Positions 1 to 64,000 of a stretch of 64,000 nt of DNA are shown in pieces. The translations under genes and the position numbers were made by a program. The stretch comes from Candidatus Woesebacteria bacterium (lineage in GTDB: Bacteria > Patescibacteriota > Microgenomatia > UBA8517): contig DMZH01000002.1 of the NCBI GenBank assembly GCA_003484955.1, positions 145,700 through 209,699 on the forward strand, in the 5' to 3' direction. How positions within the stretch are numbered: position 1 is the stretch's first letter; every line of letters begins with the position of its first letter. Below the pieces are notes generated by a model, which was given only the letters and a program-made list of their open reading frames with translations, was not told where the DNA came from and did no database searches.

Positions 1-1016
1 TTCTTAACAATAAAGCCCCAACAAAACTTCAAATCGGTGAAAAGTTGACCAAAGGTTTGGGAGTTGGTGGAAATCCTGAAGTTGGTCGTCAGGCAGCGGA
101 GGAGTCCGTTGAAAAAATCAAAGAACTCCTTATTGATACGGAAATGGTATTTGTTACTGCGGGAATGGGCGGGGGAACCGGAACCGGAGCAGCTTCGATC
201 GTAGCCCAGCTTGCCAAAGAAGCTGGAGCCTTGACCATAGGAGTTGTGACAAAGCCCTTCGCTTTTGAGGGAACAAGAAGAATGGTTGCGGCGGAGGACG
301 GCATAGAAAGATTAAAAGAGGCGACAGATACCCTGATAGTAATTCCAAATCAGAGGCTGATGGATGTAATTGACAGAAAAATGACTCTTCTTGAAGCTTT
401 TAAAGTTGTTGATTCGGTTTTGGGACAGGGTGTCGGAGGAATAGCCGATATTATTACAACTGCTGGGCTTGTTAACGTAGACTTTGCCGATGTTAAGGCA
501 ATTATGAAAGACGCCGGAAGCGCTCTTCTTGGAATTGGAACCGGAGTCGGAGAGAATAGGGCCCAGATGGCAGCGAGAGCAGCCGTTTCCTCACCGCTTC
601 TTGATCTTTCGATTGAGGGTGCACGCGGAGTTCTTTTCAATGTTGCCGGAGGTAATGACCTTACAATGTTTGAGGTAGATGAGGCAGCAAGAATTATTTC
701 CTCGGCAGCCGACCCGGATGCAAATGTAATTTTTGGGGCTGTTATAAAGTCCGAACTTTCGGATCAGGTAAAAATTACAGTTATTGCCACGGGGTTTGAT
801 GAAACGAGGTCTCATCTTGCCCAAATGAGTCAGACGGCAGTTCAAAGGCCAATTGTTTCAGGTGTCATTAGCGAGCCGGCTGGGTCAATGACTGAAAAAC
901 GGGAAGACGAAGACGAAAGTGATGAACCACCGGAAAATGGCGGAAATTCGGGAAAAGACGAAGATGTTTTTGGAGAAAAGTTCGAAATTCCGGCGTTCCT
1001 CAGGAAAATCCGCTAA
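1..1016 (+). CDS. ftsZ: Cell division GTPase FtsZ (5' partial; the reading frame continues upstream of the window)
   Basis: Tubulin/FtsZ signature [12 protein letters not shown], FtsZ-like [17 protein letters not shown], and an acidic C-terminal tail ending in the conserved FLRK motif. The frame is open back to nt 3, reading ...[16 protein letters not shown]. Confidence 0.9.
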
Positions 1017-1399
1017 TGCCCGAAAGAAATCCTTGTTTAAAATCCGGTTGTCCGGGTTTTTGCTGTCAGGACATTGACATTGAGATCACAAAATCGGAAA
1101 GAACCAGAGTTTTCCCCACCGCAATTCACGTTGATTCGATGAAGGAACTTGCACAAATTAAGAAAGATAACCTGCAGGGATTGTATTATACAGAATATTC
1201 CAGAAAAGGCCTTGAGGGAGGGGATTTTTACGTAATTGTAATAAACGGCCCCTGTCCGAATAGACTTTCTGATGGATCCTGTCTAAAGCATGACGAGCGC
1301 GAATATGCCGCGCGCAATTTTGCAATCGGATGTTCCGACTGCAATGTTATCAGGAAAGAGAATGGATTATCTCCGATTTTTATTGAACCGGTCGAGTAA
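1016..1399 (+). CDS. Hypothetical Cys-rich small protein (127 aa), start overlaps the ftsZ stop (TAATG)
   Basis: Intact ORF translationally coupled to ftsZ. Seven Cys residues (CxxGCxxFCC ... CPNRLSDGSC ... CSDC) suggest metal binding. No family recognised. Confidence 0.35.
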   Translation: MPERNPCLKSGCPGFCCQDIDIEITKSERTRVFPTAIHVDSMKELAQIKKDNLQGLYYTEYSRKGLEGGDFYVIVINGPCPNRLSDGSCLKHDEREYAARNFAIGCSDCNVIRKENGLSPIFIEPVE

Positions 1400-1413
1400 G
1401 GTATAATGTATTA

Positions 1414-1716
1414 ATGCCATTTAATAGGCGAGGTTTTTTGCAGGCTTTGGAAGTTTTTCTTTACTGCGCTCTTGTTGGACTTATATTTTGGAAAGGAAAT
1501 GATATTTTCGGTGAAGTAAAGTCGTATTTTGGTCCGGTTCTTGTTCTTCTTCTTTTTTCCACATCGGTACTCGTCTGCGCGGCAATAGTTTTATACAAAC
1601 CCTACAAGCTTTTTATAGCTGACAAGAAAAAAGAAGCGTTGGATACGGTAATTTCAACCGCCATTTGGCTTTTTGTTTTTCTCCTGGCATTTTTTGGAGC
1701 AATGATTATTTTTTAA
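1414..1716 (+). CDS. Small hydrophobic membrane protein (three predicted TM segments)
   Basis: The ORF translation is dominated by hydrophobic helices. Confidence 0.35.
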   Translation: MPFNRRGFLQALEVFLYCALVGLIFWKGNDIFGEVKSYFGPVLVLLLFSTSVLVCAAIVLYKPYKLFIADKKKEALDTVISTAIWLFVFLLAFFGAMIIF

Positions 1717-1719
1717 GGG

Positions 1720-2217
1720 TCAGAATTTTGACTTCAATTCCAGGGCCCTCTCTACTATTCTTTCACCAACCTCTCCCCAGTCAAAATATTTTTTGTAATC
1801 TTCGGGATTGATAAGTTTTATTTCGGTAACGCTTCCCGCGGGGTCTTTTACAAAAGGTCCCAGAGGATTAACTTTACAGGCATATCTGAGCTGAATTTTG
1901 TAATCTTTTCCGTGAGATACCTCCTGATAGCCTATCGGTAGAAATTCCAGAACTTCCATATTGGATTCTTCGATAATCTCCCTCTTCAATGTATTTTCAA
2001 AAGTTTCCCCGTCCTCAATTGTTCCGCCGACAAGTCCCCAATTTTTCTTTTTTCCCCCGTGGGCGATCACCATTTTATCCCCATAAAAACAAACTCCGTA
2101 AGCCTGAGTGGTTTTTGCAGGATCAACTTCGTCAAAACTATCCGCGTCATGGTAAATTATTTTTGAGGTCCTCCCCGCAACTGTCATTGAAGAGTTTATA
2201 GTTTTAAGCATACGCAA
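1720..2217 (-). CDS. NUDIX hydrolase
   Basis: Nudix box GGTIEDGETFENTLKREIIEESNMEV (GX5EX7REUXEEXGU). Confidence 0.75.
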   Translation of the reverse strand: MRMLKTINSSMTVAGRTSKIIYHDADSFDEVDPAKTTQAYGVCFYGDKMVIAHGGKKKNWGLVGGTIEDGETFENTLKREIIEESNMEVLEFLPIGYQEVSHGKDYKIQLRYACKVNPLGPFVKDPAGSVTEIKLINPEDYKKYFDWGEVGERIVERALELKSKF

Positions 2218-2246
2218 ATTATATACGATTGGTGTAGAATCTGAAA

Positions 2247-2705
2247 ATGAGACAAAAACTTTTGGATTTATTGGAAAAAGTCAAAAAAATTGAAAAAACT
2301 TCCAGAGAGGCAGCCGTAAAATCCCATCACGCCGCAAATGAAGCAAGCGGCGGACTTGTTGCTTCCTACTCGGCTGCGGGGGATGTTGAACATGCCAGGA
2401 ATTCAGCCAACTTAAGTATAGGAAAAGCGGAGAAAATAAAGAAGCTGATGGAGGAGATTGAAAATTCGATCGGAGACGATGTGCCGGAGACTGCCAAACC
2501 CGTCTGTTTCCTCTCGGTTGAGTACGGGGAGGGAGATAAAAAAGATTTATATCTTGTTGAAAATCCTGTTCTTGTTGCGGGATTCAATTTAATTTCATCA
2601 AATTCTCCGCTGGGAAAGTCTTTGTGGGGTAAAGCTGTGGGGGACTCTTTCCTCTACACTTTTGGAGAACAAAGCTTCAGCGGCAAAATTTTGGAGATTG
2701 GATAG
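2247..2705 (+). CDS. greA: Transcription elongation factor GreA-like
   Basis: 152 aa with an N-terminal coiled-coil. The C-terminal FKBP-like segment ISSNSPLGKSLWGKAVGDSF matches the GreA/GreB motif ISxxSPLGxALLGKxxGD. Confidence 0.6.
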   Translation: MRQKLLDLLEKVKKIEKTSREAAVKSHHAANEASGGLVASYSAAGDVEHARNSANLSIGKAEKIKKLMEEIENSIGDDVPETAKPVCFLSVEYGEGDKKDLYLVENPVLVAGFNLISSNSPLGKSLWGKAVGDSFLYTFGEQSFSGKILEIG

Positions 2706-2717
2706 GGAATGTTTGGA

Positions 2718-3041
2718 TTACCGTAGAAACACCTGGCCTGTAATATCCAGCCTGTAAATGCCTGGCTGGAACAGTATCCAGTTTTTAGAAGAACCTTTAA
2801 GAAATCCTCTCTCAAATTTATTTGAACTAAAATCCTCGACTTGTATGAAGACACTTTTTTCTTCCCTGACAAGGCGGATAAAATAATCTCCGAAAGGTTG
2901 TTCGAAGCCGGGAACTTCTAAATAAACTGGCAGCACTTTTCCTGGGTGTTTGGTTAGTTTTTTAGTAACATTGTTCCAAAAATCTGGCCACGCCATATTT
3001 ATCGGTTCAAGCTCGTTTTTCAATTCTTTTCTCATTGGCAA
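2718..3041 (-). CDS. Hypothetical protein (107 aa)
   Basis: ORF only; it fills the gap between greA and dus on the opposite strand. Confidence 0.3.
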   Translation of the reverse strand: MPMRKELKNELEPINMAWPDFWNNVTKKLTKHPGKVLPVYLEVPGFEQPFGDYFIRLVREEKSVFIQVEDFSSNKFERGFLKGSSKNWILFQPGIYRLDITGQVFLR

Positions 3042-3094
3042 CGGTATTTTAAGCCTGGGGGATATCTAAAGTCAAAATAGGTATAATATACTTA

Positions 3095-4048
3095 ATGGAG
3101 AATTTTTGGACAAAACTTCCCAAACCGTTTACAGTTTTGGCTCCAATGGACGATGTTACTGATAATGTATTCAGACAGGTAGTACTTTCAGCAGGGCGTC
3201 CAGATGTGTTTTTTACTGAATTCTCCAATGCTGACGGCCTCGTACATGGCGCCAACGGAATTCCATTGCGGAAACTCAACTTTACGCCTGATCAGCACCC
3301 TATTGTTGCCCAAATTTGGGGGACCGACCCTGTGAATATGGAAAAGGCGGCAAGAATAGCGGCGAAGCTCGGATTTGACGGAATTGATATCAATATGGGC
3401 TGCCCCGTAAAGGAAGTGGTCAAAAAGGGTGCTGGGGCGGGACTTATTGGGAGTTATAGCCTTTCAGAAAAGCTGATAGATGCTGTCAAAAAAGGTGCCG
3501 GGGGGCTTCCTGTCAGCATAAAAACAAGGCTTGGCAGGAATGAGAATATAGCGCAGGAATGGGTCACGTTTTTACTTAAAAAGAATATCGTAGCATTGAC
3601 TGTTCACGGCCGGATTGCCAAACAAATGTCAAAAGGTGAGGCTAGTTGGGAGGAAATCGGAAAAATTGTAAAAATCAGGGATAGAATCGCTCCGGAAACC
3701 CTGATTATCGGGAATGGCGATATTAAAAGCTATGCGGAAGTTTTAAAAATGCAGAAAAAACACGGAGTCGACGGGGTGATGATAGGACGCGGCATTTTCG
3801 GCAACCCATGGGTATTTGTTAAAGATTTGAAGCCAGTGGAACACCCCAAAAAAGATTATATTAACTTACTTCTCAGGCATATTGATCTTTTCAAGAATAC
3901 TTGGGGAGAAAGTAAAAATTTTGCCATACTCAAAAAGTTTTTCAAAATGTACGTTAAGGATTTTAAGGGAGCAAATAGCCTGCGGATAAAACTGATGGAG
4001 GCAGAGAATTTTGAGGAAGTAAGGAGGATTTTATGGAGCTTGGACTGA
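3095..4048 (+). CDS. dus: tRNA-dihydrouridine synthase
   Basis: Dus TIM-barrel motifs APMDDVTDNVFR and NMGCP, and a KTRLG FMN/substrate loop. Confidence 0.8.
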   Translation: MENFWTKLPKPFTVLAPMDDVTDNVFRQVVLSAGRPDVFFTEFSNADGLVHGANGIPLRKLNFTPDQHPIVAQIWGTDPVNMEKAARIAAKLGFDGIDINMGCPVKEVVKKGAGAGLIGSYSLSEKLIDAVKKGAGGLPVSIKTRLGRNENIAQEWVTFLLKKNIVALTVHGRIAKQMSKGEASWEEIGKIVKIRDRIAPETLIIGNGDIKSYAEVLKMQKKHGVDGVMIGRGIFGNPWVFVKDLKPVEHPKKDYINLLLRHIDLFKNTWGESKNFAILKKFFKMYVKDFKGANSLRIKLMEAENFEEVRRILWSLD

Positions 4049-4076
4049 TTTCTCAAAGATGCTAGAATAGCTTCAT

Positions 4077-7000
4077 ATGGCAAAGAAACCTTTTTTTGAT
4101 CCGGTAGACCAGCAAGTAAACTTTCCCGAGCTTGAAAAGGTACTTTTGGAGAAGTGGTATAAGAATGGGATTGTCAAAAAATACCTGGCGCGCAATAAAA
4201 ACTCCAAGAAGTATTTTAGCTTCATGGATGGTCCTATCACGGCCAATAATCCCATGGGAATACACCACGCCTGGGGAAGAACCTATAAAGATCTTTGGCA
4301 GAGATTTAAGAATATGCAGGGCTACAGAGAGCGCTTCCAGAACGGCTTTGATTGTCAGGGACTGTGGGTGGAGGTTGAGGTTGAAAAAGAGCTTGGCTTT
4401 AAGACTAAAAAAGATATTGAAGTTTTTGGCATCGACAAATTTGTTCAGCTTTGTAAAGACCGGGTCAAAAAGTACTCCGGGATACAAACGGAGCAAAGCA
4501 AACGCCTTGGATATTTCATGGATTGGGATCATTCGTACTATACCTTGAGCGATGATAACAACTACATGATTTGGCATTTCCTGAAGGTTTGCAATGAAGC
4601 CGGATGGATCTACAAAGGACAGGACGCTGTAGCCTGGTGCCCGAGGTGCGAAACCGCCATCTCCCAGCACGAAATGCTGACGGAAGATTATAAAGAACTT
4701 ACCCACGAGTCCGTATTTTTGGCGTTTCCTGTTACGGGACAGTCGGAGGAATACCTTGTTGTCTGGACAACAACCCCATGGACGGTGCCGGCCAATGTTG
4801 CCGTAGCGGTTGATCCTGATTTGGATTATTCACTGGTCGGGATTAACGGTAAAAAGTATTGGGTTGCTAAAGGAGCTAAAGATAGAATTTTTACGGGGGT
4901 TAAGGCAAAAGAAATTAAGACTGCTAAAGGGTCAAAGCTGGTGGGCCTTAGATATAAAGGTGCTTTTGATCACTTGCCGAAGGTAATTGAGGCTTCCAGA
5001 AATGACAAATTTCACACGGTTGTGGCAACCGACGATTTAATTCTTCCCATAAACACAGAAGAAGGAACGGGAATGGTGCATGTTGCGACATCATCCGGAT
5101 CGGAAGATTTCAGGCTTGGAAAGAAACTGAGTTTGCCTGTAATTGAGATTATCAAGGACGATGCTTCGTATATGGAGAACCTAGGATTTTTGTCCGGAGA
5201 AAACGCCAAAAAACATCCGGAACTGATCTTGGACTTTCTGAGAAAGCTTGACGAAGCGGGAAAACACTTTTTCTATAAAACCGAAAAATATACCCATAGG
5301 TATCCAGCTTGCTGGAGATGTAAAACCGAGCTTGTTTGGAAAGTGGCCGATGAATGGTATATAGCAATGGATAAGTCATCGCAGATCTCGAGCCGTAAAT
5401 CTCAGACCGTAAAAATAGAGAAGTGGAAAGACGACGAGGATGAAATTAAGACCCCTCCTGATACAAGAACCCTTAGGGAAAGAATGAAAACAGTAGCGGC
5501 AAAAATTAACTGGATTCCGGGTTTCGGCCTTGACCGCGAAATGGATTGGCTGACCAACATGCACGACTGGCTCATCAGTAAGAAAAACAGATATTGGGGT
5601 CTGGCTCTTCCCATATGGGAATGCAAAAAATGTCACAATTTTGAGATAATCGGATCAAAAGAGGAATTAAAGCAGCGTGCGGTTTCGGGTTGGAAGGATT
5701 TTGAAGGCAAGAGTCCTCATAAGCCCCAAATAGACTTAATTAAGGTCAGGTGCGCCAACTGCGGCGCGGTAATGGATAGAATTGAACCGGTGGGCAATCC
5801 ATGGCTTGATGCCGGAATTGTACCTTTCTCCACAATCAGCGAGAAAAACGAAGCCTGCGGTTTTGATGTGACTAAAACCAAACCCATGTACGTCGAAGAT
5901 AGAGATGAATGGCAAAAATGGTTCCCGATTGATTTTATTACGGAAAGTTTTCCAGGACAATTCAAGAACTGGTTTTATGCAATGATTGCCATGAGTACGG
6001 TTCTTACGGACGTAAACCCATATAAAACCGTTTTGGGATACGGAACTCTCCTGGCCGAGGATGGACGGGCCATGCACAAAAGCTGGGGTAATTCAATTGA
6101 GTTTAACGAAGGGGCGGACAAAATCGGAGCTGATGTTATGAGGTGGATGTTTGCTAAGGCAAATCCGGCTGAAAATGCACTTTTTGGATATAAGGTTGCC
6201 GATGAGGTCAGGCGAAGATTCCATCTTAAGCTTTGGAATGTCTACAATTTTTTTGTAACATATGCCAATCTAGATGATTGGCACCCGGGAGTTCACAAAA
6301 AACCCGGCAGAAATTCGAATATTTTAGACAGATGGATACTTGTCAGGCTGGGTCAGACGACAGAACTTGTGGGGAACGCCCTGGAAAAATTTGACGCGGC
6401 AAGCGGGGCTTACGAAATTGAAAAATTTGTTGATGACCTGTCTCTTTGGTATATCAGGCGTTCCCGCGATAGGGTGGGTCCTGCCAAAGAGTCCGAAAAA
6501 GATGCAAACGCGTTTTATTCAACAACTTATTATGTCCTTTATATTTTAGGTAAACTGATGGCTCCTTTTACGCCGTTCCTTTCGGATTTTATTTACACAA
6601 ATCTTACAAAAGAGATTTCGGTGCACCTTTCCGACTGGCCGGAGGCGCCTTCCGAGCCAAGCGCCGATGAATATGAACTCATAAAGGAGATGCAGGCTAT
6701 GCGCGATATTGTTGAAAAGGTACACGCAAAAAGAAAAGAGTTGGCAATTCCGGTGAGACAACCACTGTCTAAAGTTAAAGTGTATGGTCAGGAGAAAAAA
6801 AGCATCAGCCCCGAGGTTTTAAAGATTGCAGAGAGCGAGTTGAATATAAAAACGGTTGACCTTCTCGGTGGAACAGACAAGATTGAGCTTGATATAGTGA
6901 TTACACCTGAGTTGAAGGAGGAAGCTGGTATTAGGGATATTGTTAGGAAAATTCAGGAAGAAAGGAAGAAATTGGGATTAAATCTTACTCAAAAAATTGA

Positions 7001-7112
7001 TGTTAAGATCGAAAAGTTACCCATGAGTAAAAAACTTATTCAGTGGATGTTGAAGAAGGCGCAGATTTCTCATCTCGGGGAAGGAAAATTTGAAGTAAAA
7101 AGATCCTCCTAA
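4077..7112 (+). CDS. ileS: Isoleucyl-tRNA synthetase (type-2 / eukaryote-like HIGH region)
   Basis: 1011 aa. GPITANNPMGIHHAWG fits the GPPTANG-PH-GH motif. DWLISKKNRYWGLALPIW matches the DWCISRQRYWGxPIP box of IleRS/ValRS. AMHKSWGN is a KMSKS variant. A zinc-knuckle CPRCE and a C-terminal anticodon-binding extension are present. Confidence 0.7.
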   Translation: MAKKPFFDPVDQQVNFPELEKVLLEKWYKNGIVKKYLARNKNSKKYFSFMDGPITANNPMGIHHAWGRTYKDLWQRFKNMQGYRERFQNGFDCQGLWVEVEVEKELGFKTKKDIEVFGIDKFVQLCKDRVKKYSGIQTEQSKRLGYFMDWDHSYYTLSDDNNYMIWHFLKVCNEAGWIYKGQDAVAWCPRCETAISQHEMLTEDYKELTHESVFLAFPVTGQSEEYLVVWTTTPWTVPANVAVAVDPDLDYSLVGINGKKYWVAKGAKDRIFTGVKAKEIKTAKGSKLVGLRYKGAFDHLPKVIEASRNDKFHTVVATDDLILPINTEEGTGMVHVATSSGSEDFRLGKKLSLPVIEIIKDDASYMENLGFLSGENAKKHPELILDFLRKLDEAGKHFFYKTEKYTHRYPACWRCKTELVWKVADEWYIAMDKSSQISSRKSQTVKIEKWKDDEDEIKTPPDTRTLRERMKTVAAKINWIPGFGLDREMDWLTNMHDWLISKKNRYWGLALPIWECKKCHNFEIIGSKEELKQRAVSGWKDFEGKSPHKPQIDLIKVRCANCGAVMDRIEPVGNPWLDAGIVPFSTISEKNEACGFDVTKTKPMYVEDRDEWQKWFPIDFITESFPGQFKNWFYAMIAMSTVLTDVNPYKTVLGYGTLLAEDGRAMHKSWGNSIEFNEGADKIGADVMRWMFAKANPAENALFGYKVADEVRRRFHLKLWNVYNFFVTYANLDDWHPGVHKKPGRNSNILDRWILVRLGQTTELVGNALEKFDAASGAYEIEKFVDDLSLWYIRRSRDRVGPAKESEKDANAFYSTTYYVLYILGKLMAPFTPFLSDFIYTNLTKEISVHLSDWPEAPSEPSADEYELIKEMQAMRDIVEKVHAKRKELAIPVRQPLSKVKVYGQEKKSISPEVLKIAESELNIKTVDLLGGTDKIELDIVITPELKEEAGIRDIVRKIQEERKKLGLNLTQKIDVKIEKLPMSKKLIQWMLKKAQISHLGEGKFEVKRSS

Positions 7113-7113
7113 T

Positions 7114-8166
7114 ATGCGTTCCGTTACTAATTTTTTGTTTAAAGATATTACCCTAAGCCTGTCAATGCTATTTTTACTGGCTTTTAGCGTCGTGATCTTA
7201 AACTCTTTGGAAAAAAATCTTTTTCCTCTTTATTTTGTTTATATTTTTACAGCGCTTCTGGTTTTTTGGATTTTTTCCATGACTGACTTCGAAATTATTT
7301 CTTTATTTTCCAAGTATTTGTATATTATAAGCATCGCGCTTCTTCTTTTAACTTTCATAATAGGAAGCGTTACCAGAAATACCGTCAGGTGGATTCAGCT
7401 GGGGCCAACAAGTCTTCAACCAGCTGAAATTATCAGACCGTTTCTTTTGGTATTTTTTGCGAATTACTTGGGTAGGGGAGAAGTAACCTTAAAAAAGATT
7501 GGTAAGGCTCTCCTCCTTCTCCTTCTTCCTGTGGTGCTTATCCTGGCGCAACCTTCCTTGGGAGTTTCTATTTTAACCATCGTCGGATTTGTCGGTGTGT
7601 TAATGGCTTCTAAATTTAATAAAAAACATCTGATTGTCGGGCTCTTAATTGGTGTAGCGATTCTACCGATTGCCTGGCGTGCAATGGCTCCTTATCAAAG
7701 ACAAAGAATTACCTCTTTTTTGGAACCGGCTAAGGATCCGAGAGGGGCAGGTTACAATAGTATCCAGGCAACAATTGCGGCGGGATCAGGAAAAATTTTC
7801 GGAACAGGGCTCGGAAAAGGGGTTCAAACACAGTTGGCATTTCTACCTGAAAAACAAACAGACTTTGTCTTTGCGGCAACCGCGGAAGAGCTTGGTTTGG
7901 TCGGAGCGGGATTTGTTCTTCTTGCCAGTTTTTTAATACTCATAAGGCTTACCTTTTTTATGGAACACGCTGTTTCTCCTCAGGCGCGGGCATACCTTTC
8001 CGGGTTTTTCCTGACCTATCTGATACAACTTTTTGTCCATGTTGGCATGAATATGGGTATGCTTCCGGTGACAGGGCTGCCCTTTCCACTTCTTTCGGCG
8101 GGAGGATCATCCCTTCTTGCCACCACAATGGGGCTGGGAATTGCGCTGGGAGCCTATCGCAAATAA
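7114..8166 (+). CDS. ftsW: FtsW/RodA/SpoVE family peptidoglycan glycosyltransferase (SEDS)
   Basis: Polytopic membrane protein with RWIQLGPTSLQPAEIIRPFLLVFFANYL, and LPEKQTDFVFAATAEELGLVGA matching the SEDS core. Confidence 0.75.
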   Translation: MRSVTNFLFKDITLSLSMLFLLAFSVVILNSLEKNLFPLYFVYIFTALLVFWIFSMTDFEIISLFSKYLYIISIALLLLTFIIGSVTRNTVRWIQLGPTSLQPAEIIRPFLLVFFANYLGRGEVTLKKIGKALLLLLLPVVLILAQPSLGVSILTIVGFVGVLMASKFNKKHLIVGLLIGVAILPIAWRAMAPYQRQRITSFLEPAKDPRGAGYNSIQATIAAGSGKIFGTGLGKGVQTQLAFLPEKQTDFVFAATAEELGLVGAGFVLLASFLILIRLTFFMEHAVSPQARAYLSGFFLTYLIQLFVHVGMNMGMLPVTGLPFPLLSAGGSSLLATTMGLGIALGAYRK

Positions 8167-8235
8167 CAAACAGGTTCAATTCATCCGCAAGTTTTCACTT
8201 GCTGTTTTCTTGAATCTGCTATAAAATACACGGGT

Positions 8236-8541
8236 ATGTCAAAGTATGCGGTTGTCAGAATTACCGGAAAACAATACAAAGTAGAAGAGGGGCAGGAGAT
8301 CCTTGTAGACAAACTTATTGACCCTAAGAAAATTTCGGCCGAGGTTTTACTTGTTGCCGACGGAGAAAAAGTAAGCGTAGGGAAACCTGTTCTTAAAAAC
8401 GAAGTTAAACTTAAAGTTGTAACGGACCTGGAAAAAGGAGAGAAGCTAGAAATCTATAAATTCAAGGCTAAAAGCAGATATAAAAGACATACCGGGTTTA
8501 GAGCACAATATACAAGACTTCTGGTTGAGAAGATCAGTTAA
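8236..8541 (+). CDS. rplU: 50S ribosomal protein L21
   Basis: MSKYAVVRITGKQYKVEEGQ... with a ...RHTGFRAQYTRL C-terminus typical of L21. Confidence 0.85.
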   Translation: MSKYAVVRITGKQYKVEEGQEILVDKLIDPKKISAEVLLVADGEKVSVGKPVLKNEVKLKVVTDLEKGEKLEIYKFKAKSRYKRHTGFRAQYTRLLVEKIS

Positions 8542-8568
8542 TATATCAAACTATAACTTTCTGTCCTC

Positions 8569-8597
8569 TTGACAACTGTGAAAACATCGATTATATT
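8569..8597 (+). promoter_or_regulatory. Sigma70-like promoter candidate upstream of rpmA (TTGACA-17-TATATT)
   Basis: TTGACA at 8569-8574, a 17-nt spacer, and TATATT at 8592-8597. Confidence 0.3.
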
Positions 8598-8618
8598 GTT
8601 GCTTAAGTTCAAAATAAT

Positions 8619-8870
8619 ATGTCAACACATAAAGCAGGAGGAAAAGCTTCACAACATGTAAGTCCGGCAGGAAAACGATTGGGCGCTAAGGTTTCCGATG
8701 GGGAAAAAGTGGTAAAAGGACAGATTCTAATTAGACAGAGAGGAACAAAATTTTCAAAAGGAGCGGGTGTAAAAGAAGGCCGCGACCATACCCTTTATTC
8801 AATTTTAGACGGAAACGTAAAAGTAAGCAGAAAAATAGGTAAACAGATAATGTCTGTTATTTCTAAATAA
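8619..8870 (+). CDS. rpmA: 50S ribosomal protein L27
   Basis: HKAGGKAS...GKRLGAKVSDGEKVVKGQILIRQRGTKF is the L27 signature. Confidence 0.85.
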   Translation: MSTHKAGGKASQHVSPAGKRLGAKVSDGEKVVKGQILIRQRGTKFSKGAGVKEGRDHTLYSILDGNVKVSRKIGKQIMSVISK

Positions 8871-8871
8871 T

Positions 8872-9720
8872 ATGGCGGAAGAAATAATACAGCTCGATAT
8901 AAATCAACTTCAACCAAACCCCCTTCAACCCCGCGGTGCCATTACCCCTGAAAGTCTGGTAGACCTTGTAGATTCAATTCGTGAACACGGAATTTTAGAG
9001 CCTTTGGTTGTTGCCAAAACTCCGGCAGGATTTCAAATTATTGCAGGTGAGAGGCGCTGGAGAGCATCTAAGCTTGCAGGGCTTACCCATGTTCCCGTTA
9101 TTGTGAGAGAAACTTCACCCAAAGGAATGCTTGAGATGGCCCTTGTGGAGAATGTCCAGAGAGTCGACCTTAACCCGCTTGATAGGGCAAAAGGATTTGA
9201 AAGGTTGATGAATGAGTTTGGCCTTACCACCAGTGAAATCGCAGTCAGAATAGGAAAAAGTGTAGCCTATGTCAGTAACTCGCTGAGGCTTTTATCTCTT
9301 CCCGACGCCCTTAAAGACGGACTTCTCTCGGGGCTTATCAGTGAAGGGCATGCTAGGGCTCTAGCAGCGATTGACGATAGTGGTCTCATGATTGAGGCCT
9401 ATAAGATCGTTTTGAAGGAAAGCGGATCAGTGAGGCGCGCGGAAGAGCTTGCAAGGCGAATGAAAGTTAAGTCGAACCAAGAAGTAAAAAGAACGGACGA
9501 ACACGTAAGAATAGTGTCCGAAGAGATTGACAAAATGCAGAGCGACATGGAGAAGGCATTGGTTGCCAGAAACAATGACGGTGTAGAAAGTATACGTAAA
9601 AATTCGGTAAAATTGATAAGGTCAAGACGCGAAACAAGAGTTGTCTTTATTCTCAAAGGGGGACTAGACGAGACGGAGAACACACTTCAAAGGATATACA
9701 AGTCAGTAACTTCAGAATAA
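8872..9720 (+). CDS. parB: ParB/Spo0J chromosome partitioning protein
   Basis: ParB box GILEPLVV and IIAGERRWRASKLAGL, and an HTH segment TTSEIAVRIGKSVAYVSNSLRLL. Confidence 0.8.
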   Translation: MAEEIIQLDINQLQPNPLQPRGAITPESLVDLVDSIREHGILEPLVVAKTPAGFQIIAGERRWRASKLAGLTHVPVIVRETSPKGMLEMALVENVQRVDLNPLDRAKGFERLMNEFGLTTSEIAVRIGKSVAYVSNSLRLLSLPDALKDGLLSGLISEGHARALAAIDDSGLMIEAYKIVLKESGSVRRAEELARRMKVKSNQEVKRTDEHVRIVSEEIDKMQSDMEKALVARNNDGVESIRKNSVKLIRSRRETRVVFILKGGLDETENTLQRIYKSVTSE

Positions 9721-10281
9721 TTATTCGAAAGAATAAGCGGGTGCGGGGACTACTCCTGCAAGTTTCAGAGGCAAATAAATAACCCAAGCACGGCCGCTGA
9801 TGGTACTTTTGGTGATCGGGCCCCAATATCTTGAATCTGAAGAATTTGGTCGGTTATCTCCCATTACAAAATATTCTCCCTCGGGAACTTTATATTCTTC
9901 ACCTTCCGCAAGGAAAGTTCCGGCCTGTGTCGGAGCGGAGTCGTCAATATAGGGCTCATTTAAAAGTTTGCCATTGATGTAAACACGCCCACCTTTGACC
10001 ATTACGGTCTCACCCGGTACCGCAATTATCCTTTTGATATATTCGTCCAAATTCGTAACGGGCGGGGTAAAGATGACGACATCGCCCCTTTCTGGATTTC
10101 TTAGATAATATGTAACCCTTTCCGTCAGAAGATATTCATTATTTGGAAAATTCGGCATCATTGATAGACCATCTATTTTGTGCGGCCGCATAACCAGAAG
10201 ATAGATAAAGAAAAAAATGCCTACGGCAAAAACTATAACTTCGAAAACATCCCAAAAAAAGGCGCCCAAACGCTTGATCAT
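9721..10281 (-). CDS. lepB: Signal peptidase I
   Basis: N-terminal TM segment, catalytic GLSMMPNF (Ser) and GDNRPNSSDSRYWG box E. Confidence 0.8.
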   Translation of the reverse strand: MIKRLGAFFWDVFEVIVFAVGIFFFIYLLVMRPHKIDGLSMMPNFPNNEYLLTERVTYYLRNPERGDVVIFTPPVTNLDEYIKRIIAVPGETVMVKGGRVYINGKLLNEPYIDDSAPTQAGTFLAEGEEYKVPEGEYFVMGDNRPNSSDSRYWGPITKSTISGRAWVIYLPLKLAGVVPAPAYSFE

Positions 10282-10329
10282 AATTCATTATAGAGAGGTA
10301 TAGGGGACTGATTCAAGGGGAGATAAACC

Positions 10330-11394
10330 TTATTTAAATTCGGTTATTATATCGTGAGCCTTACTTTCCCTTTGTCCCATTTCCGTGATTTGAATAAATT
10401 CGGCTTTTTTCCAGAGATCTTTTATAGTCGCCGCTCCCGCATAGGAAAACCCGGATCTTATATTAGCTTCCATTTTTTCAACAATTTTAGTAACCTCACC
10501 TTTGTAGGGAACGATTCCTTCTATTCCCTCTATGTGCTTGGAATAGTTTTTATCAAGCTCACTTTTGTTCCTTTTGATATGGTTTTCTTTTTCCATGAAA
10601 GACGTTGATCCAAAATACTGCTTATAGAGAAGTCCTTTTATTTTTACTTTCTTGCCGGGGGCTTCATCCGTTCCCGCAAATACATTTCCCGCCATAATGG
10701 CAGATGCGCCGGCCGCCAGAGCTTTTACGATGTCTCCCGAGTTTTTAATACCCCCGTCGGCAATGATAGTTTTTTTGAAGTATCTCGCGGCACGCGCGGC
10801 ATTGATTACAGCGGTAAGCTGGGGGACACCAAAGCCCGTTTCAACCCGTGTGGTGCAAATAGAACCGGGTCCGATGCCGACCTTGACACTGTCCGCACCT
10901 GCTTTAAACAGGTCAAAAGCGGCTTCATAGGTGGCAACATTTCCTGAGATTATGTCGACACTGTTTCCAAATTTTTGTTTAAGACTTTGCGTTGCCTCGA
11001 CTGTTTGCAGCATGTGGCCGTGTGCAACATCCAGAAAAAGGGCATCCGCACCTGCTTTTACTAAAGCTTCCGCGCGGTCAAACATTCCATTTCTTAAACC
11101 AACTGCAGCAGCGGCCAAAAGACCTTTCTTTTTGACGGCAAGAATCATATTTGCTTCTTCACCGGCCGTCATGAAGCGCGGTAAAACACCAAGCCCTCCG
11201 AGTTGACCCAATTTTATGGCCATTTCAACTCCGGTAACATCACTCATGTTGGCGCTGATTAATGGAATGTTAAGTTTTAGACGAGAGGTGATTGTTGTGA
11301 CCAAACTAACATCCTGCCTGCTTTTTATTTCAGAGTGCTGGGGGACTAAAAGGACATCGTCGTAGGATAGGGCCAGTTCTATTTTGGATTTCAT
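10330..11394 (-). CDS. IMP dehydrogenase / GMP reductase family protein (no CBS domains)
   Basis: Catalytic Cys loop GIGPGSICTTRVETGFGVPQLTAV in a TIM-barrel; 354 aa. Confidence 0.65.
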   Translation of the reverse strand: MKSKIELALSYDDVLLVPQHSEIKSRQDVSLVTTITSRLKLNIPLISANMSDVTGVEMAIKLGQLGGLGVLPRFMTAGEEANMILAVKKKGLLAAAAVGLRNGMFDRAEALVKAGADALFLDVAHGHMLQTVEATQSLKQKFGNSVDIISGNVATYEAAFDLFKAGADSVKVGIGPGSICTTRVETGFGVPQLTAVINAARAARYFKKTIIADGGIKNSGDIVKALAAGASAIMAGNVFAGTDEAPGKKVKIKGLLYKQYFGSTSFMEKENHIKRNKSELDKNYSKHIEGIEGIVPYKGEVTKIVEKMEANIRSGFSYAGAATIKDLWKKAEFIQITEMGQRESKAHDIITEFK

Positions 11395-11499
11395 AATTTT
11401 CGGACAACATGAACCACTTTATGTTTAAAAGAGGGGCGTGTCAATATTTTTAAGTTAACTGTTGGGTGGTATAATCTAAAGTTTAAGGAGTAATCACCA

Positions 11500-11573
11500 G
11501 GTCGCGTAGCTCAGTTGGTTAGAGCGTTGCATTCACATTGCAAAGGTCCCTGGTTCGAGTCCAGGCGCGACCA
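11500..11573 (+). tRNA. tRNA-Val (anticodon CAC)
   Basis: Manual cloverleaf: acceptor GGTCGCG/CGCGACC, D-arm GCTC-AGTTGGTTA-GAGC, anticodon stem TTGCA/TGCAA with loop TTCACAT, T-arm CCTGG-TTCGAGT-CCAGG, discriminator A. CCA is not encoded. Confidence 0.85.
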
Positions 11574-11574
11574 C

Positions 11575-12240
11575 TTGAAGAAAATAATATTTTTTACAAT
11601 CTGGTTTGCACTTTTTCCATTAGCGTTTTTAACGCTAACCGGAGTTACTCCGTTATCTTTCGCATTGGGCAGTTCCGCAAGATTGGCAAATTTTATTCAA
11701 AGGGGACTTGGGCTTTTTGCTTTTAGTATGCTTTTTGTCCAAATAATTCTCGGTGCTTTCATGAGCAAGATTTCGGAAAAACTGGGAAACTGGGTTTTTA
11801 ATTTCCATGTTTTCGAAGGCATACTTGCTTATATTTTGGTGTTCTTACACCCGATATTCTTTTTACTTTTAAGCTACTTTTCGGGAGCCAAATTTGATCC
11901 GTACGTTGCCTTTGTTAATATCTGCTTAATTTGCAAAACCCCAACAGACTATTACTATACGATCGGGAGAGTTTCCTTTTGGCTTTTGACGGTTACTGTT
12001 TTTGCCGCTCTTTTCAGAAAAACAACCCCATGGCTTAAAGCCAATTGGAGAAAATTCCATGTTTTAAATTATCTGGTCTTCTTACTGGTAGGTGCTCACG
12101 GATTTTTACTTGGAAGCGATTTTAGATCCCAACCATTTTTCACTTTTGCAATTTTGGCCTATGTAACCATTTTGGGAATTGTGATTTTTATAGAGCTTCC
12201 CCGCCTTTTCAAAAACTTTAGGAATTGGACAAAAAGTTAG
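11575..12240 (+). CDS. Ferric-reductase-like bis-heme transmembrane protein (start re-assigned to the in-frame TTG just after the tRNA)
   Basis: The ORF track start at 11515 lies inside tRNA-Val, and an in-frame TTG at 11575 follows the tRNA 3' end. Two His pairs, each spaced 13 residues apart (FHVFEGILAYILVFLHP and FHVLNYLVFLLVGAHGF), are typical of FRD/MsrQ-like heme b domains. Confidence 0.4.
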   Translation: MKKIIFFTIWFALFPLAFLTLTGVTPLSFALGSSARLANFIQRGLGLFAFSMLFVQIILGAFMSKISEKLGNWVFNFHVFEGILAYILVFLHPIFFLLLSYFSGAKFDPYVAFVNICLICKTPTDYYYTIGRVSFWLLTVTVFAALFRKTTPWLKANWRKFHVLNYLVFLLVGAHGFLLGSDFRSQPFFTFAILAYVTILGIVIFIELPRLFKNFRNWTKS

Positions 12241-14006
12241 GGATTTAGAATGTCTTCCTGTGGGTTCTGGGGGTCAAATTTGAGAGTCTTAAATTTTGGA
12301 CCAAGACCCTTGAGATTGTATTCTTTGTATTTTACTTCCCCGTTTGGTAAAAATTGGGCTACGATTAAAAGTGAATTGTTCGATTTTGGTAAAAGTTTCA
12401 ACTTGTATGATCCCTGTTTTGGATTTGTAAAGGCTACCATGCCGTCTTTATCTTTCTTTGTGTTGCCATCTTGGTCTGTCACCAAGAGATTTGAAGGATA
12501 GCTAATAACAACCAATGCCGACTGTGGATCTGCCGAGGCGGAGCTACCGAAGTCTGGCAGTGGGGTTTCAAGAAACTTTAAAATTTCGGACATGCCATCA
12601 GCTGAATTTATGAGACCGGAATGTGTTTGTGCAATTGTTGTATTATGTTCGTCATCAAACTTGCTACTTTCAAGTAGTATAGTACCATCCCCTTCATTAG
12701 AATATATTTTTCCATCTGGTTTTCCGTCTGACCAATTTGCCAATAAATCTTTTTTGGTTTTACCCTTTGTTAATATTTCCGAAAGCGTATCTTGGCCATT
12801 TCCGGTAAGTGTTCCGAATTTTACTCCCCGAAAATTATCCACAAAATTTAACGGCAGCCATCTATTTTGTGACAGAAGTGAAGGCGTGGATTTAAGGACA
12901 CCTGTTTTTGAGTCTCTAAGGTAATCAAATGTTGGTAATAAATTTTGTATGGATGGAACGAATTGATGAATTGCTTCTCTGTTGCTTGATAAAAGGCCAC
13001 AATGTTTGAGGTAGAGTGTTGTTGCCACCTTGGAAATGAAGTTATCTTCCCAGATATCTCCCCCGGCCCACGCGGGATATGCCTGAACGGCACCTTTTAG
13101 AGGAGAACCAACTGTGAGAAGGCTGTTTGTTTTTATTCCCTGGTCGTGGTTGGCCAAGTAGTCCGATGCAAGAAGACCGCCCATGCTGTGACCAACTATA
13201 TTTACTTTTTCGTCAGATACAGTGGAACTAATTATTTTGTCTGATAAAGCAGTAGAGTTAGAGGGAATTTGTTGTCGCCAGTCATAGTAAAATGGTATAA
13301 CTTGCCAGTCTGATTCAGACAGGGTCGTGAGAATAGGGTTGTAAACATCTTCGGCGTAGGAAGCTAGTGACCAGTTTTCCGGACTGTTATCGAAAGAGCA
13401 GTTTGCAAATGCGTTTGCATTCCAGCTGGCCCCAAGACCGGGGATAAAAACAGTTTTGGTAACAGTGGGTGGGGTGGAGGTGGGAGTCGAAGTGGGCGCT
13501 GGAATGTCAGTTGTTAAAGAACAAACGGGGTTACTACTGTGATTATCAAGACCAGTGCCTATATAGACTCGGGTTATTGTGGAAACTCCTGTGTAGGTCC
13601 AGATTAGGTTTGGCATTGTTGCAGGCCAATTACTTGAATTACAACCCATATCGTAGCCAGTTTCGCTTCGTATTCCACACCATTTATCTTGCCAACTATT
13701 GTTGTAATCGGCCCATGTACCCAAATTCCATGAACTTTCATTATCATTACTAGCTGATGTTGGCTCGGTCGAAGTGGTATCAAAATAAATATGTGTGTAA
13801 TCCCATAGATCTGGGTATGTTACCATTTGAAAATACAGATTGCCGTTCGAGTTCCATGTTCGATAAGTACAGGAATAGTCTGCTTCAACGACAGAAGTTG
13901 AAAAAAAGAAGAGAAGAAACGTAATCACGATAAGAAAGAGAAACTTTCTCATATAATTAGGTTTAAAACTTTTAAATTGTCTTGTCAACATACAAATTCG
14001 AAACAT
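12237..14006 (-). CDS. Secreted lipase/esterase-like alpha/beta hydrolase with an N-terminal W/N/Y-rich domain and a Pro/Thr linker
   Basis: Signal/TM N-terminus, PAPTSTPTSTPPTVTKT linker, and a nucleophile elbow VNIVGHSMGGLLAS (GHSMGG, as in lipase/LCAT/PGAP1-like hydrolases). Confidence 0.6.
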   Translation of the reverse strand: MFRICMLTRQFKSFKPNYMRKFLFLIVITFLLFFFSTSVVEADYSCTYRTWNSNGNLYFQMVTYPDLWDYTHIYFDTTSTEPTSASNDNESSWNLGTWADYNNSWQDKWCGIRSETGYDMGCNSSNWPATMPNLIWTYTGVSTITRVYIGTGLDNHSSNPVCSLTTDIPAPTSTPTSTPPTVTKTVFIPGLGASWNANAFANCSFDNSPENWSLASYAEDVYNPILTTLSESDWQVIPFYYDWRQQIPSNSTALSDKIISSTVSDEKVNIVGHSMGGLLASDYLANHDQGIKTNSLLTVGSPLKGAVQAYPAWAGGDIWEDNFISKVATTLYLKHCGLLSSNREAIHQFVPSIQNLLPTFDYLRDSKTGVLKSTPSLLSQNRWLPLNFVDNFRGVKFGTLTGNGQDTLSEILTKGKTKKDLLANWSDGKPDGKIYSNEGDGTILLESSKFDDEHNTTIAQTHSGLINSADGMSEILKFLETPLPDFGSSASADPQSALVVISYPSNLLVTDQDGNTKKDKDGMVAFTNPKQGSYKLKLLPKSNNSLLIVAQFLPNGEVKYKEYNLKGLGPKFKTLKFDPQNPQEDILNP

Positions 14007-14049
14007 CGAATTAGTAAATAGTATGGCGTGTCTATGGTAAACTTAATTT

Positions 14050-14781
14050 ATGAATTTGATTTACGAGGTCTATCATGGTAGAAGAAGGACTCAGAAACAT
14101 ATTATTCGAGAAGATGATTTTACCTATCATTATATTTTGAGCCTTTTTAAGAAGTACGACGTTAAGAATGAGAAAGTTCTTGATATTGGCTGCGGTGTGG
14201 GAACAATAGATTTTTATATGGTAAAAAAGGGAGCGAGCGTGCTTGGAATCGATATTTCGAGAAATGGGATCAATACTGCAAAACGTAATGCTGCTAAATT
14301 AGGGATAAAGAAAAATTTAAGATTCGAAGTGCTAGATTTTACCAAATCGATGCCTAAAGGTAGATTTGATAAAATAATATGTTCAGAAGTACTTGAGTAT
14401 ATTAAGAGTGACAGATTGGCAGTGATAACAATGTTTAAACTTCTTAAAAAAGGCGGAATTGTGGTTGCGTCTTCACCTTCAAAAAATGCCCCGCTGTATA
14501 AAATGAGGGCGTTAAAGACTTTTGATCAAAAGGTTGGTCATTTAAGAAGATATTTTGAAGACGAGTTTGTAAATTTATTTAAGAGAGAGGGTTATATAGT
14601 TTTGGAAACCAGAAAAACTGAAGGATTTTTGCGAAACTTTCTTTTTACCAATTCGTTTGGAGGATTTCTATTGAGGATTTTGAATAAAAAACCTTTTTCA
14701 AAAATGGTAACATTTATTGACAACATGATGATTCCTCTTTTTGGTGAATCAGACATTTATTTGGTGGCACAGAAAAAATGA
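14050..14781 (+). CDS. Class I SAM-dependent methyltransferase
   Basis: Motif I VLDIGCGVGTID and motif II DKIICSEVLEY. Confidence 0.7.
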   Translation: MNLIYEVYHGRRRTQKHIIREDDFTYHYILSLFKKYDVKNEKVLDIGCGVGTIDFYMVKKGASVLGIDISRNGINTAKRNAAKLGIKKNLRFEVLDFTKSMPKGRFDKIICSEVLEYIKSDRLAVITMFKLLKKGGIVVASSPSKNAPLYKMRALKTFDQKVGHLRRYFEDEFVNLFKREGYIVLETRKTEGFLRNFLFTNSFGGFLLRILNKKPFSKMVTFIDNMMIPLFGESDIYLVAQKK

Positions 14782-14879
14782 AAGTACTTTTTTGACATAA
14801 ATAGTGTGATTGGGGTAAGGGAGCAGCCAACAACTTATAGATCTCCGTAATTATATTTTTTGAAGATTATATATTGGCA

Positions 14880-15347
14880 TTACCTGTGGGATTTTTTATA
14901 AACGCATAATTTATAACCCGATTTTAGCTTGGTTGCCTCAAGTGTGAAACCGCATTTTTTATGCAGCGCGATTGAAATTTTATTTGTTGTCCGAATCTCG
15001 GCAATTAAAGGAAGTTTCTCGTGCCTGGCAATATTTATCAGTTTTTTTAGGATCGTTCGGCCGTAACCCTGCCTGCGGAATACTCCCGCAACGCATTCAG
15101 TTACAAGAAGCTCTTTGTCGAGACGATGCAGCGCTCCATATCCCACCGGCTGGTTTTTGCCATCCCGGGCAATAAAAATACGGTATTTGTCGGCTCGCGT
15201 CGCCCTCTGGTAGTAAGTAAAATACCAGTAAATCTGCTTGGGGATGTTGATATAGCCCGTATAATTAGTCAGATATGTCCGGCATTCATTCCGAATACGC
15301 CGTACGATCAGCGCGTCGGAAAGGGAATTTAGGCGGTTGAAAGTCAT
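14880..15347 (-). CDS. GNAT family N-acetyltransferase
   Basis: RQGYGRTILKKLINIARHEKL acetyl-CoA binding motif (Q/RxxGxG/A). Confidence 0.65.
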   Translation of the reverse strand: MTFNRLNSLSDALIVRRIRNECRTYLTNYTGYINIPKQIYWYFTYYQRATRADKYRIFIARDGKNQPVGYGALHRLDKELLVTECVAGVFRRQGYGRTILKKLINIARHEKLPLIAEIRTTNKISIALHKKCGFTLEATKLKSGYKLCVYKKSHR

Positions 15348-15355
15348 ATTTTATA

Positions 15356-16492
15356 TCACCAGCCTGACTTTATAACTTTACAGACCCTATCGACATCCTC
15401 CAAAGTTACATACCAATGCATTGGTAAAAGCAAATACCTGTTTTCCAGGAAGTCCATATTTGGGCAATCGTAAACTCTACCTCCATAGATTGAATATCTG
15501 TCACACCTGAAATGAGTTTCATTTGATTCAATATTGTGTTCAACCAATTTCTTTTTTAAAGCCTCTTTGTTGTCAACTTCAATCGTGCAAAGCCAGTAAG
15601 TCGGATTTGTACCGTCTGTTTTTGTCAAAACATTTTTGTTCATTACTCTTATTCCGGGAATTCCCTCCAATCCCTTTACATAGGCTTCAAATAACTTTTT
15701 GCTATGATTAATAACATTGGATAAATCTTTAAGTCCACCCAGTCCCATCGCAGCTTCTATATCCGTCATCTGATACTTATAACCCACTTCAAAAATGTCT
15801 TTCTTCCATCTCTCCTCGAACTTAGCTTTTCTATCAATTCCAAACCAACGAATCCTTTTAGCCTTTTCTTCCAAAATAGGGTCTTCTATTGTTAACATAC
15901 CGCCGTCGCCCGTCGTCAGACTTTTAATAGCTTGAAACGAATAAGCAGTATATTGCGAAATCTCCCCAACATTTTTGCCTTTATAAGTAGCTCCTATTGC
16001 CTGAGCCGCATCTTCAATAACAGGGATGTTCCATTTCCTGGCAATAGTGTGGATTTTATCCATATCAACAAGGTACCCGCCATAATGAACAACCACGATG
16101 GCCTTAACTCTTTCCTTTCTCACTTTTAATAGTTTTTCTACGTGATCCGGATTTAAGTTCAAATTGTCCTTATTTATATCGGCAAAAACCACTCTCGCTC
16201 TTTGGTAAAGAAGTCCGGCGTATGAAGCTGAGCAGGAGAATACAGGACCAATTACTTCGTCTCCATCTTTAATACCGGCCAAAATGTAAGCTAAATGAAG
16301 TGCTGATGTACATGAGTTAACTGCGATAGCTTTATGGTTATGAGAAATTTGTTTTTCAAATTCCAGCTCAAATTTATCCACAAGCGGACCTTGCCCAATC
16401 CAGCGTGTGTCCATCTGCTTCCTGGCGGCATCTTTAGCGGCCTTTGATAAATGCGGATAGAAAAGCACTATTTTTTTATTTGTTATTTTCAT
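15356..16492 (-). CDS. DegT/DnrJ/EryC1/StrS family PLP-dependent sugar aminotransferase
   Basis: DAAQAIGATYKGKNVG, a typical fold-type I aminotransferase of nucleotide-sugar pathways; 378 aa. Confidence 0.75.
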   Translation of the reverse strand: MKITNKKIVLFYPHLSKAAKDAARKQMDTRWIGQGPLVDKFELEFEKQISHNHKAIAVNSCTSALHLAYILAGIKDGDEVIGPVFSCSASYAGLLYQRARVVFADINKDNLNLNPDHVEKLLKVRKERVKAIVVVHYGGYLVDMDKIHTIARKWNIPVIEDAAQAIGATYKGKNVGEISQYTAYSFQAIKSLTTGDGGMLTIEDPILEEKAKRIRWFGIDRKAKFEERWKKDIFEVGYKYQMTDIEAAMGLGGLKDLSNVINHSKKLFEAYVKGLEGIPGIRVMNKNVLTKTDGTNPTYWLCTIEVDNKEALKKKLVEHNIESNETHFRCDRYSIYGGRVYDCPNMDFLENRYLLLPMHWYVTLEDVDRVCKVIKSGW

Positions 16493-16688
16493 TCACTCAA
16501 TAATAATATCATTCATAATGTAGTCAAGTTTATGGTTTCCGTTAATATATATAAAATCCAGACTTCCGAGAGAAAAATCTTTAATTTCTCAATGGTCATT
16601 TAATACCATAAAATCGATCAATAGTCTATCCAAAAGTGTTGTAAAGTGCCGATTTGTTTGTCAAGTTATAAATTGATAAACTTCATGT

Positions 16689-17555
16689 ATGAAAATACTT
16701 TTTATATCGCATTACAAATGGCCGCACGTAGGGGGGGTGGAGAAGCACGTATATGAACTTAGTAAAAGGTTAAAGGTGAAAGGAAATGGTATAAAAGTAA
16801 TTTCGGAAGAAGATATCAAGCAACCCCACATTAAATTTTTGGGCTTAATATATGTTTGGTTTTGGATGTTTAGAAATAGGAAATTGATAGAAGATGCCGA
16901 TATCGTCCATTGTCACGATGTTTTTATTTGGTATCTGCCTTTTCGCTTTCTTTATCCCAAAAAACCCGTATATACAACATTCCATGGTTGGGAGGGAATT
17001 TGGCCTATTCCATGGAAAAATATTTTCTTAAAAAAACTTGCCGCAAAATTATCATGGGGTTCGATAGCGGTAGGAAAATATATAGAAAAATATTACGGAA
17101 TAAAAGTTAATAAAATTATCTACGGTGGCACTTTAATACTGCATAGTATTAAAGTGGAAATAGGAAAGACGTCAATAGTTTTTGTTGGGAGATTAGAAAA
17201 AGATACCGGGATTTTAGGGTTTTTAAAATGGCTGAATAAAAATCCAAAACATGTTGTAGATTTTGTCGGTGACGGGGTTTTGAGGGAAAAATGCGAAAAG
17301 TACGGAACGATTCACGGATTTACGGATCCGACACCCTTTTATAAACAGGCAAAATATTGTGTTCCGGGAGGATACCTGGCTGCGCTTGAGGCATCATCAT
17401 ATGGTTGTGAGTTAAAGTTATTTTGGAATAATAAAATAAAGAGAGATTATTGGAAGATGTCGCCGTTTATTGGGAAGGATGTTGTGGCCTGGGCGAAAAA
17501 ACAGACCTGGAACAAATTAGCCGATGAATATCTCAATTTGTATAACAGTATTTAA
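16689..17555 (+). CDS. Glycosyltransferase family 4-like (short, divergent C-terminus)
   Basis: GT4 N-terminal motif MKILFISHYKWPHVGGVEKHV; 288 aa. Confidence 0.4.
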   Translation: MKILFISHYKWPHVGGVEKHVYELSKRLKVKGNGIKVISEEDIKQPHIKFLGLIYVWFWMFRNRKLIEDADIVHCHDVFIWYLPFRFLYPKKPVYTTFHGWEGIWPIPWKNIFLKKLAAKLSWGSIAVGKYIEKYYGIKVNKIIYGGTLILHSIKVEIGKTSIVFVGRLEKDTGILGFLKWLNKNPKHVVDFVGDGVLREKCEKYGTIHGFTDPTPFYKQAKYCVPGGYLAALEASSYGCELKLFWNNKIKRDYWKMSPFIGKDVVAWAKKQTWNKLADEYLNLYNSI

Positions 17556-18468
17556 CGAAGAGGGGACGATATCAGCTTTACTTGATTCTTTGGTTAATCA
17601 AACTAAAAAACCTGATGAAATTGTTATTGTTGACGGCGGATCGACTGATAGAACTGTTGAAATAATTAATCATTATCAAAAGAGATTTGGAGATATTAAA
17701 CTTCTCAAAGAAAAGTGCACACGCGCAAAGGGTAGGAATCTTAGTGTTGAGTTGGCTAGAAATGAAATTATCGCAATAACTGATGCGGGGTGTGTTGCCG
17801 ATAAAAATTGGCTTAAAAATCTGGTAGGACCTTTTGCAAATGGTGGTATCGACGTTTCTGCAGGCTTTTACCGTATGACAGGATCGAATCCTTTCAGGCG
17901 GGCAATGAGTGTTTTTTTGGGGACTGCACCCCGTAATTTTAATATGACTTTTTTACCTTCCACAAGATCTGTTGCTTTCACAAGAAAAATATGGGTTGAT
18001 ATTGGCGGATTTCCGGAAGGAATGAAAGAGGCGGCTGAAGACACTGCTTTTAATTACAAATTAGTAAATTTCGGTGCAAAAATTTCACGCGTGAAATCTG
18101 CGATAGTAGAGTGGGGGATGCCTAAGACCTTAAAAGACTTTTTTTGGAAAACATTTGCCTATGCAAAAGGGGACGTAAAATTAAAAATTTGGATTTTTCC
18201 GGAAAAAGGTATTATGTCGCACAATATTAAAGTTTTATCTGTCTTTTTTAGATACCTTATTGGGATATTATTACTGGTTTTTTCATTCAGGACTCCCCTT
18301 TTTTTTGCTGTTTTTGCAATTTGTTTATTTGCTTATTTATTTTGGTCATTCAGAAAAGTTTTTCTGGAGTTCGGGGATTGGAAAGTTTCTCTTTGGGGAC
18401 CAATTCTTCAAATAACTTCAGATATGGCCGTGATTGGAGGGTTTACTTCAGGTATACTTAGCAGGTAA
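17524..18468 (+). CDS. Glycosyltransferase family 2 with C-terminal TM helices
   Basis: ISICITVFNEEGTISALLDSL...IVIVDGGSTDRT, plus DxD region ITDAG. Confidence 0.7.
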   Translation: MNISICITVFNEEGTISALLDSLVNQTKKPDEIVIVDGGSTDRTVEIINHYQKRFGDIKLLKEKCTRAKGRNLSVELARNEIIAITDAGCVADKNWLKNLVGPFANGGIDVSAGFYRMTGSNPFRRAMSVFLGTAPRNFNMTFLPSTRSVAFTRKIWVDIGGFPEGMKEAAEDTAFNYKLVNFGAKISRVKSAIVEWGMPKTLKDFFWKTFAYAKGDVKLKIWIFPEKGIMSHNIKVLSVFFRYLIGILLLVFSFRTPLFFAVFAICLFAYLFWSFRKVFLEFGDWKVSLWGPILQITSDMAVIGGFTSGILSR

Positions 18469-19694
18469 TGGGCTATTTTAAAGACACGGTAAGAGGTCTA
18501 AGTTGGATGACAGCTTTCAGGGTTTTATACCGTCTTATTGGTATTGCAAGGATTGCAATTGTTGCCCACATCCTAAACCCCTTCAGTTTGGGAGTTTTCG
18601 GGATAGTTACAATAGTTCTTGGTTTTTTGGAAATAATTACGGAAACCGGAATAAATATTTTTTTAATTCAGGAAAAGGATGGCGTTAACGGATACATTAA
18701 TACCGCTTGGGTGGTGTCGATTGTACGCGGACTTCTGATATCAATTCTTATTTTTGCTTCGGCGGGTGTCGTCTCCGAATTCTTTAACTCCCCTGCATCA
18801 AAAAATCTTCTTTACATGGCCGCATTAATTCCTTTAATCAGAGGGCTTATAAATCCGTCTATCGTAAAATTTCAAAAAGAGCTGCAGTTTAACAAAGAAT
18901 TTTTGTATCGGATCTCAGTTTTTACAGTTGAATCCACGATCTCTGTATTGGGAGTCATAATCCTCAAATCGGTTTACGGTATGGTTTGGGGATTGCTCGC
19001 TGGAGCTGTTTTTGAAGTTGTGTATACGTTTATTTTTGCCAGACCGTGGCCGAAATTTGAATTTAATTTAATTGAAACCAAAAGAGTAATTGATAGAGGT
19101 AAATGGGTTACACTTTTTGGTGTTTTCGATTATCTTTATACACAAAGTGACAATATTATTGTTGGAAGGATTTTGGGAATGACACCGCTTGGAATTTATC
19201 AAAACGCATATAAAATTTCAACGGCTCCTCTAACCGAGGTTGGTGATATTTTTTTCCGTGTGACTTTTCCGGTTTTTTCCAAGATTTCAAGTGATACAGA
19301 AAGACTCAAAGCAGCATTTACTAAAAACATTTTAGTAAATTTTGCATTAATGAGTTTGGCAGGAATATTTATTTTCATTTTTGCAGAACCAATAGTGCAA
19401 ATTCTTTTTGGAAAAGGCTGGGAATTAGCTATCCCTGTAGTTAAACTTCTTTCAGTTCTGGGAGTTGTTAGGGGTATGGTTGGTTCCACGGGTTCCCTGC
19501 TGGTTGCCAAGGAAAAGCAGAAATATGCAGCAATTGTTATGATGATCAGTACTTTAGGTCTTTGGATCACAATAATTCCACTTACTTATGCATATGGAAT
19601 AATTGGCACTGGGATGGCGGCAATTATCGGAACTTTAATTTCTGTTCCTTTTACAGCGTATTATGTCCATAAGACACTTGGGGCTCAAACATAA
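18468..19694 (+). CDS. Polysaccharide biosynthesis protein / Wzx-like oligosaccharide flippase (MOP superfamily)
   Basis: About 12 TM helices and the typical flippase layout, next to glycosyltransferase genes. Confidence 0.55.
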   Translation: MGYFKDTVRGLSWMTAFRVLYRLIGIARIAIVAHILNPFSLGVFGIVTIVLGFLEIITETGINIFLIQEKDGVNGYINTAWVVSIVRGLLISILIFASAGVVSEFFNSPASKNLLYMAALIPLIRGLINPSIVKFQKELQFNKEFLYRISVFTVESTISVLGVIILKSVYGMVWGLLAGAVFEVVYTFIFARPWPKFEFNLIETKRVIDRGKWVTLFGVFDYLYTQSDNIIVGRILGMTPLGIYQNAYKISTAPLTEVGDIFFRVTFPVFSKISSDTERLKAAFTKNILVNFALMSLAGIFIFIFAEPIVQILFGKGWELAIPVVKLLSVLGVVRGMVGSTGSLLVAKEKQKYAAIVMMISTLGLWITIIPLTYAYGIIGTGMAAIIGTLISVPFTAYYVHKTLGAQT

Positions 19695-19726
19695 TATAAT
19701 ACAGCCGAGATACGCCTGGTAAATAT

Positions 19727-21985
19727 ATGCAAAAAAATAATAGAGTATCAGTTGTTGTTGTTCATTATGGACATGGAAGCGAACTTTTCAGATGTTTAGA
19801 TTCTCTTGCGAAAGTTAAGAGGAAATTTAGATTTACTGAGACTATTTTAGTAGATAACAATGAGGAAAAAATCGATAAAAACAAAATTCTTAAGAATTAC
19901 CCTTGGGTAAGATATATACCTGCCCCCAAAAATTTGGGATGGTGTGAAGGGCACAATTTAGGTTTTAAGTTGGCCAAAGGTGAATATATTTTTTCGCTTG
20001 ATTCAGATGTTCTAATTGATGTTAAATCCTTCAAGAGTATTTATGAAACAATAAGAAATAATCAAAAAATAGGAATCGTTTCCCCACGAGTTAGGAATAT
20101 ATCCGGCGAGCCTTTTTTGGGTGCGACCCTCGAACTGACTCCTTTACGGGGAGTGTTCTATTTGTCGTTTATTAAAAAATCATTTCTCGGCAATTCTATT
20201 GTTAAAGACCACCTAATAAGCGACTGGGATCGAAAGACATCCAGATATGTTGAAGTGGTTCAACTTGGGGCGTTTATTATGAGAAAAGACGCTTACGAAG
20301 ACATGGATGGTTTTGACAAAGATATTTTTTTGTATTTTCATGAAGATGATGTTTCAAAAAGATTGAGAGAAAAGGGATGGAAGCTTTTTTTTGATTCAAA
20401 ATCTGAAGCAATTCATTTGGAATCTAAATGGACGCCCAAAAATACAGCCAAGATAAGGAAAATTTGGGCAAAATGCCGATTCCATTATTTTAAAAAACAT
20501 TACGGTGTTTTATCTGCTCTTTTGGTAGAAACTTTTGCAAGGTTTTCTAAATACTCATTAATTCTAATGGGAATATTTTTTTTGGGTGCTTTCTTAAGAT
20601 TTTACAAAATCCAACCAAACTTAATTTTAAATGGTGAAATGGGGACTGATTATATGAACGTCTGGAACATTATTCACGGGACACGGACATTTCTGATAGG
20701 CCCCCGTACTTCTCACGAATGGTTTTTTATCCCCCCGATATCTTATTGGATCTATACGTTTCTTCTCTTTCTCGGAAAGTATAATCCGGTGATAGTTAAT
20801 ATTTTCTGGGCTTTTGTCGGATCTTCGGCAATTTTGGTTTGCTATTACTACGTTAAAAAGCTTTTTGATGAAAAAGTTGCACTAATTGCATCATTTTTAT
20901 TGGCCGTTTCCCCTACTTGGATCTATTACACAAGGGCGTCCCGATACAACGCCCCTGCAGGGATAATATTTTTCCCTTACCTTTACTACCTTGCAAAATC
21001 AATTAAAAATAACGGAAAAAGTTTGGGCATCCTCGGATTTATATTGGGGCTTTCCATGAGCTTCTTCCCAAGTCCGTTTTTGTTAATTCCGGCGGCAATT
21101 GTGTGTTTTGTTTTTTTTAAAGTTAAACCGCGCTTTAAATATGTTTTATATTCATTCGCAGGATTCCTGATTCCGAATATAACATTTGTCCTGTATGAGA
21201 TATCTGATAAATTCGCAATTACTACTCAAATTTTAAGTTGGATTCCATATAGGATCTTAGGTTTTTTTGGCTTATATCACAAAAATACCGTCAGCTCGCA
21301 GGTTCTATCGCAAAACGTTCTCTCGATTTATAAATTTTTTGAAGAAACATTTGTACCGAGTTCCGTACTCGTATCAGTAATAATATTTAGTTTTATTATA
21401 ATTGGGTCAATTGTTTGGTTTGCGAAATCGCTAAAGAATAAAAACAAAAAAATGGCTTTTATTTTAGTTTTTATAAATCTGGCTGTTTCTTATTTGGGGT
21501 TGTTTGTTCACGGGGATCCTCCTCCGCATTACTATTTGGTGATTTTTCCGGTCCCCTTGATCCTTGCCGGATACATCTTAGTCAAAACTTTTAAAAAGAC
21601 TTCTGTCTTGATTCTTTTTACTTTATTACTTGGTGGTTTAGGAATTTGGAATTTAGATGTCACCAATTGGTTTTATCAGGACAAACCCCTCAGTAGTTAT
21701 TCCGAAAGCCTACCCCCCTATATTGTTCAACTTGCGGCTGTAAATGAAATTCTATTAAATTCAAAGGATGCGGAGTTTTCGGTTGCCAGAATCGGGATGT
21801 ATGACCAGTTTGATAATAATTTTGCAAATAATTATATTTATCTTCTTACAATCCGCGGAGCAAAAGTTAAAAGCGGCGCGAAAGTACAATATACAATAGT
21901 GGAAGACGGTAATGCCGGGAAAACGGCGTTGGGAAGGGAAATTTGGACGGGGGGAGGGTTGCAGATATTTAAACTTACAAAATGA
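19727..21985 (+). CDS. Bifunctional glycosyltransferase: N-terminal GT2 domain fused to a polytopic GT-C-like (ArnT/PMT/GT39-like) membrane domain
   Basis: N-terminal VSVVVVHYGHGSELFRCLDSL and LDSDVLI (DxD). The C-terminal ~480 aa have about 12 TM helices and resemble lipid-linked-donor glycosyltransferases. Confidence 0.45.
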   Translation: MQKNNRVSVVVVHYGHGSELFRCLDSLAKVKRKFRFTETILVDNNEEKIDKNKILKNYPWVRYIPAPKNLGWCEGHNLGFKLAKGEYIFSLDSDVLIDVKSFKSIYETIRNNQKIGIVSPRVRNISGEPFLGATLELTPLRGVFYLSFIKKSFLGNSIVKDHLISDWDRKTSRYVEVVQLGAFIMRKDAYEDMDGFDKDIFLYFHEDDVSKRLREKGWKLFFDSKSEAIHLESKWTPKNTAKIRKIWAKCRFHYFKKHYGVLSALLVETFARFSKYSLILMGIFFLGAFLRFYKIQPNLILNGEMGTDYMNVWNIIHGTRTFLIGPRTSHEWFFIPPISYWIYTFLLFLGKYNPVIVNIFWAFVGSSAILVCYYYVKKLFDEKVALIASFLLAVSPTWIYYTRASRYNAPAGIIFFPYLYYLAKSIKNNGKSLGILGFILGLSMSFFPSPFLLIPAAIVCFVFFKVKPRFKYVLYSFAGFLIPNITFVLYEISDKFAITTQILSWIPYRILGFFGLYHKNTVSSQVLSQNVLSIYKFFEETFVPSSVLVSVIIFSFIIIGSIVWFAKSLKNKNKKMAFILVFINLAVSYLGLFVHGDPPPHYYLVIFPVPLILAGYILVKTFKKTSVLILFTLLLGGLGIWNLDVTNWFYQDKPLSSYSESLPPYIVQLAAVNEILLNSKDAEFSVARIGMYDQFDNNFANNYIYLLTIRGAKVKSGAKVQYTIVEDGNAGKTALGREIWTGGGLQIFKLTK

Positions 21986-22560
21986 TAAATTTTTCGTTAG
22001 TTACTTTAAATAGAAAGAACATTGCAGATTTTGCGAAAGAACGGAATATCCTTTTGGGAAAGTCGAAATTTGATTGGGTTTTATTTTTGGATTCGGATGA
22101 GAAATTATCAAAGGAACTGATAAAAGAAATATCGGATTTGGATGCATCAGGTTATTCCGGATTTTTTATAAAAAGGAAAATTATATTTTTGGGTAGAGAA
22201 ATCGGGGAAGATGTGGTTTTAAGATTGGGTAGGAGAAACTCGGGGAAATGGGTTCGGAAAGTTCACGAAACTTGGAATATAAAAGGTAAAACAGGTTGTC
22301 TTAAAAATTATATTATTCACCATACTGCCGATAATCTACATGAGTATATTGAAAAAATAAATCGGTATTCCGATATACACGCAAAAGAAAATATGCGCGA
22401 AGGCAAAAAATCCAATATTTCAAAAATAATTTTCTACCCTAAAGCAAAATTAATTCAAAATTTATTTCAAGGACGGGGCTTTGTTTTTAGTATGTTACAA
22501 TCTTTTCACTCGTTTTTGGGATGGGTAAAACAATGGGAATTACAAAGAAAATCAAATTAG
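21982..22560 (+). CDS. Glycosyltransferase family 2-like protein (short; may be a fragment)
   Basis: FDWVLFLDSDEKL DxD-type motif. The N-terminal nucleotide-binding part seems to be missing and the start overlaps the upstream stop. Confidence 0.3.
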   Translation: MINFSLVTLNRKNIADFAKERNILLGKSKFDWVLFLDSDEKLSKELIKEISDLDASGYSGFFIKRKIIFLGREIGEDVVLRLGRRNSGKWVRKVHETWNIKGKTGCLKNYIIHHTADNLHEYIEKINRYSDIHAKENMREGKKSNISKIIFYPKAKLIQNLFQGRGFVFSMLQSFHSFLGWVKQWELQRKSN

Positions 22561-23723
22561 ATAGTTTATTTTCGCTGCAAAGCGTATTTCTTTTTTTGTT
22601 TTTGGCCCTTTTTCCTTTCGGACAAATTATCAGGTTAAGTTTTAATATAGGCAGTTTAAATATACCTCTTCAGCCTATCGACGTTGTGGTTGGATTAGGG
22701 GCGCTTTATTCAATTTTATTTGAAAAAGAAAAACCAAAAGTTTACAAATACCTTAAATATTTTTTGGTAGCTGCGGGTTTCTCATTCATTTTGTCGGTAT
22801 TCATTTTTAAGTACGAAGTTCTTTATGGCCTATTTTATCTGGTCCGTATTGTCGCTTATACATTCTTTTTAAATTATGTTTGGAATTTTGCTAAAAAAAG
22901 CTCTACCAACGGCCATTTACTTTCAAGCAGTCTTTTGACGATTTCGGTTATCTCGGCAGTTTTTGGTTGGATTCAACTTTTTGTTTTTCCGGATATTAAG
23001 CCATTTTTTGTTTACGGTTGGGATATGCACTTGTTCCGCCTGGTGGGCACTTTCCTGGATCCCACATTTTTGGGCCTAATTATAGTTTTCGGATTGTTGC
23101 TATCGATCAATCGATTCATTGATAGTAGAGAAAAAAAGTATTTATTAATTACAGTATTCCTTTTGGTGTCTCTGGCATTTACCTATTCAAGAGCCAGCTA
23201 TCTGGCATTTTTGGGGGGTATCTTTGTCATCGCTTTTACGGAAAAGAAGTTTAGAAAAATGATGGTTTTGGCGATTGCCCTTTTGGTTTTTGCTTTACTC
23301 TTGCCGACGGCAAGAAACCACAGCATAGAGCTGACACGTTCATTTAGTATTATTGCCAGGTTGGACAATTATAAGGAGACAGTTGAGGTGTTTAAAAAAT
23401 TCCCCGTATTTGGAGTCGGGTTTAATAATCTTTGTATAGCCAGAAATAAATATATCGGAATGGAGTCTTTTACCTCTCATGCATGTTCGGGGTCCGACTC
23501 AAGTTTGCTTTTGATTCTTGCAACAACCGGCACAATAGGCCTGATGGTATTCGCGGGAAGCATCCTTGGAGTATTCAAATCTCTAACCGAAAATCGTGAA
23601 GCACAAACTGTAATTGCGGTATCTATGGCACTGTTTATTCATAGTCTGTTTTCCAATTCCTTGTTTTTCCCTTGGGTAATGGGGTATGTTGTAATTCTTC
23701 TTGCGGTCAGCGTTACGAAGTAA
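22521..23723 (+). CDS. O-antigen ligase / polymerase-like membrane protein (Wzy_C-like)
   Basis: Polytopic membrane protein with a periplasmic loop TYSRASYLAFLGG typical of the O-antigen ligase family. Confidence 0.5.
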   Translation: MGKTMGITKKIKLDSLFSLQSVFLFLFLALFPFGQIIRLSFNIGSLNIPLQPIDVVVGLGALYSILFEKEKPKVYKYLKYFLVAAGFSFILSVFIFKYEVLYGLFYLVRIVAYTFFLNYVWNFAKKSSTNGHLLSSSLLTISVISAVFGWIQLFVFPDIKPFFVYGWDMHLFRLVGTFLDPTFLGLIIVFGLLLSINRFIDSREKKYLLITVFLLVSLAFTYSRASYLAFLGGIFVIAFTEKKFRKMMVLAIALLVFALLLPTARNHSIELTRSFSIIARLDNYKETVEVFKKFPVFGVGFNNLCIARNKYIGMESFTSHACSGSDSSLLLILATTGTIGLMVFAGSILGVFKSLTENREAQTVIAVSMALFIHSLFSNSLFFPWVMGYVVILLAVSVTK

Positions 23724-24444
23724 AGTTGAGGCTTATATTTTTTTCAGTAGTATTTCCTGCTTGATCGGTTGACTTTACATTAAAGGTATTCGAGCCTTCA
23801 TTTAGGGTCGTAGTATATTGAAAAATTCCCGAATCGTCAACTGAAATAATTCTGTCATTAATTGTAACTTTGGCGTCAGTTTCGGTCTTTCCTGTGATTG
23901 TAATTTGTCTTTGATTGGATCCAAAATAGCTGGAACCGTCTGAGGGTGAAGTTATTTCCAAATCAGGTGTTTTCTTGTCAAAAGTTATTTGATGGTCATC
24001 TGATTTTTGGCTTTGGTTTCCCGATTGATCGGTGGCGGTTGCCGCAAAAGTATTTATTCCATCCTGCAAGGTTACGCCAAACGAAAATTGTCCATCGTTG
24101 TCAGCCAAGACCTCTTGAGGACTTCCATTAAAAGTAAGTTTTACTGAGGCTCCCGATTCCGTATTACCTGTCAATGTCAGGGTTTGTTGGTTAGTGAATT
24201 CCGGAAAATATTTAAATTTAGGGGGTGGGGGCGGTGTAAAATCGGAGTTGCTGATTTTATTGTTATTACCTCTAAGACTGGAGACAAGTGAGGCAAGTCT
24301 GCCAAGAGCCGGTATTCCGATAAAATAAAGTATCGCAATGGCGGCAATTGTCAGCAATATATAAAAAGTAGCGCTTCTTGTGTTTTTTCTCTCCTCGGAA
24401 TTTATAAACCTTCTTGTAAACTTTTTCATTTTATTTTTGAGCAT
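23713..24444 (-). CDS. Membrane-anchored surface protein with two bacterial Ig-like (Big) domains
   Basis: N-terminal TM anchor, a PPPPP linker, and repeated TLTGNTESGASVKLTFNG...DQSGNQS / ITITGKTETDAKVTIND...DQAGNTT modules. The start codon lies inside the left 187-bp inverted repeat. Confidence 0.5.
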   Translation of the reverse strand: MLKNKMKKFTRRFINSEERKNTRSATFYILLTIAAIAILYFIGIPALGRLASLVSSLRGNNNKISNSDFTPPPPPKFKYFPEFTNQQTLTLTGNTESGASVKLTFNGSPQEVLADNDGQFSFGVTLQDGINTFAATATDQSGNQSQKSDDHQITFDKKTPDLEITSPSDGSSYFGSNQRQITITGKTETDAKVTINDRIISVDDSGIFQYTTTLNEGSNTFNVKSTDQAGNTTEKNISLNFTS

Positions 24445-24625
24445 GTTTATAATTTAGCTCGAACTCATTTTACAACAAAATACTAACAATTACATTTGCG
24501 TCAAGAAAAGGGGTTAAAGGGGAAATGAATTGACGCGAATGTCGTGTTGTCGCTCAGTCCCGCTTCGCGGGACTTCGCTAACTCTGTTCTCTTGCTCGCT
24601 CCTTTCAGTCGCTCGCAATACGCCA
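24439..24625. repeat. Left copy of a perfect 187-bp inverted repeat (IR187-L)
   Basis: Identical over all 187 nt to the reverse complement of 34539-34725. Contains the hairpin AGTCCCGC-TTCG-GCGGGACT. Confidence 0.9.
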
Positions 24626-25137
24626 AATGGTAAAGGGGTTATTTGTACAACCTTTGGTTGCTCAACATTTTCTCCGTTGCAAAAGTTTTCTGTAATCCGA
24701 GTATTTGCCCACCCACCCTAGAAAGGAGTTGGCGCTGCCCCCTCTGCACTCGCTAGGGCCCCCTATGGGCGGCCTTGCCGATGTTTTACTTTTGTTTATC
24801 TAAGTGTTCAGTATCTTCCTCGCCTCGTGCAAAAAACATTTGCCCCTTCGGGGTTGCACTCGGCTTTTCTCAAACACTTTTAAGTAGCGTTGCTCGTTCC
24901 GGGGGGCGTTCCTTTTTTTCCGCCCCCGCGCTTTTATTTTTTCCCTTTTCGCGCGTGGTCGGCGGAAACCTGCTTCGCAGGATAGCGCCAATGCAGGGAA
25001 CAGAAAACCAATAGGCCAAAATGGTGGAAATTGGCCGATTCTAGCTTCAAATTGGACAAAATCTAAAACAAAGAAGCTTCCACAGTTTTACTTCACAAAC
25101 ACTTCGCTTTAGTACAAGAGCGAAGTATACTAACTGT
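24626..25137 (+). ncRNA. Candidate structured noncoding RNA (GC-rich, several UUCG-tetraloop hairpins); identity unknown
   Basis: This ~510-nt stretch has no credible ORF and is far more GC-rich than the rest of the window. Hairpins CCCC-TTCG-GGGG (24844-24854), CCTGC-TTCG-GCAGG (24969-24981) and GGGGGGCG...CGCCCCC are present. The IR hairpin CCCGC-TTCG-GCGGG lies upstream. Confidence 0.25.
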
Positions 25138-25776
25138 ATGGCAGACGACACACCACAAGACACTACAACAACTCAAGACACACCTGCAGATCAACCAGTA
25201 GTTCAACCCGAACCACCGAAAGTCGAGGAGACTCCTGACGAAATTCCACCAACTGAAACTTCAGCAGAAGAAAAACCAACACCAACAGAAGAACCCAAAC
25301 CAGAAAATCCTCCCGAAGTTCCTGAAATTCCCCGAACTCCCGAAACATCCAAGGAGGAAACTAAAACAGAAGAGAAACCAACAGAAACAAAAGCAGAAGA
25401 ACTAAAAACAGACGAGAAACCCAAAGACGTGTCCGCCGAAGTCTCGACGAAGGTGGAAGAAGTTAAACCAGAAGTACCCGCTCCCGAATCTCCCAAACAA
25501 CCCGAAAAACCTATACCCGCCGAAACTTCAGTGAAGGAGGGCCAACCAAACCTTGACGACTTAAGAGACAAAGCAAACAAAGAGAGACAAGACAGAAAAC
25601 AGGAACATTTATCAGAAGTTGAGAAGTTAGCTAAATCAAAACAAATTAACAATGATGATGTCCGTGAGCTTTTGCACGTTTCCCAAAGTACAGCAACAAA
25701 TTATCTGGAAGAATTGACCAAACAGGGGAAAATCAAGAAGTCTGGGAAGGCAAAAGCTACTTCGTACTCTTCTTAA
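25138..25776 (+). CDS. Acidic low-complexity (P/E/T/K-rich) protein with a C-terminal winged-HTH DNA-binding domain
   Basis: About 150 aa of PEPK/TPTEE-type disordered repeats, then DVRELLHVSQSTATNYLEELTKQGKIKKSG (wHTH). Confidence 0.45.
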   Translation: MADDTPQDTTTTQDTPADQPVVQPEPPKVEETPDEIPPTETSAEEKPTPTEEPKPENPPEVPEIPRTPETSKEETKTEEKPTETKAEELKTDEKPKDVSAEVSTKVEEVKPEVPAPESPKQPEKPIPAETSVKEGQPNLDDLRDKANKERQDRKQEHLSEVEKLAKSKQINNDDVRELLHVSQSTATNYLEELTKQGKIKKSGKAKATSYSS

Positions 25777-26053
25777 CTTTAGTTGTGATTAGTTTAAATC
25801 CGCCTTTACCAAATTTAATAACTTGGCCTATTTTACTTATTGTGGAGGAGCTAACAGGAATTAACTTTTCAATTTCCTCATATGTTTTATCAGCTAGGAT
25901 ATAGTTTGCAATCTTGATTCGTTGGGCAAAATCCAAAGTTTCCTCATCTGTAAATAGATCTTGAATAAATAAGGCCAAATTATTTTTAGTCTTAACTTTG
26001 TAAAACGAATCAACCAGAAGTTCTTGGTCTTTACCCAGTGCCACTTTTGCCAT
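25757..26053 (-). CDS. TrpR-like YerC/YecD family protein
   Basis: 98 aa with the Trp-repressor-like fold signature LFIQDLFTDEETLDFAQRIKIANYILADKTYEEIEKLIPVSSSTISKI. Confidence 0.5.
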   Translation of the reverse strand: MAKVALGKDQELLVDSFYKVKTKNNLALFIQDLFTDEETLDFAQRIKIANYILADKTYEEIEKLIPVSSSTISKIGQVIKFGKGGFKLITTKVKKSTK

Positions 26054-26109
26054 AATTAACTATATCACGTTAATCCAATCAATTAAATAATTTCTGTCAG
26101 TCATATTTC

Positions 26110-26138
26110 TTGACAAAGTAATTCTTTTCATTTAATAT
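26110..26138 (+). promoter_or_regulatory. Sigma70-like promoter candidate (TTGACA-17-TAATAT)
   Basis: TTGACA at 26110-26115, a 17-nt spacer, and TAATAT at 26133-26138. Confidence 0.35.
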
Positions 26139-26261
26139 GAATTGACCGTTTGATACGGCGCACTTTTAAACAGATATTTATTTTCTTATTTGGAAATCGA
26201 CAGTTGTTTAATTACAACTAAGTACAGGGTAACTTGTACATTAAGGTATTTTTTTAATACC

Positions 26262-26286
26262 GCAGATGAAAATCTGCCGCTTTTTT
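26262..26286 (+). terminator. Rho-independent terminator candidate (GCAGAT-GAAA-ATCTGC then CCGC TTTTTT)
   Basis: A 6-bp stem with a GNRA loop followed by a T6 tract, ~125 nt downstream of the promoter candidate. Confidence 0.35.
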
Positions 26287-26482
26287 CCGGGACATGCACA
26301 GCAAGATGTATATGCATTAAGTTATGTGTCATTGCCAGGATCACAGGCATAATGGGGCTAAGATATGACAGTAGAAATATCGTGGCACGTCAGAAATATT
26401 TAAGGAGGCTCAAGATCTTTCTTTTAGGATTTCCTTTTTAAGACGGGCACTTGGCATTTTTGCCAGGTTAGAAAGGATAAAT

Positions 26483-26680
26483 ATGCTGAAAAAGTACAAC
26501 CAACTTATTAGTCTTATTGATGAGTTGGCCAAAGACGAAGATCTGAAGCCAGGTAAAAAGGATATACTTAAGAGGGCATTGAAGGAACTGTTCCACGCTC
26601 TTGATACTAAAAATATCAAAGGTGTGAGAAAAGCAATCGATCAGCTCTCAAAAGAACTGCTAATTGTTTACCATCCTTAA
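26483..26680 (+). CDS. Small helical hypothetical protein (65 aa), first gene of the RT/R-M cluster
   Basis: ORF with a good RBS-like context (AGGATAAATATG); no motif recognised. Confidence 0.3.
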   Translation: MLKKYNQLISLIDELAKDEDLKPGKKDILKRALKELFHALDTKNIKGVRKAIDQLSKELLIVYHP

Positions 26681-26713
26681 TTATTTCCATAAGGACCCGT
26701 TTGACGGATTTTT

Positions 26714-27043
26714 ATGGAAGTACCTATTATGAACTACGGAAAAGCACTCAAAATTGCACGCTCCGCGCGAAACATTTCTCAGAAAGATTTAAGTGATGCT
26801 ATTAGTTTGGATCCAAGCTATATTTCGCTTATAGAAAAAGGTAAAAGAATACCGACTATCGAAACTCTTGAGAAAATTGTAAAAAGTCTCAATATCCCAA
26901 TACATCTGTTTTTTCTATTGGCATCTGGCAAGAATCAAATGAAGAAAATGCCGTCTAGTAAAAAGGCGGGGGTAGCAGAGTTGTTGTTGGATCTTCTTCT
27001 TTCCACTGAAAAAAATGAGCACTCTCCAAAAAACAAAAATTAA
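26714..27043 (+). CDS. XRE-family helix-turn-helix transcriptional regulator
   Basis: ISQKDLSDAISLDPSYISLIEKGKRIPTIETLEKIVKSL matches the Cro/C1 HTH. The 3' end overlaps the RT start by 29 nt. Confidence 0.7.
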   Translation: MEVPIMNYGKALKIARSARNISQKDLSDAISLDPSYISLIEKGKRIPTIETLEKIVKSLNIPIHLFFLLASGKNQMKKMPSSKKAGVAELLLDLLLSTEKNEHSPKNKN

Positions 27044-27992
27044 ATCAGTTGCTGAACTTTCGCAAACTCTAAAGGTTGGTGTTAAGGAATTCGTCAAAAC
27101 CGCTAAAAATGCAAATTTGTTTTATAGACCATTTGATCTTAGCAAAAAAGGATCTGAAAAATGGAGACACATAGATAATCCAACAGGCAAACTCAAAATA
27201 ATCCAAAAGGCTATAAACAAACAAATTTTGCGCGACTTAATGTTTCAACTTCCACCTAATATCATGGGTGGTATCGAGAACAAATCTATTCTTGAAAATG
27301 CCAAAGTACACGTTGGACAAGAAATGGTTGTCACGATAGATATCAAAAATTGCTTTCCTAAAACAAAAAATGAGGTCATCTTTACCATCTGGAAAAATTT
27401 ATTGGGATTCGAGCCGAATAGTGCAAGGTTATTAACCCAATTAACTACAACAAAGGGACACCTACCTCAAGGTTCCCCTGCGAGTCCATCTTTATCAAAT
27501 CTTGCCCTACTTCCGATTTCAAAAGAAATTTTGAATTATTCAAAAAAACATCATTTGAACTTTACTATATATGTTGACGATATTACATTATCCGGAAAGA
27601 AAAGTTCAGCATTAGATTCAATTAGCCCAGTTGTTAAAATCATTCAAAAATATGGCTATGCAATAAGAAATAAGAAAGTTAAAAAAATGCCTTCATATAA
27701 AACTCAAACGACAACAGGAATCCAACTAAACTCTGAAATTTCCATTGGAAAGCAGAAGATTGATGAAATTAGGAAGGAAATAATTAATCTTGCCAAACTA
27801 CAAAAGCCGTATATCACTAAAAAATCAATTTTTAGCAAAATTGATTATGTAAAAAAAATTTCGCCAGAAAAAGGACAAAAACTACTAGAGTTTGCCAATA
27901 TGATATTGGAGGAAGATATTGATTATATTGCTGTTGATCCAGAAAAAGACGAAAAAAGAGATTGCAATGGAAAGGCCTGCCTAGCTAAATAG
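27015..27992 (+). CDS. Reverse transcriptase, retron-type (no maturase or endonuclease domains)
   Basis: RT motif 1/2 TIDIKNCFPKT, motif 4 LPQGSPASPSLSNLAL (retron-like LPQGAPTSPxLSNL), motif 5 YVDDITLSG, and a downstream TTGIQLN that matches the retron VTG region; 325 aa. Confidence 0.7.
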   Translation: MSTLQKTKIKSVAELSQTLKVGVKEFVKTAKNANLFYRPFDLSKKGSEKWRHIDNPTGKLKIIQKAINKQILRDLMFQLPPNIMGGIENKSILENAKVHVGQEMVVTIDIKNCFPKTKNEVIFTIWKNLLGFEPNSARLLTQLTTTKGHLPQGSPASPSLSNLALLPISKEILNYSKKHHLNFTIYVDDITLSGKKSSALDSISPVVKIIQKYGYAIRNKKVKKMPSYKTQTTTGIQLNSEISIGKQKIDEIRKEIINLAKLQKPYITKKSIFSKIDYVKKISPEKGQKLLEFANMILEEDIDYIAVDPEKDEKRDCNGKACLAK

Positions 27993-28052
27993 GTCAATTA
28001 CTTCGCTTTAGTACATTCGTACAAGAGCAAAAAGTGCTAAAATACACACATA

Positions 28053-30320
28053 ATGGCTAATTCATTAAATCTTTCTGACAACGAAAAGCGAGATATTATT
28101 AAATTTTTACAAGAAGGCAAATCTCTTCCTGAAAAATATAGATTTCTTCTTTTTAATGACGATCGTGAAGTTGAGCTTTTGTGGAATGGTAAAACAAATG
28201 AAGTTACTAATGTAGTATTGCCCTTTCAGGTAATAGAGCAAATTGACGAGCCAAGAAGTGATGCCAAATTCGGAATGCAAAACACACTTTTTGATACTAC
28301 TGGTCGACAAATTACAGGGTGGACAAATAAACTTATTTGGGGCGACAACAAATTAATACTTTCTTCACTCAAAAATGGTCCACTTCGAAAAGGAATTGAA
28401 GCACAAGGCGGTATAAAGTTGATTTACATTGACCCGCCCTTTGACGTTGGTGCTGACTTTTCAATGAATATAGAAGTTGGAGAAGATAGTTTTACCAAAA
28501 AACCCTCTGTAATTGAGGAAATTGCATATAGGGATACTTGGGGCAAAGGTGCAGATAGTTTTATTGCAATGATTTATCAAAGATTAAAATTGATGCACGA
28601 TTTATTGGCTAACGATGGAAGTATCTATGTCCATTGCGATTGGAGATTAAATAGCTATATGCGTTTAATCCTTGATGAAATTTTCGGTAAAGAAAATTAT
28701 AGAAATGAAATTGTTTGGAAACGCACATATTCTACAAAAGCACAGAGTATTAGCTTTGGTAAAACTCATGAACTTATTTTGTTTTACGCAAAAAGTGAAA
28801 GTACTAAATTAAAACAACTTTATCAAAAGCCAGATGAAGGGTATGTAGATAAATATTTTAATAAAACGGACGAAAATGGCAAAAAGTATCAATCTTTAAG
28901 CTTAACCCAACAAGGACAAGGACCAGCTAGATATTTTGGAGACAAACTAATAGAACCGACTAAGGGAATGCATTGGATTTGGTCGCAGGATAGAATCACT
29001 AAAGCTTTTCAAGAAGGTAGAATAGTTTTTACTAAAAATGATTTTCCAAGACTTAAAAAATACCTTGAGGATTGGAATGAACAAGGTCGTCCAATTGATG
29101 GTCTTTGGGTGGATGATGAAGTCGGGCCTCTAAACTCGTGGCACAGTGAATCACTCGATTATCCAACTCAAAAACCTGAATCGATGCTCACTCGCATAAT
29201 TCAATCCAGCAGTAATGAGGGAGATTTGGTTGCAGATTTTTTCTGTGGATCGGGAACAACACTTGCAGTTGCTGAAAAATTGAATAGAAAGTGGATAGGG
29301 TCTGATCTGGGAAAATTTGGAATACATACAACAAGAAAAAGAATGATAGGAGTGCAAAGAGAACTTAAGAAAGATGGCAAAGATTTTAGAGCTTTTGAAA
29401 TATTAAATGTTGGTAAGTATGAAAGAGATAGTTATCTAACAACAAATGATGATTTGAGAGCTGAAGAAAGAATAAAGCAAGCAGAAAGGAAAGAAAAAGA
29501 ATTCGTAAAACTTATTGTTACTGCCTATAAAGCAGAACTCATTGAATCATTTGTAAATATTGTAGGTAAAAAACGAGATAGACTAATTGCGGTTGGTCCA
29601 ATAAATACTCCTGTATCCTCTAAGTTTATTCAACAAGTAGTAAATGAATGCAAAGATAAAAATTTAACTAAAGTAGATATTTTAGGTTTTGACTATGAAA
29701 TGGGTATGAACATTGAGGAATATAGAAGTCAAAGTATTGATATTGTTTTTAAGGTAATTCCGAGAGAAGTTTTTGATAAACAAGCTGTAGAAAAAGGACA
29801 AGTTAAGTTTTACGATGTCGCATATATTGACGCAAAACCAGTTGTAAAGGGTGGAGCTAAAAGCAAGGAGTTGTCCATCGAGCTTACTGACTTTTCAGTT
29901 TTTTATAACCAAGATGCGAGTGATGATGTTTCTGAAAGTTTAAGACCTGGTGGAACAAAAGTTGTTGTTGAAAATGGACAAGTTGTTAAATTAACAAAAG
30001 ATAAAGAGTCTGATGTTGTATCAAAAGAAGTTTTAACTAAAAAATGGAGTGACTGGATTGATTATTGGGCAGTTGATTATAATTTTTCTGATAGAAAAGA
30101 AGTAATAATTGACCAAGACGATAAAGGTGAATATGTTGAGGCTTGGACAGGGGACTATATTTTTGATAACGAATGGCAAAGTTTTAGAACAAATAAAAAT
30201 AGAAATCTTGAATTAACTTCAACTCCAAGAGAAATGATAAAAGGAAATTATAAAGTTGCTGTTAAAGTTGTTGATATTTTTGGCAATGATACAACTAAAA
30301 TTATTGAGGTAAATATTTAA
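28053..30320 (+). CDS. mod: Type III restriction-modification Mod subunit (beta-class N6-adenine/N4-cytosine DNA methyltransferase)
   Basis: Motif IV IYIDPPF precedes motif I DFFCGSGTTLAVAEKLNRKWIGSDL (order IV-TRD-I); 755 aa. Confidence 0.75.
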   Translation: MANSLNLSDNEKRDIIKFLQEGKSLPEKYRFLLFNDDREVELLWNGKTNEVTNVVLPFQVIEQIDEPRSDAKFGMQNTLFDTTGRQITGWTNKLIWGDNKLILSSLKNGPLRKGIEAQGGIKLIYIDPPFDVGADFSMNIEVGEDSFTKKPSVIEEIAYRDTWGKGADSFIAMIYQRLKLMHDLLANDGSIYVHCDWRLNSYMRLILDEIFGKENYRNEIVWKRTYSTKAQSISFGKTHELILFYAKSESTKLKQLYQKPDEGYVDKYFNKTDENGKKYQSLSLTQQGQGPARYFGDKLIEPTKGMHWIWSQDRITKAFQEGRIVFTKNDFPRLKKYLEDWNEQGRPIDGLWVDDEVGPLNSWHSESLDYPTQKPESMLTRIIQSSSNEGDLVADFFCGSGTTLAVAEKLNRKWIGSDLGKFGIHTTRKRMIGVQRELKKDGKDFRAFEILNVGKYERDSYLTTNDDLRAEERIKQAERKEKEFVKLIVTAYKAELIESFVNIVGKKRDRLIAVGPINTPVSSKFIQQVVNECKDKNLTKVDILGFDYEMGMNIEEYRSQSIDIVFKVIPREVFDKQAVEKGQVKFYDVAYIDAKPVVKGGAKSKELSIELTDFSVFYNQDASDDVSESLRPGGTKVVVENGQVVKLTKDKESDVVSKEVLTKKWSDWIDYWAVDYNFSDRKEVIIDQDDKGEYVEAWTGDYIFDNEWQSFRTNKNRNLELTSTPREMIKGNYKVAVKVVDIFGNDTTKIIEVNI

Positions 30321-33011
30321 ATGGCATTACATAAAGATTTTCCAAAAGATCCGTACGCAATACTTGACCCTTCGATCAGGTGGTTTCCTGCTGACGAAGT
30401 CTTAAGAGAAAAAGGATATGATAAATTACTTCCACCACTCGTTGCTGATCTCCGAAAAAAAGTAAAAGAATGGAGAGATAAAAATTATGAAGGTGCGAGT
30501 GAAACTTCACAATCACTTTTGAATTGGTGGTTTAAGGAAGATCATGTTGTATACGATCAACATGGTGTTTCTTCAAATTTTAGATATTACTTTGCGCAAA
30601 GAGAAGCTTTAGAAACTGTCATATGGCTTTATGAAGTTGCCAAGGTAAAAGATAAATACGATCTAATTAGATACAACTCAACTCAAGTATTAAGTGCGGG
30701 TATGTTTACTGAGGATTGGTTAAGATTTGTAATCAAAATGGCAACAGGAGCAGGAAAGACAAAAGTTATGAGTTTAATTATTGCTTGGGCATATTTTCAT
30801 AGAAAATATGAGTTAGATTCTAATCTTTCAAAAAACTTTCTATTAATTACTCCAAATGTAATAGTATTTGAAAGAATCAAAAATGACTTTGAAGGTCTAA
30901 AGATATTTTTTACAGATCCGGTTTTACCTGATAATGGATATAATGGTCAAAATTGGCAAGATGATTTTCAATTAACATTACACTTACAAGATCAGTTAAG
31001 TACCATTTCAGATACCGGAAATATATTTTTAACTAACATACACAGAGTTTTTGAAGGAAATATTAAAGAAGCGAGTTTAGATGACGAAGATGTTTCTTCG
31101 TACTTCTTAGGTCGTAAACCAGTTACAAAAACTAACGATTCGACAGTTGACCTTGGTATGATTGTTCGAGATATTGATGAACTGATTGTTATAAATGATG
31201 AAGCCCACCATATACACGATGAAAATATGGTTTGGTATAAATCTATACTTGATATTGACAACAAGTTAAAACAAAAAGGATCAGGTCTCGCACTTCAATT
31301 AGATCTAACAGCCACTCCAAAAAAGAATGATGGCTCGATATTCGTGCAGGTAATATCTGACTATCCTTTAGTCGAAGCAATTCATCAAAGAATTGTCAAA
31401 AATCCAGTAATACCTGATGGGGCAAGTCAGGGGAAATTAAAGGAAAACCAAAGTATTTTGTTTAGTGAAAAATATAGAGACTATATTAATCTTGGAGTTG
31501 AAGAATGGAGGAAAACATATAAAACCTTAGAACCGATGGGTAAAAAATCAATTTTATTTATAATGACGGATGATACAAAAAACTGTGATGAAGTAGCTGA
31601 ATATATTAAAACAAGTTTTTCTGATCTTCGCGATGCAGTTTTAACAATCCACACTAATAAAAGCGGAGAGATTTCAGAAAGCGTTGGTGGTAAAAACGAA
31701 GAAGATTTAATACTTCTCCGAAAACAAGCTAATGAAATTGATAGTTGGGAAAGTCCTTTCAAAGTAATAGTTTCTGTAATGATGCTTAAAGAAGGCTGGG
31801 ATGTAAAAAACGTAACTACTATTGTAGGTCTTAGACCTTACGCAGCGGATTCAAAGATTCTTCCAGAACAAACGCTTGGTAGAGGTTTAAGGAGAATGTT
31901 TTTTGGCAGAGATGATGTTGAAGAATATGTAAGTGTAATTGGTACCACCGCTTTTATGGAATTTGTTGAATCAATTCAAGGGGAGGGTGTAATGCTTGAG
32001 CGAAAAGCTATGGGTGCAGGATCAAAGCCAATTACACCTGCAGTTATTGAAGTTGATAAGGAAAATCCAAATAAAAATATTGAAAAACTTGATATAGAAA
32101 TACCTGTAATGACTCCAAGAATCCAAAGGGAATATAAAAATCTTGCCAATTTAGATGTTTCTCAATTTGGAAATAAGAAAGTAAGTGTAAAGACTTTCTC
32201 AGAACAAGAAAAAAGAGAAATTATTTTCAAAGATGTTGTTGACGAAAAAATACATCATACAACTGTACTAACTGGCGATATTGAACCAGATTATAGAAGT
32301 GTAATTGGTTTTTTTGCCCAAGCTGTAATGAGAGAACTTAGGCTTTTTGGTTGTTATGACATTTTGTTTGAAAAAGTAAAGGAATTTATCGAGAAATATT
32401 TATTTGATATTACAGTTGATTTATCAGATCTCAATATATTAAGAAACTTGTCAGAAGTAGAATATATAAAATTTATTAAAGACACATTCAAAGATGCCAT
32501 TAATAACTTAACAATTCAAGATACTGGAGACACTGAAATCAAAAATTATATTAAAATTAGTGAAGCAAGACCATTTGTTGTTAATGATAAATCATATTTA
32601 ATTCCAAAAAAATCAGTATTTAATAAAATTGTAGGAGATAGTAATTTTGAACTTACTTTTGCTGATTTTCTTGAAAACTGTGAAGATGTAATTTCATTTT
32701 CCAAAAATTATCAAAACAAAGAAGCGAGTGCATTAAGAATTGAATATAAAAATTCAGAAGGGTTAATCGCAAACTATTATCCAGACTTTTTCGCAAAATT
32801 GGATGATAAAACTGTTTACATAATTGAAACAAAAGGCCGAGAGGAAGATGATGATAAACTAAAATTTGAAAGATTACAAAAATGGTGCATCGATGTAAAC
32901 AGTCGTCAAACAAAAGTGGAATATAAATCTCTATATATTAAGCAAGAAGAATGGGAAAATAATAAATTAAAAAATTTTGACGAGGTTGTTAGGTTATTTA
33001 CATCTATTTAA
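30321..33011 (+). CDS. res: Type III restriction enzyme Res subunit (SF2 DEAH helicase plus C-terminal PD-(D/E)xK endonuclease)
   Basis: Walker A ATGAGKTKVM, motif II VINDEAHH, helicase C region VSVMMLKEGWDVKNV, and a C-terminal YYPDF...VYIIETKG nuclease motif. The start abuts the mod stop. Confidence 0.75.
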   Translation: MALHKDFPKDPYAILDPSIRWFPADEVLREKGYDKLLPPLVADLRKKVKEWRDKNYEGASETSQSLLNWWFKEDHVVYDQHGVSSNFRYYFAQREALETVIWLYEVAKVKDKYDLIRYNSTQVLSAGMFTEDWLRFVIKMATGAGKTKVMSLIIAWAYFHRKYELDSNLSKNFLLITPNVIVFERIKNDFEGLKIFFTDPVLPDNGYNGQNWQDDFQLTLHLQDQLSTISDTGNIFLTNIHRVFEGNIKEASLDDEDVSSYFLGRKPVTKTNDSTVDLGMIVRDIDELIVINDEAHHIHDENMVWYKSILDIDNKLKQKGSGLALQLDLTATPKKNDGSIFVQVISDYPLVEAIHQRIVKNPVIPDGASQGKLKENQSILFSEKYRDYINLGVEEWRKTYKTLEPMGKKSILFIMTDDTKNCDEVAEYIKTSFSDLRDAVLTIHTNKSGEISESVGGKNEEDLILLRKQANEIDSWESPFKVIVSVMMLKEGWDVKNVTTIVGLRPYAADSKILPEQTLGRGLRRMFFGRDDVEEYVSVIGTTAFMEFVESIQGEGVMLERKAMGAGSKPITPAVIEVDKENPNKNIEKLDIEIPVMTPRIQREYKNLANLDVSQFGNKKVSVKTFSEQEKREIIFKDVVDEKIHHTTVLTGDIEPDYRSVIGFFAQAVMRELRLFGCYDILFEKVKEFIEKYLFDITVDLSDLNILRNLSEVEYIKFIKDTFKDAINNLTIQDTGDTEIKNYIKISEARPFVVNDKSYLIPKKSVFNKIVGDSNFELTFADFLENCEDVISFSKNYQNKEASALRIEYKNSEGLIANYYPDFFAKLDDKTVYIIETKGREEDDDKLKFERLQKWCIDVNSRQTKVEYKSLYIKQEEWENNKLKNFDEVVRLFTSI

Positions 33012-33698
33012 ATGTATAAACTTTCACCATCAGATTTTGCATATTTATACGAGGAATGTAAGCTTTGCTATTACTTAAAGATTAAACATGGAATATACCA
33101 ACCAAGCATGCCAATGCCTGGAGTTTTTTCTGCAATAAATACTCGACTTCAAGGAAATTTGGTTGGTAAAAATCTTCACACGCTTTCAGAAAAGTTGCCA
33201 GATGGGATCGTTGAAAATCAAGAAGGTTGGGTTGAATCAAAACCAGTTCCTGATACGGAAGTATTTATAAAAGGCAAATACGATTTATTAGTTAAACTTC
33301 CTGATGACACGCACCTATTGGTTGATCTAAAAATTAGCACACCGGGGGATGATAAAATTGAAAAATATAAAACTCAACTTAATGCCTACAAATTTGCTCT
33401 TGAAAATCCAGCTAACGGAAACCCTATAAAATTAACAAGGCTTGGACTTTTGATTTTTTATCCAGACCAAGTTAGTTTTGAGAAAGGAAGTGCTACCCTA
33501 ACTTTTCCTCCAAGCTGGTTAGAGGTTCCTGCTGATCAAACAGGATTTTTAGCTTTTGCAAAAAGAATAGATAAATTACTTTCGGGTCCAACACCAGAGG
33601 AGGGAAAAGAATGTAAATGGTGCAAATATAGACATTTGGGAGATACCCTTTCTCATACTGATACTGGAAGTGTGAAGGATGACACAATTCCATTTTAA
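33012..33698 (+). CDS. Cas4/RecB-like PD-(D/E)xK nuclease with four Cys (probable Fe-S cluster), not CRISPR-linked
   Basis: N-terminal CKLC, core GKYDLLV ... LLVDLKIS (D...D-x-K), a QLNAY (QxxxY) motif, and a C-terminal CKWC. The start abuts the res stop. Confidence 0.55.
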   Translation: MYKLSPSDFAYLYEECKLCYYLKIKHGIYQPSMPMPGVFSAINTRLQGNLVGKNLHTLSEKLPDGIVENQEGWVESKPVPDTEVFIKGKYDLLVKLPDDTHLLVDLKISTPGDDKIEKYKTQLNAYKFALENPANGNPIKLTRLGLLIFYPDQVSFEKGSATLTFPPSWLEVPADQTGFLAFAKRIDKLLSGPTPEEGKECKWCKYRHLGDTLSHTDTGSVKDDTIPF

Positions 33699-33946
33699 GG
33701 AGTTAACTTTGGTGTTGTACAACAGTGAAGTATATTGACAATTTGCCACCAAATGGTAACAATGGTATTATACTTCTCCAATGACTAAAACTAACAAATC
33801 TCAACCAACTAAAAAAGCAGTTTATTTTATTGCTACAAAATATAAAAATAGGCAGACTCGTGTCAGTCTATATACAAAAGACTGGAAAAGTGTCGCTAAA
33901 AGCGATGCTACGGATAAACTCGGATATTCATTAGAATAACTTCTCC

Positions 33947-34459
33947 ATGGGTAAGAAAAATAAATCTCCGTTAACCCCAATGGATTTTCAGTTGGGTTCT
34001 GGAGGCGTCATTCCCTCCACCCAGGAAGCTTTTGGACCAAACAAAGAATTCTCTGGAAATATACGAAAAGAAGAAAGCGGCGCGACTGCAGAATTTAAAA
34101 AAGCTCTTGGTACCCAGATAGATGTCGAAATTGGTGAGTTGAAACAGTTCCCTTCGGATAAGGAGTTTTTTGTGTTTATAATTCAATACTTTGTTTCAGA
34201 CAAAGAATATAAGGCCAGAGACCTGGACAATATGGCTAAAACCATGCTGGACTTATTGAAAGGAAGATTTTATAAAGACGATGGACAAGTTAAGACACTC
34301 TTAGTTGGTAAGAAGATGGAAAAACGTGTTCCTAAAAATTTTATATATTTTGCATTAAAAGAAATGAAGGATGACAGAGATATTGATGCCCTGAAGATTT
34401 CCGGGCTAGAAAGATCAGTCACTCTTTTCAATGAACAAGTGGCAAAAGGACTTTGCTGA
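33947..34459 (+). CDS. rusA: RusA-like Holliday junction resolvase (phage-type)
   Basis: ARDLDNMAKTMLDLLKGRFYKDDGQVKTLLVGKK matches the RusA motif DLDNxxKxxLDxLxGxxxxDDxQV...K. Confidence 0.55.
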   Translation: MGKKNKSPLTPMDFQLGSGGVIPSTQEAFGPNKEFSGNIRKEESGATAEFKKALGTQIDVEIGELKQFPSDKEFFVFIIQYFVSDKEYKARDLDNMAKTMLDLLKGRFYKDDGQVKTLLVGKKMEKRVPKNFIYFALKEMKDDRDIDALKISGLERSVTLFNEQVAKGLC

Positions 34460-34538
34460 TACTAAAAATTGGCTTCAATTGTATAAAATAGTTATTCGAT
34501 TTTTTAATTGAGTATTTTATATTATCAATAGGCACGAG

Positions 34539-34725
34539 TGGCGTATTGCGAGCGACTGAAAGGAGCGAGCAAGAGAACAGAGTTAGCGAAGTCCCGCGAA
34601 GCGGGACTGAGCGACAACACGACATTCGCGTCAATTCATTTCCCCTTTAACCCCTTTTCTTGACGCAAATGTAATTGTTAGTATTTTGTTGTAAAATGAG
34701 TTCGAGCTAAATTATAAACATGCTC
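34539..34725. repeat. Right copy of the perfect 187-bp inverted repeat (IR187-R)
   Basis: The reverse complement of 24439-24625, with 187/187 identity. Confidence 0.9.
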
Positions 34726-34773
34726 CCAAGATAAATTTTTTGAAGAGGCGCGAAGCGCCGACCAAGCGAATTG
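34725..34773. repeat. 49-bp inverted repeat, copy a (IR49-a), immediately abutting IR187-R and upstream of the recombinase gene
   Basis: CCCAAGATAAATTTTTTGAAGAGGCGCGAAGCGCCGACCAAGCGAATTG is the reverse complement of 36275-36324 apart from a 1-nt indel. Confidence 0.85.
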
Positions 34774-34838
34774 ACACTCCACGGACTGATATTATTTGAG
34801 CTATTGCTTCGGGATAATTGCAAAGATATAAATAAGTA

Positions 34839-36386
34839 ATGGTAAATAAATTCTTCCTCTACGCCAGAAAGTCCACAGATGTAGAAGATATGCAGGTTCT
34901 TTCAATTGAAGCTCAAATTAATGAACTCCGTGAGTTAGCCAAGAAAGAAGGTTTAGAGATAGTAGATGAGCTAATTGAAAAGAAATCTGCAAAAAATCCC
35001 GGAAGGGTAATTTTTAATTCCATGCTTGATAGAATTGAAAAAGAAGAAGCTAATGGAATTATATCTTGGCACCCAGATAGACTTGCCAGGAATAGTGTGG
35101 ACGGAGGAAGAATTATTTACCTCTTAGATAGAAATAAATTATCTGCCCTCAAATTTAATACCTTTTGGTTTGAATCTACTCCTCAAGGAAAGTTCATGCT
35201 TAGTATTGCATTTTCTCAAAGTAAATATTATGTAGATTCCTTGTCAGAAAACACCAAAAGAGGACTTCGCCAAAAAGCTAAAAATGGATATTGCCCCAGT
35301 GTTGCCCCAATTGGTTATTTAAATGATTCAAGAAACAAAACTATTGTTTTAAATAAAAAAGTTGGTCCAATTATCAAAGAAACTTTTGAACATTATAGTA
35401 ACGGCAATATCCTAATGCGTGAAGTAAGTAGCTTTTTGGCTGAACGTGGAATACTTCTTCCTAGTGGTAGACCCTTCGGTCTTTCAAGAATTAGAAAAAT
35501 CTTAACAAATCCATATTATTATGGTCATTTTATATATGCGGGAGAAGTATATGAGGGCAGACACGACCCAATAATTTCAAAGCTACTTTTTGACAAAGTC
35601 CAAGAAATTATTAATAGAAAAAATAAACAGTGGAGTAAGGCTAGAGTAGAAAGAGTTCACAAGCCTTACGTTGGACTTTTGACGTGTGGTGAGTGCGGAA
35701 TGGGCATTACAGCTGATTTTAAAGATAGACATTATAAAAACGGCAATTGTAGCCATTTTAATTATTACAGGTGTACTAAAAAGGATAAAACTACAAAATG
35801 TCTACAATCCCATATCCGCGAGGAGGACTTGGATAGTCAGCTCACCACACTTCTCAAAAAGTACACTTTGAAAAATGCTTGGGCAATAAAAATGAATAAG
35901 AAACTAGATATTGAATCAAGAGATATTGCCCAATCATCCCTTTCTGTCATTTCTCTCAAGAGAAAAGAAATTGATAATTTGAATTCTAAACTCCAGCTTC
36001 TTTTAGACAGTTATTTAGATCAAATAACTGATAAAGAAATGTACAAAAAAAAGAAGCTTGAGTTATTCTCTCAAAAGAAAACTTTTGAGGAACAAATTAT
36101 CAATTTGCAAAACCAGAAAGGGAATTGGATCGAACCTATGAGAAAGTGGATATCCGAAGCAAGTGAAGTGGATCAAATAATATCAACAAACAATAAAGAC
36201 GATAAAAAGGTTCTCGCTTCAAAAATCTTCGGCTCGAACCTCTTTTTGGAAGACAAAAAAGTCCGTGGAGTAGGCCAATTCGCTTGGTCGGCGCTTCGCG
36301 CCTCTTCAAAAAATTTATCTTGGGAGCCGAGAGTGGGGATCGAACCCACGACCTGCGGTTTACGATACCGCCGCTCTGCCAACTGA
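34839..36386 (+). CDS. Large serine recombinase (resolvase catalytic domain, recombinase domain and zinc ribbon)
   Basis: N-terminal FLYARKSTDVEDMQ...Q with the catalytic Ser in YxRxST, the resolvase core GIISWHPDRLARN, a recombinase domain, and a Zn ribbon CGECGMG...C...YYRC. The 3' end reads ~60 nt into tRNA-Thr (...GIEPTT...). Confidence 0.75.
   Translation: MVNKFFLYARKSTDVEDMQVLSIEAQINELRELAKKEGLEIVDELIEKKSAKNPGRVIFNSMLDRIEKEEANGIISWHPDRLARNSVDGGRIIYLLDRNKLSALKFNTFWFESTPQGKFMLSIAFSQSKYYVDSLSENTKRGLRQKAKNGYCPSVAPIGYLNDSRNKTIVLNKKVGPIIKETFEHYSNGNILMREVSSFLAERGILLPSGRPFGLSRIRKILTNPYYYGHFIYAGEVYEGRHDPIISKLLFDKVQEIINRKNKQWSKARVERVHKPYVGLLTCGECGMGITADFKDRHYKNGNCSHFNYYRCTKKDKTTKCLQSHIREEDLDSQLTTLLKKYTLKNAWAIKMNKKLDIESRDIAQSSLSVISLKRKEIDNLNSKLQLLLDSYLDQITDKEMYKKKKLELFSQKKTFEEQIINLQNQKGNWIEPMRKWISEASEVDQIISTNNKDDKKVLASKIFGSNLFLEDKKVRGVGQFAWSALRASSKNLSWEPRVGIEPTTCGLRYRRSAN
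36275..36324. repeat. 50-bp inverted repeat, copy b (IR49-b), inside the recombinase 3' coding region and ending 1 nt from the tRNA-Thr 3' end
   Basis: Reverse complement of 34725-34773 with one extra nucleotide. Contains the hairpin GGCGC-TTCG-(C)GCGCC. Confidence 0.85.
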
Positions 36387-36397
36387 GCTACCTCGGC
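36325..36397 (-). tRNA. tRNA-Thr (anticodon CGT)
   Basis: Manual cloverleaf on the minus strand: acceptor GCCGAGG/TCTCGGC (G7-U66 wobble), D-arm GCTC-AGTTGGCA-GAGC, anticodon stem GCGGT/ACCGC with loop ATCGTAA, T-arm GTGGG-TTCGATC-CCCAC, discriminator U. Confidence 0.8.
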
Positions 36398-36429
36398 TTA
36401 TGTGCTCAATTATAGCATTTCTGGGCGTG

Positions 36430-36500
36430 AGCGGGTGAGCGGAGTCGAACCGCCCTTTCCACCTTGGGAAGGTGGCGTTGAGCCGATCAACTACACCCGC
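36430..36500 (-). tRNA. tRNA-Gly (anticodon CCC)
   Basis: Manual cloverleaf: acceptor GCGGGTG/CACCCGC, D-arm GTTG-ATCGGCT-CAAC, anticodon stem CCACC/GGTGG with loop TTCCCAA, T-arm GGCGG-TTCGACT-CCGCT, discriminator U. Confidence 0.75.
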
Positions 36501-36567
36501 ATCAGCACAACAAAGACACACGAATTATATCATTGATTCAAATGTATGTCCGCCTTCCAAGGTTTTA

Positions 36568-37134
36568 TTATCTGGGTAAAATTAGAATGTTTCCCGTATG
36601 AATTATATTAGGGTTATCTAATTCGTTTACCTCTGCAATTTCAGTCCATCTGAAACCATCTCCATAGGCTCTGACTGCTATATTCCACAGGCTGTCTCCT
36701 TTAACTACTGTGTAGGTCTCGCTTGTTATCGGCGATTCTTGTAAAACAGTTTGAGATTCAGATTCCTCTGTTGTTGTAGGTTCGTTTGGTGTGACATCAT
36801 CAGGTAAGATTAACTTTTGTCCAATCTCAATATTATCTGTCTCTAAATTATTGGCACTTTTTATGTCTACCCAGTTATATCCGGAACCATACGAATTTTC
36901 TGCAATCGACCATAGTGTTTCACCTTCTACTACAGTGTGTTCGTTAATAGCTGATGTCTGGGTTGAGTCTACCGTAATACTGCCGTTTCCCTTGTCTTTA
37001 AAGTAATTTACAACCAAGACTCCAACTATAACAAGAACAATTGCCCCTAAGATCATGCTAATATTTTCCTCGTTAAGTTTTATTTGTTTGAGAAGTTTTT
37101 TTAGTTGAAAACTGTTATTTTGATCAAATTTCAA
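36568..37134 (-). CDS. LysM domain protein (N-terminal TM anchor, two LysM repeats)
   Basis: LysM repeats at TVVEGETLWSIAENSYGSGYNWVDIKSANNL...IGQKLILP and YTVVKGDSLWNIAVRAYGDGFRWTEIAEVNEL...TGNILILP. Confidence 0.7.
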   Translation of the reverse strand: MKFDQNNSFQLKKLLKQIKLNEENISMILGAIVLVIVGVLVVNYFKDKGNGSITVDSTQTSAINEHTVVEGETLWSIAENSYGSGYNWVDIKSANNLETDNIEIGQKLILPDDVTPNEPTTTEESESQTVLQESPITSETYTVVKGDSLWNIAVRAYGDGFRWTEIAEVNELDNPNIIHTGNILILPR

Positions 37135-37225
37135 ATTTATTCACCTTCTTTCCGAAGGGCAGAGTTAGGCTGAATGTAGAGGAAGAAACGAATGAAGTCA
37201 ATAGGAAAATAATAATATTATTGGG

Positions 37226-37489
37226 CGGGATCGACGAGATTCGGACTCGCAACCTCTTCCGTGCACCTTTTTGTTTCCAAAAAGTTTGGACTATCTCATC
37301 ATCCTAAAAATAGGAGCCAGGTATATAGTCTCTACACATTTACTACGTTCACATAAACTGAACGCAGCTTTAGCTCGGGATTGCCATCTTAAAGGTTTCC
37401 CCGAATTAGCCTGGTTTTACATTCCAGATCACTCTGGAACGCTGCCACAATCGACAGGGAAGCGCTCTAGCCAGTTGAGCTACGACCCC
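37226..37489 (-). tRNA. Split tRNA gene, probably tRNA-Asp(GTC), with a ~190-nt intervening sequence (putative intron) in the anticodon loop
   Basis: The 5' half (37458-37489) is GGGGTCG-TA-GCTC-AACTGGCTA-GAGC-G-CTTCC, followed by loop nts CTGT.... The 3' half (37226-37260) is GGAAG-AGGTT-GCGAG-TCCGAAT-CTCGT-CGATCCC-G. The halves pair into a canonical cloverleaf only if 37261-37457 is removed. The predicted mature loop is CTGTCAC, and the intervening sequence ends in G. Confidence 0.5.
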
Positions 37490-37501
37490 AATACACGTAT
37501 T

Positions 37502-37912
37502 TTACCAGTAATAGTCTTTAGCCGCAATTACACCTTTTTCTTGGTTATTTTTTGATTTTTCTATTCTTATACTTAGTTTCTTTTTACCAACAAAAATAGC
37601 TTTTGGGAAAAAGCATAATTTATCAATTTTTGGAATATACACGATCAGGGCGTCAACCTCATTTTTCTTGTATGTATAAGTATTTTTTCTTCTGTCAACA
37701 TACTCAAGTTTTACAACAACAGATCCATGCGTATTTGAAGGTTTTCCGTTGGCATATTTTACTTGTAAGCGGGAGAGACGAAGACCATCATCAATAATTA
37801 AATCATATCGGGCATCAAACAAAGGTCTGCTGGGCAAATATCCCAATTCAAATGCTCTTAACTCGGCCTTACTTACGGCCAATTGTCCTTTTGTGTTGGT
37901 GGTTGTCTTCAT
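37502..37912 (-). CDS. Hypothetical protein, possible PD-(D/E)xK (Hjc-like) nuclease fold
   Basis: Weak E...YDLIID...LQVKY pattern (E-D-QxK); 136 aa. Confidence 0.25.
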   Translation of the reverse strand: MKTTTNTKGQLAVSKAELRAFELGYLPSRPLFDARYDLIIDDGLRLSRLQVKYANGKPSNTHGSVVVKLEYVDRRKNTYTYKKNEVDALIVYIPKIDKLCFFPKAIFVGKKKLSIRIEKSKNNQEKGVIAAKDYYW

Positions 37913-37976
37913 ATATAAACTTTAATATAAATTATGACTATGTGCAAGCTAGGTACATTCTATTTACTCTATTTGT

Positions 37977-39716
37977 GTGTTAGGATTTTTGCATACGGAA
38001 GTGCAAAACAATTTAACCAACCTCCAAATCGCTGAGCTTCTTAGAGATGTAGCCGCATCATATCAGTTGAGAGATAAAGATAAGTATAAATTTCAGATAA
38101 TTGCCTACGAACGAGCGGCCGACGCAGTCGAACACGCCAGTTCCGAGCTTAAAGACCTTTGGGATGATGGGAAACTTGAAGATGTTCCCGGCATTGGGCC
38201 GAGTATAGCTGAGCATTTGGGTGAACTCTTCAAAACAGGACACTCCAAACATTTTGATAGTCTTATGAAAGATATTCCCGCCGATGCCTTTAAACTTATG
38301 GAACTGCCCGGAATCGGAATCAAAACAGCCATGAAAATGATTAAAGCAGGAAACCCTAAAGAAGTTAGGGAAAAATTAAAAGAAGTCGCCGAAAAGGAGA
38401 AAAAGGGAAAACGCCACCTTTTGCCCTACGCTGCCACGGTGGCCCATGAAGTAATGGAGTATTTATCAGAAAACCCTGCCACCATGCGTGTGGACCCTCT
38501 AGGAAGCCTCAGACGTCAGGCATCTACCATCGGTGACATTGATATTGCCGTAGCCACGAATGATCCTGTAGCGGTGATTGATTATTTTACTAAATATCCA
38601 AAATCTCAAAAAATGATAGAAAAAGGCGAGCACACAGCTTCAATTCTCCTTCCGGGAGGGATCCAGGTTGATTTAATGACCCAACCAATTGAATCTTACG
38701 GCTCACTATTACAGCATTTTACAGGATCAAAACATCACAACATAGCTCTACGTGAGCTGGCTCTCAAAAAAGGATTGAGCCTTTCCGAATACGGTATACG
38801 CAAATCACAAGAGCCAAATTCAAAGATCCAAAAGTTTAAAACCGAGGAAGAGTTCTATAAATATTTAAGGCTTGACTATATAGAACCGGAACTAAGGGAA
38901 GATACAGGAGAAATTGAATCGGCCAAGGAGCATAAATTACCAAACTTGGTTGAATTAGGTGAAGTCAAAAGCGATCTTCAAATTCATTCTAGCTTTGATA
39001 TAGAAACAAGCCATGATCTGGGCGAAAGCAGCATAGAGGAAATTACCAAGAAGGCTAGTGAGTTAAGGTACGAATACATTGCTTTTACGGAACACAATCC
39101 CAGCCAGAAAGGACATAATGATTCCCAGATCGTGGAAATACTCAAAAGAAAGCGTGAAAACATTGATAAAATTAATTACTCATTAAAGAATAGGCATGTA
39201 AGTAGTATACAAAAAGTATTCAATAGCCTTGAAATTGATATTCTGTCAGACGGTAGCCTACCTGTTCCCGAACAAGGGTTGGAACTTTTAGATTTTGCTC
39301 TTGTCTCCATTCACTCAAGTTTCAATTTGGAAAAAGATCTAATGACCAAGCGGGTTTTAACTGCTTTGACTCACCCTAAAGTACGCATATTTGCCCATCC
39401 AACAGCCAGAAAACTTAATGAAAGGGAGGGGGTTGAGCTTAATTGGCCCGAAATTTTTGACTTTTGCCTCAAAAATAATAAATGGATAGAAATAAACTGC
39501 GATCCGATGAGACTGGATCTGCCGGATAATCTAGTTCGTGAGGCTGTGAAACTTGGTGTGAAAATGACTTTTGGTACCGATGCTCACCATAAAGACGGAA
39601 TGGATAACATGACTTTTGGAGTTTCTGTTGCAAGACGGGGTTGGTGTGAAGCCCGTGATATAATAAATACTCGAAGTTTAGTTGAGTTTGAGAAATTATT
39701 GAAAGAAGGTGAATAA
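37977..39716 (+). CDS. polX: DNA polymerase X family protein with a C-terminal PHP domain
   Basis: HhH motifs VPGIGPSIAEHL and LPGIGIKTAMKMI, the Pol beta nucleotidyltransferase motif IGDIDIAVATNDP, and C-terminal PHP histidines (HSSFD..., FTEHNP...). Confidence 0.75.
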   Translation: MLGFLHTEVQNNLTNLQIAELLRDVAASYQLRDKDKYKFQIIAYERAADAVEHASSELKDLWDDGKLEDVPGIGPSIAEHLGELFKTGHSKHFDSLMKDIPADAFKLMELPGIGIKTAMKMIKAGNPKEVREKLKEVAEKEKKGKRHLLPYAATVAHEVMEYLSENPATMRVDPLGSLRRQASTIGDIDIAVATNDPVAVIDYFTKYPKSQKMIEKGEHTASILLPGGIQVDLMTQPIESYGSLLQHFTGSKHHNIALRELALKKGLSLSEYGIRKSQEPNSKIQKFKTEEEFYKYLRLDYIEPELREDTGEIESAKEHKLPNLVELGEVKSDLQIHSSFDIETSHDLGESSIEEITKKASELRYEYIAFTEHNPSQKGHNDSQIVEILKRKRENIDKINYSLKNRHVSSIQKVFNSLEIDILSDGSLPVPEQGLELLDFALVSIHSSFNLEKDLMTKRVLTALTHPKVRIFAHPTARKLNEREGVELNWPEIFDFCLKNNKWIEINCDPMRLDLPDNLVREAVKLGVKMTFGTDAHHKDGMDNMTFGVSVARRGWCEARDIINTRSLVEFEKLLKEGE

Positions 39717-39719
39717 ACG

Positions 39720-40301
39720 ATGATATATATACTTGTGGCAATTTTAATAATATTAGTTTTTTGGATAATCTCTGTTTACAACTTTTTTGTTAGCACCAAG
39801 ACCAGGGTGGGCGCGGCAATTCAGGAAATTGGCAATCAACTTAAAAGACAATTTGAACTTATTCCGAATTTGGAATCTTCCGCTAAAGGATATTTGATCC
39901 ACGAAAAAGGTATTTTTGACGAGTTGACAAACGCGAGAAAAGCAATTTCTTCTGCGATGAACTCGGGGGACTTGAAAAAAATGACTGATGCCGGAAAGAT
40001 GCTTTCCGACCTCTTACCTAAAATTCAGGTGGTTGTTGAAGACAATCCTGAGATAAAGGCCAGCGAGGTGGTCAAAAACTTAATGGATGAGCTAAGGGAC
40101 ACGTCGGACAAAGTCATGTATGCAAGGCGCCTTCTTATAGATCTGACGGCAGATTATAATGTCAAAATGGTTTCATTTCCAAGTAACGTAATTGCAGGTA
40201 TTTTCCGCTTTGAAAAATTAAAAGGGTTGGAAACACCTGTTGACGGAGACGAGTTAAAAGTTGGAAAAGAGGAAATGGAAACCCCAAAAATTAATCTCTG
40301 A
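39720..40301 (+). CDS. lemA: LemA family protein
   Basis: N-terminal TM segment and VSTKTRVGAAIQEIGNQLKRQFELIPNL, typical of LemA. Confidence 0.65.
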   Translation: MIYILVAILIILVFWIISVYNFFVSTKTRVGAAIQEIGNQLKRQFELIPNLESSAKGYLIHEKGIFDELTNARKAISSAMNSGDLKKMTDAGKMLSDLLPKIQVVVEDNPEIKASEVVKNLMDELRDTSDKVMYARRLLIDLTADYNVKMVSFPSNVIAGIFRFEKLKGLETPVDGDELKVGKEEMETPKINL

Positions 40302-40326
40302 TTAATTTTGAAATTCTAATTGATCT

Positions 40327-41256
40327 GTGAGAAATATTTACGAAGTTCAAAAGTCCAATAAGATCAAGAGTGCGGTTGTTGTCGCTCTTTTTGTTGTGTT
40401 TGTTGCTTTAGCCACCTACGTTTTGGCCAAAGCTATGAGTATTTATTTTGGATATGAACCGGGCCAGCTGGGATTTGTGGGCGTTGCCTTGATTGTTTCG
40501 GGAATTTCCAGTTTTGTCGGTTATTATTTTTCCGACCAGATTGTTTTGGGAATTTCAGGAGCAAGACCCGCAGACAGGAAAAAGGATTTTCTTTTTTATA
40601 CAGTTGCCGAGAACCTATCCATAGGAGTTGGGATTCCGGTTCCTAAGCTTTACGTAATAGCTGATTCTGCACCGAATGCTTTTGCGACAGGTAGAGACCC
40701 GGTTCACGCTGCGGTTTGCGCAACATCCGGGCTTTTGGAAAAATTAAACCGAACTGAGCTGGAAGGGGTGGTTGCCCATGAAATAACCCATGTCAGAAAT
40801 TATGACACAAGGCTGATGTCTGTTGTTTCTGTAATGGTCGGTCTTATAGCACTTTTGGGCGACTGGCTTTTAAGGGCAACCTGGTTTGGTGGAAGAAGAA
40901 ACAATAACGACAGAGACAGCGGAAGCTCAATTTTTCTGGTTTTAGGAATAATTTTTGCCATTCTGTCCCCGATTATCGGACAACTCATTCAGTTGGCAAT
41001 TTCCAGACGTCGTGAATTTTTTGCAGATGCGGGATCGGTTGAGCTGACAAGGCAACCCAGCGGTTTAATCTCTGCATTAACTAAAATCTCAGCCGACAGC
41101 GAACCTTTGGAAGTTGCAAATAAAGCCACAGCACATCTTTATATTTGCAGTCCCTTTAAGGCCAAAGGTCGCGGAAGCGCCAGTTGGTTTGCAAATCTTT
41201 TTAACACACACCCGCCGATTGCAGAACGCATAAAAATCTTGAAAGGGATGGCTTAA
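40327..41256 (+). CDS. htpX: M48 family zinc metalloprotease HtpX
   Basis: HEITHVRNYD (HExxH) and FFADAGSVELT, with four TM segments. Confidence 0.75.
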   Translation: MRNIYEVQKSNKIKSAVVVALFVVFVALATYVLAKAMSIYFGYEPGQLGFVGVALIVSGISSFVGYYFSDQIVLGISGARPADRKKDFLFYTVAENLSIGVGIPVPKLYVIADSAPNAFATGRDPVHAAVCATSGLLEKLNRTELEGVVAHEITHVRNYDTRLMSVVSVMVGLIALLGDWLLRATWFGGRRNNNDRDSGSSIFLVLGIIFAILSPIIGQLIQLAISRRREFFADAGSVELTRQPSGLISALTKISADSEPLEVANKATAHLYICSPFKAKGRGSASWFANLFNTHPPIAERIKILKGMA

Positions 41257-41299
41257 ACTTCTTGTTAAAAATTCTATTTGGCGATATTATTACGAGAGT

Positions 41300-41611
41300 A
41301 TGGTAAAGCTCACAAAAGAGGACGTTTTGCATGTTGCCAAACTCGCAAAGTTAGACTTGGTAGAAGCAGAAATTGAAAGATTTACGCCACAACTTTCTAA
41401 CGTAATTAATCACTTCAGTGAACTTTTGGAAGTTGACACAGGAGACACCGAACCGACAAGCCAGACAACAAGACTTGAGAATGTTTACCGTGAGGATAAA
41501 GTAGCTGTTGAAGGGTCCTTAAGCGCTGAGGAAGCAATTTCAGGATCCGACAAAATTCACAACGGTTATTTTAAAGTCAAGGCTATTTTGGAAGGAAGAA
41601 CGGATAAATAG
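41300..41611 (+). CDS. gatC: Glu/Asp-tRNA amidotransferase subunit C
   Basis: LTKEDVLHVAKLAKLDLVEAEIERFTPQLSNVINHFSEL. Confidence 0.75.
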   Translation: MVKLTKEDVLHVAKLAKLDLVEAEIERFTPQLSNVINHFSELLEVDTGDTEPTSQTTRLENVYREDKVAVEGSLSAEEAISGSDKIHNGYFKVKAILEGRTDK

Positions 41612-41620
41612 ATTTTATTT

Positions 41621-43033
41621 ATGAAAAACACGAAAGACATCCCGCTGACAATTAAGGAAACACAGGAAGGCCTTTTAAAGAAAAAGTTCTCGGCAATGGA
41701 GCTGGTCGATGCCTATCTTGGAAAAATAGACGAAGAGAAAGACCTAAACGCGTATATAACAATTTGCGATGATGAGGCTTATAAAAAAGCCGGAGAGGTA
41801 GATAAACTTATTGCGAATAACTCTTTAGATTTTTCGGAAAACTTTCCTCTTTTGGGTGCGACGATAGGCCATAAAGATTTATTTTTGACCAAGGGTATAA
41901 GAACAACAGCAGCCTCCAAAGTACTTAATGGCTATGTTCCTGCCTATTCCGCAACCGCCGTTGCCAGAATGGAAAAAGCAGGAGGAATAATTTTGGGAAA
42001 AACAAATTGTGATGCTTGGGCGCATGGGGCAAGCGGAGAAAATTCCGATTTCGGACCAACCAAGAACCCGTGGAATAAAAAGTTTGTTCCGGGAGGATCC
42101 AGCAGTGGCTCCGCAGTCTCCGTTGCAGCAGGTCTTTCCCTGATTGCCACAGGAACGGATACGGGAGGTTCCATCAGACAGCCTGCCAATTTTTGCGGAG
42201 TGGTTGGCCTTAAACCTACTTACGGAGCTGTTTCAAGGTACGGAATAATTGCCATGGCTTCGTCTCTTGACTCGGTCGGGAATTTCGGAAAGAGTGTGGC
42301 CGATGTTGAGACGGTTTTTAACGTAACTAAAGGTGAGGATGGACGGGACAGCACCGTCAAGAATGCAGAGTTTATTAAGCCAAAAGGCAAAATAAAAATA
42401 GGTATCCCTAAAGAATATTTTGTAGAAGGAGTGGATAAAGAGGTTGCCGAAAGCGTGATTAAAGTATCCAAGGTTTTTGAGAAGGCAGGAATTGAACTTA
42501 GAGAAATCAGCCTTCCCCACACCAAATATGCCATATCTGTTTATTACATCGTTCAGCCCGCAGAGGTTTCCTCGAATCTCGGAAGATATGACGGAATAAG
42601 ATATGGAAATCCCCGCGCGGATTTCGGAGCCGAGGCAAAAAGAAGAATTATGCTTGGAACCTATGTTTTATCTGCAGGCTATTACGACGCCTTTTATCTT
42701 AAGGCTCAGAAAGTCAGGTCTAAGCTGATCGGGGATTTTGAAGCCGCTTTTGAAACAGTTGATGCAATTTTGGCGCCTGTTTCGCCCACCCCGGCATTTA
42801 AACTCGGAGAAAAGGCCTCGGATCCTCTTAAAATGTATTTGGCCGATATTTTTACGGCACCGGCAAACCTTGCCGGAATTCCGGGGCTTTCCATTCCCTC
42901 GGGTTTTAATGAAGGGGGACTTCCTTTAGGATTTCAGCTTTTGGGTCCCAGATTTTCAGAGCCTGTTCTATTCGAGTTGGGAAAACTATACGAGAAGGAA
43001 ACCGATTATAAAGCGATATTGCCAAACCTTTAA
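41621..43033 (+). CDS. gatA: Glu/Asp-tRNA amidotransferase subunit A (amidase signature family)
   Basis: GGSSSGSAVSVAAG amidase signature; 470 aa. Confidence 0.8.
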   Translation: MKNTKDIPLTIKETQEGLLKKKFSAMELVDAYLGKIDEEKDLNAYITICDDEAYKKAGEVDKLIANNSLDFSENFPLLGATIGHKDLFLTKGIRTTAASKVLNGYVPAYSATAVARMEKAGGIILGKTNCDAWAHGASGENSDFGPTKNPWNKKFVPGGSSSGSAVSVAAGLSLIATGTDTGGSIRQPANFCGVVGLKPTYGAVSRYGIIAMASSLDSVGNFGKSVADVETVFNVTKGEDGRDSTVKNAEFIKPKGKIKIGIPKEYFVEGVDKEVAESVIKVSKVFEKAGIELREISLPHTKYAISVYYIVQPAEVSSNLGRYDGIRYGNPRADFGAEAKRRIMLGTYVLSAGYYDAFYLKAQKVRSKLIGDFEAAFETVDAILAPVSPTPAFKLGEKASDPLKMYLADIFTAPANLAGIPGLSIPSGFNEGGLPLGFQLLGPRFSEPVLFELGKLYEKETDYKAILPNL

Positions 43034-43035
43034 AT

Positions 43036-44280
43036 ATGCTACGCGACTACAAATCTGTAATTAAAAATAAAAAATTCAAATATATCTGGATTTCTCAGAT
43101 ATTTTCTCAGCTGACAATAAACATTATGAACTTTGTGCTTTTGATCCGGCTTTTTGAAGTTACGGGTTCGGCAATCTCAACGTCGCTTTTATGGGTAGCC
43201 TATGCACTTCCCGCAATTTTAGTAGGGCCTTTTGCGTCAGCAGTGGTTGACCTTGTTGATAAAAGAAAAATGCTCATTTTTACAAATCTTTTTCAGGCTC
43301 TGGTAATACTGATTTTTGGCTTTGCCGCAAATTCCAGCATTTTCTTTCTATATGAAGTAGTTTTCCTTTATTCTTTATTAAACCAATTCTATGTCCCGTC
43401 CGAAACTTCCACTCTGGCATTTGTTTTGAAAAAGGATAAATTAGTTCATGGCAACAGCCTTTTTTTCATAACTCAGCAGGGCTCTTTGGTTGTGGGCTTT
43501 GCTTTGGCTGGCCTTCTTAACGCATTTCTAGGATTTAATAACACAATATTTTTGTGCTCAGCATTCCTTTTCATTGCTTTTCTTAGCACACTATTTTTAC
43601 CGAGCTTAAAATCCGAAAATGAAATCCCCAAGGGATTTGAAACTGCCGTTTTTGGTTTCTTTAAACATATAAGCAACGGCTACGCCTTTATAAAAAGTGA
43701 AAGAAAAGTGCTGACTCCCGTACTTCTTCTCATCGGATTTCAGGTTGCACTGCAGGTTGTAATTGTTCAATTCCCAACCTTGGCAAAAAATATTTTAAAC
43801 ATTCCTCTAAACAGCGCCGGAATATACATGCTGGTGCCCGCAGGGATTGGGGCGGTTTTTGGGGCTCTTTTTATACCCAAAATTTTGAAAAGAGATGTAA
43901 GAAAGAAAACACTCATCGATATCGCTCTGTTGGCAATGGCCATATCGCTGATATTTTTGACTTTTGTCATTCCGCTTTTTAGCTACATTGTCAGATTTAT
44001 ACTCTCATTCCTTTCGGTAGTGGTTATAGGGTTCAGCTTTGTTGCAATTCTGGTTCCCTCACAGACATTTCTACAGGAATCAACCCCGTCGGAACTCAGA
44101 GGCAGGGTTTTCGGTAATTTCTCTTTTCTGGTAATAACGGTATCTGTGCTGCCGGTTGTATTTTCCGGATCGATAGTTGAAATATTCGGTATCAAGTCTC
44201 TGTTGCTTTTACTGTCCGTTTTTATTTTTGTAGTTTATGGATTTTCCAAAAAGTTTGGTGATAGATTTTTGGCAGGATAA
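43036..44280 (+). CDS. MFS transporter
   Basis: 12 predicted TM helices; inserted between gatA and gatB. Confidence 0.5.
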   Translation: MLRDYKSVIKNKKFKYIWISQIFSQLTINIMNFVLLIRLFEVTGSAISTSLLWVAYALPAILVGPFASAVVDLVDKRKMLIFTNLFQALVILIFGFAANSSIFFLYEVVFLYSLLNQFYVPSETSTLAFVLKKDKLVHGNSLFFITQQGSLVVGFALAGLLNAFLGFNNTIFLCSAFLFIAFLSTLFLPSLKSENEIPKGFETAVFGFFKHISNGYAFIKSERKVLTPVLLLIGFQVALQVVIVQFPTLAKNILNIPLNSAGIYMLVPAGIGAVFGALFIPKILKRDVRKKTLIDIALLAMAISLIFLTFVIPLFSYIVRFILSFLSVVVIGFSFVAILVPSQTFLQESTPSELRGRVFGNFSFLVITVSVLPVVFSGSIVEIFGIKSLLLLLSVFIFVVYGFSKKFGDRFLAG

Positions 44281-44300
44281 ATTATGATTTTAATAAGATT

Positions 44301-45623
44301 ATGAATAAATTTACACCCATAATCGGCCTTGAGGTACACATTGAGCTTTCAACAAAAAGCAAAATGTTTTGCGGATGTTCCTCCGACCATTTTGGAAAAG
44401 CCCCAAATACGCAGGTTTGTCCAGTATGCCTGGGACTACCTGGAGCGCTTCCCTTTGCCAATAAAGAGGCTGTTACCGCTACCGTCAAATTTGGTCAGGC
44501 TTTTGGATCCCGAATAAACAGTTTCAGCAAATTTGACAGAAAACACTATTTCTACCCAGATTTACCCAAAAGCTACCAGATTTCACAATACGACATGCCG
44601 CTTTGCGTCGGCGGAGCCTTTGAGGACAAAAGGATAAGACGGGTCCATCTTGAGGAGGATACCGGCAAGTTGGTTCACGAAACCATAAATGGAGAAAAAT
44701 CGACACTGATTGACTTTAACAGAAGTTCGGTTCCTCTAATGGAAATGGTAACCGAGCCTGATTTCCACGACACGGTTTCAATTATAAGATTTCTGAAGGA
44801 GGCTCAAATGGTGGCGAGGTACTTGGGGATCAGTAATGCCGATATGGAAAAAGGTTCCATGAGACTTGAAGCAAACATATCTTTAAGCACAGAAGAGGGT
44901 ATTAAAAAAGGAGAGCTTCCCAATTACAAAGTGGAGCTGAAAAATATTAATTCATTCAAGTTCTTGGAAAAAGCAATAAACGCCGAGATTAAAAGACAGG
45001 AAGAAATTTTAACTGCCGGGGGGACTATACATTCGGAAACCCGTGGCTATGACGAAGTGAAGCAAACCACATACTCGCAAAGAAGCAAAGAGGAGGCTAA
45101 AGATTATAGATATTTCCCGGAGCCGGACCTTCCCCCAATGAGATTTACCGATGGGGAAATAGAGGAAATAAAAAACTCTCTTCCGGAACTTCCCAAGGAT
45201 AAAAGGAAAAGGTTTGCTGACAAATATTCGCTGTCCAACGACTACATTGAGATCCTTATTTCCAACCCTGGAAGGTCTTCCTATTTCGAAGAGGCGGTTA
45301 GCCTTGGACAAAATTGGAACCTGTCGGCAAAGTTGATTGCGGATCTGATGATAAATAAAAAGCTTGATTTACAGCACCCCGAACCTGCGGGACTCATTAA
45401 AAAAGTTGTAGAAATTATCAAAGTGGAATATTCCGACGGCAGTGATGTCGAGACAGCCGTAAACGAAGTGGTGGCAGAGGAATCAAAAGCAGTGAAAGAC
45501 TATAATAATGGCAAGGGTGAAGTTGTCGGATTTTTAATGGGCATGGTTCAGAAAAAACTAAAAGGTAAAGGAAATCCGTCCATGGTACGCGAAAAACTCT
45601 TAAATAAATTAAATGAGCGATAA
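44301..45623 (+). CDS. gatB: Glu/Asp-tRNA amidotransferase subunit B
   Basis: PIIGLEVHIELSTKSKMFCGC...CPVCLGLPGALP. Confidence 0.8.
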   Translation: MNKFTPIIGLEVHIELSTKSKMFCGCSSDHFGKAPNTQVCPVCLGLPGALPFANKEAVTATVKFGQAFGSRINSFSKFDRKHYFYPDLPKSYQISQYDMPLCVGGAFEDKRIRRVHLEEDTGKLVHETINGEKSTLIDFNRSSVPLMEMVTEPDFHDTVSIIRFLKEAQMVARYLGISNADMEKGSMRLEANISLSTEEGIKKGELPNYKVELKNINSFKFLEKAINAEIKRQEEILTAGGTIHSETRGYDEVKQTTYSQRSKEEAKDYRYFPEPDLPPMRFTDGEIEEIKNSLPELPKDKRKRFADKYSLSNDYIEILISNPGRSSYFEEAVSLGQNWNLSAKLIADLMINKKLDLQHPEPAGLIKKVVEIIKVEYSDGSDVETAVNEVVAEESKAVKDYNNGKGEVVGFLMGMVQKKLKGKGNPSMVREKLLNKLNER

Positions 45624-46317
45624 AATAACTGAGATTCCAATTCAGGTAGAGAAGCCTTTCCAGCGGGAAGCGGCTAAGGAAGCCAATGAAACAATAGCGA
45701 GTATCCCCGGCGGCTCTACTGTTTTGTCAAACCCGGACTTGGGTGCCGAGATTCTTACAAAGTACGAAAAAGCAGAAGAATTGCAGGCGGAAGCGGAAGA
45801 ATTAAAAGCGGAAAACGTTAGAGACCCCCTCACAGGTGCCTTTAACAGGCGCTTCCTTGACCAACAGCTGGAGCATAAACTTCAAAGCGGACAAAAGATT
45901 TCTTTGATCATGGTGGATGTAGACCATTTTAAAGAATTTAACGATACCTACGGCCATAAAAACGGCGACAGGCTTCTCATCGAACTGGTAAGAACCCTAT
46001 CCGCCCGCCTAAGGCTTACCCGCCTGAACGGAGAAAAGGATTTTATAGCCCGCTATGGGGGAGAGGAATTTGCAATAATACTTTCTAATGTAAATGATTC
46101 GGACACAGCCAAAAATGTAGCCGAAAATCTTAGACAAATGGTTGCCGGTTTGAAATTTAGTATCGATGAAAAACCAACAGCCAAAAAAACAGTAAGCATG
46201 GGGGTGGCGGTCAGCAGAGATAACGATACCCCTGAAAATCTAGTAGTCAGGGCAGATAAGGCTTTATACAAAGCAAAAGACAATGGACGTAATTGTGTCG
46301 AGGCAGAGCCAGCTTAA
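45613..46317 (+). CDS. GGDEF-domain diguanylate cyclase (no obvious sensor domain)
   Basis: Active-site RYGGEEF, inhibitory-site-like context, and an N-terminal coiled coil. Confidence 0.7.
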   Translation: MSDKITEIPIQVEKPFQREAAKEANETIASIPGGSTVLSNPDLGAEILTKYEKAEELQAEAEELKAENVRDPLTGAFNRRFLDQQLEHKLQSGQKISLIMVDVDHFKEFNDTYGHKNGDRLLIELVRTLSARLRLTRLNGEKDFIARYGGEEFAIILSNVNDSDTAKNVAENLRQMVAGLKFSIDEKPTAKKTVSMGVAVSRDNDTPENLVVRADKALYKAKDNGRNCVEAEPA

Positions 46318-46323
46318 TTATGT

Positions 46324-49300
46324 ATGTCTAAATTTGCCCATCTCCATGTTCACACAGAATATTCTCTCCTTGATGGCTTAAGCAACATTCCCAAACTCTT
46401 GACCTATGTAAAGGAAAACGAGATGGACTCTGTGGCAATTACCGATCATGGAGTAATGTACGGCGAAATTGAGTTTTACAAAGAGGCACAGAAACAGGGC
46501 GTCAAGCCGATAATTGGAATGGAAGGCTATATTACATCGGGAGACTTGAAGGATAGACCCGCAAGAGGACGGGTTAAAAATTATCACGTCATACTTTTAG
46601 CAAAAGACCATGAAGGATATCAAAATTTAATGAAAATTTCTTCGGTTGCCCACATCGACGGTTATTACTACCGACCACGAATGGACAGAAATACCCTTAA
46701 AAAATACTCTAAAGGGATAATCTGTTCTTCGGCGTGTCCCATGGGAGAGGTCGGGCAAGCTCTTTTGGAGGATAATTTTGATGAAGCTAAGAAAATCGTT
46801 TCCTGGTATTCAGATGTTTTCAAAGATGATTATTATTTGGAAATTCAAAGGCATGAATATGAAAAATGGATTGATAAGGCGGGAAACCAGGAAATTAAAA
46901 CGTATCTTACCGAAATGAGGGATAGTGAGAAAAAATGGAACAATGGAATTATCAAATTGAGCAGAGACCTGGGGATACCGCTTATGGCTACAAACGATGC
47001 TCATTATATAAAACCGGAAGATGCTACCGCACAAGATGCTCTTGTTTGTATTTCTACAGGCAAAACAATGGGTGACACAAAAAGAATGAGGTATATAGAT
47101 GCTCCCACTTTTTATCTAAGAACTCCCGATGAAATGAAAAATCTTTTTCCTGATGTTCCTGATGCATTGGAAAATACGGTAAAAATAGCTGAAAAATGTA
47201 ATTTGGAGATTACGCTTGGTAAATGGTATTTTCCAAAATTTGAGCTTCCCCAAGGAGTGACCGCCGATGAGGAATTAAGAAAGATGGCCAGAAATCTTTT
47301 GTCCGAAAAAGCCCCGGATACGGGCAAAGAAGGGAAAGAAAGACTGGAATATGAACTGGATATCATTTGCAAAAAGGGATATGCCCCGTATTTTTTGATA
47401 GTTCGCGACATTGTTCATTGGGCAAACAGCAAAGGAATTATTACCAATACAAGAGGATCTGCCGCCGGGAGTTTGGTTTCTTACGTTTTGGGTATTACTA
47501 CGGTTGATCCTCTTAAATACTACTTGCCTTTTGAAAGATTTTTGAATCCTTTCAGGCCATCTCCGCCGGATATTGACTTTGATGTGGCTGACGACCGCAG
47601 AAGCGACATTATTGGATATATAACAGATAAATATGGTAAAGAAAAAGTTGCCCAAATTTGCACTTTCGGAAGAATGTTAAGCCGCGCTGCCGTAAGAGAT
47701 GTCTCGAGGGTTTTGGGTTATCCATATTCCGTGGGAGATAAGATATCAAAAATGATTCCTCCGCCCAAGCAAGGTTTCCCGATAACAATAGATAAGGCAC
47801 TCGAGGAAGTTCCCGAATTGCGGACAATGTATGACACAGACACTGATACTAAAAAGGTTCTGGATTTGGCAATACAGATTGAGGGCAATGCCAGGCATGT
47901 TTCGGTTCACGCTGCGGGAGTTGTCGTTTCACCGAGTGAAATTACCGATTTTTCTCCGGTGCAAAAAGAACCTTCGGGAGACAAGATAATTACTCAGTAC
48001 GAAATGCATGCCTGTGAAGATGTTGGTTTAATTAAGTTTGACATTCTGGGAATAAGAAATTTATCCATACTTGGTGCAGCCGTAGATATTGTTAAAAAAG
48101 AGGTCGGAGTCAGTGTTGATCTGCATAGTATTCCTCTTGATGATAAAAAAACCTTCGACATGCTCGCAAGCGGCCAGACAATGGGTGTTTTCCAATTTGC
48201 CAGCGGTGGAATGACCAAGTACTTGGTTGAGCTTAAACCCACAAGAATAGAGGATCTCATGGCTATGGTTGCGCTTTATAGACCGGGTCCGATTTCTCAA
48301 ATTCCCGAATACATCAAAAGAAAACATAATTCCAAATTGGTTAAATATTTGGATCCCAGAATGGAAAAATTCCTTGGAATGTCTTATGGACTTATTGTCT
48401 ATCAGGATGATTTGCTTTTCTGCGCCCTTGATTTAGCCGGATATACCTGGGAAGAGGCTGACAAATTCAGAAAAGCAGTCGGTAAAAAAATTCCTGAAGA
48501 AATGGCCGCACAAAAGGAGAAATTTATTAAAGGTATTATTTCCAATGGCCAAACGGAGAGTTTTGCGGAAAACCTTTGGAAACTTTTTGAGCCTTTCCAA
48601 TCGTATGGTTTTAATAAAGCTCATGCAGCTTCATATGGAATGATTGCCTACCAAACCGCATATATGAAAGCAAACTATCCTGTTGAGTACATGGCAGCCC
48701 TTCTTACCGCAGAATCGGACGACAAAGAAAAAGTTTCGGCTGCAATTAACGAATGTAGGCGCATGAAGGTAAAGGTGCTTCCGCCGGACATAAACGAATC
48801 CGATATAGGATTTACCATTACGAACGATAAAGATTCATTGAACGGAAAAGCCATAAGGTTCGGACTTTCCGCGATCAAAAATGTGGGCCAAGCTGCAATT
48901 TCTTCAATTCTTTCTGCCAGAGCTGAAGGAAGGTTCGAATCTTTTGCCGGTTTTCTGGCAAGAGTTGATGGTAGAAAAATTAACAAAAGAGTATTGGAAA
49001 GTTTGATCAAGGTCGGCGCAATGTCCGCTTTCGGCGGCAGGGCAGCACTTCTTTCGGCAATGGACTCAATTCGTGATAAAGTCAGCGTACCTAAAAACGA
49101 TGACTTACAGCAAGGTCTTTTTGCAACAGGGGAACTTAAAAAAACCGAGGCCTCGACAGTTATAACAATTGCTAATATTCAGGAATTTCCGGATGAGGAG
49201 CTTGAGGCTCTTGAAAGACAACTACTGGGTTTTTCCCTAAGCGCTAAGCCGATTAGTGAGATTATCGGTCCCTTAGAGTTCCAATCTACCCATAAAATAA

Positions 49301-49800
49301 TTGAAATCATGGGTACCGAGATGCACGTGGATACTGTTCGGGTTGCCGCCGTTGTCGCAGGCGTTAGAGTTATTACGACTAAAAAAACAGGTGCTGAAAT
49401 GGCTTTTGCAAAGCTGGATGACGGAACCGGAACCATTGAGGTTGTTATTTTCCCTAAAACTTTTAAAGAAACAAGAGATTTTTGGAATGAGGGGCAGCCG
49501 CTTTTGGTAACCGGTAAAATTGACGTTCGTGACGAAACCCCGGGAATTATAGTTGATGCAATTGAAACGATAGGTAGCATCGGCGAGAAAAAATTCAGGG
49601 AAGTATATATGAATATTCCCAAGGACACCGATATAAATAGTCTCAAAAGGTTAAAGTTGCTACTCACTGAAAATATTGGGGATAAAGACGCTTACCTCGT
49701 TTTTGACGGAGGGCGAAATGTTAAGTTACCTTTCAAAATAAACTGGAATGAATCTCTTGCTCAAAAAATTAGCGACATCCTTGAAAACAAGTCTTCTTGA
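46324..49800 (+). CDS. dnaE: DNA polymerase III alpha subunit
   Basis: PHP domain HLHVHTEYSLLDG; 1158 aa with polymerase core and OB-fold regions. Confidence 0.85.
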   Translation: MSKFAHLHVHTEYSLLDGLSNIPKLLTYVKENEMDSVAITDHGVMYGEIEFYKEAQKQGVKPIIGMEGYITSGDLKDRPARGRVKNYHVILLAKDHEGYQNLMKISSVAHIDGYYYRPRMDRNTLKKYSKGIICSSACPMGEVGQALLEDNFDEAKKIVSWYSDVFKDDYYLEIQRHEYEKWIDKAGNQEIKTYLTEMRDSEKKWNNGIIKLSRDLGIPLMATNDAHYIKPEDATAQDALVCISTGKTMGDTKRMRYIDAPTFYLRTPDEMKNLFPDVPDALENTVKIAEKCNLEITLGKWYFPKFELPQGVTADEELRKMARNLLSEKAPDTGKEGKERLEYELDIICKKGYAPYFLIVRDIVHWANSKGIITNTRGSAAGSLVSYVLGITTVDPLKYYLPFERFLNPFRPSPPDIDFDVADDRRSDIIGYITDKYGKEKVAQICTFGRMLSRAAVRDVSRVLGYPYSVGDKISKMIPPPKQGFPITIDKALEEVPELRTMYDTDTDTKKVLDLAIQIEGNARHVSVHAAGVVVSPSEITDFSPVQKEPSGDKIITQYEMHACEDVGLIKFDILGIRNLSILGAAVDIVKKEVGVSVDLHSIPLDDKKTFDMLASGQTMGVFQFASGGMTKYLVELKPTRIEDLMAMVALYRPGPISQIPEYIKRKHNSKLVKYLDPRMEKFLGMSYGLIVYQDDLLFCALDLAGYTWEEADKFRKAVGKKIPEEMAAQKEKFIKGIISNGQTESFAENLWKLFEPFQSYGFNKAHAASYGMIAYQTAYMKANYPVEYMAALLTAESDDKEKVSAAINECRRMKVKVLPPDINESDIGFTITNDKDSLNGKAIRFGLSAIKNVGQAAISSILSARAEGRFESFAGFLARVDGRKINKRVLESLIKVGAMSAFGGRAALLSAMDSIRDKVSVPKNDDLQQGLFATGELKKTEASTVITIANIQEFPDEELEALERQLLGFSLSAKPISEIIGPLEFQSTHKIIEIMGTEMHVDTVRVAAVVAGVRVITTKKTGAEMAFAKLDDGTGTIEVVIFPKTFKETRDFWNEGQPLLVTGKIDVRDETPGIIVDAIETIGSIGEKKFREVYMNIPKDTDINSLKRLKLLLTENIGDKDAYLVFDGGRNVKLPFKINWNESLAQKISDILENKSS

Positions 49801-49832
49801 AGATAAAGCCGATTTCTTGTACAATAACGGTC

Positions 49833-50201
49833 ATGGCATTAAAAATTTCGATTAAAGAAACAGAGTTTGGTGTCGGAGACAGAATCCGTGTTGTCCAAAA
49901 AGTAAAAGACGGAGACAAATCCCGTGAATCTATTTTTGAAGGAATGGTTATTTCTATAAAAGGCCGAGAACCCGGAAAGACTTTTTTGGTCAGAAGAATT
50001 GGTGAGGCCGGAATCGGAATTGAACGTATCTTTCCTGTTAACCTTCCTTCCATAGATAAAATCATTGTAGTTAAAAGAGGAACGGAAGGGGTCAAAAGAT
50101 CCAAGCTTTATTACACCAGACTTAAAGCCCCGACAGAGATAGAAATGATTTACAAGAAAGCCGGTAGTAGGATTAAGAGTGGCTCCAAAGGTAATAAGTA
50201 A
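49833..50201 (+). CDS. rplS: 50S ribosomal protein L19 (start re-assigned to the internal Met MALKIS...)
   Basis: GDRIRVVQKVKDGDKSRESIFEGMVISIKGREPGKTFLVRRIGEAGIGIERIFPVNLPSIDKIIVVKRGTEGVKRSKLYYTR matches L19. The ORF-track start at 49797 overlaps dnaE. Confidence 0.75.
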   Translation: MALKISIKETEFGVGDRIRVVQKVKDGDKSRESIFEGMVISIKGREPGKTFLVRRIGEAGIGIERIFPVNLPSIDKIIVVKRGTEGVKRSKLYYTRLKAPTEIEMIYKKAGSRIKSGSKGNK

Positions 50202-50292
50202 GGGAGAAAACCCCCGTCAATCTTCTTGCACACATGTTCCAGATCGTCTACATTGGATATATGAAGCTTTTAAAAGGGGGTGACACTAGACA

Positions 50293-50556
50293 ATGAATTC
50301 ATACTGGAATGGATATACAGGTGCTTTTGTTCCCGGGGTTTTGGCAGGCTGGCTGAGTATGTTTGTAATTCCAATTGCAATCTGGAGTCTATTTTGGATG
50401 GGTATGGCTCTTTGGAAAGCTGCCAGAAACGGAAGTAAAGCTTGGTTCATAGTTTTACTCTTGGTACACACATTGGGAATTTTGGATATTCTTTATATTT
50501 TTGTATTTTCCAAAATGGGTGAGGCTAAACCAAAGCTTAGTAAAAAATCAAAATAA
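50293..50556 (+). CDS. Small membrane protein (two TM helices), hypothetical
   Basis: Hydrophobic 87-aa ORF. Confidence 0.3.
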   Translation: MNSYWNGYTGAFVPGVLAGWLSMFVIPIAIWSLFWMGMALWKAARNGSKAWFIVLLLVHTLGILDILYIFVFSKMGEAKPKLSKKSK

Positions 50557-50673
50557 CTCTTAATTGGATACTTTTTTGATTGGCAGTTTACTGTCACCAT
50601 AAACTTGTTCTTAGTTTAATTGTGATAAATGCCTGCCCGTTCTATTTCTTCCAATCCTGTTATAATGTAGCTA

Positions 50674-51189
50674 ATGTTAATCTTAGGAATTGATCCAGGA
50701 ACGGCCACGACTGGGTTTGGGCTTGTCAGACTTAACGGAAATGGAAATGAAGTGGTTGAGTGGGGACTCATCGAAACGGACAAAAGCCTTCTCAAAGAAA
50801 GACGCCTCGACTTTATTTTTGAAGAAACAGTAAGCCTCATTAACAGACACAAACCCGATGTTTTTGTCTTTGAAAAAATCTTTTTCTCCAATAATGCCAA
50901 AACTGCAATTGCCGTGGGACAAGCTCAGGGAGTAATGCTTTTGGCAGCCTCAAAAACCAAGGTTAGAGTTGAAGAATATGCACCTGGTACAATTAAAAAA
51001 ATGATTACGGGAAACGGTCGTGCAAACAAAAAGGATGTCCAAGCTTCAATTAGAAAGATTTTGGGAAATCGTGTAAAAAGCGCCAAGCATAAAAAGACTC
51101 ATTTTGACGATGCCGCCGATGCACTAGCCATTGCCCTAACTCATGCATTTAAAATTGGTGAAGGAAAGGGGGTGAGTGAAGCTGTTTAA
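50674..51189 (+). CDS. ruvC: Crossover junction endodeoxyribonuclease RuvC
   Basis: MLILGIDPGTATTGFGLV and FVFEKIFF...E catalytic acidic residues. Confidence 0.8.
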   Translation: MLILGIDPGTATTGFGLVRLNGNGNEVVEWGLIETDKSLLKERRLDFIFEETVSLINRHKPDVFVFEKIFFSNNAKTAIAVGQAQGVMLLAASKTKVRVEEYAPGTIKKMITGNGRANKKDVQASIRKILGNRVKSAKHKKTHFDDAADALAIALTHAFKIGEGKGVSEAV

Positions 51190-51427
51190 AATCGGTCACG
51201 TAGTCCATTTTTACGATAAAATCGGTGTAGCCATAGTTGAGCTTGATGGCACTCTTGCTGTAGGAGACAAAATTAAATTTAGCCGAGGAGGGGAAGACTT
51301 ATTTGAGCAAAATGTCGATTCGATCCAGATTGAACATGAAAAAAAGGATTCCGCAGGGAAAGGAGATGTGGTAGGATTGAAGACTAATGAGGAGGTTAAA
51401 GAAGGGGTCGAAGTTTTCAAAATTTAA
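51176..51427 (+). CDS. Hypothetical small beta-barrel protein (EF-Tu domain-2-like?)
   Basis: 83 aa, VGDKIKF...GDVVGLKT pattern. Confidence 0.25.
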   Translation: MKLFKIGHVVHFYDKIGVAIVELDGTLAVGDKIKFSRGGEDLFEQNVDSIQIEHEKKDSAGKGDVVGLKTNEEVKEGVEVFKI

Positions 51428-51803
51428 TTGGCAGGAAGCTCCTGATATTAAAACGCGTGTTTTAACCTTAATGGAGGGGCTTCGGCTTGATTATCTTCTC
51501 GGAGAGAGACTGTTTTTTTACCGTTCTCAAGGATCAAAAGCCAGAGCCTATGCCAGGACTTGGGGTTTGCCTAAAATCTGGCAGCATGCGTTAGGAACAG
51601 AACCTGCTTATATAATTGAGGTCATTTCGGGGTATTTTGATAAACTTTCCCCAAAAGAACAGGACAAAGTACTTCTTCACGAAATAAGCCATATCCCAAA
51701 AAATTTTTCAGGGGCTTTGGTTCCTCACACCAGACACGGGAAAGGAAGTTTCAAAGGTAAACTTGAAATTTTAATTGATAAATATTTTGAAAGTTATGAC
51801 TAA
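51387..51803 (+). CDS. Putative zinc metallopeptidase-like protein (HExxH)
   Basis: VLLHEISHIP (HEISH). Confidence 0.3.
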   Translation: MRRLKKGSKFSKFNWQEAPDIKTRVLTLMEGLRLDYLLGERLFFYRSQGSKARAYARTWGLPKIWQHALGTEPAYIIEVISGYFDKLSPKEQDKVLLHEISHIPKNFSGALVPHTRHGKGSFKGKLEILIDKYFESYD

Positions 51804-52478
51804 ATGAAAATAATTATTTTACATGGTGATGATATCGGAAAAAGTTATCTGCGCCTTAAAAAGTTTATTGATGTGGCAAGAGAGAGATCCTGGGAGGTCT
51901 CCTACATTGATGAATCCAATCAAAACTTTGAAGAGGTTTTATCGGCCTCATCGCTTTTTGGAACTGAACAGTTTTTTATTTTGAAAGACATAAAAAAACT
52001 TGGTAAAAAAGAATTTGTTTGGCTAAACAAAAAATATAAAGAACTTCCGGGAAATTTAATAATTTATTTTGAGGGCACGCTAAATGCCACCATACTTAAA
52101 AGTTTTCCGGATGATTCAAAAATTGAGGAGTTTAAACTTCCGGTACTTCTTTGGAATTTTCTTGACAACCTCATTCCAGGAAGGTCGGAATACTCAGTTA
52201 AAACTCTACACAAAATTCTGGAAAAAGAACCGGTTGAATTTGTTTTTTCCCTAATTGCGAGGCATTTTAAAGATCTTTACTGGGTCAAGGTAGATGCTGC
52301 CTCAACCGGATTTCCTTTTTGGAAAATGAATAAACTAAAATCTCAAACATCAAAATTTACCTCGGAAAAGTTACGACAGTTCATTGACCTTTTGAGTAAA
52401 ATGGATATCGAGGTAAAAACTTCAAAGGCAAATCTTGAAGATGAACTTGACCTTCTTATCATTAAACAATTAGAATGA
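51804..52478 (+). CDS. holA: DNA polymerase III delta subunit-like
   Basis: Size and LSASSLFGTEQFFILKD plus a C-terminal helical domain resembling HolA. Confidence 0.45.
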   Translation: MKIIILHGDDIGKSYLRLKKFIDVARERSWEVSYIDESNQNFEEVLSASSLFGTEQFFILKDIKKLGKKEFVWLNKKYKELPGNLIIYFEGTLNATILKSFPDDSKIEEFKLPVLLWNFLDNLIPGRSEYSVKTLHKILEKEPVEFVFSLIARHFKDLYWVKVDAASTGFPFWKMNKLKSQTSKFTSEKLRQFIDLLSKMDIEVKTSKANLEDELDLLIIKQLE

Positions 52479-53842
52479 TAGCATCTGAAATGACAATCGA
52501 TTCTTCAATTTTTAAAGCATACGATATCAGAGGAATTTATCCCGGTTCCATTAACGAAGACATTGCTTACGCCATTGGTCAGGGCTACGCCGATTTTGCC
52601 AAACCTGAAGGGGAAGTGATGATAGGTATGGATATAAGACTTCATTCCAAGGCTCTCAAAGATAGCGTCATCAAGGGGCTTACAGATGCCGGCATCGATG
52701 TGGTGGATGTGGGCTTTATGTCAACCGATATGCTTTATTTCGGTGTCGGGAACTATAAATTCGGAGGGGGACTTCAATCTACCGCTTCACACAATCCTCC
52801 CGAGTGGCACGGCTTAAAAATGGTTGAAAAAGGCCCTACACCAATGACACTGGAGCACGGAATCGGACAAGTCCGCGATTTTGTACTTAGTGGTAAAACA
52901 GTTAACGCCGATAAAAAAGGCAGTGTCAGAAAAATGGACATCTGGGAAGACTACTGTAAGCACATTTTAAGTTGGATCGATGTCACCAAGATAAAACCCA
53001 TGAAAGTTGTATTAAATCCCAATTTTGGATTGGGAGGAAAAATATTTGAAAAAATTGTTGAAATGGGAAAACTTCCTCTAGAACTAATCAAATTAAACTT
53101 TGAACCAGATGGCAATTTCCCTAAAGGACGCCCTGATCCTTTCATCCCTGAAAACAGAGTGGAATTTTCAGAACTTGTCAAAACTAGCGGTGCTGATTTG
53201 GGAATCACTTGGGATGCCGATTCCGACCGGGTCTTCTTCTGTGCCGATGGCGGCCTTTTCGTTGAGCCGTATTTTTTGAACACAATACTTATCAAACAAA
53301 TGTTGAAAAAGCATCCCAATGAAAAGATTGTCTATGATCCCAGATATACATGGGCACTTCTGGATGCAATCAAAGAAAATGGAGGTACACCCACCATTAG
53401 TAGGGTTGGCCATTCCTACATTAAGGAGATTTTAAAGGGACAAAATGCACTTTTTGGGGCAGAAAGTAGCGGGCATACATACTATCGTGATTATTGGTAT
53501 TCGGATTGCGGCATGATCCCTCCGATGCAGGTTTTGGAGTATTTAAGTGAAACAGGAGAAAAACTGTCGAATATTATGGCGCCGGTACTTTCCAAATATT
53601 TTATATCCGGTGAAATTAACAGTGACGTATCCGATAAAGAGGGAAAAATGAACGAAATAGCCCAGAAGTATTCAGATGCCGAAGTCTCCAGACTCGACGG
53701 AGTGGCAGTTGAATATCCGGATTATCGTTTTTGCGTCAGGCCAAGCAATACAGAATCTCTTTTACGTCTGACTTTGGAAGCCAAATCAAAAGAGTTAATG
53801 GAACAAAAAAGAGACGAAGTTTTAGCAATAATCAGAAGTTAA
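52475..53842 (+). CDS. Phosphomannomutase/phosphoglucomutase (archaeal-type alpha-D-phosphohexomutase)
   Basis: Active-site loop TASHNPPEWHGLKM, metal-binding DADSDR and sugar-binding GAESSGH. Confidence 0.75.
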   Translation: MIASEMTIDSSIFKAYDIRGIYPGSINEDIAYAIGQGYADFAKPEGEVMIGMDIRLHSKALKDSVIKGLTDAGIDVVDVGFMSTDMLYFGVGNYKFGGGLQSTASHNPPEWHGLKMVEKGPTPMTLEHGIGQVRDFVLSGKTVNADKKGSVRKMDIWEDYCKHILSWIDVTKIKPMKVVLNPNFGLGGKIFEKIVEMGKLPLELIKLNFEPDGNFPKGRPDPFIPENRVEFSELVKTSGADLGITWDADSDRVFFCADGGLFVEPYFLNTILIKQMLKKHPNEKIVYDPRYTWALLDAIKENGGTPTISRVGHSYIKEILKGQNALFGAESSGHTYYRDYWYSDCGMIPPMQVLEYLSETGEKLSNIMAPVLSKYFISGEINSDVSDKEGKMNEIAQKYSDAEVSRLDGVAVEYPDYRFCVRPSNTESLLRLTLEAKSKELMEQKRDEVLAIIRS

Positions 53843-53843
53843 T

Positions 53844-54857
53844 ATGAAAGACTCTCTTGGAATTGAAAAAGCGTTGACACTTTTTCCCGATCAGCTTAAG
53901 GAAGCCTGGGGTCAGGCGACCTCAAATGATCTGCTAAAAATTACTTCCCAAAAGATAATAATTAGTGGAATGGGCGGCTCTTCACTCGCTGGAAGGATCA
54001 TTTCTTCCATTAATGAAAGTGGGGGTAATACCGAAATAGTTGTTTTTAATGATTACGGACTTCCCGGTTATGTTGATTCTTCCTGGACACTTATCGCTAA
54101 TAGTTATTCGGGTAATACCGAAGAGACTCTCTCGGCAATTGATGTAGCCAAATCCCGCGGGGTAAAAATTTACGCTGTATCAACCGGTGGCAAAATCGGA
54201 GAGATGATCAAATCCGGTGAAATTTACGGAGTAATTTTGACTCCTACCACAAATCCGTCTAATTACCCCAAATCAGCATTGGGAATTTCACTGGGCGGTC
54301 TTCTTGGCCTCATGTCCAAGGCGGGTGTGATTGGTTTAAGTGATGAAGAATTTCAAAAATCGATCGAGGAACTGATAGAGATCAGGAAAAATTGGGATGT
54401 AAAGTCAATGGCTCAAAAAATGAACCAGAAAATCCCTGCGCTTATTGCCGCGCGACCCTTACTAGGTTCTCTTCATGCGGGAAGAAATGTAATAAATGAA
54501 ATAGGCCGTACGTTTGCATCTTTCTTTGATCTACCGGAACTTGATCATCATTTGGTTGAAGCGACAATGTTCCCCAAAAATTTATTCAAAGATATTTATT
54601 ATTTATTTTTTGTAAGCGATTTATATTCTGAAAGAATTAAAACCAGAATCAAAATTACCAAAGATTTATTTGCGGAACAGGAACTAAATTTCGGTGAAAT
54701 AAAACTTACCGGTTCGAATTCTTTAACCCAGGCTTTTGAGATACCCCATTATTGCGCCTGGCTGGCATTTTACATTTCCGAACTGAACGGGGAGGATCCG
54801 GGACCAGAACCCTGGATTTTAAAACTTAAGAGTGAACTTTCCCAGCCTGTACACTAA
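53844..54857 (+). CDS. Bifunctional phosphoglucose/phosphomannose isomerase (SIS domain, archaeal-type)
   Basis: ISGMGGSSLAGRII SIS motif; 337 aa. Confidence 0.6.
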   Translation: MKDSLGIEKALTLFPDQLKEAWGQATSNDLLKITSQKIIISGMGGSSLAGRIISSINESGGNTEIVVFNDYGLPGYVDSSWTLIANSYSGNTEETLSAIDVAKSRGVKIYAVSTGGKIGEMIKSGEIYGVILTPTTNPSNYPKSALGISLGGLLGLMSKAGVIGLSDEEFQKSIEELIEIRKNWDVKSMAQKMNQKIPALIAARPLLGSLHAGRNVINEIGRTFASFFDLPELDHHLVEATMFPKNLFKDIYYLFFVSDLYSERIKTRIKITKDLFAEQELNFGEIKLTGSNSLTQAFEIPHYCAWLAFYISELNGEDPGPEPWILKLKSELSQPVH

Positions 54858-54902
54858 GCACCTCTTTACCTTTTAGCGTTTACCTTTTACCATGTATGTA
54901 GT

Positions 54903-57170
54903 ATGTCCAAGCTGCCCATTGTTGTAAACTTCCGCGATATTGGTAAATCCGATACCCCTCTTGTCGGTGGAAAAGGCGCCAATTTGGGAGAAATTTATAA
55001 TGCAGGTTTTCCTGTTCCACCCGGGTTTGCCATTACAGTCGTCGGGTACGACCTGTTTTTGAAAGAAAACGACTTAATCAACAAAATCTACAGCACTCTG
55101 AAGCCTCTTGATGTCAACGATCCGGCACAGCTAGAGCAAGCCGCCGGGAAAATTCGCAAACTAATTCTTAACGGCAAAATTCCGGATGAAGTTGCCCAAA
55201 AAACAATATCCGCTTACAAAAAACTATCCGGTTTTATGAAAAACGCCTTGGTTGCAGTCAGATCATCGGCAACAGCTGAAGACATGGCCGGCACAAGCTT
55301 TGCGGGTCAGCAGGAAACTTTCCTTGATATCAAAGGAGAAGCAAATTTGCTCAATGCGGTTAGAGGGTGTTGGGCATCTCTATTTTTAGGCCGTTCCATA
55401 TACTATCGCGTCGAAAATAAAATTCCACACGAAAAGGTTAAAATCTCCGTGGTTATCCAGAAAATGGTTCAAAGTGAAGTTTCCGGTGTTATGTTTTCTA
55501 TAGATCCTGTTAAAAACGATAAAGATAGAATAATTATCGAGTCGGTTTGGGGACTTGGCGAAATGATAGTACAGGGCTCGGTCGTACCTGACACATACGT
55601 GGTTCAAAAAGATACTTTTGCAATCCTTTCCAAAGAAATTTCAGATCAATCCATTCAGCTCGTCAAACTTAAAAATAAAACCAAAGAGGTTGAAGTGCCA
55701 AAACGTCTAAGAGATAAACAAAAAATTACGGATAAAGAAATAGTTGCTTTGGCAAAGTTTTCCGATAAACTTCAAAAGCATTATTATTTTCCACAGGATA
55801 CCGAGTGGGCGTTGGAAAATGGAAAGCTTTACATAGTTCAAACCAGACCGGTAACTACAGTTGCGCAAACTGCCAAGTCTGTAAAATTAAATAAGGGAAA
55901 TATTAAGATAGCAGAGGCCCCAATCTTAAGCGGAAGCCCGGCCTCTCCGGGTACGGGAACGGGTCCCGTGAGGATTCTCAAATCTCCCAAAGAAATCGAT
56001 AAAATTAAAAAGGGTGACGTATTGGTAGCCCCCATGACCTCTCCGGATTATGTTCCTGCAATGAAAAAGTCTGCCGCGATTGTAACCGACCAGGGCGGGC
56101 AAACATCACACGCTGCAATTGTTTCAAGAGAACTGGGGATTCCTTGCGTGGTAGGAACCGAAAACGCAACCAAAACTTTAAAAGATGGCCAAATAGTAAC
56201 GGTTGACGGAGAGCTGGGTAAAATCTTTTTAGGAGCAGGTATAAAGAAAACAGAAGAGGAAAAAGCCGAGGCGGTAAAGCCAAAATTCTCAAAAGTTAAA
56301 ACAGCAACAAAAGTCTATGTAAATTTGGCTCAACCCGAAAGGGCGGGGGAAATAGCTAAAATGAATGTCGACGGAGTCGGACTTCTCAGGGCCGAATTTA
56401 TGATTGCCAACATCGGAATTCATCCTAAAGAGGCAATTAAGAGAAAGGAACAAGGTAAATTTATTACAAAATTATCAAATGACCTTTTGGCATTTTGTAA
56501 AGCTTTCTACCCCAGACCCATTATTTATAGAGCGACGGACTTCAAAACCAATGAATATAGAAGTCTTGCGGGTGGAAAGTTTTGGGAACCTGTGGAACCC
56601 AATCCAATGCTTGGTTTTAGAGGAGCCTTCAGATATGTTGCAAACCCTGAAGTTTTTAACCTTGAACTTCAGGCTATTAAAAATGTCAGGGAAAAATATG
56701 AAAATTTACATTTAATGATTCCTTTTGTCAGGTCTCCCGAAGAGCTGTCGCGCGTAAGGCGCTTGGTTGCAAGCGGCGGACTTTTCGAAAAGCCTACTTT
56801 TAAGTTTTGGATGATGGTCGAAATTCCTGTGAACGTTATTCAAATTGAGGATTTTATAAAAGTCGGGATTGACGGAGTTTCTATTGGAAGCAATGATTTG
56901 ACAATGCTTATTGAAGGAACGGATAGAGATAACTCTGAAGTTGCCAGTGAATTTAACGAAATGACTCCGGCCGTTTTGTGGGCTTTAAAGCGGGTAATTA
57001 CAAAGTGCGATGAAGCGGGTGTTACGTCTTCGATTTGCGGTCAAGCACCCAGTGAATATGAAGATTTAGTTAAAAAGTTGGTCCGTTGGGGAATAACCAG
57101 TGTTTCGATTAACCCTGACTCTGTCGATAGAGTTCGTGGTATTGTCGCTGAAGCGGAAAAAGAAATATAA
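54903..57170 (+). CDS. ppsA: Phosphoenolpyruvate synthase (pyruvate, water dikinase)
   Basis: ATP-grasp N-terminus, phospho-His domain GGQTSHAAIVSRELGIPCVVG, and a C-terminal PEP-utilising TIM barrel. Confidence 0.8.
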   Translation: MSKLPIVVNFRDIGKSDTPLVGGKGANLGEIYNAGFPVPPGFAITVVGYDLFLKENDLINKIYSTLKPLDVNDPAQLEQAAGKIRKLILNGKIPDEVAQKTISAYKKLSGFMKNALVAVRSSATAEDMAGTSFAGQQETFLDIKGEANLLNAVRGCWASLFLGRSIYYRVENKIPHEKVKISVVIQKMVQSEVSGVMFSIDPVKNDKDRIIIESVWGLGEMIVQGSVVPDTYVVQKDTFAILSKEISDQSIQLVKLKNKTKEVEVPKRLRDKQKITDKEIVALAKFSDKLQKHYYFPQDTEWALENGKLYIVQTRPVTTVAQTAKSVKLNKGNIKIAEAPILSGSPASPGTGTGPVRILKSPKEIDKIKKGDVLVAPMTSPDYVPAMKKSAAIVTDQGGQTSHAAIVSRELGIPCVVGTENATKTLKDGQIVTVDGELGKIFLGAGIKKTEEEKAEAVKPKFSKVKTATKVYVNLAQPERAGEIAKMNVDGVGLLRAEFMIANIGIHPKEAIKRKEQGKFITKLSNDLLAFCKAFYPRPIIYRATDFKTNEYRSLAGGKFWEPVEPNPMLGFRGAFRYVANPEVFNLELQAIKNVREKYENLHLMIPFVRSPEELSRVRRLVASGGLFEKPTFKFWMMVEIPVNVIQIEDFIKVGIDGVSIGSNDLTMLIEGTDRDNSEVASEFNEMTPAVLWALKRVITKCDEAGVTSSICGQAPSEYEDLVKKLVRWGITSVSINPDSVDRVRGIVAEAEKEI

Positions 57171-57177
57171 TAATTTT

Positions 57178-58446
57178 ATGAGCAAGATTAAACATATTTG
57201 GGCAAGAGAAATTTTGGATTCCAGGGGTATACCGACGGTGGAGGCAGCATGTTTGCTTGAATCCGGTGAAGTTTCCGTATCCTCAGTTCCCGCAGGTGCC
57301 TCAACCGGAACCCATGAAGCACTGGAACTCCGAGATACACAAAATCCAAGGTATTTGGGTTTGGGCGTACTTCAGGCCGTAAACAATGTAAATACAATTC
57401 TTGGACCGGCACTTGTAGGGATGGATCCGACCGATCAGGAATCTATAGATAAAAAGTTAATAGAACTCGATGGGACGGAAAACAAAACCAAATATGGTGC
57501 GAACGCTGTTCTTTCTGTCTCTGAGGCAGTTGTAAAATGCGGTGCAATGGCCACACACCAGCCTTTATATTCCTGGATTTTCGCATTGGCCACAAAATAC
57601 AATATTTGCCAAAGCGTAAAAATTCCGACACCGCTTTTTAACATGATTAACGGAGGTAGACACGGCGCGGGTAATCTTGATTTTCAGGAATTTTGGGTAA
57701 TCCCCACCAGCTCAAAGAATTTTTCTGAGGGTCTTCAGATTGGGGTTGAAATATACCAAACCATAGGAAAAAATTTAAAACATCGTGGTGCGATTCATTC
57801 TGTCGGAGATGAGGGTGGCTATGCGCCGGATCTTTTTACCAATGCAGATGCTCTGGAGGTTTTTGTGGAATCTATACATCAAACCAACTACTCGCTTGGC
57901 CGTGACGCTCTTTTGGGACTGGATCTTGCCTCAAACAGTTTTTATAAGGACGGGGAATATTTCATCAAGGACCATTCCTCGGCCATGAACGATTTACAGC
58001 TTTCGGATTATTATAAATCGCTTATTGAACAATACAAACTGGCTATAATGGAGGATCCTTTTCATGAAGACGCCTGGGAGACTTGGACAGCTTTTACCGG
58101 ACAGGTTTCTCAATCGACTCTTGTTGTCGGCGACGACCTTTTGGCCACCAATCCGAAGCGTGTAGAGAGGGCCATCAAAGAAAAGTCCTGTAACTCAATT
58201 CTTATTAAACCAAATCAAATTGGTACCATTACGGAGACTTTGCAGGTTATCAAGATGGCCAGAGAAGTAAATTGGAAGATAGTTGTTTCTCACAGGTCAG
58301 GAGAGACAAACGACAGCTTTATTGCAGATTTTGGAGTTGGTGTTTCTGCTGATTATGTTAAGTTTGGCGCTCCCGCAAGAGGTGAGAGAGTAGCCAAATA
58401 TAACCGCCTCTCTACTATTGAAATAGAATTAGGTAGAATTAAATAA
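57178..58446 (+). CDS. eno: Enolase (start at the internal Met MSKIKHIW...)
   Basis: IWAREILDSRGIPTVEA and the enolase signature IKPNQIGTITET. Confidence 0.85.
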   Translation: MSKIKHIWAREILDSRGIPTVEAACLLESGEVSVSSVPAGASTGTHEALELRDTQNPRYLGLGVLQAVNNVNTILGPALVGMDPTDQESIDKKLIELDGTENKTKYGANAVLSVSEAVVKCGAMATHQPLYSWIFALATKYNICQSVKIPTPLFNMINGGRHGAGNLDFQEFWVIPTSSKNFSEGLQIGVEIYQTIGKNLKHRGAIHSVGDEGGYAPDLFTNADALEVFVESIHQTNYSLGRDALLGLDLASNSFYKDGEYFIKDHSSAMNDLQLSDYYKSLIEQYKLAIMEDPFHEDAWETWTAFTGQVSQSTLVVGDDLLATNPKRVERAIKEKSCNSILIKPNQIGTITETLQVIKMAREVNWKIVVSHRSGETNDSFIADFGVGVSADYVKFGAPARGERVAKYNRLSTIEIELGRIK

Positions 58447-60113
58447 TGCAAGATGAATCTTCAAAGACTGTGCTCTTAGTTGTTTTGGACGGCTGGGGAC
58501 TTGCGGCTCCCGGGCCAGGGAACCCTATTTCTCAAGCGGATTTACCCAATATAAGAAAGTTTATGACAGCATTTCCCCACACACAGCTTCAAGCATCGGG
58601 TGAGGCGGTCGGACTACCCAGAGGAGAGGTCGGAAATACGGAAACGGGACACCTTAACCTGGGTGCCGGCAGGATCGTCTATCAAGACCTTTTAAGAATT
58701 AACATGAGCATTGCTGACGGAAGCTTTTACGATAACCCGATACTAATTGGTGCGGTGGATCATGCCAAAACTTTTAACGGAAATCTCCATTTAATGGGGC
58801 TTATCGGTGCAGGGGGGGTTCACAGCAATATTGAACACCTTTATTCCCTGATTGAACTTGCCAAAAAGCACCAATTTAACCGGATTTTTCTGCACTTGTT
58901 CACTGACGGCAGAGATTCTCCTCCAACCGCAGCCAAAACTTACATAAGCCAACTGAGAGGGGTTCTTGACAAGCGTGGCGTTGGTCAAATTGCCTCAATT
59001 ATGGGCAGATATTGGGCGATGGACAGAGATATGCGTTGGGACAGGACCGCCAAAGCATATTTTGCCTTGACCAAAGGAGAGGGACATCTTTTCAAAACTC
59101 CCGAAGAAGCAATTGATGCATCCTATGCCGAGGGAAAAACGGATGAATTTATTGAGCCCTGCATAATAACTACCCAGGAAGGTAAACCTATAGGAACCAT
59201 AAAACCCAACGATGCTGTAATATTTTTTAATTTTAGAATTGACCGGCCCAGACAACTTTCCAGGGCCTTTACTTTTCAGGATTTTTCTAAAGCAAATTTA
59301 CCCGTCGGATTTGACCCTTACCTGGTTAAATATCAAAAGTCCCATCTTGCAACTCAAATCACCGGTTCCACAGAACCTTTTATCAGAGGTCCGAAACTTG
59401 ACAATCTTTATTTTGCGACAATGACGCAGTATGAAAAATCCATTGAAGAATCCGGTGCTAAAGTTGTATTTCCACCCGAAGCTGTAAAATTGCCTCTTGG
59501 CGCAGTTATTTCCGGCGCAGGCTACAAACAACTTCGCGTATCCGAAAGCGAAAAGGAAAGATTTGTAACGTTTTATTTTAACGGTCAGCAGGAAGTGGCA
59601 TTCGACGGTGAAGAACGTTTAATTATTCCTTCTCCGAAAGTAAACACTTACGATCTTAAGCCTGAAATGAGTGCCAGAGAAATTACAGAGAATGTTTTGG
59701 AAAAACTAAAAATTCAGGGTCAATATAGATTTGTTCTTATAAATTTCGCTAATCCGGATATGGTAGGACACACCGGTAATATTGGAGCTGCAGTTAAAGC
59801 ATGTGAGGTTGTAGATGAATGTATAGGTAAACTGGGGGATTGGGCGATGGCTTATGGAGGATATATGATTATAACAGCCGACCACGGAAACGTGGAGGAA
59901 ATGATTGATCAGGCAACGGGGACCATAGAAACCGAACATAGCGCCAGCCCTGTTCCTTTCATAATTGTTTCGCAAAAACTGATGGGAAAGCCCGTCACTC
60001 TTACTTCGGGAATTCTTGCAGACATAGCGCCAACTATTCTAAATATCCTGGGAATTACCGTTCCCTCCAATATGACGGGTCATAATTTACTGGATTCACA
60101 ATTCAAATTGTAA
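58446..60113 (+). CDS. gpmI: 2,3-bisphosphoglycerate-independent phosphoglycerate mutase
   Basis: LLVVLDGWGL, catalytic Ser region and TADHGN metal site; 555 aa. Confidence 0.8.
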   Translation: MQDESSKTVLLVVLDGWGLAAPGPGNPISQADLPNIRKFMTAFPHTQLQASGEAVGLPRGEVGNTETGHLNLGAGRIVYQDLLRINMSIADGSFYDNPILIGAVDHAKTFNGNLHLMGLIGAGGVHSNIEHLYSLIELAKKHQFNRIFLHLFTDGRDSPPTAAKTYISQLRGVLDKRGVGQIASIMGRYWAMDRDMRWDRTAKAYFALTKGEGHLFKTPEEAIDASYAEGKTDEFIEPCIITTQEGKPIGTIKPNDAVIFFNFRIDRPRQLSRAFTFQDFSKANLPVGFDPYLVKYQKSHLATQITGSTEPFIRGPKLDNLYFATMTQYEKSIEESGAKVVFPPEAVKLPLGAVISGAGYKQLRVSESEKERFVTFYFNGQQEVAFDGEERLIIPSPKVNTYDLKPEMSAREITENVLEKLKIQGQYRFVLINFANPDMVGHTGNIGAAVKACEVVDECIGKLGDWAMAYGGYMIITADHGNVEEMIDQATGTIETEHSASPVPFIIVSQKLMGKPVTLTSGILADIAPTILNILGITVPSNMTGHNLLDSQFKL

Positions 60114-60132
60114 CCTGTATACTTTTTAAATC

Positions 60133-60762
60133 ATGGATAACATTATGCGAATACTCGCAGATTTTTTGACATCCTTTATCTCCTCTTATGGGTATTTTGC
60201 CGTCTTTATTTTTATGACCGCAGAGAGCGCCCTAATCCCCATCCCGTCTGAGGTAACAATGACCTTTGCGGGGTTTTTGAGCGGAATCGGAATAATGAAT
60301 ATCTGGGTTGTAATACTAATCGGCGCCTTCGGAAATCTTGTCGGTTCCCTTCTCGCTTTTTGGCTGGGAAGAAAAATGGGTGAGGAATGGATAAGAGTAG
60401 CCATCAGAAAATGGGGAAAGTGGGTTCTCATTCATGAGAAAGACTTTGATAAAGCACTCGTTTGGTTTGGTAAATATGGTCAGGGTATAACTTTCGGGTC
60501 ACGCCTCCTTCCAATCGTCAGAACTTTCATTTCACTTCCCGCAGGAATTGCCAACATGGACATTAAGCTCTTCAGTCTGCTTACTTTTATCGGTTCTTTT
60601 ATTTGGTCGGCAGTTTTAGCCTTTATTGGTCTTAAACTCGGCCAAAACTGGAATGCAATTGAACCGATCTTTCGAAAATTCCAGTACTTAATAGTTGGAG
60701 TCTTTTTTGCCTTAGCAGTTCTTTACGTCTGGAACCACTTCAGAAAGAATAAAAAGGAGTAG
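60133..60762 (+). CDS. DedA family membrane protein
   Basis: FMTAESALIPIPSEV and GxxxG-rich re-entrant helices typical of DedA/Tvp38. Confidence 0.6.
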   Translation: MDNIMRILADFLTSFISSYGYFAVFIFMTAESALIPIPSEVTMTFAGFLSGIGIMNIWVVILIGAFGNLVGSLLAFWLGRKMGEEWIRVAIRKWGKWVLIHEKDFDKALVWFGKYGQGITFGSRLLPIVRTFISLPAGIANMDIKLFSLLTFIGSFIWSAVLAFIGLKLGQNWNAIEPIFRKFQYLIVGVFFALAVLYVWNHFRKNKKE

Positions 60763-60793
60763 TTAGTTAGTTCTTTGGATATATGCAAAAACT

Positions 60794-61417
60794 TCAGTTT
60801 TTATATCTCCGTATCAACCCGACGACCCGCCCCTGAATGCGAACATTTTTAACAAAAATCGGCTGCATTGTAGAATTGGCCGGCTGAAGTCTGATGCGTG
60901 TTGCCTCTTTATAAAATCTCTTCAGAGTTGCCATACCATTATCAAGAAGGGCTACGACGACATCTCCATCTTTGGCATGTTCAGTTTGTTCGACGATAAC
61001 ATTATCTCCGTCCCTAATTCCGTCCTCTATCATACTTTCACCCCTTACTTGCAACACATAGGTTCTTTTGCTTCCGCTTACAAACGATGCCGGAATATTC
61101 ATTGAAGCATTGGGGTCGGTATAGGCTTCGATGGGTAAACCGGCTGCAATATAACCTAAAATAGGAACATTAAAGTTTTCACTCTTTTCAAGACTAGTAT
61201 CTCCCTCAGTCAGTTCAATTGAACGGACTTTTCCCTGTTTTCTTTTAATAAGTCCTTTTGCCTCAAGTGACTGCAGGTGTTCGTGAACCGTGGCTAGTGA
61301 AGAAACACCGATAGCCTCCGCAATTTGTTTGAGAGTGGGGGCTGACCCATTTAATTCAATATACTGTTTTATAAAACCTAAAATTTGCCTTTGTTTTCTG
61401 TAAACTATTAGTGCCAT
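60794..61417 (-). CDS. lexA: LexA repressor (S24 peptidase)
   Basis: N-terminal wHTH. C-terminal VRGESMIEDGIRDGDNVIV (catalytic Ser) and cleavage-site/Lys region. Confidence 0.75.
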   Translation of the reverse strand: MALIVYRKQRQILGFIKQYIELNGSAPTLKQIAEAIGVSSLATVHEHLQSLEAKGLIKRKQGKVRSIELTEGDTSLEKSENFNVPILGYIAAGLPIEAYTDPNASMNIPASFVSGSKRTYVLQVRGESMIEDGIRDGDNVIVEQTEHAKDGDVVVALLDNGMATLKRFYKEATRIRLQPANSTMQPIFVKNVRIQGRVVGLIRRYKN

Positions 61418-61512
61418 ACCTTAGATTAATTTACAAACATTACCCGAACATTGCAACTGGATCTTTCTTGTTCAAACCCAAACATATCCCAAACGTATGT
61501 TAAAATAACTAA

Positions 61513-63531
61513 ATGAAATTCAAGCTTAATTCAAATTATAAACCGATTCCTGATCAAGAAACTGCTGTTAACTCTCTTAGCGAGGGAATTCTCTCCGGCG
61601 AAAAATATCAAACATTGCTTGGGGTAACAGGAAGTGGAAAAACTTTTACAATGGCCAACGTTATTGAAAAAGTTCAAAGGCCGACTCTCATTATTTCGCA
61701 CAACAAAACCCTGGCAGCCCAACTCTATCAGGAAATGCGTGACCTCTTTTCGAAAAATGCAGTTTCATACTTCGTTTCGTACTATGACTATTATCAGCCG
61801 GAGGCATACATTCCCTCAACAGATACCTACATTGAAAAGGACGCCGATATAAACGAAACAATAGACAAGCTTCGTCTTGCCGCAACAACAAACTTACTGA
61901 CCAGGTCCGATACAATAGTGGTTGCTTCCGTATCCTGCATTTACAACATTGGTTCTCCCCGTGAATACGGTCATTTTGTTCTTGAAATTACTGAGGGTAT
62001 GAAAGTAGGAAGAGAACAAATTATCGACAGGATCGTCGATTTACAATACGAAAGAAGTGATTTTGGATTCAACCGCGGAACTTTCAGAGTCAGGGGGAAT
62101 GTAATTGATATTTACCCTGCTTATCTGGACGAGGGAATTCATATTGAATTCGATGAAGATAAAATTCAGAAAATAGAAATGATTAACCCTGTTACCGGAA
62201 CTGTAACCAAAAGTAAAAACGGATTCGACCCAACAACCTTTGTTCTTTATCCTGCTAAGCATTTTATGACCAATCCGGATAATTATGGAGAGGTTTTCGC
62301 AAAAATAATGTTCGACCTTGATAAAAGAGTAAAAGAACTAAAATCCGAGGGAAAAGAACTGGAAGCGCACAGAATTGCCCAAAAAGTTACATATGACATG
62401 GAGATGATTAAGGAAGTGGGCTACGTTAAAGGTATCGAGAATTACTCAAGATATTTTGATGGTAGGAGCCCTGGAGACCCTCCTTTTTCTCTCCTCGACT
62501 ATTTCAATGAACCATACAAAGATAAATGGCTGCTTCTTGTCGACGAGTCTCACATGACTTTCCCGCAAATAAGGGGAATGTTTAACGGAGACCTGGCAAG
62601 AAAACAAACTTTGATTGATTATGGTTTCAGGCTTCCCTCTGCCTTGGACAACAGACCCCTGAAATTTGAAGAATTTATGAGAAGAATTCCTAATTTTATA
62701 GCCAGTTCGGCAACACCCAAGGATTGGGAAGTAAGTATGAGTGGCGGCAAAACCACGGAGATTTTGGTTAGACCCACCGGGATTCCGGATCCGTTAGTTG
62801 AAATAAAACCCGTAAAAAATCAGGTAGCCGACGTTATCGAAGAGATCAAGAAAGTTACTTCAAAAAAACAGCGTACTTTGGTTACAACTTTAACCAAAAA
62901 GACCGCGGAGGACTTGACTACATATCTGAACGAACAGGGATTAAAGGTTCAATACCTGCATTCGGATGTGGCTACACTTGACAGAACCGACATTCTGGAT
63001 GATCTTAGGAACGGAAAATATGATGTCCTGGTGGGAATAAACCTTCTCAGAGAAGGCCTGGACCTCCCCGAAGTGAGCCTGGTAGCCATACTTGATGCGG
63101 ACAAAGAAGGATTCCTTCGAAGTGACGTGACCCTTATTCAAACGATGGGTAGGGCCGCCAGACACGTTGAGGGCCGCGTTTTTATGTATGCCGATAAGGT
63201 AACAGGATCAATGGAAAGGGCTCTCTCCGAAGTTAAAAGAAGGCGTGCCTATCAGCTTGAATACAACAAAAAACACAACATTACACCCGTGAGCATTAGT
63301 AAACCAATTCGGGAGCGCATAATTGAGAACCAACAAGGCGAACGGGGTTCCTGGGTATTTGGATCAAAAGAACCGGTTTATGATAGTCTTCCTAATTTGG
63401 AAGTTGACGCAATGACACCTATGGAAAAGAAACGTTTGATTAAAAATTTAACAACCGAAATGCGCATGGCAGCTCAAGATCTGAATTTTGAACTTGCGGC
63501 AGAGATTAGAGATAAGATTAAGGAAATATAA
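61513..63531 (+). CDS. uvrB: Excinuclease ABC subunit B
   Basis: Walker A GVTGSGKTFT, DESH box VDESHMTFPQ, beta-hairpin and C-terminal UVR domain; 672 aa. Confidence 0.85.
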   Translation: MKFKLNSNYKPIPDQETAVNSLSEGILSGEKYQTLLGVTGSGKTFTMANVIEKVQRPTLIISHNKTLAAQLYQEMRDLFSKNAVSYFVSYYDYYQPEAYIPSTDTYIEKDADINETIDKLRLAATTNLLTRSDTIVVASVSCIYNIGSPREYGHFVLEITEGMKVGREQIIDRIVDLQYERSDFGFNRGTFRVRGNVIDIYPAYLDEGIHIEFDEDKIQKIEMINPVTGTVTKSKNGFDPTTFVLYPAKHFMTNPDNYGEVFAKIMFDLDKRVKELKSEGKELEAHRIAQKVTYDMEMIKEVGYVKGIENYSRYFDGRSPGDPPFSLLDYFNEPYKDKWLLLVDESHMTFPQIRGMFNGDLARKQTLIDYGFRLPSALDNRPLKFEEFMRRIPNFIASSATPKDWEVSMSGGKTTEILVRPTGIPDPLVEIKPVKNQVADVIEEIKKVTSKKQRTLVTTLTKKTAEDLTTYLNEQGLKVQYLHSDVATLDRTDILDDLRNGKYDVLVGINLLREGLDLPEVSLVAILDADKEGFLRSDVTLIQTMGRAARHVEGRVFMYADKVTGSMERALSEVKRRRAYQLEYNKKHNITPVSISKPIRERIIENQQGERGSWVFGSKEPVYDSLPNLEVDAMTPMEKKRLIKNLTTEMRMAAQDLNFELAAEIRDKIKEI

Positions 63532-63559
63532 TTGTTTAAAATTATGTTATCATTGACGT

Positions 63560-63760
63560 ATGGAGAATCTAAAAATTAAATTTATAAAGAAATATGCCAA
63601 TTTACCATGGGGAGCTCGAGAAGAAATAATTGCCATTGTTGATGATCAAAATTTCACTTGGAATTCTGCTAATATAGAGATAGATAGGGGTATGAATCCT
63701 CCTACTGAAATAGGTGAAAAAATCCTAAAGCAATTGCAAGAATTGGGGATTCTAGTATGA
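63560..63760 (+). CDS. Hypothetical small protein (66 aa)
   Basis: ORF only. Confidence 0.2.
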   Translation: MENLKIKFIKKYANLPWGAREEIIAIVDDQNFTWNSANIEIDRGMNPPTEIGEKILKQLQELGILV

Positions 63761-64000
63761 AAAACCGAGCAAAGAAAGATATATTAAGTAATAAGAAGAC
63801 TAGAGAACAAGTTCAAAAACTTGTTGTAGCAAGGCTTTCTACGATACCTAGAGATCTTGAGATAGCAATTGGGAATGAGCAATATACAATAAGCGATCTC
63901 CAAAGATTTGTGATGGAAAATAACGATATTGGTAAACAAGTTATGGAATTGCAAATGGAGTATCTTAAGAGAATGGCTTCAGGGGAGATTTATAAAATGT
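63758..64000 (+). CDS. Hypothetical protein, 3' partial (runs off the window)
   Basis: ATG at 63758 overlapping the upstream stop (ATGA). The open frame reaches the window end. Confidence 0.2.

Follow-up and report, generated by a model that had tools for sequence, protein, structure and literature searches.

A large serine integrase island at the 3' end of a tRNA gene in a Candidatus Woesebacteria genome carries a duplicated, inverted attachment site

An inserted unit larger than the repeat that drew attention to it

In the stretch of a Candidatus Woesebacteria (CPR) genome analyzed here, a 64-kb window of 64,000 nucleotides, a 9.9-kb gene cassette lies between two inverted copies of a 187-bp sequence, which raises the question of whether the repeat marks the ends of a mobile unit, the arms of an invertible segment, or something else. 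The identity reported in the preliminary description was confirmed by exact string comparison, as 24439-24625 matches the reverse complement of 34539-34725 at 187/187 positions. Identity ends on both sides (outer flank, T versus G; inner flank, A versus C), and a repeat search of the window lists the match at 198 nt and 97%. Chance cannot account for the pair. The only other long repeat in the window is a 52-bp inverted pair (34722-34773 and 36276-36327), which adjoins the first and brackets the gene for a 515-aa large serine recombinase (LSR); this gene runs into tRNA-Thr(CGT). That earlier reading had overlooked this second, abutting repeat along with the serine integrase and its tRNA target, and had not recognized that the 187-bp repeat encodes the integrase C terminus.

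Our analysis indicates that a large serine integrase placed an 11.9-kb defense island at the end of a tRNA gene and that the 187-bp repeat is half of a duplicated attachment site. It consists of the integrase gene 3' end plus the P' arm, duplicated, and not of transposon termini. From left to right, the layout is B/X-cargo-X'/D-integrase-D'/tRNA, with the following features.

23713-24429, minus strand: host gene for an Ig-like/Big-domain secreted protein (Pfam Glucodextran_B, Big_13, Big_6), B side of attB
24439-24442: crossover core GAGC at attL, the only bases common to attB, attL, the internal attP, and attR
24439-24625, plus strand: X, left 187-bp arm; P' arm of attP, now the island left end (attL)
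24442-24486, plus strand: detached integrase tail, 14 codons (HVYNLARTHFTTKY) and a stop, in frame only with D' joined to X
24477-24504, minus strand: promoter-like site in X, outward toward the host gene (TTGACG-16-TATTTT, 9/12, consensus scan)
24626-34538, plus strand: cargo segment C (Pfam, PADLOC)
34539-34725, minus strand: X', right 187-bp arm, part of the intact inverted internal attP
34539-34773, minus strand: internal intact attP region, reading D'-core-X on this strand
34660-34687, plus strand: promoter-like site in X', same as that in X, toward the integrase gene
34722-34773, plus strand: D, left 52-bp arm; copy of the P arm, 52/52 with 36276-36327; GC hairpin GGCGCGAAGCGCC
34839-36386, plus strand: LSR gene, integrated form, 515 aa (Pfam Resolvase, Recombinase, Zn_ribbon_recom)
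36276-36327, plus strand: D', right 52-bp arm; P arm of attP, island right end (attR); encodes integrase residues QFAWSALRASSKNLSWE
36324-36327: crossover core GAGC at attR (shared-base comparison of att sites)
36325-36398, minus strand: tRNA-Thr(CGT), B' arm of attB (ARAGORN, Rfam)
36429-36500: tRNA-Gly(CCC), the next after tRNA-Thr(CGT) (ARAGORN, Rfam)

The extent of the insertion is given by an empty site on a related metagenome contig (L029), which reads ...GGCTC/AAAAATAAAATGAAAAAG and agrees with the junction predicted in advance. The insert is therefore 24443-36327, an 11,885-bp integrative island located exactly at the tRNA-Thr(CGT) 3' end, with the 4-nt core GAGC. It separates this tRNA from the Ig-like protein gene, which normally lies no more than about 10 nt past it; in 19/19 retrieved metagenome loci, a homologue of that gene follows tRNA-Thr after 3 to 12 nt. 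The left 187-bp copy had been said to overlap the Ig-like start codon, yet the ATG at 24442-24444 is supplied by the element, being the reverse complement of a His codon in the integrase tail, and is missing at the empty site; the true start is most likely the ATG at 24427-24429. The 187-bp repeat thus belongs to mobile DNA and holds a recombination crossover site, as had been suspected, but it does not bound the mobile unit.

An attachment site inside the integrase gene, and its second copy

The island ends, X (24439-24625) and D' (36276-36327), are unrelated to each other in sequence. As expected for serine recombination, attB, attL, attR, and the internal attP share only the 4-nt GAGC core. 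The 235-bp junction predicted for attL x attR excision is identical (235/235) to the reverse complement of 34539-34773; the island therefore holds attP twice, in opposite orientations, and integration has split only one of the copies. The split copy, cut at the core, forms the island ends, X at attL and D' at attR. The intact copy sits just upstream of the integrase gene and supplies, as X', the right arm of the 187-bp repeat. The right half-sites conform to the large serine integrase rule, with the T-loop-like TCGAA set 4 bp further back from the crossover in P' than it is in the tRNA (TCGAAC to core, 16 nt in X versus 12 nt in tRNA). This +4-nt offset is found in 28/32 loci and matches the 4-bp DBD2 shift between half-site types of the SPbeta integrase (PMC11722253).

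The LSR matches the A118 integrase structure 4KIS (E = 8e-9), and a coiled coil is present in the AF2 model of a relative's LSR, in which the tail is uninformative (pLDDT < 50). When unsplit, the integrase gene continues past D' and the core and finishes in X with the codons for a conserved 14-aa tail; a GC hairpin follows the tail. As attP lies inside the LSR gene, integration swaps this family-conserved tail for antisense-tRNA codons; the last 19 codons of the integrated gene are antisense to tRNA-Thr. The tail peptide (L/F/I)Y(N/D)x(A/V/I)RT(Y/H)F is kept in about 40 elements with synonymous codon changes, and the native tail read over the core is conserved, whereas antisense-tRNA tails are variable. 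The start of X is likewise conserved in the integrase-element family.

Promoter and terminator assignments come from consensus scans and folding, and the promoter-like sites at 24477-24504 and 34660-34687 are putative. In relatives, a U-rich tract follows the D hairpin, and stem sequences differ from element to element; the X'-D leader as a whole folds no better than shuffles (z = -1.0).

Between the 187-bp copies, the gene content proposed from the sequence was borne out by Pfam and PADLOC, and the cargo is a type VI retron plus a Type III restriction-modification (R-M) system.

25138-25776: wHTH (weak Pfam match)
25757-26053, minus strand: TrpR/YerC-like (Pfam)
26714-27043: type VI retron HTH (XRE HTH in Pfam; PADLOC HTH_VI, 8.6e-22)
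27015-27992: type VI retron RT (Pfam RT; PADLOC RT_VI, 4e-69)
28053-30320: Type III mod (Pfam N6_N4 MTase; PADLOC MTase_III, 5.9e-106)
30321-33011: Type III res (Pfam ResIII; PADLOC REase_III, 4.8e-20)
33012-33698: Cas4-like PD-(D/E)XK (Pfam; PADLOC Cas4, 1e-8)
33947-34459: RusA (Pfam)

A family trait in Patescibacteria and its known counterparts

To place the island, 78 related genome loci were surveyed. In about 63/78, an inverted repeat encloses the LSR gene and ends at the 3' end of a tRNA, with at least 28 tRNA genes as targets. The full two-repeat layout was resolved in 22/78 loci, the second repeat abutting the first with a 2- to 10-nt overlap, and elements measure 3.0 to 11.2 kb. Arm lengths vary in relatives (D, 50 to 219 bp; X, 154 to 392 bp) around a constant core-proximal part, and each full locus has an intact attP just upstream of its integrase gene. 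The layout is a family trait throughout Patescibacteria; it recurs in many ultra-small (CPR) bacteria, and the literature searched yielded no account of it. Relatives carry assorted accessory cargo, such as genes for a pilin-like protein, an alanine-racemase-like protein, or a hydrolase. Within the same 90% cluster, LSRs occur at tRNA-Gly(TCC) in locus L117 and at tRNA-Thr with other cargo in L115, which supports mobility.

At least 50 of the 78 relatives are in the state of the window, in which the integrase tail consists of antisense-tRNA codons (state A). The integrase segment is flipped (state B) in L040, L042, L083, L088, and a clean case, L118, and one locus, L119, has a circle-like configuration, X'/D-LSR-D'/X. 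For the window's own element, contigs are all in state A; neither an excised circle nor a flipped isomer was found, nor was a protein with the native tail, and three short contigs (L006 to L008) pass through both D arms with no branch. Judged from sequence, the repeat arms undergo concerted evolution: X arms are 100% identical inside the window element and inside L115, compared with 92% (BLAST) to 94% (global alignment) between the two, and in all compared pairs arm identity is higher within an element than between elements.

The integrase shares its Resolvase-Recombinase-Zn-ribbon-coiled-coil architecture with phiC31, Bxb1, A118/LI, TP901-1, and SPbeta SprA. As here, these enzymes recombine attP with attB at a very short common core without long direct repeats, and the recognition motif is 4 bp nearer the crossover in the B-type than in the P-type half-site (PMC11722253). 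Unlike them, the island has its attP inside the integrase open reading frame, exchanges a C-terminal tail on integration, and keeps a second intact inverted attP beside the gene. Its family, hosted by CPR bacteria, targets the extreme 3' end of many tRNA genes with a T-arm-like P' arm and lacks a recognizable recombination directionality factor (RDF), 3-kb elements included.

A self-splitting gene is also the trait of SSV-type "suicidal" tyrosine integrases of archaeal viruses and plasmids (SSV1, pTN3, pT26-2), which carry the recombination site in their own gene and are partitioned by tRNA-gene integration (PMC8371274; PMC7253208). These are described as exclusive to Archaea (PMC8371274) and split in the gene body, whereas here a bacterial serine integrase loses only its last 14 codons, and a second, inverted copy of what was detached is kept in the island. 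Prochlorococcus tycheposons, according to the title and abstract of their report, are small tRNA-gene islands with variable accessory or defense cargo, some LSR mobilized (bioRxiv 10.1101/2020.12.28.424599). They resemble the island in insertion site and cargo; that title and abstract, which concern a different host phylum, mention neither a nested inverted attP duplication nor a split integrase gene.

What the second attP may do, and competing readings

Taken jointly, the structural parts of this account (the island with its att sites, the split gene, the duplicated attP, and their recurrence as a family trait) are very likely correct. As a whole, the best explanation, and a likely one, is an integrase island with a duplicated inverted attP. 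The purpose of the spare copy, considered separately, is put forward tentatively. The excised form would be a circle in which two inverted 235-bp attP repeats part an integrase segment from a cargo segment. Integration via the attP inside the integrase gene would give state A, with the conserved tail exchanged for antisense-tRNA codons; state B would arise if integration used the other attP or if RecA-type inversion took place across the D arms, and it would leave the integrase gene intact and co-oriented with the tRNA. The spare inverted attP could then serve as a stored complete 3' end from which a self-splitting gene may be restored, with gene conversion maintaining arm identity. In addition, a terminator-like hairpin supplied by D would follow the tRNA, and the displaced host gene may gain an outward promoter from X. 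Recombination of attP with attL or attR is reported not to occur with canonical serine integrases (PMC3783163); integrase-driven flipping is therefore not expected, and the A and B isomers may be rare accidents. As a separate observation, the bias of at least 50:4 toward state A would not be predicted if the two identical attP sites were used equally often.

A rather unlikely reading, though the strongest of the competitors, is that the second attP is merely a regulatory duplication, in which integrase bound between the X' promoter and the start codon represses its own synthesis, extended perfect identity is a by-product of gene conversion, and flipped isomers are rare and without a role. Transposases that bind a promoter-bearing terminal repeat repress their own synthesis in this manner. 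The invariable position of the intact attP directly upstream of the integrase gene fits such autoregulation, as do the orientation of the X' promoter-like site, the predominance of state A, and the variable arm lengths, which suggest constraint near the core only. An operator, however, requires about 50 bp and not faithful tail codons and hairpins; the inward-facing terminator-like D hairpin between the putative promoter and the gene suits a promoter-operator poorly; and intact native tails do occur, in state B and circle-like forms.

Inversion of the 9.9-kb cargo between the 187-bp arms, as a phase-variation switch for the retron and the Type III R-M system, is improbable. Such switches are known for serine invertases, as in the Salmonella Hin H-segment and in Mu Gin and P1 Cin with their 0.6-kb inverted repeats; these are small, enhancer- and Fis-dependent enzymes that switch neighboring gene expression and are not integrases. 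The island resembles them in that inverted sites delimit a segment with a serine recombinase gene in it or next to it, and its relatives show both orientations of the integrase segment, although a canonical LSR is not expected to flip it. Long identical inverted repeats and the physical exchange of arms implied by concerted evolution would fit cargo inversion. Because the arms are identical, however, inversion leaves every junction sequence and promoter-gene pairing the same, and an invertase-type small serine recombinase is absent. All spanning assemblies have a single orientation, which leaves a phase-variation role for the cargo, raised in the preliminary description, without support, and since relatives carry any accessory gene, a cargo-specific switch is unlikely.

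Still less probable is a device like the yeast 2-micron circle, in which the excised circle would replicate and inversion between repeats would amplify copy number. In that replicating plasmid, the tyrosine recombinase Flp acts at FRT sites within 599-bp inverted repeats, and there is no chromosomal integration. The predicted island circle shares its geometry: a recombinase-encoding unique segment and a second one are parted by inverted repeats whose two copies are kept identical and each contain a recombination site. Against this, minimal elements (3.0 to 4.2 kb) comprise the integrase and one ordinary accessory gene with neither a replication initiator nor an origin recognized, our search found no circular contigs, and serine integrases are not known to carry out productive attP x attP recombination (PMC3783163).

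The identical inverted ends around a mobile-type gene set had suggested terminal inverted repeats of a cut-and-paste cassette. This reading is refuted by the empty-site comparison, and hardly any probability remains for it: the insertion ends at 36327 and not 34725, continuing through the integrase gene to tRNA-Thr; the right copy is not a terminus, as it is internal, forms half of the intact inverted attP, and continues into the integrase segment of the same insertion; no target-site duplication is found at 24438/34726; and Pfam domain search and sequence comparison of the 11,885-bp island found neither a DDE transposase nor a target duplication.

An assembly artefact, whether a chimeric inverted duplication or a collapsed repeat, is the least probable of all and was the concern attached to the repeat arrangement from the outset. 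The exact LSR and Ig-like proteins each occur in several independent assemblies from the Rifle aquifer (11 contigs examined for the LSR and 18 for the Ig-like protein; k127, k141, ANAN16 scaffolds, and two GenBank metagenome-assembled genomes [MAGs]), and 15/15 retrieved loci are colinear with the window across the parts covered. The two original GenBank MAG contigs (L001 and L005) have 71-bp and 38-bp deletions within the right 187-bp copy, which would fit an artefact and shows that assemblers struggle there. The orientation of the 9.9-kb segment rests on scaffolds, being unreadable from contigs assembled with k below 187. The short contigs L006 to L008 stop at 36324 + k - 1, indicating a graph branch at that point. 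The arrangement recurs in independent assemblies, several samples, and several k-mer sizes, and dozens of unrelated MAGs show the same architecture with different sequences.

A serine-integrase island at a tRNA 3′ end

The preliminary description held that positions 24439 to 24625 and 34539 to 34725 of the window are exact reverse complements, and this stands at 187/187 positions, with identity stopping abruptly at both ends. A whole-window repeat search recovered this pair (left arm X, right arm X′) together with one further strong repeat absent from the preliminary description, a perfect 52-bp inverted pair at 34722 to 34773 and 36276 to 36327. The left 52-bp arm (D) and the outer end of the right 187-bp copy overlap by 4 nt (GCTC), and the right 52-bp arm (D′) stops within a tRNA gene. 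The genes concerned are as follows:

34839 to 36386, between the 52-bp arms: large serine recombinase (integrase), a 515-aa open reading frame with Resolvase, Recombinase and Zn_ribbon_recom domains
36325 to 36398, minus strand: tRNA-Thr(CGT), within whose 3′ end the right arm of the 52-bp pair ends

A weak inverted pair also occurs at 50484 to 50514 and 52018 to 52048 (31 nt, 77%). Its spacing of 1,503 nt is close to that of the D arms (1,502 nt), which is probably a coincidence, and the pair is treated as chance; the open reading frames around it are, by size, unrelated to recombinases. An Rfam scan of the window gave no matches to X or D, recovering only tRNAs and a group I intron.

Three junctions are present: on the left, host sequence ending in TTTTT followed by GAGC and X; internally, on the minus strand, D′-GAGC-X; and on the right, D′-GAGC-tRNA. 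These sequences predict an attB in which ...CTCTCGGCTC meets AAAAATAAAATG, entered by an element whose attP joins D′ to X. The predicted arrangement, stated before the search, was an Ig-like gene directly after tRNA-Thr. Scanning metagenome contigs for a tRNA-Thr 3′ end not followed by D yielded 19 loci (L016 to L034), and in 19/19 a homologue of the Ig-like gene begins 3 to 12 nt past the tRNA. One of these, L029, has 92 to 97% identity to the window flanks and carries exactly the predicted empty site, which defines the insertion as 24443 to 36327 (11,885 bp). The attB, attP, attL, and attR sites have only the 4-nt core GAGC in common, as expected of a serine integrase.

When the right end of the island (D′, 36276 to 36327) is joined to its left end (from 24443), the resulting 235 bp match the reverse complement of 34539 to 34773 at 235/235 positions, and the island therefore holds two inverted copies of the attP region. 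One copy is split into attL and attR; the other, internal copy is intact and directly precedes the integrase gene. What had been reported as a 187-bp repeat is the X portion (P′ arm) that both copies contain. Its left copy had been said to overlap the start codon of the Ig-like gene, but that ATG is the reverse complement of a His codon in the integrase tail and is missing from the empty site. Nor are the copies the termini of a transposable cassette, as had been suggested, since the empty site sets other ends. A DDE transposon, insertion sequence, or composite transposon was likewise rejected: there is no transposase, and the true termini, X and D′, are unrelated apart from the 4-nt recombination core.

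In the ancestral layout (L016 to L034; window 24427 to 24442 and 36325), the Ig-like gene, which encodes a membrane protein, starts so soon after the tRNA-Thr 3′ end that the 3- to 12-nt gap implies a tRNA-mRNA co-transcript. Insertion of the island puts 11.9 kb between this gene and its tRNA-Thr transcription unit.

The split integrase gene and the repeat arms

The integrase matches Resolvase (1.1e-23), Recombinase (8.8e-15), and Zn_ribbon_recom (2.4e-9) in Pfam, and its nearest solved relative is the A118 integrase (4KIS, E = 8e-9). An AF2 model of a relative, P0055, has helices at 349 to 396 and 402 to 429, in keeping with an inserted coiled coil. The crossover core falls at codon 496/497; the recombination site (attP) thus lies within the integrase open reading frame, and the gene is partitioned on integration. 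Read natively in the integrase frame, from D′ through the core into X, the protein ends ...SWE-HVYNLARTHFTTKY* at 510 aa. In the integrated island this native tail is detached to attL, and the gene reads instead into the antisense of tRNA-Thr, ending ...SWE-PRVGIEPTTCGLRYRRSAN*.

The X-encoded tail is conserved in ~40 relatives as (L/F/I)Y(N/D)x(A/V/I)RT(Y/H)F plus 3 to 5 residues, with codon differences between elements that are synonymous or conservative (CGA/AGA/CGC, TAC/TAT, ACC/ACT). Integrated tails, by comparison, vary: they are antisense-tRNA peptides, read in two frames, that range from 4 to >70 residues. The native tail is found in only 3 to 4 of the 127 family proteins retrieved. 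No native-tail or differently joined version occurs in the 90% cluster of the window integrase, which has antisense-tRNA tails only, two of them from other tRNA sequences. As the tail is conserved even in elements whose integrase 3′ end runs into the tRNA (state A), selection must act on forms in which tail and gene are joined, and state A elements are therefore not evolutionary dead ends. An AF2 model of a native-tail relative gave a tail pLDDT of <50 and no information on docking.

SSV-type "suicidal" integrases are tyrosine recombinases of archaeal mobile elements, whereas the window enzyme is a serine recombinase of a CPR bacterial host; the likeness between them would be one of analogy, not membership. 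According to a review, every known integrase that disrupts its own gene is a tyrosine recombinase from Archaea (PMC8371274; PMC7253208).

In almost every relative, D read inward from the tRNA forms a strong GC hairpin, and a U-rich tract usually comes next. The stem sequence varies between elements with pairing retained, and the hairpin looks like a terminator behind the tRNA; its opposite strand encodes the integrase "WSALRA" motif. Besides the tail and GC hairpins, each copy of X has a weak promoter-like site that reads outward:

24504 to 24477, in X: weak promoter-like site reading toward the displaced host gene
34660 to 34687, in X′: weak promoter-like site reading toward the integrase gene

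The promoter and terminator roles of these features are putative. Folded as RNA, the X′-D leader was no better than shuffled sequences (z = -1.0). One hairpin within X (24490 to 24545 and 34619 to 34674) reads TTGCGTCAA...TTGACGC, with AAAAGGGGTTAAAGGGGAAA in its loop. The loop motif is also seen in the related loci L115, L110, L039, L050, L118, and L119 and recurs among several elements with integrases only 50 to 67% identical; the hairpin may bind a protein or act as an RNA element.

A family-wide architecture with alternative isomers and concerted evolution

A single search returned 7,660 family proteins at E < 1e-20, and 78 loci from species-representative genomes, mostly Patescibacteria by record title, were surveyed. 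An inverted repeat surrounds the integrase gene in ~63 of the 78 (50 to 219 bp, usually 95 to 100% identity), its downstream arm stopping 2 to 5 nt within the 3′ end of an antisense tRNA gene, and at least 28 different tRNA genes are targeted among the surveyed loci. Among loci with enough upstream DNA, 22 have a second inverted repeat (154 to 392 bp) whose right arm abuts the first with a 2- to 10-nt overlap. All 22 match the window layout, in which B (the host Ig-like gene side of attB in the window) is followed by X, cargo, X′, D, integrase, D′, and tRNA. Elements with two repeats span 3.0 to 11.2 kb, and minimal ones consist of the integrase plus one ordinary accessory gene, for example one judged from sequence to encode an alanine-racemase-like, alpha/beta-hydrolase-like, or pilin-like protein. 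In minimal elements no replication gene, candidate recombination directionality factor (RDF) for excision, or conserved small gene was recognised, RDFs being too diverse to exclude by sequence. A scan of IMG/VR with the integrase profile gave 9 weak or partial matches, none with the two-repeat architecture.

P-type and B-type half-sites of large serine integrases differ by a 4- to 5-bp shift of the outer (DBD2) motif. Among right half-sites, the distance from the crossover to a T-loop-like motif (TCGAA and variants) is greater in X than in the tRNA by exactly 4 nt in 28/32 loci, the window included. By this shift the enzyme resembles canonical, directional serine integrases, with a P′ arm similar to a tRNA T-arm. 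The domains, the set of att sites, and the half-site shift place the element among large serine integrase integrative elements, for which attP × attB catalysis is predicted.

Many of the contigs at L035 to L114 begin k-1 nt to the left of D or stop within D′, and many family integrase genes stand alone on contigs of 1.6 to 2 kb. Nested inverted repeats systematically break short-read CPR assemblies at such islands, and the architecture explains the frequent breaks at the same places in integrase-bearing contigs of CPR metagenome assemblies.

State A is the commonest isomer (at least 50 loci). In state B the integrase segment is flipped, giving tRNA(+), D-integrase-D′, and X in that order, and the gene is intact with its native tail; this form is found at genome loci L040, L042, L083, and L088 and, cleanly, at metagenome locus L118 (tRNA-Val, D, integrase, native tail in X). 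At a further locus, L119, the integrase segment has X′ on its upstream side and X on its downstream side, the arrangement expected of an excised circle. The segment is seen in both orientations, but only between different genomes.

Two other loci, with integrases of the same 90% cluster as the window integrase, point to recent mobility and to exchange of cargo. L117 is sited at tRNA-Gly(TCC), while L115, from another Woesebacteria genome, occupies the same tRNA-Thr/Ig-like-gene site with other cargo, a methyltransferase and GmrSD/HNH instead of the retron and Type III R-M genes. The L115 and window elements are 89 to 94% similar, compared with 69% for flanking host genes. Within the window, as within L115, the two X arms match at 100%; between these two elements the arms are 92% (BLAST) to 94% (global alignment) identical. 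In all compared pairs, identity between arms is higher within than between elements, and the arms are therefore in concerted evolution. The L115 contig also has ~9 kb (11560 to 20717) between tRNA-Thr and tRNA-Gly, which are only 30 nt apart in the window. This stretch encodes Peptidase_M29, HMA, DsbD-like, and CsoR-like proteins and a copper P-type ATPase and resembles a further island, at the 3′ end of tRNA-Gly; the stretch is without an integrase, and no inverted repeats were detected in it.

Candidate control by the integrase tail, and the cargo

In the mechanism that we propose, the excised circle would carry two inverted 235-bp attP repeats. Integration via the in-gene copy would truncate the integrase and give state A, whereas the intact gene of state B would arise, or be restored, via the other copy or by homologous inversion between the D arms, and gene conversion would keep the arm copies identical. 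It is possible, although we consider it somewhat doubtful, that this widespread CPR family thereby sets its own directionality and activity without an RDF: recombination would rewrite the C-terminal tail (native in the circle, antisense-tRNA when integrated), and the inverted spare attP and tail, kept identical by gene conversion, would let the gene be re-completed by a flip or by integration via the other site. Within this proposal, loss of the tail could either inactivate the enzyme, as a lock, or leave it able to excise, as a built-in directionality switch, and the internal attP may act mainly as an operator.

The geometry, in silico, also fits a 2-micron-like amplifying circle, with a recombinase site in each of two inverted repeats; against this, minimal elements have no recognised replication function, and terminal overlaps revealed circular contigs in 0/8 short family contigs. 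Frequent switching between isomers is argued against by the strongly skewed A:B ratio and by the contigs and cluster members compared, among which no flipped or circular form of the window element was found. Canonical serine integrases, moreover, do not recombine attP with attL or attR (PMC3783163). The preliminary description had offered an invertible switch as a second reading of the 9.9-kb segment, but phase-variable inversion of the cargo is unsupported: every junction would stay unchanged, all spanning assemblies show a single orientation, and the cargo of relatives is arbitrary. A Hin/Gin/Cin-type or shufflon segment was rejected on the same single orientation and because the recombinase is a large serine integrase, not a small invertase. 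An assembly artefact is excluded by the agreement of independent assemblies and because the layout recurs in other family members, even though two original GenBank contigs have small deletions in the right repeat copy.

These deletions, relative to the window and several re-assemblies, are of 71 bp (34639 to 34709) in L001 (LBZA01000007.1) and 38 bp (34638 to 34675) in L005 (LBYU01000008.1), both MAG contigs, and are probably local assembly collapses. The protein KKR53797.1 (508 aa) has 7 residues missing in the D′ region.

Serine integrases are the main genome-engineering enzymes, and structural work on the control of their direction is active. Islands inserted at tRNA genes by serine integrases are already known. 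The literature searched, with incomplete coverage, gave no description of this integrase family or architecture, nor of the split integrase gene, a retained inverted attP, general targeting of tRNA 3′ ends via a shifted T-arm-like P′ arm, or an apparent lack of an RDF. The family joins four traits: an attP within the gene; a second, inverted attP; a P′ arm resembling a T-arm, shifted by 4 bp, for many tRNA 3′ ends; and apparently no separate directionality factor. This combination is a natural experiment on tail-dependent control of serine integrases and should clearly interest those who study recombinases or CPR bacteria. If recombination does rewrite the tail as proposed, the family would supply the first example of a self-splitting integrase from beyond Archaea and the tyrosine recombinases, and the first to have a built-in repair copy. 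The family also offers compact candidate elements (~3 kb) for integration at tRNA genes. Among CPR/Patescibacteria, a group with poorly described mobile elements, it is a major vehicle for defence and accessory genes.

The gene content of the 9.9-kb segment agrees with the preliminary description and can be refined, in that the RT and its XRE-type partner are a type VI retron (RT_VI 4e-69, HTH_VI 8.6e-22). Downstream lie Type III mod and res, then the Cas4-like nuclease and RusA. The retron and the stretch before it are placed as follows:

26054 to 26713: upstream stretch of ~660 bp, holding only small open reading frames
26714 to 27043: HTH partner gene
27015 to 27992: RT gene

A type VI retron should have an msr/msd noncoding RNA nearby, and the Rfam scan of the window returned nothing for it. 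A diversity-generating retroelement, considered for an RT beside an Ig-like gene, was rejected. Such elements pair a template repeat with a variable repeat that differs from it at adenines and sits at the 3′ end of a target gene; the repeats here are identical, inverted, and on the 5′ side of the Ig-like gene, and the RT belongs to a type VI retron, together with its HTH partner.

Beyond the island, a tRNA gene at 37222 to 37490 (minus strand) contains a group I intron (Rfam RF00028, 79 bits, 37267 to 37470). With introns allowed, ARAGORN finds a split tRNA at 37222 to 37490 whose anticodon loop, CTGTCAC, is that of tRNA-Asp(GTC); tRNA-Asp/Asn genes with introns occur in Patescibacteria (PMC13011429). 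Immediately upstream is a PD-(D/E)XK_5 endonuclease gene (37502 to 37912, minus strand) that is missing from the related empty-site locus L029, which fits a mobile homing endonuclease.

Follow-up and report, generated by a model that had tools for sequence, protein, structure and literature searches.

The 693 nt that separate the start of ORF243 from ORF212 (24445-25137) in the window, i.e., the whole stretch of 64,000 nt of DNA that was analyzed, raise a double question: does this apparently empty interval encode a functional RNA and, if so, does this RNA belong to the host or to the mobile genes that surround it?

A gene-free interval between two repeat arms

As noticed by the sequence-only reading, this interval carries no credible ORF, the only ones found there being of low complexity and 41-79 aa long. 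The same reading considered its GC content as far above the average; it is indeed raised, but only moderately (0.483 over 24556-25137, rising to 0.544 in the core 24708-24992, compared to 0.393 in the whole window). The locus folds more stably than shuffled sequences (z = -3.96 for 24540-25140 and -3.17 for the core), and each strand does so when compared to dinucleotide shuffles (z ~ -4). Furthermore, CTTCGC is over-represented, four of its 10 copies in the window being found in the 600 nt of the locus. The hairpins initially described as closed by UUCG tetraloops are real but their loops are UUC triloops. What was read as CCCGC-TTCG-GCGGG is actually GTCCCGC-TTC-GCGGGAC (24557-24573), an odd-centered palindrome with a 3-nt UUC loop that belongs to an inverted repeat and lies outside the core. 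Likewise, CCTGC-TTCG-GCAGG at 24969 corresponds to CCTGC-TTC-GCAGG and CCCC-TTCG-GGGG at 24844 to (G)CCCC-TTC-GGGG(T), which starts at 24843. These two palindromes are also odd-centered, with the same 3-nt loop. Homologues keep this triloop register (GCCGC-UUC-GCGGU, AAGGC-UCC-GCCUU, GCGCC-UUC-GGCGU), one that excludes a cUUCGg tetraloop.

A segment of 9.9 kb lies between two arms of 188 nt (24438-24625 and 34539-34726) that are perfect inverted repeats of each other. In the left arm, a promoter-like site directed leftward would serve ORF243, and TTGACG-17-CTCAGT is a possible site in the rightward direction; the stretch of this arm that includes the hairpin 24557-24573 is common only to the L013/L014 lineage and is diverged in the other genomes compared. 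The enclosed segment includes, in this order, the non-coding stretch, ORF212, a TrpR-like gene, a type VI retron, a type III restriction-modification (R-M) system, a Cas4-like nuclease gene and RusA. The retron, located 1.7 kb downstream of the RNA, was typed from HTH_VI (8.6e-22) and RT_VI (4e-69). A large serine recombinase gene adjoins the segment; the perfect 52-nt inverted repeat on its two sides is a copy of the 3′ end of tRNA-Thr and of the flank of this tRNA gene. In the JGI contig L007, the segment has the opposite orientation, its left end being joined to the side of the recombinase; therefore, either the segment inverts in the population or the assembly graphs are ambiguous there. 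Genes identical to those of the window were found on contigs of the Rifle aquifer assemblies GCA_000994035.1 and GCA_000996165.1. The sole match given by a sensitive self-search of the window is a 16-mer in common with the region upstream of mod.

Compensatory changes and architecture of the RNA

Homologues were detected by nhmmer profiles. Most lineages carry a long form (extracts of 465-589 nt, of which about 45 nt are flanks, i.e., an RNA of about 420-540 nt) and the clade of the window carries a short form with a 285-nt core and a reduced domain B. Since a mixed alignment of both forms (19 sequences, MAFFT) was poor, they were aligned separately for RNAalifold: 28 long-form sequences showing less than 93% identity (alignment A5) and 16 short-form sequences (alignment A6). 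In A5, 49 pairs are predicted, 26 of which show compensatory double changes. The cells forming a standard pair reach 95.1% compared to 80.9% in shuffled alignments, and those carrying a double change number 171 compared to 54 ± 5.5, values that none of 500 shuffles reached. When partners were moved by 1-3 columns, pairing was about 50% and double changes numbered 21-34. Similarly, 96.3% of the cells are paired in A6 (87.5% when shuffled) and 69 carry double changes (22 ± 3.6 when shuffled), again out of reach of all 500 shuffles, the slid controls giving 7-15. These alignments, which the sequence-only reading had proposed as a check of its folded RNA, uphold it against mere junk: they show base pairs kept by compensatory substitution beyond what relatedness alone would produce, as expected of a structured non-coding RNA. 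The pairing constraint acts on the + strand, since G-U combinations outnumber A-C ones (A5, 67:10; A6, 73:11) and 27 of the 28 long-form sequences retain one particular G-U pair. The RNA read from this strand is pyrimidine-rich with UUC triloops, an unusual trait among large structured RNAs; the opposite strand would give GAA triloops.

The same data bear on two explanations that involve no functional RNA. The locus could act only as DNA, as a recombinase attachment region, a set of protein-binding palindromes or a replication element. Serine recombinase genes abut it in the window and in L013, its stems are perfect palindromes, the palindrome 25010-25040 occurs in either orientation, and GCGAAGC, here on the minus strand, forms a stable DNA mini-hairpin. 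However, helices whose strands are 150-300 nt apart covary and only one strand tolerates G-U pairs, which indicates pairing in a single-stranded RNA rather than sites in duplex DNA; an effect limited to DNA is therefore very unlikely. An origin of replication, considered because of a ParB gene nearby in L009, was rejected: there is no linkage to dnaA, the neighbors vary and the covariation is of RNA type. The locus could also be a degenerate coding remnant, as its short junk ORFs might suggest. However, it is more conserved than the adjoining coding sequence, its invariant 70-nt blocks are broken by indels of 1-2 nt, and its homologues vary in a compensatory rather than codon-like fashion, leaving this explanation a vanishingly small probability.

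The features of the window copy are listed in Table 1. The fold of minimum free energy computed from the single sequence of its core agrees with the comparative model. All nine C positions of the 5′ motif are invariant in A5 and A6 and its two A positions vary rarely. The helix P1, whose equivalent is GUUGGCGGC/GCCGCCAAC in long-form relatives, shows double changes at its outer pairs in A5 and one-sided changes or none at its inner pairs.

Table 1. Features of the locus and of the predicted RNA (positions in the window; strand "." as recorded)
Feature	Coordinates	Strand	Description
ORF243	23713-24444	-	Ig-like domains
Left arm of the 188-nt inverted repeat	24438-24625	.	Holds hairpin 24557-24573; outside the conserved RNA core
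Conserved structured RNA, short form	24694-24992	+	5′ leader (TAATCCG...) followed by the core 24708-24992; 75-78% identity to L009-L015
C-rich 5′ motif	24708-24718	+	CCCACCCACCC; single-stranded and nearly invariant (A5 and A6 alignments)
P1, 5′ strand	24728-24736	+	GUUGGCGCU; pairs with 24984-24992 and closes the entire fold
Domain A	24737-24907	+	Closed by H2 and H2b; holds the hairpins 24754-77 and 24822-64
Hairpin H3	24754-24777	+	UAGGGCCCCC-UAU-GGGCGGCCUUG; includes a conserved G-U pair
Central hairpin	24822-24864	+	Outer stem 24822-31 with 24855-64; tip CCCC-UUC-GGGG 24843-53
Domain B, reduced	24909-24967	+	UUCC 24909-12 with GGAA 24964-67; second helix 24920-31 with 24951-62
Terminal hairpin	24969-24981	+	CCUGC-UUC-GCAGG; covariation in A6
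P1, 3′ strand	24984-24992	+	AGCGCCAAU; partner of 24728-24736
Palindromic hairpin	25010-25040	+	AAUAGGCCAAAAUGGUGGAAAUUGGCCGAUU; separate, very conserved, near-identical in 15 genome contigs
Promoter/operator-like block	25098-25131	+	CACTTCGCTTTAGTACAAGAGCGAAGTATACT; invariant in five genomes; putative promoter
ORF212	25138-25776	+	Disordered Pro/Glu-rich N-terminus, winged-helix C-terminus

Domain A is closed by GCCCCCU (24737-43) paired with GGGGGGC (24901-07) in H2 and by 24748-53 paired with 24892-97 in H2b. The long-form equivalent of H2 (columns 114-118/358-362) includes one pair that changes from AU to GC in 10 sequences. The long-form H3 (columns 151-158/163-170) shows double changes at five of its eight pairs, and its pair 151/170 is the G-U kept in almost all sequences. 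The GCGC/AGAG located before H3 may form a pseudoknot with the GCGC/CUCU located after this hairpin. In A6, the central hairpin carries double changes at the four pairs of its tip, which is closed by a 3-nt UUC loop, and at six of the eight pairs of its outer stem. The second helix of domain B associates CCG.CC.CGCGC with GCGCG.GG.CGG, and the long-form counterpart of this domain is H5/H6 (UCCGC..CGCCCCCGCC with GGCGGGGGCG.GCGGA). The pairing initially proposed between the G-run 24901-07 and the C-run 24920-31 is replaced in this covariation-supported model by pairings of each run with another partner, 24737-43 and 24951-62, respectively. The terminal hairpin reads UGCGC-UUC-GCGCA in relatives, one of its pairs changing from GC to CG in four sequences. 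Double changes also affect seven of the eight pairs of a long-form helix (columns 564-571/620-627).

The hairpin 25010-25040 is treated as an associated element outside of the RNA fold because its position and orientation vary among lineages: it is located 3′ of the body in the window and 5′ of it in L022, L028, L031 and L041, and it is inverted relative to the body in L024 and L025. The pairing of the 5′ CCCACCC tail with the GGUGG loop of this hairpin was dropped owing to this inversion. Another candidate role, the mimicry of an anti-Shine-Dalgarno sequence by the motif CCUCCUUU of the long form, was dropped because this motif is absent from the short form and because only one of the 37 long ORFs of the window is preceded by a Shine-Dalgarno-like motif. 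No pattern emerged when sequences complementary to the C-rich tail were sought near the gene starts of the window.

Distribution of the RNA and relation to neighboring genes

Homologues of ORF212 (35-68% identity) are encoded by other Levybacteria and relatives. In L009, L011, L013, L015, L016 and L017, they are preceded by gene-free stretches of about 450-700 nt that share 75-78% nucleotide identity with positions 24684-25137 of the window and include invariant blocks of more than 70 nt; this stretch is conserved as well as, or better than, the adjoining coding sequence. No retron, R-M or recombinase gene was found near the copies of L009, L011, L015, L016 and L017, nor any reverse transcriptase (RT) gene within 4-6 kb of them. 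The copy of L013 also lacks a retron or R-M system nearby but is an exception in that a serine recombinase gene abuts the locus. The gene order of L017 (Wzy, ORF243-like, RNA gap, ORF212-like, TrpR-like) shows the ancestral host arrangement. Therefore, the RNA, ORF212 and the TrpR-like gene are host genes that merely lie between the repeat arms, and the defense genes were added downstream of the TrpR-like gene.

A 20-nt pattern derived from the conserved hairpin was searched in the GTDB species genomes. Twelve of the contigs that harbor this hairpin are labeled Microgenomates or Patescibacteria (Davies-, Blackburn-, Beckwith- (complete genome CP011210.1), Shapiro- and Levybacteria and unclassified members) and three are labeled Gammaproteobacteria or Pseudomonadales. 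An nhmmer profile of the main RNA body detected this body in all 15, including the latter three. A pattern derived from the 5′ end of the RNA revealed relatives on many contigs of groundwater metagenomes. Overall, nhmmer hits are significant at no fewer than about 80 loci from genomes and metagenomes, a count that results from scans with strict sequence patterns and is not a measure of prevalence across Microgenomates. Two pattern scans of IMG/VR viral contigs gave only chance matches and no homologue, and the region had no blastn match among INPHARED phages.

The sequence-only reading had suggested an element-specific or prophage RNA, and its location between repeat arms that also enclose a retron, a type III R-M system and other defense genes is what would be expected of the RNA of a mobile cassette or prophage, for example one involved in a defense system or in maintenance of the element. 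However, homologues occur with the same host synteny in genomes devoid of those genes, the order in L017 is ancestral and the viral contigs scanned carry no homologue. This distribution already refutes a cassette or prophage origin, which is extremely unlikely, and shows by synteny that the predicted RNA is a component of the host chromosome (that of a Levybacteria-like member of Microgenomates) rather than of the defense cassette. The proximity of the retron (HTH and RT genes) also suggests that the RNA could be the msr-msd RNA of this element. However, ORF212 and a gene on the reverse strand separate it from the RT gene, homologous RNAs occur without nearby RT gene, and another non-coding stretch, of 660 nt and with a strong promoter-like site, is located directly upstream of the retron genes. 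The probability of an msr-msd RNA, refuted by the distribution, is close to nil.

Among the 53 loci where the following gene could be assessed, an ORF212-like gene directly follows the RNA in the same direction in 22, including loci from distant lineages, and no terminator was detected in the interval that separates the two. The RNA could thus be an extended 5′ leader, such as a riboswitch or a leader bound by a protein, that controls the ORF212-like and TrpR-like genes in cis. However, the next gene in the 31 other loci encodes ThrRS or an ion-channel-like protein or belongs to mobile elements. Furthermore, the -10-like TATACT of the block 25098-25131 ends 6 nt before the ATG of ORF212, and distant relatives carry TGnTAGACT 6 nt before the ATG. 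This conserved hexamer suggests that ORF212 is transcribed from a promoter of its own into a leaderless mRNA. The size of the RNA, with its two closed domains, also far exceeds that of known leaders. Control in cis, the main rival of a stand-alone RNA, appears possible but rather unlikely.

We favor a stand-alone, trans-acting folded RNA, which is probably the right reading: the variety of the next genes and the presence of mobile neighbors fit an autonomous RNA gene better than a dedicated leader, and the RNA would be independent of the downstream gene. It would be transcribed rightward as its own unit, although neither a promoter nor an intrinsic terminator could be convincingly assigned to it at the locus. 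Its 5′ CCCACCCACCC tail would remain single-stranded and P1 would join the ends around two GC-rich domains, the stable fold acting in trans either as a protein scaffold or as a catalytic or recognition core.

Mobile-element genes are strikingly frequent neighbors (XRE regulator, transposase-like protein, Bro-N protein, restriction genes), and integrase or recombinase genes with mobile cargo flank the RNA in the window, L013, L029, L055, L057, L071 and L132. In L077, the RNA gene itself is interrupted by an insertion sequence with a DDE transposase, which rules out that the interruption is an intron. Mobile elements may therefore land preferentially at the conserved sequence of the RNA, which would explain the present location of this gene between recombinase-associated repeat arms, and the locus is a likely integration hot spot for defense islands in Microgenomates genomes.

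Comparison with known RNAs

No family of Rfam 15 matches the window or 27 related loci at the gathering score (28 sources). At E ≤ 10, cmscan on both strands of window 24300-25300, L028 4000-5000 and L030 6300-7100 gave only noise (IMES-2 with E = 3.7; sucC, chrB-b, RT-6 and similar with E of about 0.4-9). The lack of match to RNase P, tmRNA, SRP and 6S that had been noticed by eye is thus corroborated, while the models of ROOL, GOLLD and HEARO, whose inclusion in such a scan had been proposed, gave no hit at either threshold, nor did those of OLE and raiA. No description of this RNA was found in the full-text papers searched, which represent an incomplete sample of the literature. Overall, the RNA class is well supported, uncatalogued in Rfam and apparently undescribed.

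A very divergent housekeeping RNA, in particular an RNase P RNA, is a serious candidate to be weighed. In RNase P RNAs, CR-I (GGAAAGUCC) and CR-V (ACAGAA..GGCUUA) form the P4 pseudoknot, and P2 stacks on P1. The size of our RNA, its GC-rich helices in an AT-rich genome, its apparent single copy, its wide conservation, its ends paired in P1 and the fact that it was missed by standard annotation recall RNase P RNA (RF00010, including divergent CPR forms). However, its P1 encloses two independently closed domains and the strand next to P1 pairs in the middle of the molecule. Neither GGAAAGUCC nor ACAGAA..GGCUUA was found in the invariant columns, and no P4 pseudoknot or P2/P4 arrangement is present in the covariation-supported topology. 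RF00010 and RF00011 are absent at the gathering score in the 28 sources and, at E ≤ 10, in 1-kb searches of the three divergent members. Divergent CPR RNase P RNAs can fall below Rfam thresholds, some having needed thresholds down to 5 bits, and type-A RNase P RNAs were found in the Microgenomatia genomes of the same study (Lui et al., PMC8172020). Taken as a whole, these data make a divergent housekeeping RNA very doubtful.

Typical tmRNAs combine a tRNA-like domain with a CCA-proximal acceptor and a tag reading frame. ARAGORN and Rfam (RF00023) were negative in the region, and L029 carries a normal tmRNA gene (1177-1547), 5 kb from its copy of the RNA, which argues against a tmRNA and, more generally, against a divergent housekeeping RNA. 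The 6S RNA folds as one elongated, irregular hairpin, about 180-200 nt in length and opened by a large bubble at its center, whereas the RNA reported here is branched, with two domains and 285-530 nt, and gave no 6S hit in Rfam. Like the msr-msd RNA of type VI retrons, it is a structured non-coding RNA near a retron RT gene in the window, but it is much larger and unlinked to RT genes in all other genomes compared. Like the tRNA and tmRNA genes that serve as integration targets, it is a conserved RNA gene with mobile cargo and genes of integrases or recombinases beside it in several genomes, but ARAGORN and Rfam indicate that it is not tRNA-like, and it is only a candidate attachment target.

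The known bacterial RNAs that are both large and intricately folded are few (RNase P, tmRNA, SRP, OLE, ROOL, GOLLD). Each of them marked an important process, and OLE, ROOL and GOLLD remain mysterious. CPR bacteria have tiny genomes with little space for non-essential sequence and cannot yet be grown alone. Therefore, the retention across a whole class-level lineage of an RNA of 300-530 nt, with blocks more conserved than the neighboring proteins, points to an unrecognized core function. With slightly less confidence than for its stand-alone nature, we consider that it may well represent a new class of ornate large RNAs specific to Microgenomates (CPR), having a conserved ribonucleoprotein or ribozyme function and serving as a landing pad for mobile defense islands. 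For annotators, it provides an RNA gene missed by current pipelines and explains a recurrent "empty" intergenic region. Compared to OLE, ROOL, GOLLD and raiA, it differs by its Microgenomates host, its pyrimidine-rich sequence, its UUC triloops and its absence from the IMG/VR viral contigs scanned, many copies of ROOL and GOLLD being phage-borne. Like these RNAs, it is restricted to one lineage, with recurrent gene neighbors and no assigned biochemical function, and it is hundreds of nucleotides long, with numerous covarying helices and with single-stranded motifs that are highly conserved.

Mobile elements beside the RNA gene

Mobile-element-type genes directly adjoin the gene of the structured RNA of Microgenomates in several unrelated genomes, and they include a serine recombinase, a Bro-N/antirepressor-like protein, an XRE regulator, a transposase-like HTH protein and restriction-like genes. 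This recurrence suggests that the RNA locus is an integration hot spot. In the metagenomic copy L077, the RNA gene itself is split, at about profile position 79, by an IS element carrying a gene for a 335-aa DDE (rve-type) transposase (L077:588-1656). In contig L013, a LOOT RNA sits within the small element that bears the RNA-adjacent serine recombinase. The coordinates of these and of the other features are collected in the table.

Features in the window and at RNA loci of other contigs (L handles)
Feature	Location	Strand	Evidence or remark
Two adjacent inverted-repeat pairs and recombinase region	24438-24625, 34539-34773, 34839-36386, 36276-36398		
Type VI retron, whole region	26060-27992		
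Retron HTH gene	26714-27043		PADLOC HTH_VI, 8.6e-22
Retron RT gene	27015-27992		RT_VI, 4e-69
Type III R-M Mod	28053-30320		
Type III R-M Res	30321-33011		
Cas4-like PD-(D/E)XK nuclease	33012-33698		
RusA-like resolvase	33947-34459		
tRNA-Asp(GUC) gene, interrupted by group I intron	37230-37490	-	intron matches Rfam Intron_gpI
136-aa ORF	37502-37912		just upstream of split tRNA-Asp(GUC)
LOOT RNA (RF03000)	L013:309-431	-	92 bits
Mobile-element-type genes by RNA gene	L013:3691-5289; L029 (oriented) 1080-2000; L055, L057, L071, L132		in the last four, downstream of RNA

Inverted repeats and the cassette between them

In the window, a perfect 188-nt inverted-repeat pair encloses 9.9 kb, and an adjacent perfect 52-nt pair, a copy of the tRNA-Thr 3′ end and its flank, encloses a large serine recombinase gene whose ORF runs into tRNA-Thr antisense. 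The right 188-nt arm places a promoter-like site, of the type found at ORF243 on the upstream side of the RNA, before this recombinase. The 9.9-kb segment has the opposite orientation in contig L007, which may reflect either a true inversion or an assembly ambiguity; parts of the repeat arms are absent from the older assemblies L005 and L008.

The type VI retron of this cassette is preceded by a 660-nt AT-rich non-coding stretch with a small 65-aa ORF within it. A strong promoter-like site (TTGACA-17-TAATAT) lies in this stretch at 26110-26138, and the msr-msd RNA is probably located at 26140-26480. Downstream of the retron, the region 28053-34459 is a defence island, made up of the type III R-M, Cas4-like nuclease and RusA-like resolvase genes of the table.

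Upstream motifs and translation initiation

The 16-mer ACTTCGCTTTAGTACA occurs twice in the window, before ORF212, the gene downstream of the RNA (25101-25116), and before the cassette mod gene (28000-28015). The same motif, in the form CACTTCGCTTTAGTACAAGAG, lies 5′ of the RNA body in contigs L022 and L041, and in many lineages GTA(C/G)AAGA repeats precede the RNA. The motif may serve a host regulator as a common operator.

Of the 37 window ORFs that are 200 aa or longer (all the long ORFs), only one is preceded within 20 nt by a Shine-Dalgarno-like motif, and a -10-like hexamer lies 6 nt before the ATG in ORF212 homologues. In this organism, translation may often start on leaderless mRNAs or independently of an SD motif.

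The split tRNA-Asp gene

The group I intron (Rfam Intron_gpI, 79 bits, 37267-37470) interrupts the anticodon loop of tRNA-Asp(GUC), whose 5′ half is GGGGTCGTAGCTCAACTGGCTAGAGCGCTTCCCTGTC and whose 3′ half ends in ACGGAAGAGGTTGCGAGTCCGAATCTCGTCGATCCCGCC. ARAGORN missed this intron-containing gene in the window. The arrangement corresponds to the same situation as in PMC13011429.

Follow-up and report, generated by a model that had tools for sequence, protein, structure and literature searches.

A solo nuclease of the Cas4 family with a PD-(D/E)XK core (228 amino acids, ATG start) is encoded at 33012..33698 on the + strand of the window, i.e., the whole stretch of 64,000 nucleotides of Candidatus Woesebacteria DNA that was analyzed, where it lies flush behind the res gene of a Type III-like restriction-modification (RM) pair. 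Across the relatives of this nuclease, linkage to RM genes is type-agnostic, with strong enrichment upstream of the nuclease gene and near absence downstream of it. The reading that we prefer, and to which we give about an even chance, is that the nuclease is a general DNA-end-processing gene of Patescibacteria and that RM cassettes have repeatedly been inserted or exchanged beside it.

The stop codon of res (TAA, 33009-33011) directly abuts the ATG of the nuclease gene, leaving a spacer of 0 nt and no overlap (...ATT TAA ATG TAT...). From this TAAATG junction, translational coupling to res, as named in the preliminary description, may be expected. A protein database search returned 903 relatives of the nuclease, the best 120 of which share 69 to 92% identity with it and are referred to below as the listed close homologues; because the N-terminus MYKLSPSDF is common to all 120, the start codon is considered correct. 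Counts in a promoter/terminator scan did not exceed those obtained with shuffled sequences, and no terminator was found between res and the nuclease gene in that scan. The sole information to be drawn from it is that a strong internal promoter appears to be lacking between the two genes. The nuclease is probably cotranscribed with res.

The translation contains the catalytic core G88-x2-D91...D105-x-K107 (PD-(D/E)XK motifs II/III, GKYDLLV...VDLK; 33273..33332, +), the QxxxY motif (QLNAY, Q122-Y126; 33375..33389, +), and the Cys pairs CKLC and CKWC, which are all of the motifs that the preliminary description of this DNA had quoted. D91, D105, K107, Q122, and Y126 are invariant across 25 close homologues. 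GxxD...DxK was present in 120/120 close relatives and in 120 of 123 diverse ones (full-length relatives sharing ≤50% identity), and QxxxY was kept by all 120 listed close homologues. In a set of 44 diverse relatives (27 to 43% identity), the catalytic residues, Q122/Y126, and the Cys residues were invariant or at least 90% conserved. Since the motifs are conserved in both close and diverse relatives, they are not chance occurrences, and the loss of catalytic D/K or of any of the four Cys was seen in none of the 120 listed close homologues.

Pfam PDDEXK_1 (PF12705) matched residues 81-208 of the nuclease with 39.2 bits (gathering cutoff, 22; E = 9.9e-10), PADLOC Cas4 models matched it weakly (1e-8 to 4e-4), and the match to a PHROG "exonuclease" family was weak as well (E = 0.0015). 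No match to PF01930 was obtained at E ≤ 0.01 in the Pfam scan. An AlphaFold2 model built on the alignment of the 44 diverse relatives had a pLDDT of 92.1 and a pTM of 0.86, with low confidence only at residues ~211-228, and a Foldseek search with this model agreed with a Cas4-like fold. When the family sequence profile was searched against the PDB, Cas4 SSO0001 (4IC1; E = 1.7e-3), ACE1 (0.013), and AdnB (0.06) were matched through the catalytic block, with QLNAY aligned to QLQIY of SSO0001 and to QLAVY of AdnB. PvuII, the top match of this profile search, lacks the Cys and was rejected as matching the N-terminal segment by chance, and the one match from a single-sequence search of PDB sequences was judged to be spurious. 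Pfam, PADLOC, fold, and profile agree on the stand-alone Cas4/RecB(AddB)-type PD-(D/E)XK nuclease with four conserved Cys that had been proposed at the outset. As for the Cas4 label itself, the PD-(D/E)XK class holds, but the match to the NCBIfam Cas4 equivalog TIGR00372 (25.7 bits) falls short of the cutoff of 65 bits. On these grounds, the nuclease is predicted to be a metal-cluster-stapled PD-(D/E)XK enzyme of the structural class of Cas4, AdnAB, Dna2, MGME1, and EXO5, standing alone. By homology, D91, D105, and K107 would bind Mg2+/Mn2+ and cut DNA, and Q122 and Y126 would touch the DNA end; most likely, the enzyme would thread and degrade free DNA ends (5' single strands), as its structural relatives do.

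Two CxxC pairs, CKLC near the N-terminus (C16/C19; 33057..33068, +) and CKWC near the C-terminus (C201/C204; 33612..33623, +), provide the predicted metal or Fe-S ligands, and the second pair lines up with a CxxC in both SSO0001 and ACE1. C16, C19, C201, and C204 are invariant in the 25 close homologues, and both pairs are present in 120/120 listed close homologues; in diverse relatives, C19 is invariant and C16 is conserved in at least 90%. The canonical Cas4/AddB layout, as in SSO0001 and AddB, is C-Xn-C-X2-C-X5-C (1+3). CxxCx5C was found in 0 of the 120 close and in 2 of the 123 diverse relatives, most of which also show a 2+2 layout, and residue 210, five after C204 and at the canonical site of the third C-terminal Cys, is an invariant Gly. 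The Cas4/AddB architecture named in the preliminary description was right with respect to the fold and the four Cys and wrong with respect to the layout, which is CxxC...CxxC (2+2) rather than 1+3. A predicted Fe-S cluster, or Zn, would be held between C16/C19, on the helix at the N-terminus, and C201/C204, on the helix at the C-terminus; by homology, the four Cys would converge in the fold, where such a cluster would staple its two ends together.

The protein ends in a disordered tail (33642..33695, +; pLDDT ~50) that resembles the C-terminal tip of SSB, having a disordered linker, an acidic stretch, and an [IL]PF end. Its acidic tip is DDTIPF (33678-33695, +; the protein ends ...KDDTIPF), with QDEIPF and QEEIPF as variants in other close homologues. 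Of the 120 listed close homologues, 99 have an [ILMV]PF ending, versus 2 of the 123 distant relatives. The SSB C-terminus of E. coli is DDDIPF (PMC5872125), and a Woesebacteria SSB encoded in locus L007 of our survey ends ...ESEDIPF. The acidic IPF tail of the nuclease probably serves either to dock the enzyme on a partner that normally reads the C-terminus of SSB or, folded back, to inhibit the enzyme itself.

No CRISPR-like array was detected in the window with TRF, Rfam, and a direct-repeat scan, and no core cas genes were found among its other 40 open reading frames (ORFs) of ≥150 amino acids, which gave only weak generic matches to DinG/Csa3/CasR-type models. The earlier statement that the window holds no CRISPR array or cas genes is borne out for arrays and for ORFs of this size. 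Likewise, no cas families were present among the 25 commonest Pfam families in each of three sets of neighbors of the nuclease family (375 proteins). The nuclease is like Cas4 (SSO0001/PDB 4IC1, Cas4-Cas1 7MI4; PF01930, TIGR00372) in its PD-(D/E)XK core with QxxxY, in its size (~200 to 230 amino acids), and in the Cys near both termini, through which a metal cluster should staple the fold, whereas it differs in its CxxC...CxxC layout, its SSB-like tip, the absence of cas1/cas2 or an array, and its failure against the family model. The nuclease might also be a genuine Cas4 that had lost its partners, left behind as a relic of CRISPR adaptation; given the score below the equivalog cutoff, a Cys pattern that is noncanonical across the whole family, a window without array or core cas genes, and commonest neighbor families without cas families, we regard this origin as exceedingly improbable. 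CRISPR is rare in Patescibacteria (CPR papers). RM genes are common in the Patescibacteria neighborhoods that were sampled.

Upstream of the nuclease gene lie mod (28053..30320, +), encoding a Type III Mod methyltransferase (Pfam N6_N4_Mtase, 1.3e-45; PADLOC MTase_III, 5.9e-106), and res (30321..33011, +), encoding a Type III-like Res of 896 amino acids with a helicase and a C-terminal PD-ExK endonuclease (Pfam ResIII, 2.5e-16; weak RE_endonuc; PADLOC REase_III, 4.8e-20; NF046055, 276 bits, which is below the cutoff). As neighbors, the two fit the two-gene Type III architecture. The preliminary description had taken the nuclease for the third gene of this Type III cluster and had named co-occurrence with Type III Res as a check, and here our surveys went against it. 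Of 78 nuclease loci, just one (L050) has homologues of the Mod/Res of the window; its Res shares 77% identity with that of the window, but its nuclease only 60%. Reciprocally, at least 80 metagenome loci with Res homologues (68 to 88% identity) were surveyed, and of the 65 with ≥700 nt of downstream sequence, a single one (L151) has the nuclease behind Res, in the form of an allele 47% identical to ours. In addition, both the closest listed homologue of the nuclease (92%) and another one (81%) lie in neighborhoods unrelated to the window. Because of these counts and the other contexts of the closest homologues, the nuclease is not a conserved Type III component; the close Res family is normally without such a nuclease (64/65 loci). 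To our knowledge, a third nuclease subunit is not among the known components of Type III systems. The TAAATG junction with res and the low GC content at third codon positions (GC3) that the nuclease gene shares with mod and res would suit a dedicated third subunit of the Type III enzyme, but pairing in 1/65 Res-homologue loci and 1/78 nuclease loci, together with a Res that carries its own C-terminal PD-ExK endonuclease region, makes such a subunit very unlikely, and the reciprocal context survey largely refutes it.

The nuclease family is widely distributed among Patescibacteria, with members in Woese-, Roizman-, Berkel-, Nealson-, Beckwith-, Shapiro-, Levy-, and Amesbacteria, Paceibacterota, Saccharimonadales, and WWE3 and with remote relatives in Firestonebacteria, Dehalococcoidales, and Nitrospinae. 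Among representatives at 50% identity, the wider family comprises 561 clusters (E < 1e-10), and the tight group around our nuclease falls to essentially one representative. The locus survey, in which one genome per species was used, covered at least 80 loci, and as these come almost all from different genomes, the result is consistent with one copy per genome, which apparently is the state of the family in Patescibacteria. Immediate neighbors of the nuclease belonged to 113 Pfam families among 135 proteins; none of these families occurred in more than 4 loci, and the idea of a conserved operon partner was rejected on this basis. Homologues of the RusA and retron genes of the window showed no association with the nuclease family at the other loci (78 loci). 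The context of the nuclease was judged to be "housekeeping" or not from 16-kb neighborhoods. Synteny of ftsA-ftsZ, the nuclease gene, and ileS was found in three loci (L003, L011, and L066), and in one lineage the nuclease is thus a stable resident gene between ftsZ and ileS, where its nucleotide identity is 84% versus 79% for the flanks. Both ends of the nuclease ORF in L066 directly abut insertions of accessory DNA.

When RM-like genes were counted at eight positions on each side of the nuclease gene, 23 of 392 upstream genes were RM-like, versus 1 of 410 downstream (P = 7e-7), and the enrichment persisted without the seed loci (18/387 upstream, P = 2e-5). An RM-like gene lay upstream in 20 of 70 loci. 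The RM seed proteins had been drawn from upstream neighbors, a bias that was partly removed by the exclusion of self-hits and by Pfam scans. At positions -2/-3, these scans found N6_Mtase (8), Eco57I (8), Methylase_S (6), HSDR_N (4), ResIII (4), and GmrSD_N (3); at positions +2/+3, no RM family had two or more members, and nucleotidyl transferases, translation GTPases, FtsW, IF-2, and Mur ligases were commonest, in keeping with downstream neighbors that are housekeeping genes. The RM genes upstream are of Type I (L010, L038, and L054), IIG/MmeI-like (L001, L089, and L047), of Type III (the window, L050, and L151), or an EcoRI-like methylase with GmrSD/HNH (L037 and L062). RM-linked members of the nuclease family are scattered, with an RM-linked nearest neighbor in 2 of 14 cases; a separate subfamily or clade of RM-linked members was rejected, as no clustering in sequence space was seen. 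Between close pairs of nuclease genes, nucleotide homology ends at the ORF boundaries. Gaps between RM and nuclease genes are 0 to 7 nt in the window, L001, L010, L038, and L050, and in those loci there is therefore no room for a promoter of the nuclease's own. Such close packing of genes is, however, widespread in genomes as compact as these. A true partnership in function with RM systems and an insertion hotspot would account equally well for RM genes that lie on the upstream side only and mostly in the same orientation, and also for the joint exchange of nuclease allele and RM cargo between the window and L037.

In the window, the three genes lie in an island. Two arms of a 198-nt inverted repeat (24428..24625 and 34539..34736; 97% complementary to each other), in which Rfam found no known RNA, bracket a 9.9-kb segment that contains genes for an acidic protein, a TrpR-like protein, a Type VI retron-like pair, Mod, Res, the nuclease, and RusA. 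The retron-like pair (26714..27992, +) consists of an HTH gene (26714-27043; PADLOC HTH_VI, 8.6e-22) and a reverse transcriptase gene (27015-27992; PADLOC RT_VI, 4e-69; Pfam RVT_1). Downstream of the nuclease are the gene of a RusA-like resolvase (33947..34459, +; Pfam RusA, 1.9e-9) and, just outside the island, that of a large serine recombinase (34839..36386, +; Pfam Resolvase, Recombinase, and Zn_ribbon_recom), which is flanked by 52-nt perfect inverted repeats (34722-34773 and 36276-36327) and the 3' end of which overlaps a tRNA-Thr gene (36321-36398, -).

The same island frame is present in L037, a contig of another Patescibacterium, with the 198-nt repeat at both ends (98%), 81 to 84% nucleotide identity to the window in the left module, and 93% at the right end. 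There, the nuclease gene is the last gene, its allele is 65% identical to that of the window at the nucleotide level, and the cargo is an EcoRI-like methylase with GmrSD/HNH; the block at 33699-34465, which holds the RusA gene, is an insertion relative to L037, seen as an alignment gap. A promoter-like junction of 63 nt that lies upstream of mod and includes its first codon (27993..28055, +; 87% identity to L037 3420-3486) is common to both, although their RM cassettes are unrelated. This junction was considered as a general cassette boundary and rejected, as its core occurs in the window and L037 only; just a 15-nt promoter-like piece of it, AAAAGTGCTAAAATA, recurs, preceding RM operons in L001, L089, and L094. 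GC3 is 0.21 in mod, 0.20 in res, and 0.22 in the nuclease gene, versus 0.31 to 0.40 in the RusA, recombinase, and host genes, and this shared value points to joint acquisition of the three as one block. The Mod-Res-nuclease block thus appears to have been gained jointly into an inverted-repeat island at tRNA-Thr.

The serious rival to a general end-processing gene is a helper of RM systems of any type, one that degrades the DNA ends which restriction produces, as RecBCD does in E. coli, and that travels as the 3'-terminal gene of the cassette. The strong polar enrichment upstream, involving five kinds of RM genes or more, is what such a helper would leave, as are the flush junctions of 0 to 7 nt in the window and the four other loci, the GC3 matching that of Mod/Res, the exchange of the nuclease allele along with the RM cargo within one island frame (window versus L037), and three independent juxtapositions of Res with divergent nuclease alleles (window, L050, and L151). 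Precedents are ACE1 with pAgo (PMC12094033) and solo-Cas4 next to RM genes in DPANN (PMC5704561). However, ~70% of the family loci lack an RM-like gene in the 8 kb upstream, the context in the dcw/ileS lineage is stable and housekeeping, the nuclease is missing from 64 of 65 loci of close Res homologues, and RM-linked members form no clade. Taking both sides together, we consider the helper possible and less probable than a general end-processing gene; if true, it would boost defense, feed nucleotide salvage, or both. Somewhat more tentative still is the proposal of a portable, type-agnostic "end gene" of RM cassettes, the conserved sequence of which would be the 3' anchor for cassette swaps and the SSB-like tail of which would recruit the product to degrade restriction ends; such a gene would replace the RecBCD/AddAB-type step after restriction.

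The surroundings in the window would also suit a phage-like exonuclease that, along with RusA and the serine recombinase, serves the island's own replication or recombination. The nuclease gene lies between res and the RusA-like gene and 1.1 kb from the large serine recombinase gene, its product matches the PHROG "exonuclease" family, if weakly, and L031 likewise has a serine recombinase downstream of the nuclease. Against this, RusA is found in no other locus of the family and is an insertion relative to L037, most family loci are without recombinase or phage genes, and neither an annealase nor an SSB partner is encoded close by, so that we think this role improbable. A general end-processing gene remains the most economical reading, with the RM helper as its serious rival and the island role less likely, and a Type III subunit or a CRISPR relic is very unlikely.

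Among known systems, solo-Cas4 genes are the nearest in setting. The study by Hudaiberdiev et al. (2017; PMC5704561) describes solo-Cas4 as abundant in CPR and, in some DPANN genomes, as adjacent to RM genes, and it proposes a role in repair or defense; our nuclease resembles these stand-alone Cas4-family genes of small-genome, CRISPR-poor CPR/DPANN lineages (PMC5704561). That study centers on PF01930/COG1468, whereas PF12705, the family matched here, is treated only briefly, and the passages considered here do not mention a 2+2 Cys layout, an IPF tail, or polar, type-agnostic enrichment of RM genes upstream (PMC5704561). ACE1 (PDB 9IAB), a Cas4-family protein that assists pAgo, is consistently coencoded and complexed with it (PMC12094033), whereas the nuclease described here is rarely paired with any one RM system. 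Compared with the nuclease domains of AdnAB/AddAB/RecB, Dna2, EXO5, and MGME1, it is much smaller, has no fused or adjacent helicase, and differs in Cys spacing. A literature search on Cas4, Patescibacteria, and restriction found nothing on this nuclease family. Judged against the papers considered here, three features look new: the arrangement of the Cys as 2+2, the tail that resembles SSB, and the linkage to RM genes on the upstream side only, as quantified above.

Under the preferred reading, the nuclease family would act as a general DNA-end-processing gene, in repair, recombination, or DNA salvage, and not as a subunit of one defense system. Mobile RM cassettes of any type would enter or be swapped immediately upstream of it, and the conserved nuclease gene might itself be the homology anchor for their exchange. 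Its flush position behind res would then be one instance of this recurrent placement: here, the nuclease gene would have been picked up along with a Type III cassette, with which it is probably coexpressed, and its product may opportunistically degrade restriction fragments, although the Type III enzyme would not need it.

Little is known about how Patescibacteria deal with broken or foreign DNA, and a solo, apparently near-ubiquitous Cas4-like nuclease with an altered Cys layout and an SSB-like tail is a concrete candidate for this task. For annotation, the present case is a warning that a gene lying flush with res is not necessarily a component of the RM system. The polar linkage to RM genes is a case either of a generic nuclease that boosts restriction or of a conserved gene that serves as a landing pad for defense cassettes.

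The 9.9-kb defence island of the window is enclosed entirely by a 198-nt inverted repeat, the arms of which (24428-24625 and 34539-34736) match each other at 97%. The same repeat, at 98%, forms both ends of L037 (copies at 5-141 and 7462-7598), an otherwise unrelated contig of 7.6 kb from the Patescibacteria, and the restriction-modification (RM) cargo between the repeats of L037 differs from that in the window. A gene for a 212-aa protein (window 25138-25776) is kept at the left ends of the island and of L037 (84% nucleotide identity); its product, for which no Pfam match was found, has a long, acidic, repetitive N-terminal part rich in Pro, Glu, Thr, and Lys and a short C-terminal segment of DNA-binding-like appearance. 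The repeat arrangement may be an artefact of assembly or MDA. Read as biological, the island and L037 look like representatives of a family of cassette-carrying elements bounded by inverted repeats, which are possibly invertible or mobile.

A large serine recombinase gene (34839-36386) has 52-nt perfect inverted repeats on either side (34722-34773 and 36276-36327), and a duplicated promoter-like region ahead of it is contributed by the 198-nt repeat. One 52-nt arm is made of the 3' end of a tRNA-Thr gene (36321-36398, minus strand) together with downstream sequence, and the recombinase reading frame extends antisense into this tRNA gene. Elsewhere in the window, a group I intron (37267-37470, minus strand; Rfam, 79 bits) adjoins a PDDEXK_5 homing-endonuclease-like reading frame (37502-37912, minus strand).

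Within the island, mod lies directly 3' of a Type VI retron-like pair (26714-27992; PADLOC HTH_VI, 8.6e-22, and RT_VI, 4e-69) with a YVDD motif. An extended -10-like element, the 15-mer AAAAGTGCTAAAATA, was found 8 to 30 nt 5' of the first gene of the RM operon in five loci (window 28030-28044, L001 3216-3230, L089 1183-1197, L094 747-761, and L037 3456-3470), and the operons that it precedes belong to different types; by rough estimate, about 0.15 chance matches were expected. The Mod-Res pair itself is a member of a widespread, very conserved family, with Res identities of 68 to 88% across 80 metagenome contigs. Whereas mod and res abut in the window, many of these loci carry 1 to 2 kb of extra DNA between them (as in L090, with Mod at 2351-4432 and Res at 6001-8682), and serine recombinases are close by in several.

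The nuclease gene has been flanked by insertions in L066, another compared locus. There, a RhuM-family gene (6539-7573) lies between ftsZ and the nuclease gene and overlaps the start of the latter by 8 nt, where sister genomes have a mere 276-nt spacer; a second insertion of ~680 nt is flush against the nuclease stop. The acidic [IL]PF C-terminal tip of the nuclease family (window 33642-33695) matches that of one Patescibacteria SSB, ESEDIPF (L007 8993-9541), and an unrelated 268-aa protein of L006 (4871-5677) also terminates in TKDIPF. SSB-tip-like termini may be used more widely among the Patescibacteria.

Follow-up and report, generated by a model that had tools for sequence, protein, structure and literature searches.

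Results

An inverted repeat brackets a recombinase gene beside tRNA-Thr

Why should a gene for a large serine recombinase (LSR) be bracketed by two short inverted repeats, one of which lies in its own coding sequence and touches a tRNA-Thr gene? In the window, by which we mean the whole 64-kb stretch of DNA analysed here, a repeat search returned two arms at 34722–34773 and 36276–36327 that form a 52-nt inverted repeat with 100% complementarity. A longer version (34722–34787 and 36260–36327, arms of 66/68 nt) extends over 68 nt at 95.6% identity with one 2/4-nt indel. By chance, 9e-22 perfect 52-nt inverted repeats are expected in a 64-kb sequence of the same composition. The initial annotation had described 34725–34773 and 36275–36324 as reverse complements apart from one inserted nucleotide; the complementarity holds but the insertion does not, because the first stretch is the exact reverse complement of 36276–36324. 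The GGCGC hairpin reported for each copy is indeed present, as GGCGCGAAGCGCC at 34747–34759 in arm a and as its complement in arm b.

Both arms meet other features at their outer boundaries. A larger inverted repeat (24428–24625 and 34539–34736; 198 nt, 97%) had been recorded as a 187-bp repeat that arm a adjoins; the coincidence of boundaries is real, but the two repeats overlap rather than simply abut, by 4 exact nt (GCTC, 34722–34725) and by 15 nt at lower identity. Arm b starts at codon 480 of the 515-codon LSR ORF (34839–36386) and thus lies in the C-terminal coding region, as had been noted. It had also been thought to stop 1 nt from tRNA-Thr; it actually overlaps that gene by its last 3 nt (Rfam call, 36325–36397) or by 7 nt (ARAGORN call, 36321–36398).

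The source is a metagenome-assembled genome, and a fold-back or a chimeric join at the repeat could create such a structure; one relative (L112), a contig of 2.5 kb that ends in perfect inverted repeats of 476 nt, could be a fold-back of this kind. For the window, we regard an assembly artefact as a practically negligible explanation. Eight independent contigs, drawn from different samples and built by different assemblers, have the same arrangement with identical sequence. Among them, three MEGAHIT contigs assembled at k=141 and one contig at k=127 read through both arms, and a k-mer of 141 is longer than the arm. In addition, about 100 related loci from many studies have the same architecture with differing sequences, and on these two grounds the artefact was rejected.

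An 11.9-kb island is inserted at the 3' end of tRNA-Thr

Judged by sequence comparison, the window carries an 11.9-kb integrative island (24443–36327) inserted at the 3' end of tRNA-Thr(CGT), and arms a and b are copies of the attachment-site arm of an LSR element. The order is L-GAGC-[A - cargo - A'-GCTC-B' - LSR - B]-GAGC-tRNA. We assign S1 (the L/A junction) as attL and S3 (B/tRNA) as attR, and S2 (A'/B', containing arm a) reads as a complete second attP, inverted and 65 nt upstream of the LSR start. Arm b is interpreted as the element-derived P arm of attR, doubling as the last conserved LSR codons. To this main reading, an LSR-borne island with attL and attR plus a second inverted attP upstream of the LSR gene, we give a probability of roughly 0.7. 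The features are as follows.

23713–24429, minus strand: chromosomal flank L, gene for an Ig-like surface protein of 238 aa, counted from the second ATG (Pfam Big_13/Glucodextran_B)
24439–24442, plus strand: core copy 1, GAGC, in the assigned attL (S1 = L-GAGC-A), from the identity of S1 with inverted S2
24443–24625, minus strand: left-end arm A, inverted copy of the A' module, assigned as attP P' arm (198-nt repeat, nhmmer)
24626–34538, plus strand: cargo M (Pfam, PADLOC)
34539–34721, plus strand: A' module, conserved and non-coding, outer half of the putative internal attP S2 (conserved across loci)
34722–34787, plus strand: arm a (B'), inner half of the putative internal attP, with core GCTC at 34722–34725 and the hairpin GGCGCGAAGCGCC at 34747–34759
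34839–36386, plus strand: LSR gene, 515 aa (Pfam Resolvase, Recombinase and Zn_ribbon_recom)
36232–36240, plus strand: GGCTCGAAC, inverted T-loop-like motif within the invariant FGSNL codons (synonymous-site conservation)
36260–36327, plus strand: arm b (B), assigned as P arm of attR (S3 = B-GAGC-tRNA), perfect over 36276–36327, core GAGC at 36324–36327
36321–36398, minus strand: tRNA-Thr(CGT), assigned as attB-derived half of attR (ARAGORN; Rfam 63.8 bits)
36429–36500, minus strand: tRNA-Gly(CCC), upstream neighbour of tRNA-Thr, context only (ARAGORN, Rfam)

When S1 is compared with inverted S2, identity begins exactly at GAGC, and leftward of it L resembles the B arm at only 10/15 positions. 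Arm A, which belongs to the 198-nt repeat (97% overall, exact from 24439 onward), was matched by nhmmer over 24441–24540 (E 8e-17) and contains a T-loop mimic (within 24457–24472) and a conserved stem-loop. In arm a, the 52-nt repeat is perfect over 34722–34773 and is followed by the indel and the extension to 34787. The shared core of 4 nt, GAGC, is common to S1, S2 and S3, and this explains the exact boundary coincidences, which the initial annotation rightly held to be beyond chance.

A search for empty sites at tRNA-Thr in related genomes had been suggested as a check, and two contigs (L012 and L015) supply them. They read ...CATTTTATTTTTGAGC/CGAGAGTGGGG... (also given as ...TTTTTGAGC/CGAGAG), and the gene of flank L follows directly after tRNA-Thr. 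Because this L-GAGC-tRNA junction is exactly the one predicted, 24443–36327 is one insertion. The tRNA-Thr gene is intact by both ARAGORN and Rfam, with the element replacing only sequence from the discriminator onward, and occupied and empty sites coexist in the same groundwater population.

The empty site also bears on the proposal that the arms delimit an IS-like unit, in which a 1.6-kb element with ~50-bp terminal inverted repeats and the recombinase alone would have inserted beside tRNA-Thr independently of the cargo. A single recombinase gene bracketed by terminal inverted repeats fits that description, and many short contigs contain the LSR only; these contigs, however, break off within the 198-nt repeat and within tRNA genes instead of at the 52-nt arms. 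What is absent from the empty site is the full 11.9 kb and not 1.6 kb, and in every relative the sequence outside arm a is a conserved module of the element rather than target DNA. Among about 110 loci there was no LSR-only (L-core-B') or cargo-only (A'-core-tRNA) form and no solo 1.6-kb unit. The IS-like unit is thus very improbable, and it was rejected on the empty sites and the conserved outer flank.

The A' module contains a T-loop mimic at attP-type spacing

The A' module has a stem-loop at 34625–34669 (TTCGCGTCAA, a 25-nt C-rich loop, then TTGACGCAAA), the stem of which shows at least 10 fully compensated variants across loci. Closer to the core lies a T-loop mimic, GTTCGAGC (34700–34707), which ends 14 nt before GCTC and whose GTTCGA hexamer is 16 nt from the core; the T-loop of tRNA-Thr, GGTTCGA, is 12 nt from its core. 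The outer flank of arm a is conserved in relatives as TAAAATAAGTTCGAGC. GTTCGA is separated from the repeat boundary by 16–17 nt in the A' half versus 12–13 nt on the tRNA side. Of 42 loci, 33 have an offset of +4, and the 8 loci scored as −6 are mis-picks by the motif pattern. Published LSR structures show the DBD2 motif of attB nearer to the centre by 4–5 bp than that of attP (PMC11722253). By this rule, the A half-site has its T-loop mimic at attP-type spacing, and the tRNA T-loop has the same motif at attB-type spacing.

Rfam contains no known RNA family matching the A' module, and a promoter consensus scan of A' yielded candidate sites in no greater number than shuffled sequence. An AT-rich, −10-like sequence is present directly before the core in most loci. 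The sequence TTGACG was rejected as a −35 box, being the 3' strand of the compensated stem. A hairpin in which the sequence after GTTCG would pair with the core was also dropped, as the apparent covariation in the first 15 loci fails in the larger set. RNAalifold on a MAFFT alignment of A' recovered one hairpin only, because the stems were misaligned, and the single-sequence fold of A' is unexceptional (z = −1.2).

The crossover point lies within the recombinase reading frame

The LSR has a resolvase domain (PF00239, E 1e-23, residues 6–150), a Recombinase domain (PF07508, DBD1, E 9e-15) and a zinc ribbon (PF13408, DBD2, E 2e-9). Its best solved match is the C-terminal domain of A118 integrase (4KIS, E 8e-9, residues 216–417), and R10 and S12 in the catalytic region are invariant in a 12-member alignment of the LSR family. 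A protein of 515 aa with Recombinase and Zn-ribbon domains, it is not a small serine recombinase with a C-terminal HTH. A long stretch at residues about 340–440 is rich in K, E and L.

It had been pointed out that, if copy b is a site, recombination would take place inside the recombinase ORF, and the GAGC crossover core does lie within the LSR frame. Residues about 475–496, including the invariant W483, are encoded by arm b. Because the ORF crosses the crossover point, the C-terminal tail of the LSR depends on the sequence joined there. In the window the last 19 codons are antisense tRNA-Thr sequence; at a B-core-A junction, the ORF was computed to end ...SWEHVYNLARTHFTTKY instead, giving 510 aa. 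The A-encoded tail predicted for the window LSR, ..ARTYFT.., ends 3 of the 127 homologues listed. The 510-aa variant is absent from the protein cluster of the window LSR (8 members), and no flipped or excised form of the window element was found.

Codon use in the GGCTCGAAC motif is nearly fixed, with GGC in 87/96, TCG in 91/96 and AAC in 93/96, and TCG accounts for 11% of the Ser codons elsewhere in the same LSR genes. In the larger subfamily, the inner boundary of the repeat ends exactly at the GGCTCGAAC-type FGSNL motif. The crossover of the window element is confined to GAGC, which contains the palindromic GC plus GA and AG. A palindromic-core model, with GC as a central dinucleotide that allows either orientation, is possible in the window but does not fit L033, where a G/A difference places the crossover in CAA, which is not a palindrome.

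The cargo is variable

Cargo M comprises a 212-aa wHTH protein and a Trp-repressor-like ORF, a type VI retron (HTH 26714–27043, RT 27015–27992), a type III restriction-modification system (Mod 28053–30320, Res 30321–33011), a Cas4-like PD-(D/E)XK nuclease (33012–33698) and a RusA-like protein (33947–34459). It is found in both orientations across assemblies and samples, its 198-nt arms exceeding k-mer and read length. At the orthologous site, another locus (L128) combines the same arms with different cargo. Among 18 cargo segments compared, there was no common cargo gene, directionality factor or replication gene, and the only recurring "ORFs" lie across the A module.

The layout is shared across Patescibacteria

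From their sequences, more than 70 Patescibacteria relatives share the layout of an integrase gene between two inverted att sites, with the crossover within its own frame. The LSR 3' end overlaps a tRNA gene in 75/83 readable loci, and 31 isoacceptors are represented. In a genome scan, a near-perfect 55–157-nt repeat with its downstream arm ending 3–7 nt inside the tRNA was found in 15/15 loci with enough flank; a metagenome scan returned the same repeat-tRNA arrangement in most of 80 further loci. Across the family, the inverted repeat is present in almost every locus with sufficient flank. Arm identity varies from 79 to 100% across loci (86% in L127, 88% in the double-attP forms). Nested A...A' pairs surround the cargo in at least 17 elements, a single genome contains up to six element copies at different tRNAs, and tandem accretion at the same site is seen in L036.

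L055, L058 and L074 have neighbouring nhmmer hits on the plus and minus strands, but these do not form palindromes, and minimal elements with A abutting A' were rejected. A phage origin was also rejected, as the viral contig collection yielded no relative of the LSR. A full-text literature search yielded no description of an integrase gene between inverted att sites with the crossover in its own frame; the architecture is apparently undescribed in the literature searched, in which we found no paper on it.

Orientation states point to attachment sites rather than to a routine switch

The relatives occur in more than one state. Two loci, L045 and L104, are flipped. The order in L045 is tRNA-Val(+), B', LSR, B, A, and this locus shares 95.5% identity with L027, a standard-state locus at the orthologous tRNA-Val. 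In L046, which is 99.8% identical to the integrated L031, both attPs are intact, and L125 is in the same state. The B arms of L046 and L031 diverge over about 20 nt beside the core, a difference that a single crossover at the core does not explain.

The initial annotation had named recombination (att or inversion) sites as its other option. This agrees with our results in that the arms appear to be LSR att-site arms, both LSR orientations occur in relatives and empty sites exist at tRNA-Thr. The inversion part fared less evenly: both orientations exist among relatives, but the counts lend no support to routine in-situ inversion, the tRNA being at the LSR 3' end in 75/83 readable loci and directly upstream in 2, with most of the other 5 A-tail loci having no assigned state.

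A self-inverting switch, in which S2 and S3 would be Hin-like inversion sites and the LSR would flip its own gene to toggle promoter context and tail, is in our judgement unlikely. S2 and S3 are in true inverted orientation, and both orientations occur at the orthologous tRNA-Val loci (L027 and L045) as well as in L104. Moreover, because the L033 crossover is in the non-palindromic CAA, recombination between the two L033 sites could only invert. Orientation is nevertheless strongly skewed (75 versus 2) and differs between genomes, not within a sample, and the k=141 contigs of the window population cross both arms in one orientation only. An S2 × S3 reaction would be attP × attR, which canonical LSRs do not recombine (PMC11722253), and integration via the other attP would give the same product.

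A second alternative gives arm a and S2 a regulatory role only, either as an operator/promoter for LSR self-repression or as a 5' leader pairing with the 3' end of the mRNA. It draws on the position of S2 65 nt upstream of the start codon, on the −10-like AT-rich sequence just before the core in most loci and on the conserved, structured upstream module, the compensated stems of which are readable on the LSR-sense strand; the arms would form a 52–171-bp duplex in one transcript. This leaves unexplained the flipped and double-attP forms with an S2-type site joined to the tRNA (L045, L104). RNA pairing also tolerates G-U and compensatory change, whereas the arms are usually identical as DNA. A purely regulatory role seems quite doubtful to us, although regulation and recombination are not mutually exclusive.

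Under the preferred reading of S2 as a second attP, the free form would be a circle in which two inverted attPs separate the cargo from the LSR gene. Either attP could recombine with the tRNA attB, and use of the attP that overlaps the LSR 3' end would give the common state. The promoter and leader of the LSR gene may also lie in S2, which probably serves the LSR as a binding site for autoregulation, and the arms may be kept alike by gene conversion.

Several observations run against this reading. The evidence throughout is a comparison of assemblies. Equal usability of the two attPs would predict similar frequencies for the two orientations, and the observed 75 versus 2 counts against this. 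Conservative serine recombination by itself cannot keep the arms identical, and arm identity is not universal (79 to 100%). The promoter in A' is assigned solely from a −10-like sequence.

Discussion

[quoted passage not shown] The present family differs from these integrases in its target, which in tRNA genes of 31 isoacceptors runs from the T-loop to the 3' end, in a crossover inside the integrase ORF and in the apparent retention of a second complete inverted attP upstream of the gene; neither a directionality factor nor phage genes are conserved in the 18 cargo segments.

As in Hin/hix, the recombinase gene lies within a segment bounded by inverted sites, and both orientations are found in nature. 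In Salmonella Hin/hix and Mu Gin/gix, a small serine recombinase acts at 26-bp sites together with a Fis-dependent enhancer, and switching is frequent among the cells of a clone, whereas here we see an LSR, attP/attR-type sites, a strongly skewed orientation and an integrative island. The yeast 2-micron plasmid (FLP/FRT) resembles the proposed circle, which would likewise be split by two inverted repeats, each with a recombination target; one unique segment carries the recombinase gene, and isomers exist. FLP, however, is a tyrosine recombinase, and 2-micron is an autonomous plasmid that raises its copy number by means of the flip. The 18 cargo segments here have no replication gene in common, no closed circle was found among the relatives, and the circle is our deduction.

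In the mycobacteriophages BPs and Brujita (integration-dependent immunity), attP also lies within an ORF and integration alters the C-terminus of a protein. In those phages a tyrosine integrase recombines within the repressor gene and removes a tail that acts as a degradation tag; here the affected protein is the integrase itself. Tn4451 (TnpX) and Tn5397 (TndX) have an LSR as sole mobility protein, form a circular intermediate and need no separate directionality factor. The LSR is the only mobility protein here as well, but those transposons are not known to have a long inverted repeat around the gene or to target tRNAs, and their ends are GA dinucleotides.

Tycheposons of Prochlorococcus are small cargo islands at tRNA genes with variable defence or adaptive cargo and tandem accretion (bioRxiv 10.1101/2020.12.28.424599), and the present elements are similar in their tRNA location, variable cargo and tandem accretion (L036). 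Of 937 tycheposons and related elements, 910 use tyrosine recombinases and leave partial tRNA copies as repeats (bioRxiv 10.1101/2020.12.28.424599), in contrast to a shared core here of only about 4–9 nt at the discriminator/CCA end. That paper mentions no inverted attP or recombinase-bracketing repeat, the words "inverted repeat" occurring only in a reference title (bioRxiv 10.1101/2020.12.28.424599).

A wider reading, which we put forward tentatively as possible rather than probable, is that these are self-contained elements whose LSR works without a separate directionality factor, with direction and expression encoded in cis through a tail swap, a second attP and retargeting. Integration would swap the LSR tail between ..ARTYFT.. 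(attP-encoded) and ..G(I/F)EP.. (antisense tRNA T-loop), the GTTCGA motif being read in two frames because of the 4-nt offset. The second inverted attP and the structured leader would let the element enter a tRNA gene either way, or flip in the manner of 2-micron. Through mimicry of the T-loop, the family would be naturally able to shift its target to any tRNA.

Among the enzymes used for genome engineering, large serine integrases are in the front rank, and how they choose sites and act in one direction is under active research. In the loci described here, about 100 natural attP/attB pairs share a recognisable scaffold made of the tRNA T-loop and the acceptor end, and the attP/attB spacing rule is readable straight from the sequence. 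The integrase family is itself of interest for having its crossover in its own gene and being without a conserved accessory protein. For the Patescibacteria (CPR), the elements would be a widespread vehicle for defence systems, retrons and restriction systems among them, moving between reduced genomes.

The recombinase gene is bracketed by an inverted repeat

[quoted passage not shown] A repeat search of the window revealed a perfect 52-nt inverted repeat around it, at 34722-34773 (arm a) and 36276-36327 (arm b), with a chance expectation in the window of 9e-22; the match runs on to 34787 and 36260 via one 2/4-nt indel (68 nt, 95.6%). The initial annotation had already noticed this pair, and the one inserted nucleotide that it described between the copies was a one-base counting slip. 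Arm b corresponds to codons 480-496, near the end of the ORF, and overlaps the last 3-7 nt of tRNA-Thr(CGT) on the opposite strand, and the first 4 nt of arm a, GCTC, also belong to the right arm of a larger inverted repeat (24428-24625 / 34539-34736). The possibility of an assembly artefact was ruled out because eight contigs from different samples and assemblers carry the identical repeat sequence, with k=141 contigs spanning both arms. The source genome is Candidatus Woesebacteria (Patescibacteria/CPR) from Rifle groundwater.

The island is a single insertion with a 4-nt core

Alignment of the places sharing this core gave three sites. Here L is the chromosomal flank (Ig-like gene), A and A' are the outer cargo-flanking arms, B and B' are arms b and a, and T is the tRNA half.

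Core-bearing sites and retron pair of the island
24439: S1, L-GAGC-A, attL
34539-34787: S2, A'-GCTC-B', reverse complement of B-GAGC-A
36260-36327 plus the tRNA: S3, B-GAGC-T, attR
26714-27992, + strand: type VI retron pair, HTH_VI (E 9e-22) and RT_VI (E 4e-69)

Only GAGC is common to the three sites, and thus an ancestral empty site L-GAGC-T was predicted. Two empty-site contigs from the same aquifer (L012 and L015), found via the flanking Ig-like gene, read ...CATTTTATTTTTGAGC|CGAGAGTGGGGATCG... and match the predicted junction exactly. Therefore, the whole of 24443-36327 (11.9 kb) is one insertion at the discriminator end of tRNA-Thr and makes up one unit, whose core is 4 nt long. At the level of sequence, each of the three sites has an established att identity, and S2 is a complete, inverted copy of the attP expected to form on excision.

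The LSR ORF crosses the core. On the B-core-A junction its tail is predicted to be HVYNLARTHFTTKY, in agreement with homologues ending in ..ARTYFT.., the translated A motif (3 of the 127 homologues listed); the tail of most homologues is a peptide read antisense from the tRNA (..GIEP.. or ..GFEP..). Between the A arms the island carries defence cargo, namely the type VI retron (HTH and RT), type III restriction-modification, a Cas4-like nuclease and a RusA-like protein. The GC-rich non-coding stretch at 24626-25100 adjoins the left A arm and might hold the retron msr/msd RNA.

Outside the island, a group I intron (37267-37470, - strand; Rfam RF00028, 79 bits, E 5e-19) lies between a LysM-protein ORF (36568-37134) and a PDDEXK_5 ORF (37502-37912) on the same strand. 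G+C is ~0.28-0.38 over 14000-37000, rising locally to 0.40-0.45 at 24-26 kb, versus ~0.40-0.46 on both sides. This low-GC stretch starts ~10 kb before the left end of the island, among genes for polysaccharide synthesis (glycosyltransferases, Wzy), and so covers more than the integrase element.

The layout recurs in related LSR loci

A scan of species-representative genomes found 26 relatives with 35-92% protein identity, of which the three farthest (Saccharibacteria, 35-38%) were partial matches and were left out of further analysis. Each of the 15 loci with sufficient flank has its LSR gene between near-perfect inverted repeats of 55-157 nt, the downstream arm stopping 3-7 nt into an opposite-strand tRNA gene, and a metagenome scan contributed 80 more loci (49-65% identity) that follow this pattern. 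The LSR 3' end enters a tRNA in 75 of the 83 readable loci, 31 isoacceptors being used in all, and one genome holds six copies, each at another tRNA. Arm sequence varies across loci, and the two arms of one locus are usually at least 98% identical (range 79-100%). A nested outer repeat A ... A' surrounds 1.1-10 kb of cargo in at least 17 elements. At the orthologous Ig-gene/tRNA-Thr site of another genome (L128) the same arms enclose different cargo, an EcoRI-like methylase and GmrSD. No cargo gene was common to the 18 elements compared, in which only the LSR, the arms and the A' module, the non-coding outer half of S2, are conserved. As judged from these sequences, the layout is thus shown to be a family trait.

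In locus L127 (protein P0126), an LSR 89.6% identical to that of the window at the DNA level sits at tRNA-Gly(TCC), not tRNA-Thr, with the same right arm and GCTC core, suggesting that one attP type can use more than one tRNA sharing the core. In contig L036 two complete nested elements adjoin, at tRNA-Thr(GGT) (2291-7467) and tRNA-Tyr (8358-11557). The left flank of the first element (2251-2287) is 89% like a B arm, as if from a third, decayed tandem element. At 11745-12116, beside tRNA-Thr(TGT), lie three 124-nt tandem repeats, each with a copy of the 5' part of that tRNA. A 2.5-kb metagenome contig (L112, 1-2532) consists of an LSR gene flanked by perfect terminal inverted repeats of 476 nt and represents a minimal double-attP form or else a fold-back by the assembler.

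S2 has the features of an attP

The outer flank of arm a kept in all relatives consists of TAAAATAAGTTCGAGC, ~14 AT-rich nt and the core. Its GTTCGA matches the tRNA T-loop and lies 16-17 nt from the repeat boundary, versus 12-13 nt in the tRNA; the offset was +4 in 33 of 42 loci, and the 8 loci scored as -6 were mis-picks of the motif pattern. In LSR structures, attB half-sites have the DBD2 motif 5 bp nearer the centre than attP half-sites do, and 4 bp nearer in SPbeta (PMC11722253). By this rule, the half-site formed by A is P-type and that formed by the tRNA is B-type. The spread of the family over many tRNAs is explained by its recognition of the universal T-loop.

The A' module, present in ~60 related loci, contains a stem-loop (34625-34669, + strand; 24495-24539, - strand). 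The stem is 7-10 bp long, shows at least 10 sequence variants with full compensation and closes a C-rich loop of conserved sequence, TTCCTTCCCC..ACCCC..TTCC; its G-T wobble pairs are readable on the LSR-sense strand only. Rfam gave no match for this stem-loop, which looks like a so far undescribed RNA or DNA structure associated with this LSR family.

A further T-loop-like sequence lies within the gene. The codons of the invariant FGSNL motif are nearly always GGC TCG AAC, the Ser codon being TCG in 91/96 cases versus 11% of serines in the rest of these genes; this synonymous fixation appears to be a DNA-level constraint. The codons give an inverted T-loop-like GGTTCGAGCC at 36232-36240 (+ strand), at a distance of 88 nt from the core. 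This motif is exactly where the inner edge of the inverted repeat falls in the larger subfamily, and past it the left arm matches the right arm with ~45 nt missing, indicating that the bracket arose long ago by inverted duplication of attP together with the 3' end of the LSR gene.

Flipped and double-attP forms

In L045 the LSR segment is flipped (tRNA-Val(+), B', LSR, B, A). L027 has this same element (95.5% identity) in standard orientation at the orthologous tRNA-Val, and the host genes at the two loci share only 76-81% identity. The LSR segment is likewise flipped in L104. L046 matches the integrated L031 at 99.8% identity, except that its LSR continues into A in place of tRNA-Leu, leaving both its attPs intact; L125 is similar. 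These arrangements show, as far as sequence comparison can, that flipped and double-attP forms exist and that S2-type sites take part in recombination. The flipped state would arise either from integration by either attP or from S2 x S3 inversion; the product of the two routes is identical. A freely flipping switch, in which S2 x S3 recombination inverts the LSR segment, is argued against by the tRNA lying at the LSR 3' end in 75 loci and directly upstream in 2, and by the single LSR orientation in the window's own population. The window cargo was found in one orientation in L001-3, L005, L009 and L010 and in the other in L011, L013 and 10 similar contigs; this is only suggestive, since the 198-nt arms exceed k-mer and read length.

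The best explanation is that the free form would be a circle with two inverted attPs, integration could proceed through either, and S2 may also serve as LSR promoter, leader and operator. Conservative recombination cannot homogenise the arms, yet the second-attP arm is nearly identical to the coding arm. The ~20-30 nt of B beside the core are hypervariable between close relatives (L046/L031, L127) and sometimes differ between the two arms of one element. Retention of the second attP, arm near-identity, B hypervariability and one dominant orientation are not explained by this model.

In its mode of action on attP/attB the system resembles phage-type serine integrases. Tycheposons have a similar tRNA-island lifestyle, but theirs are mostly tyrosine recombinases. 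A full-text literature search found no description of the combination seen here. In this combination the element targets the T-loop and 3' end of tRNAs, the crossover falls within the integrase ORF, an inverted second attP is conserved and brackets the gene, the leader is structured and no accessory gene is conserved.
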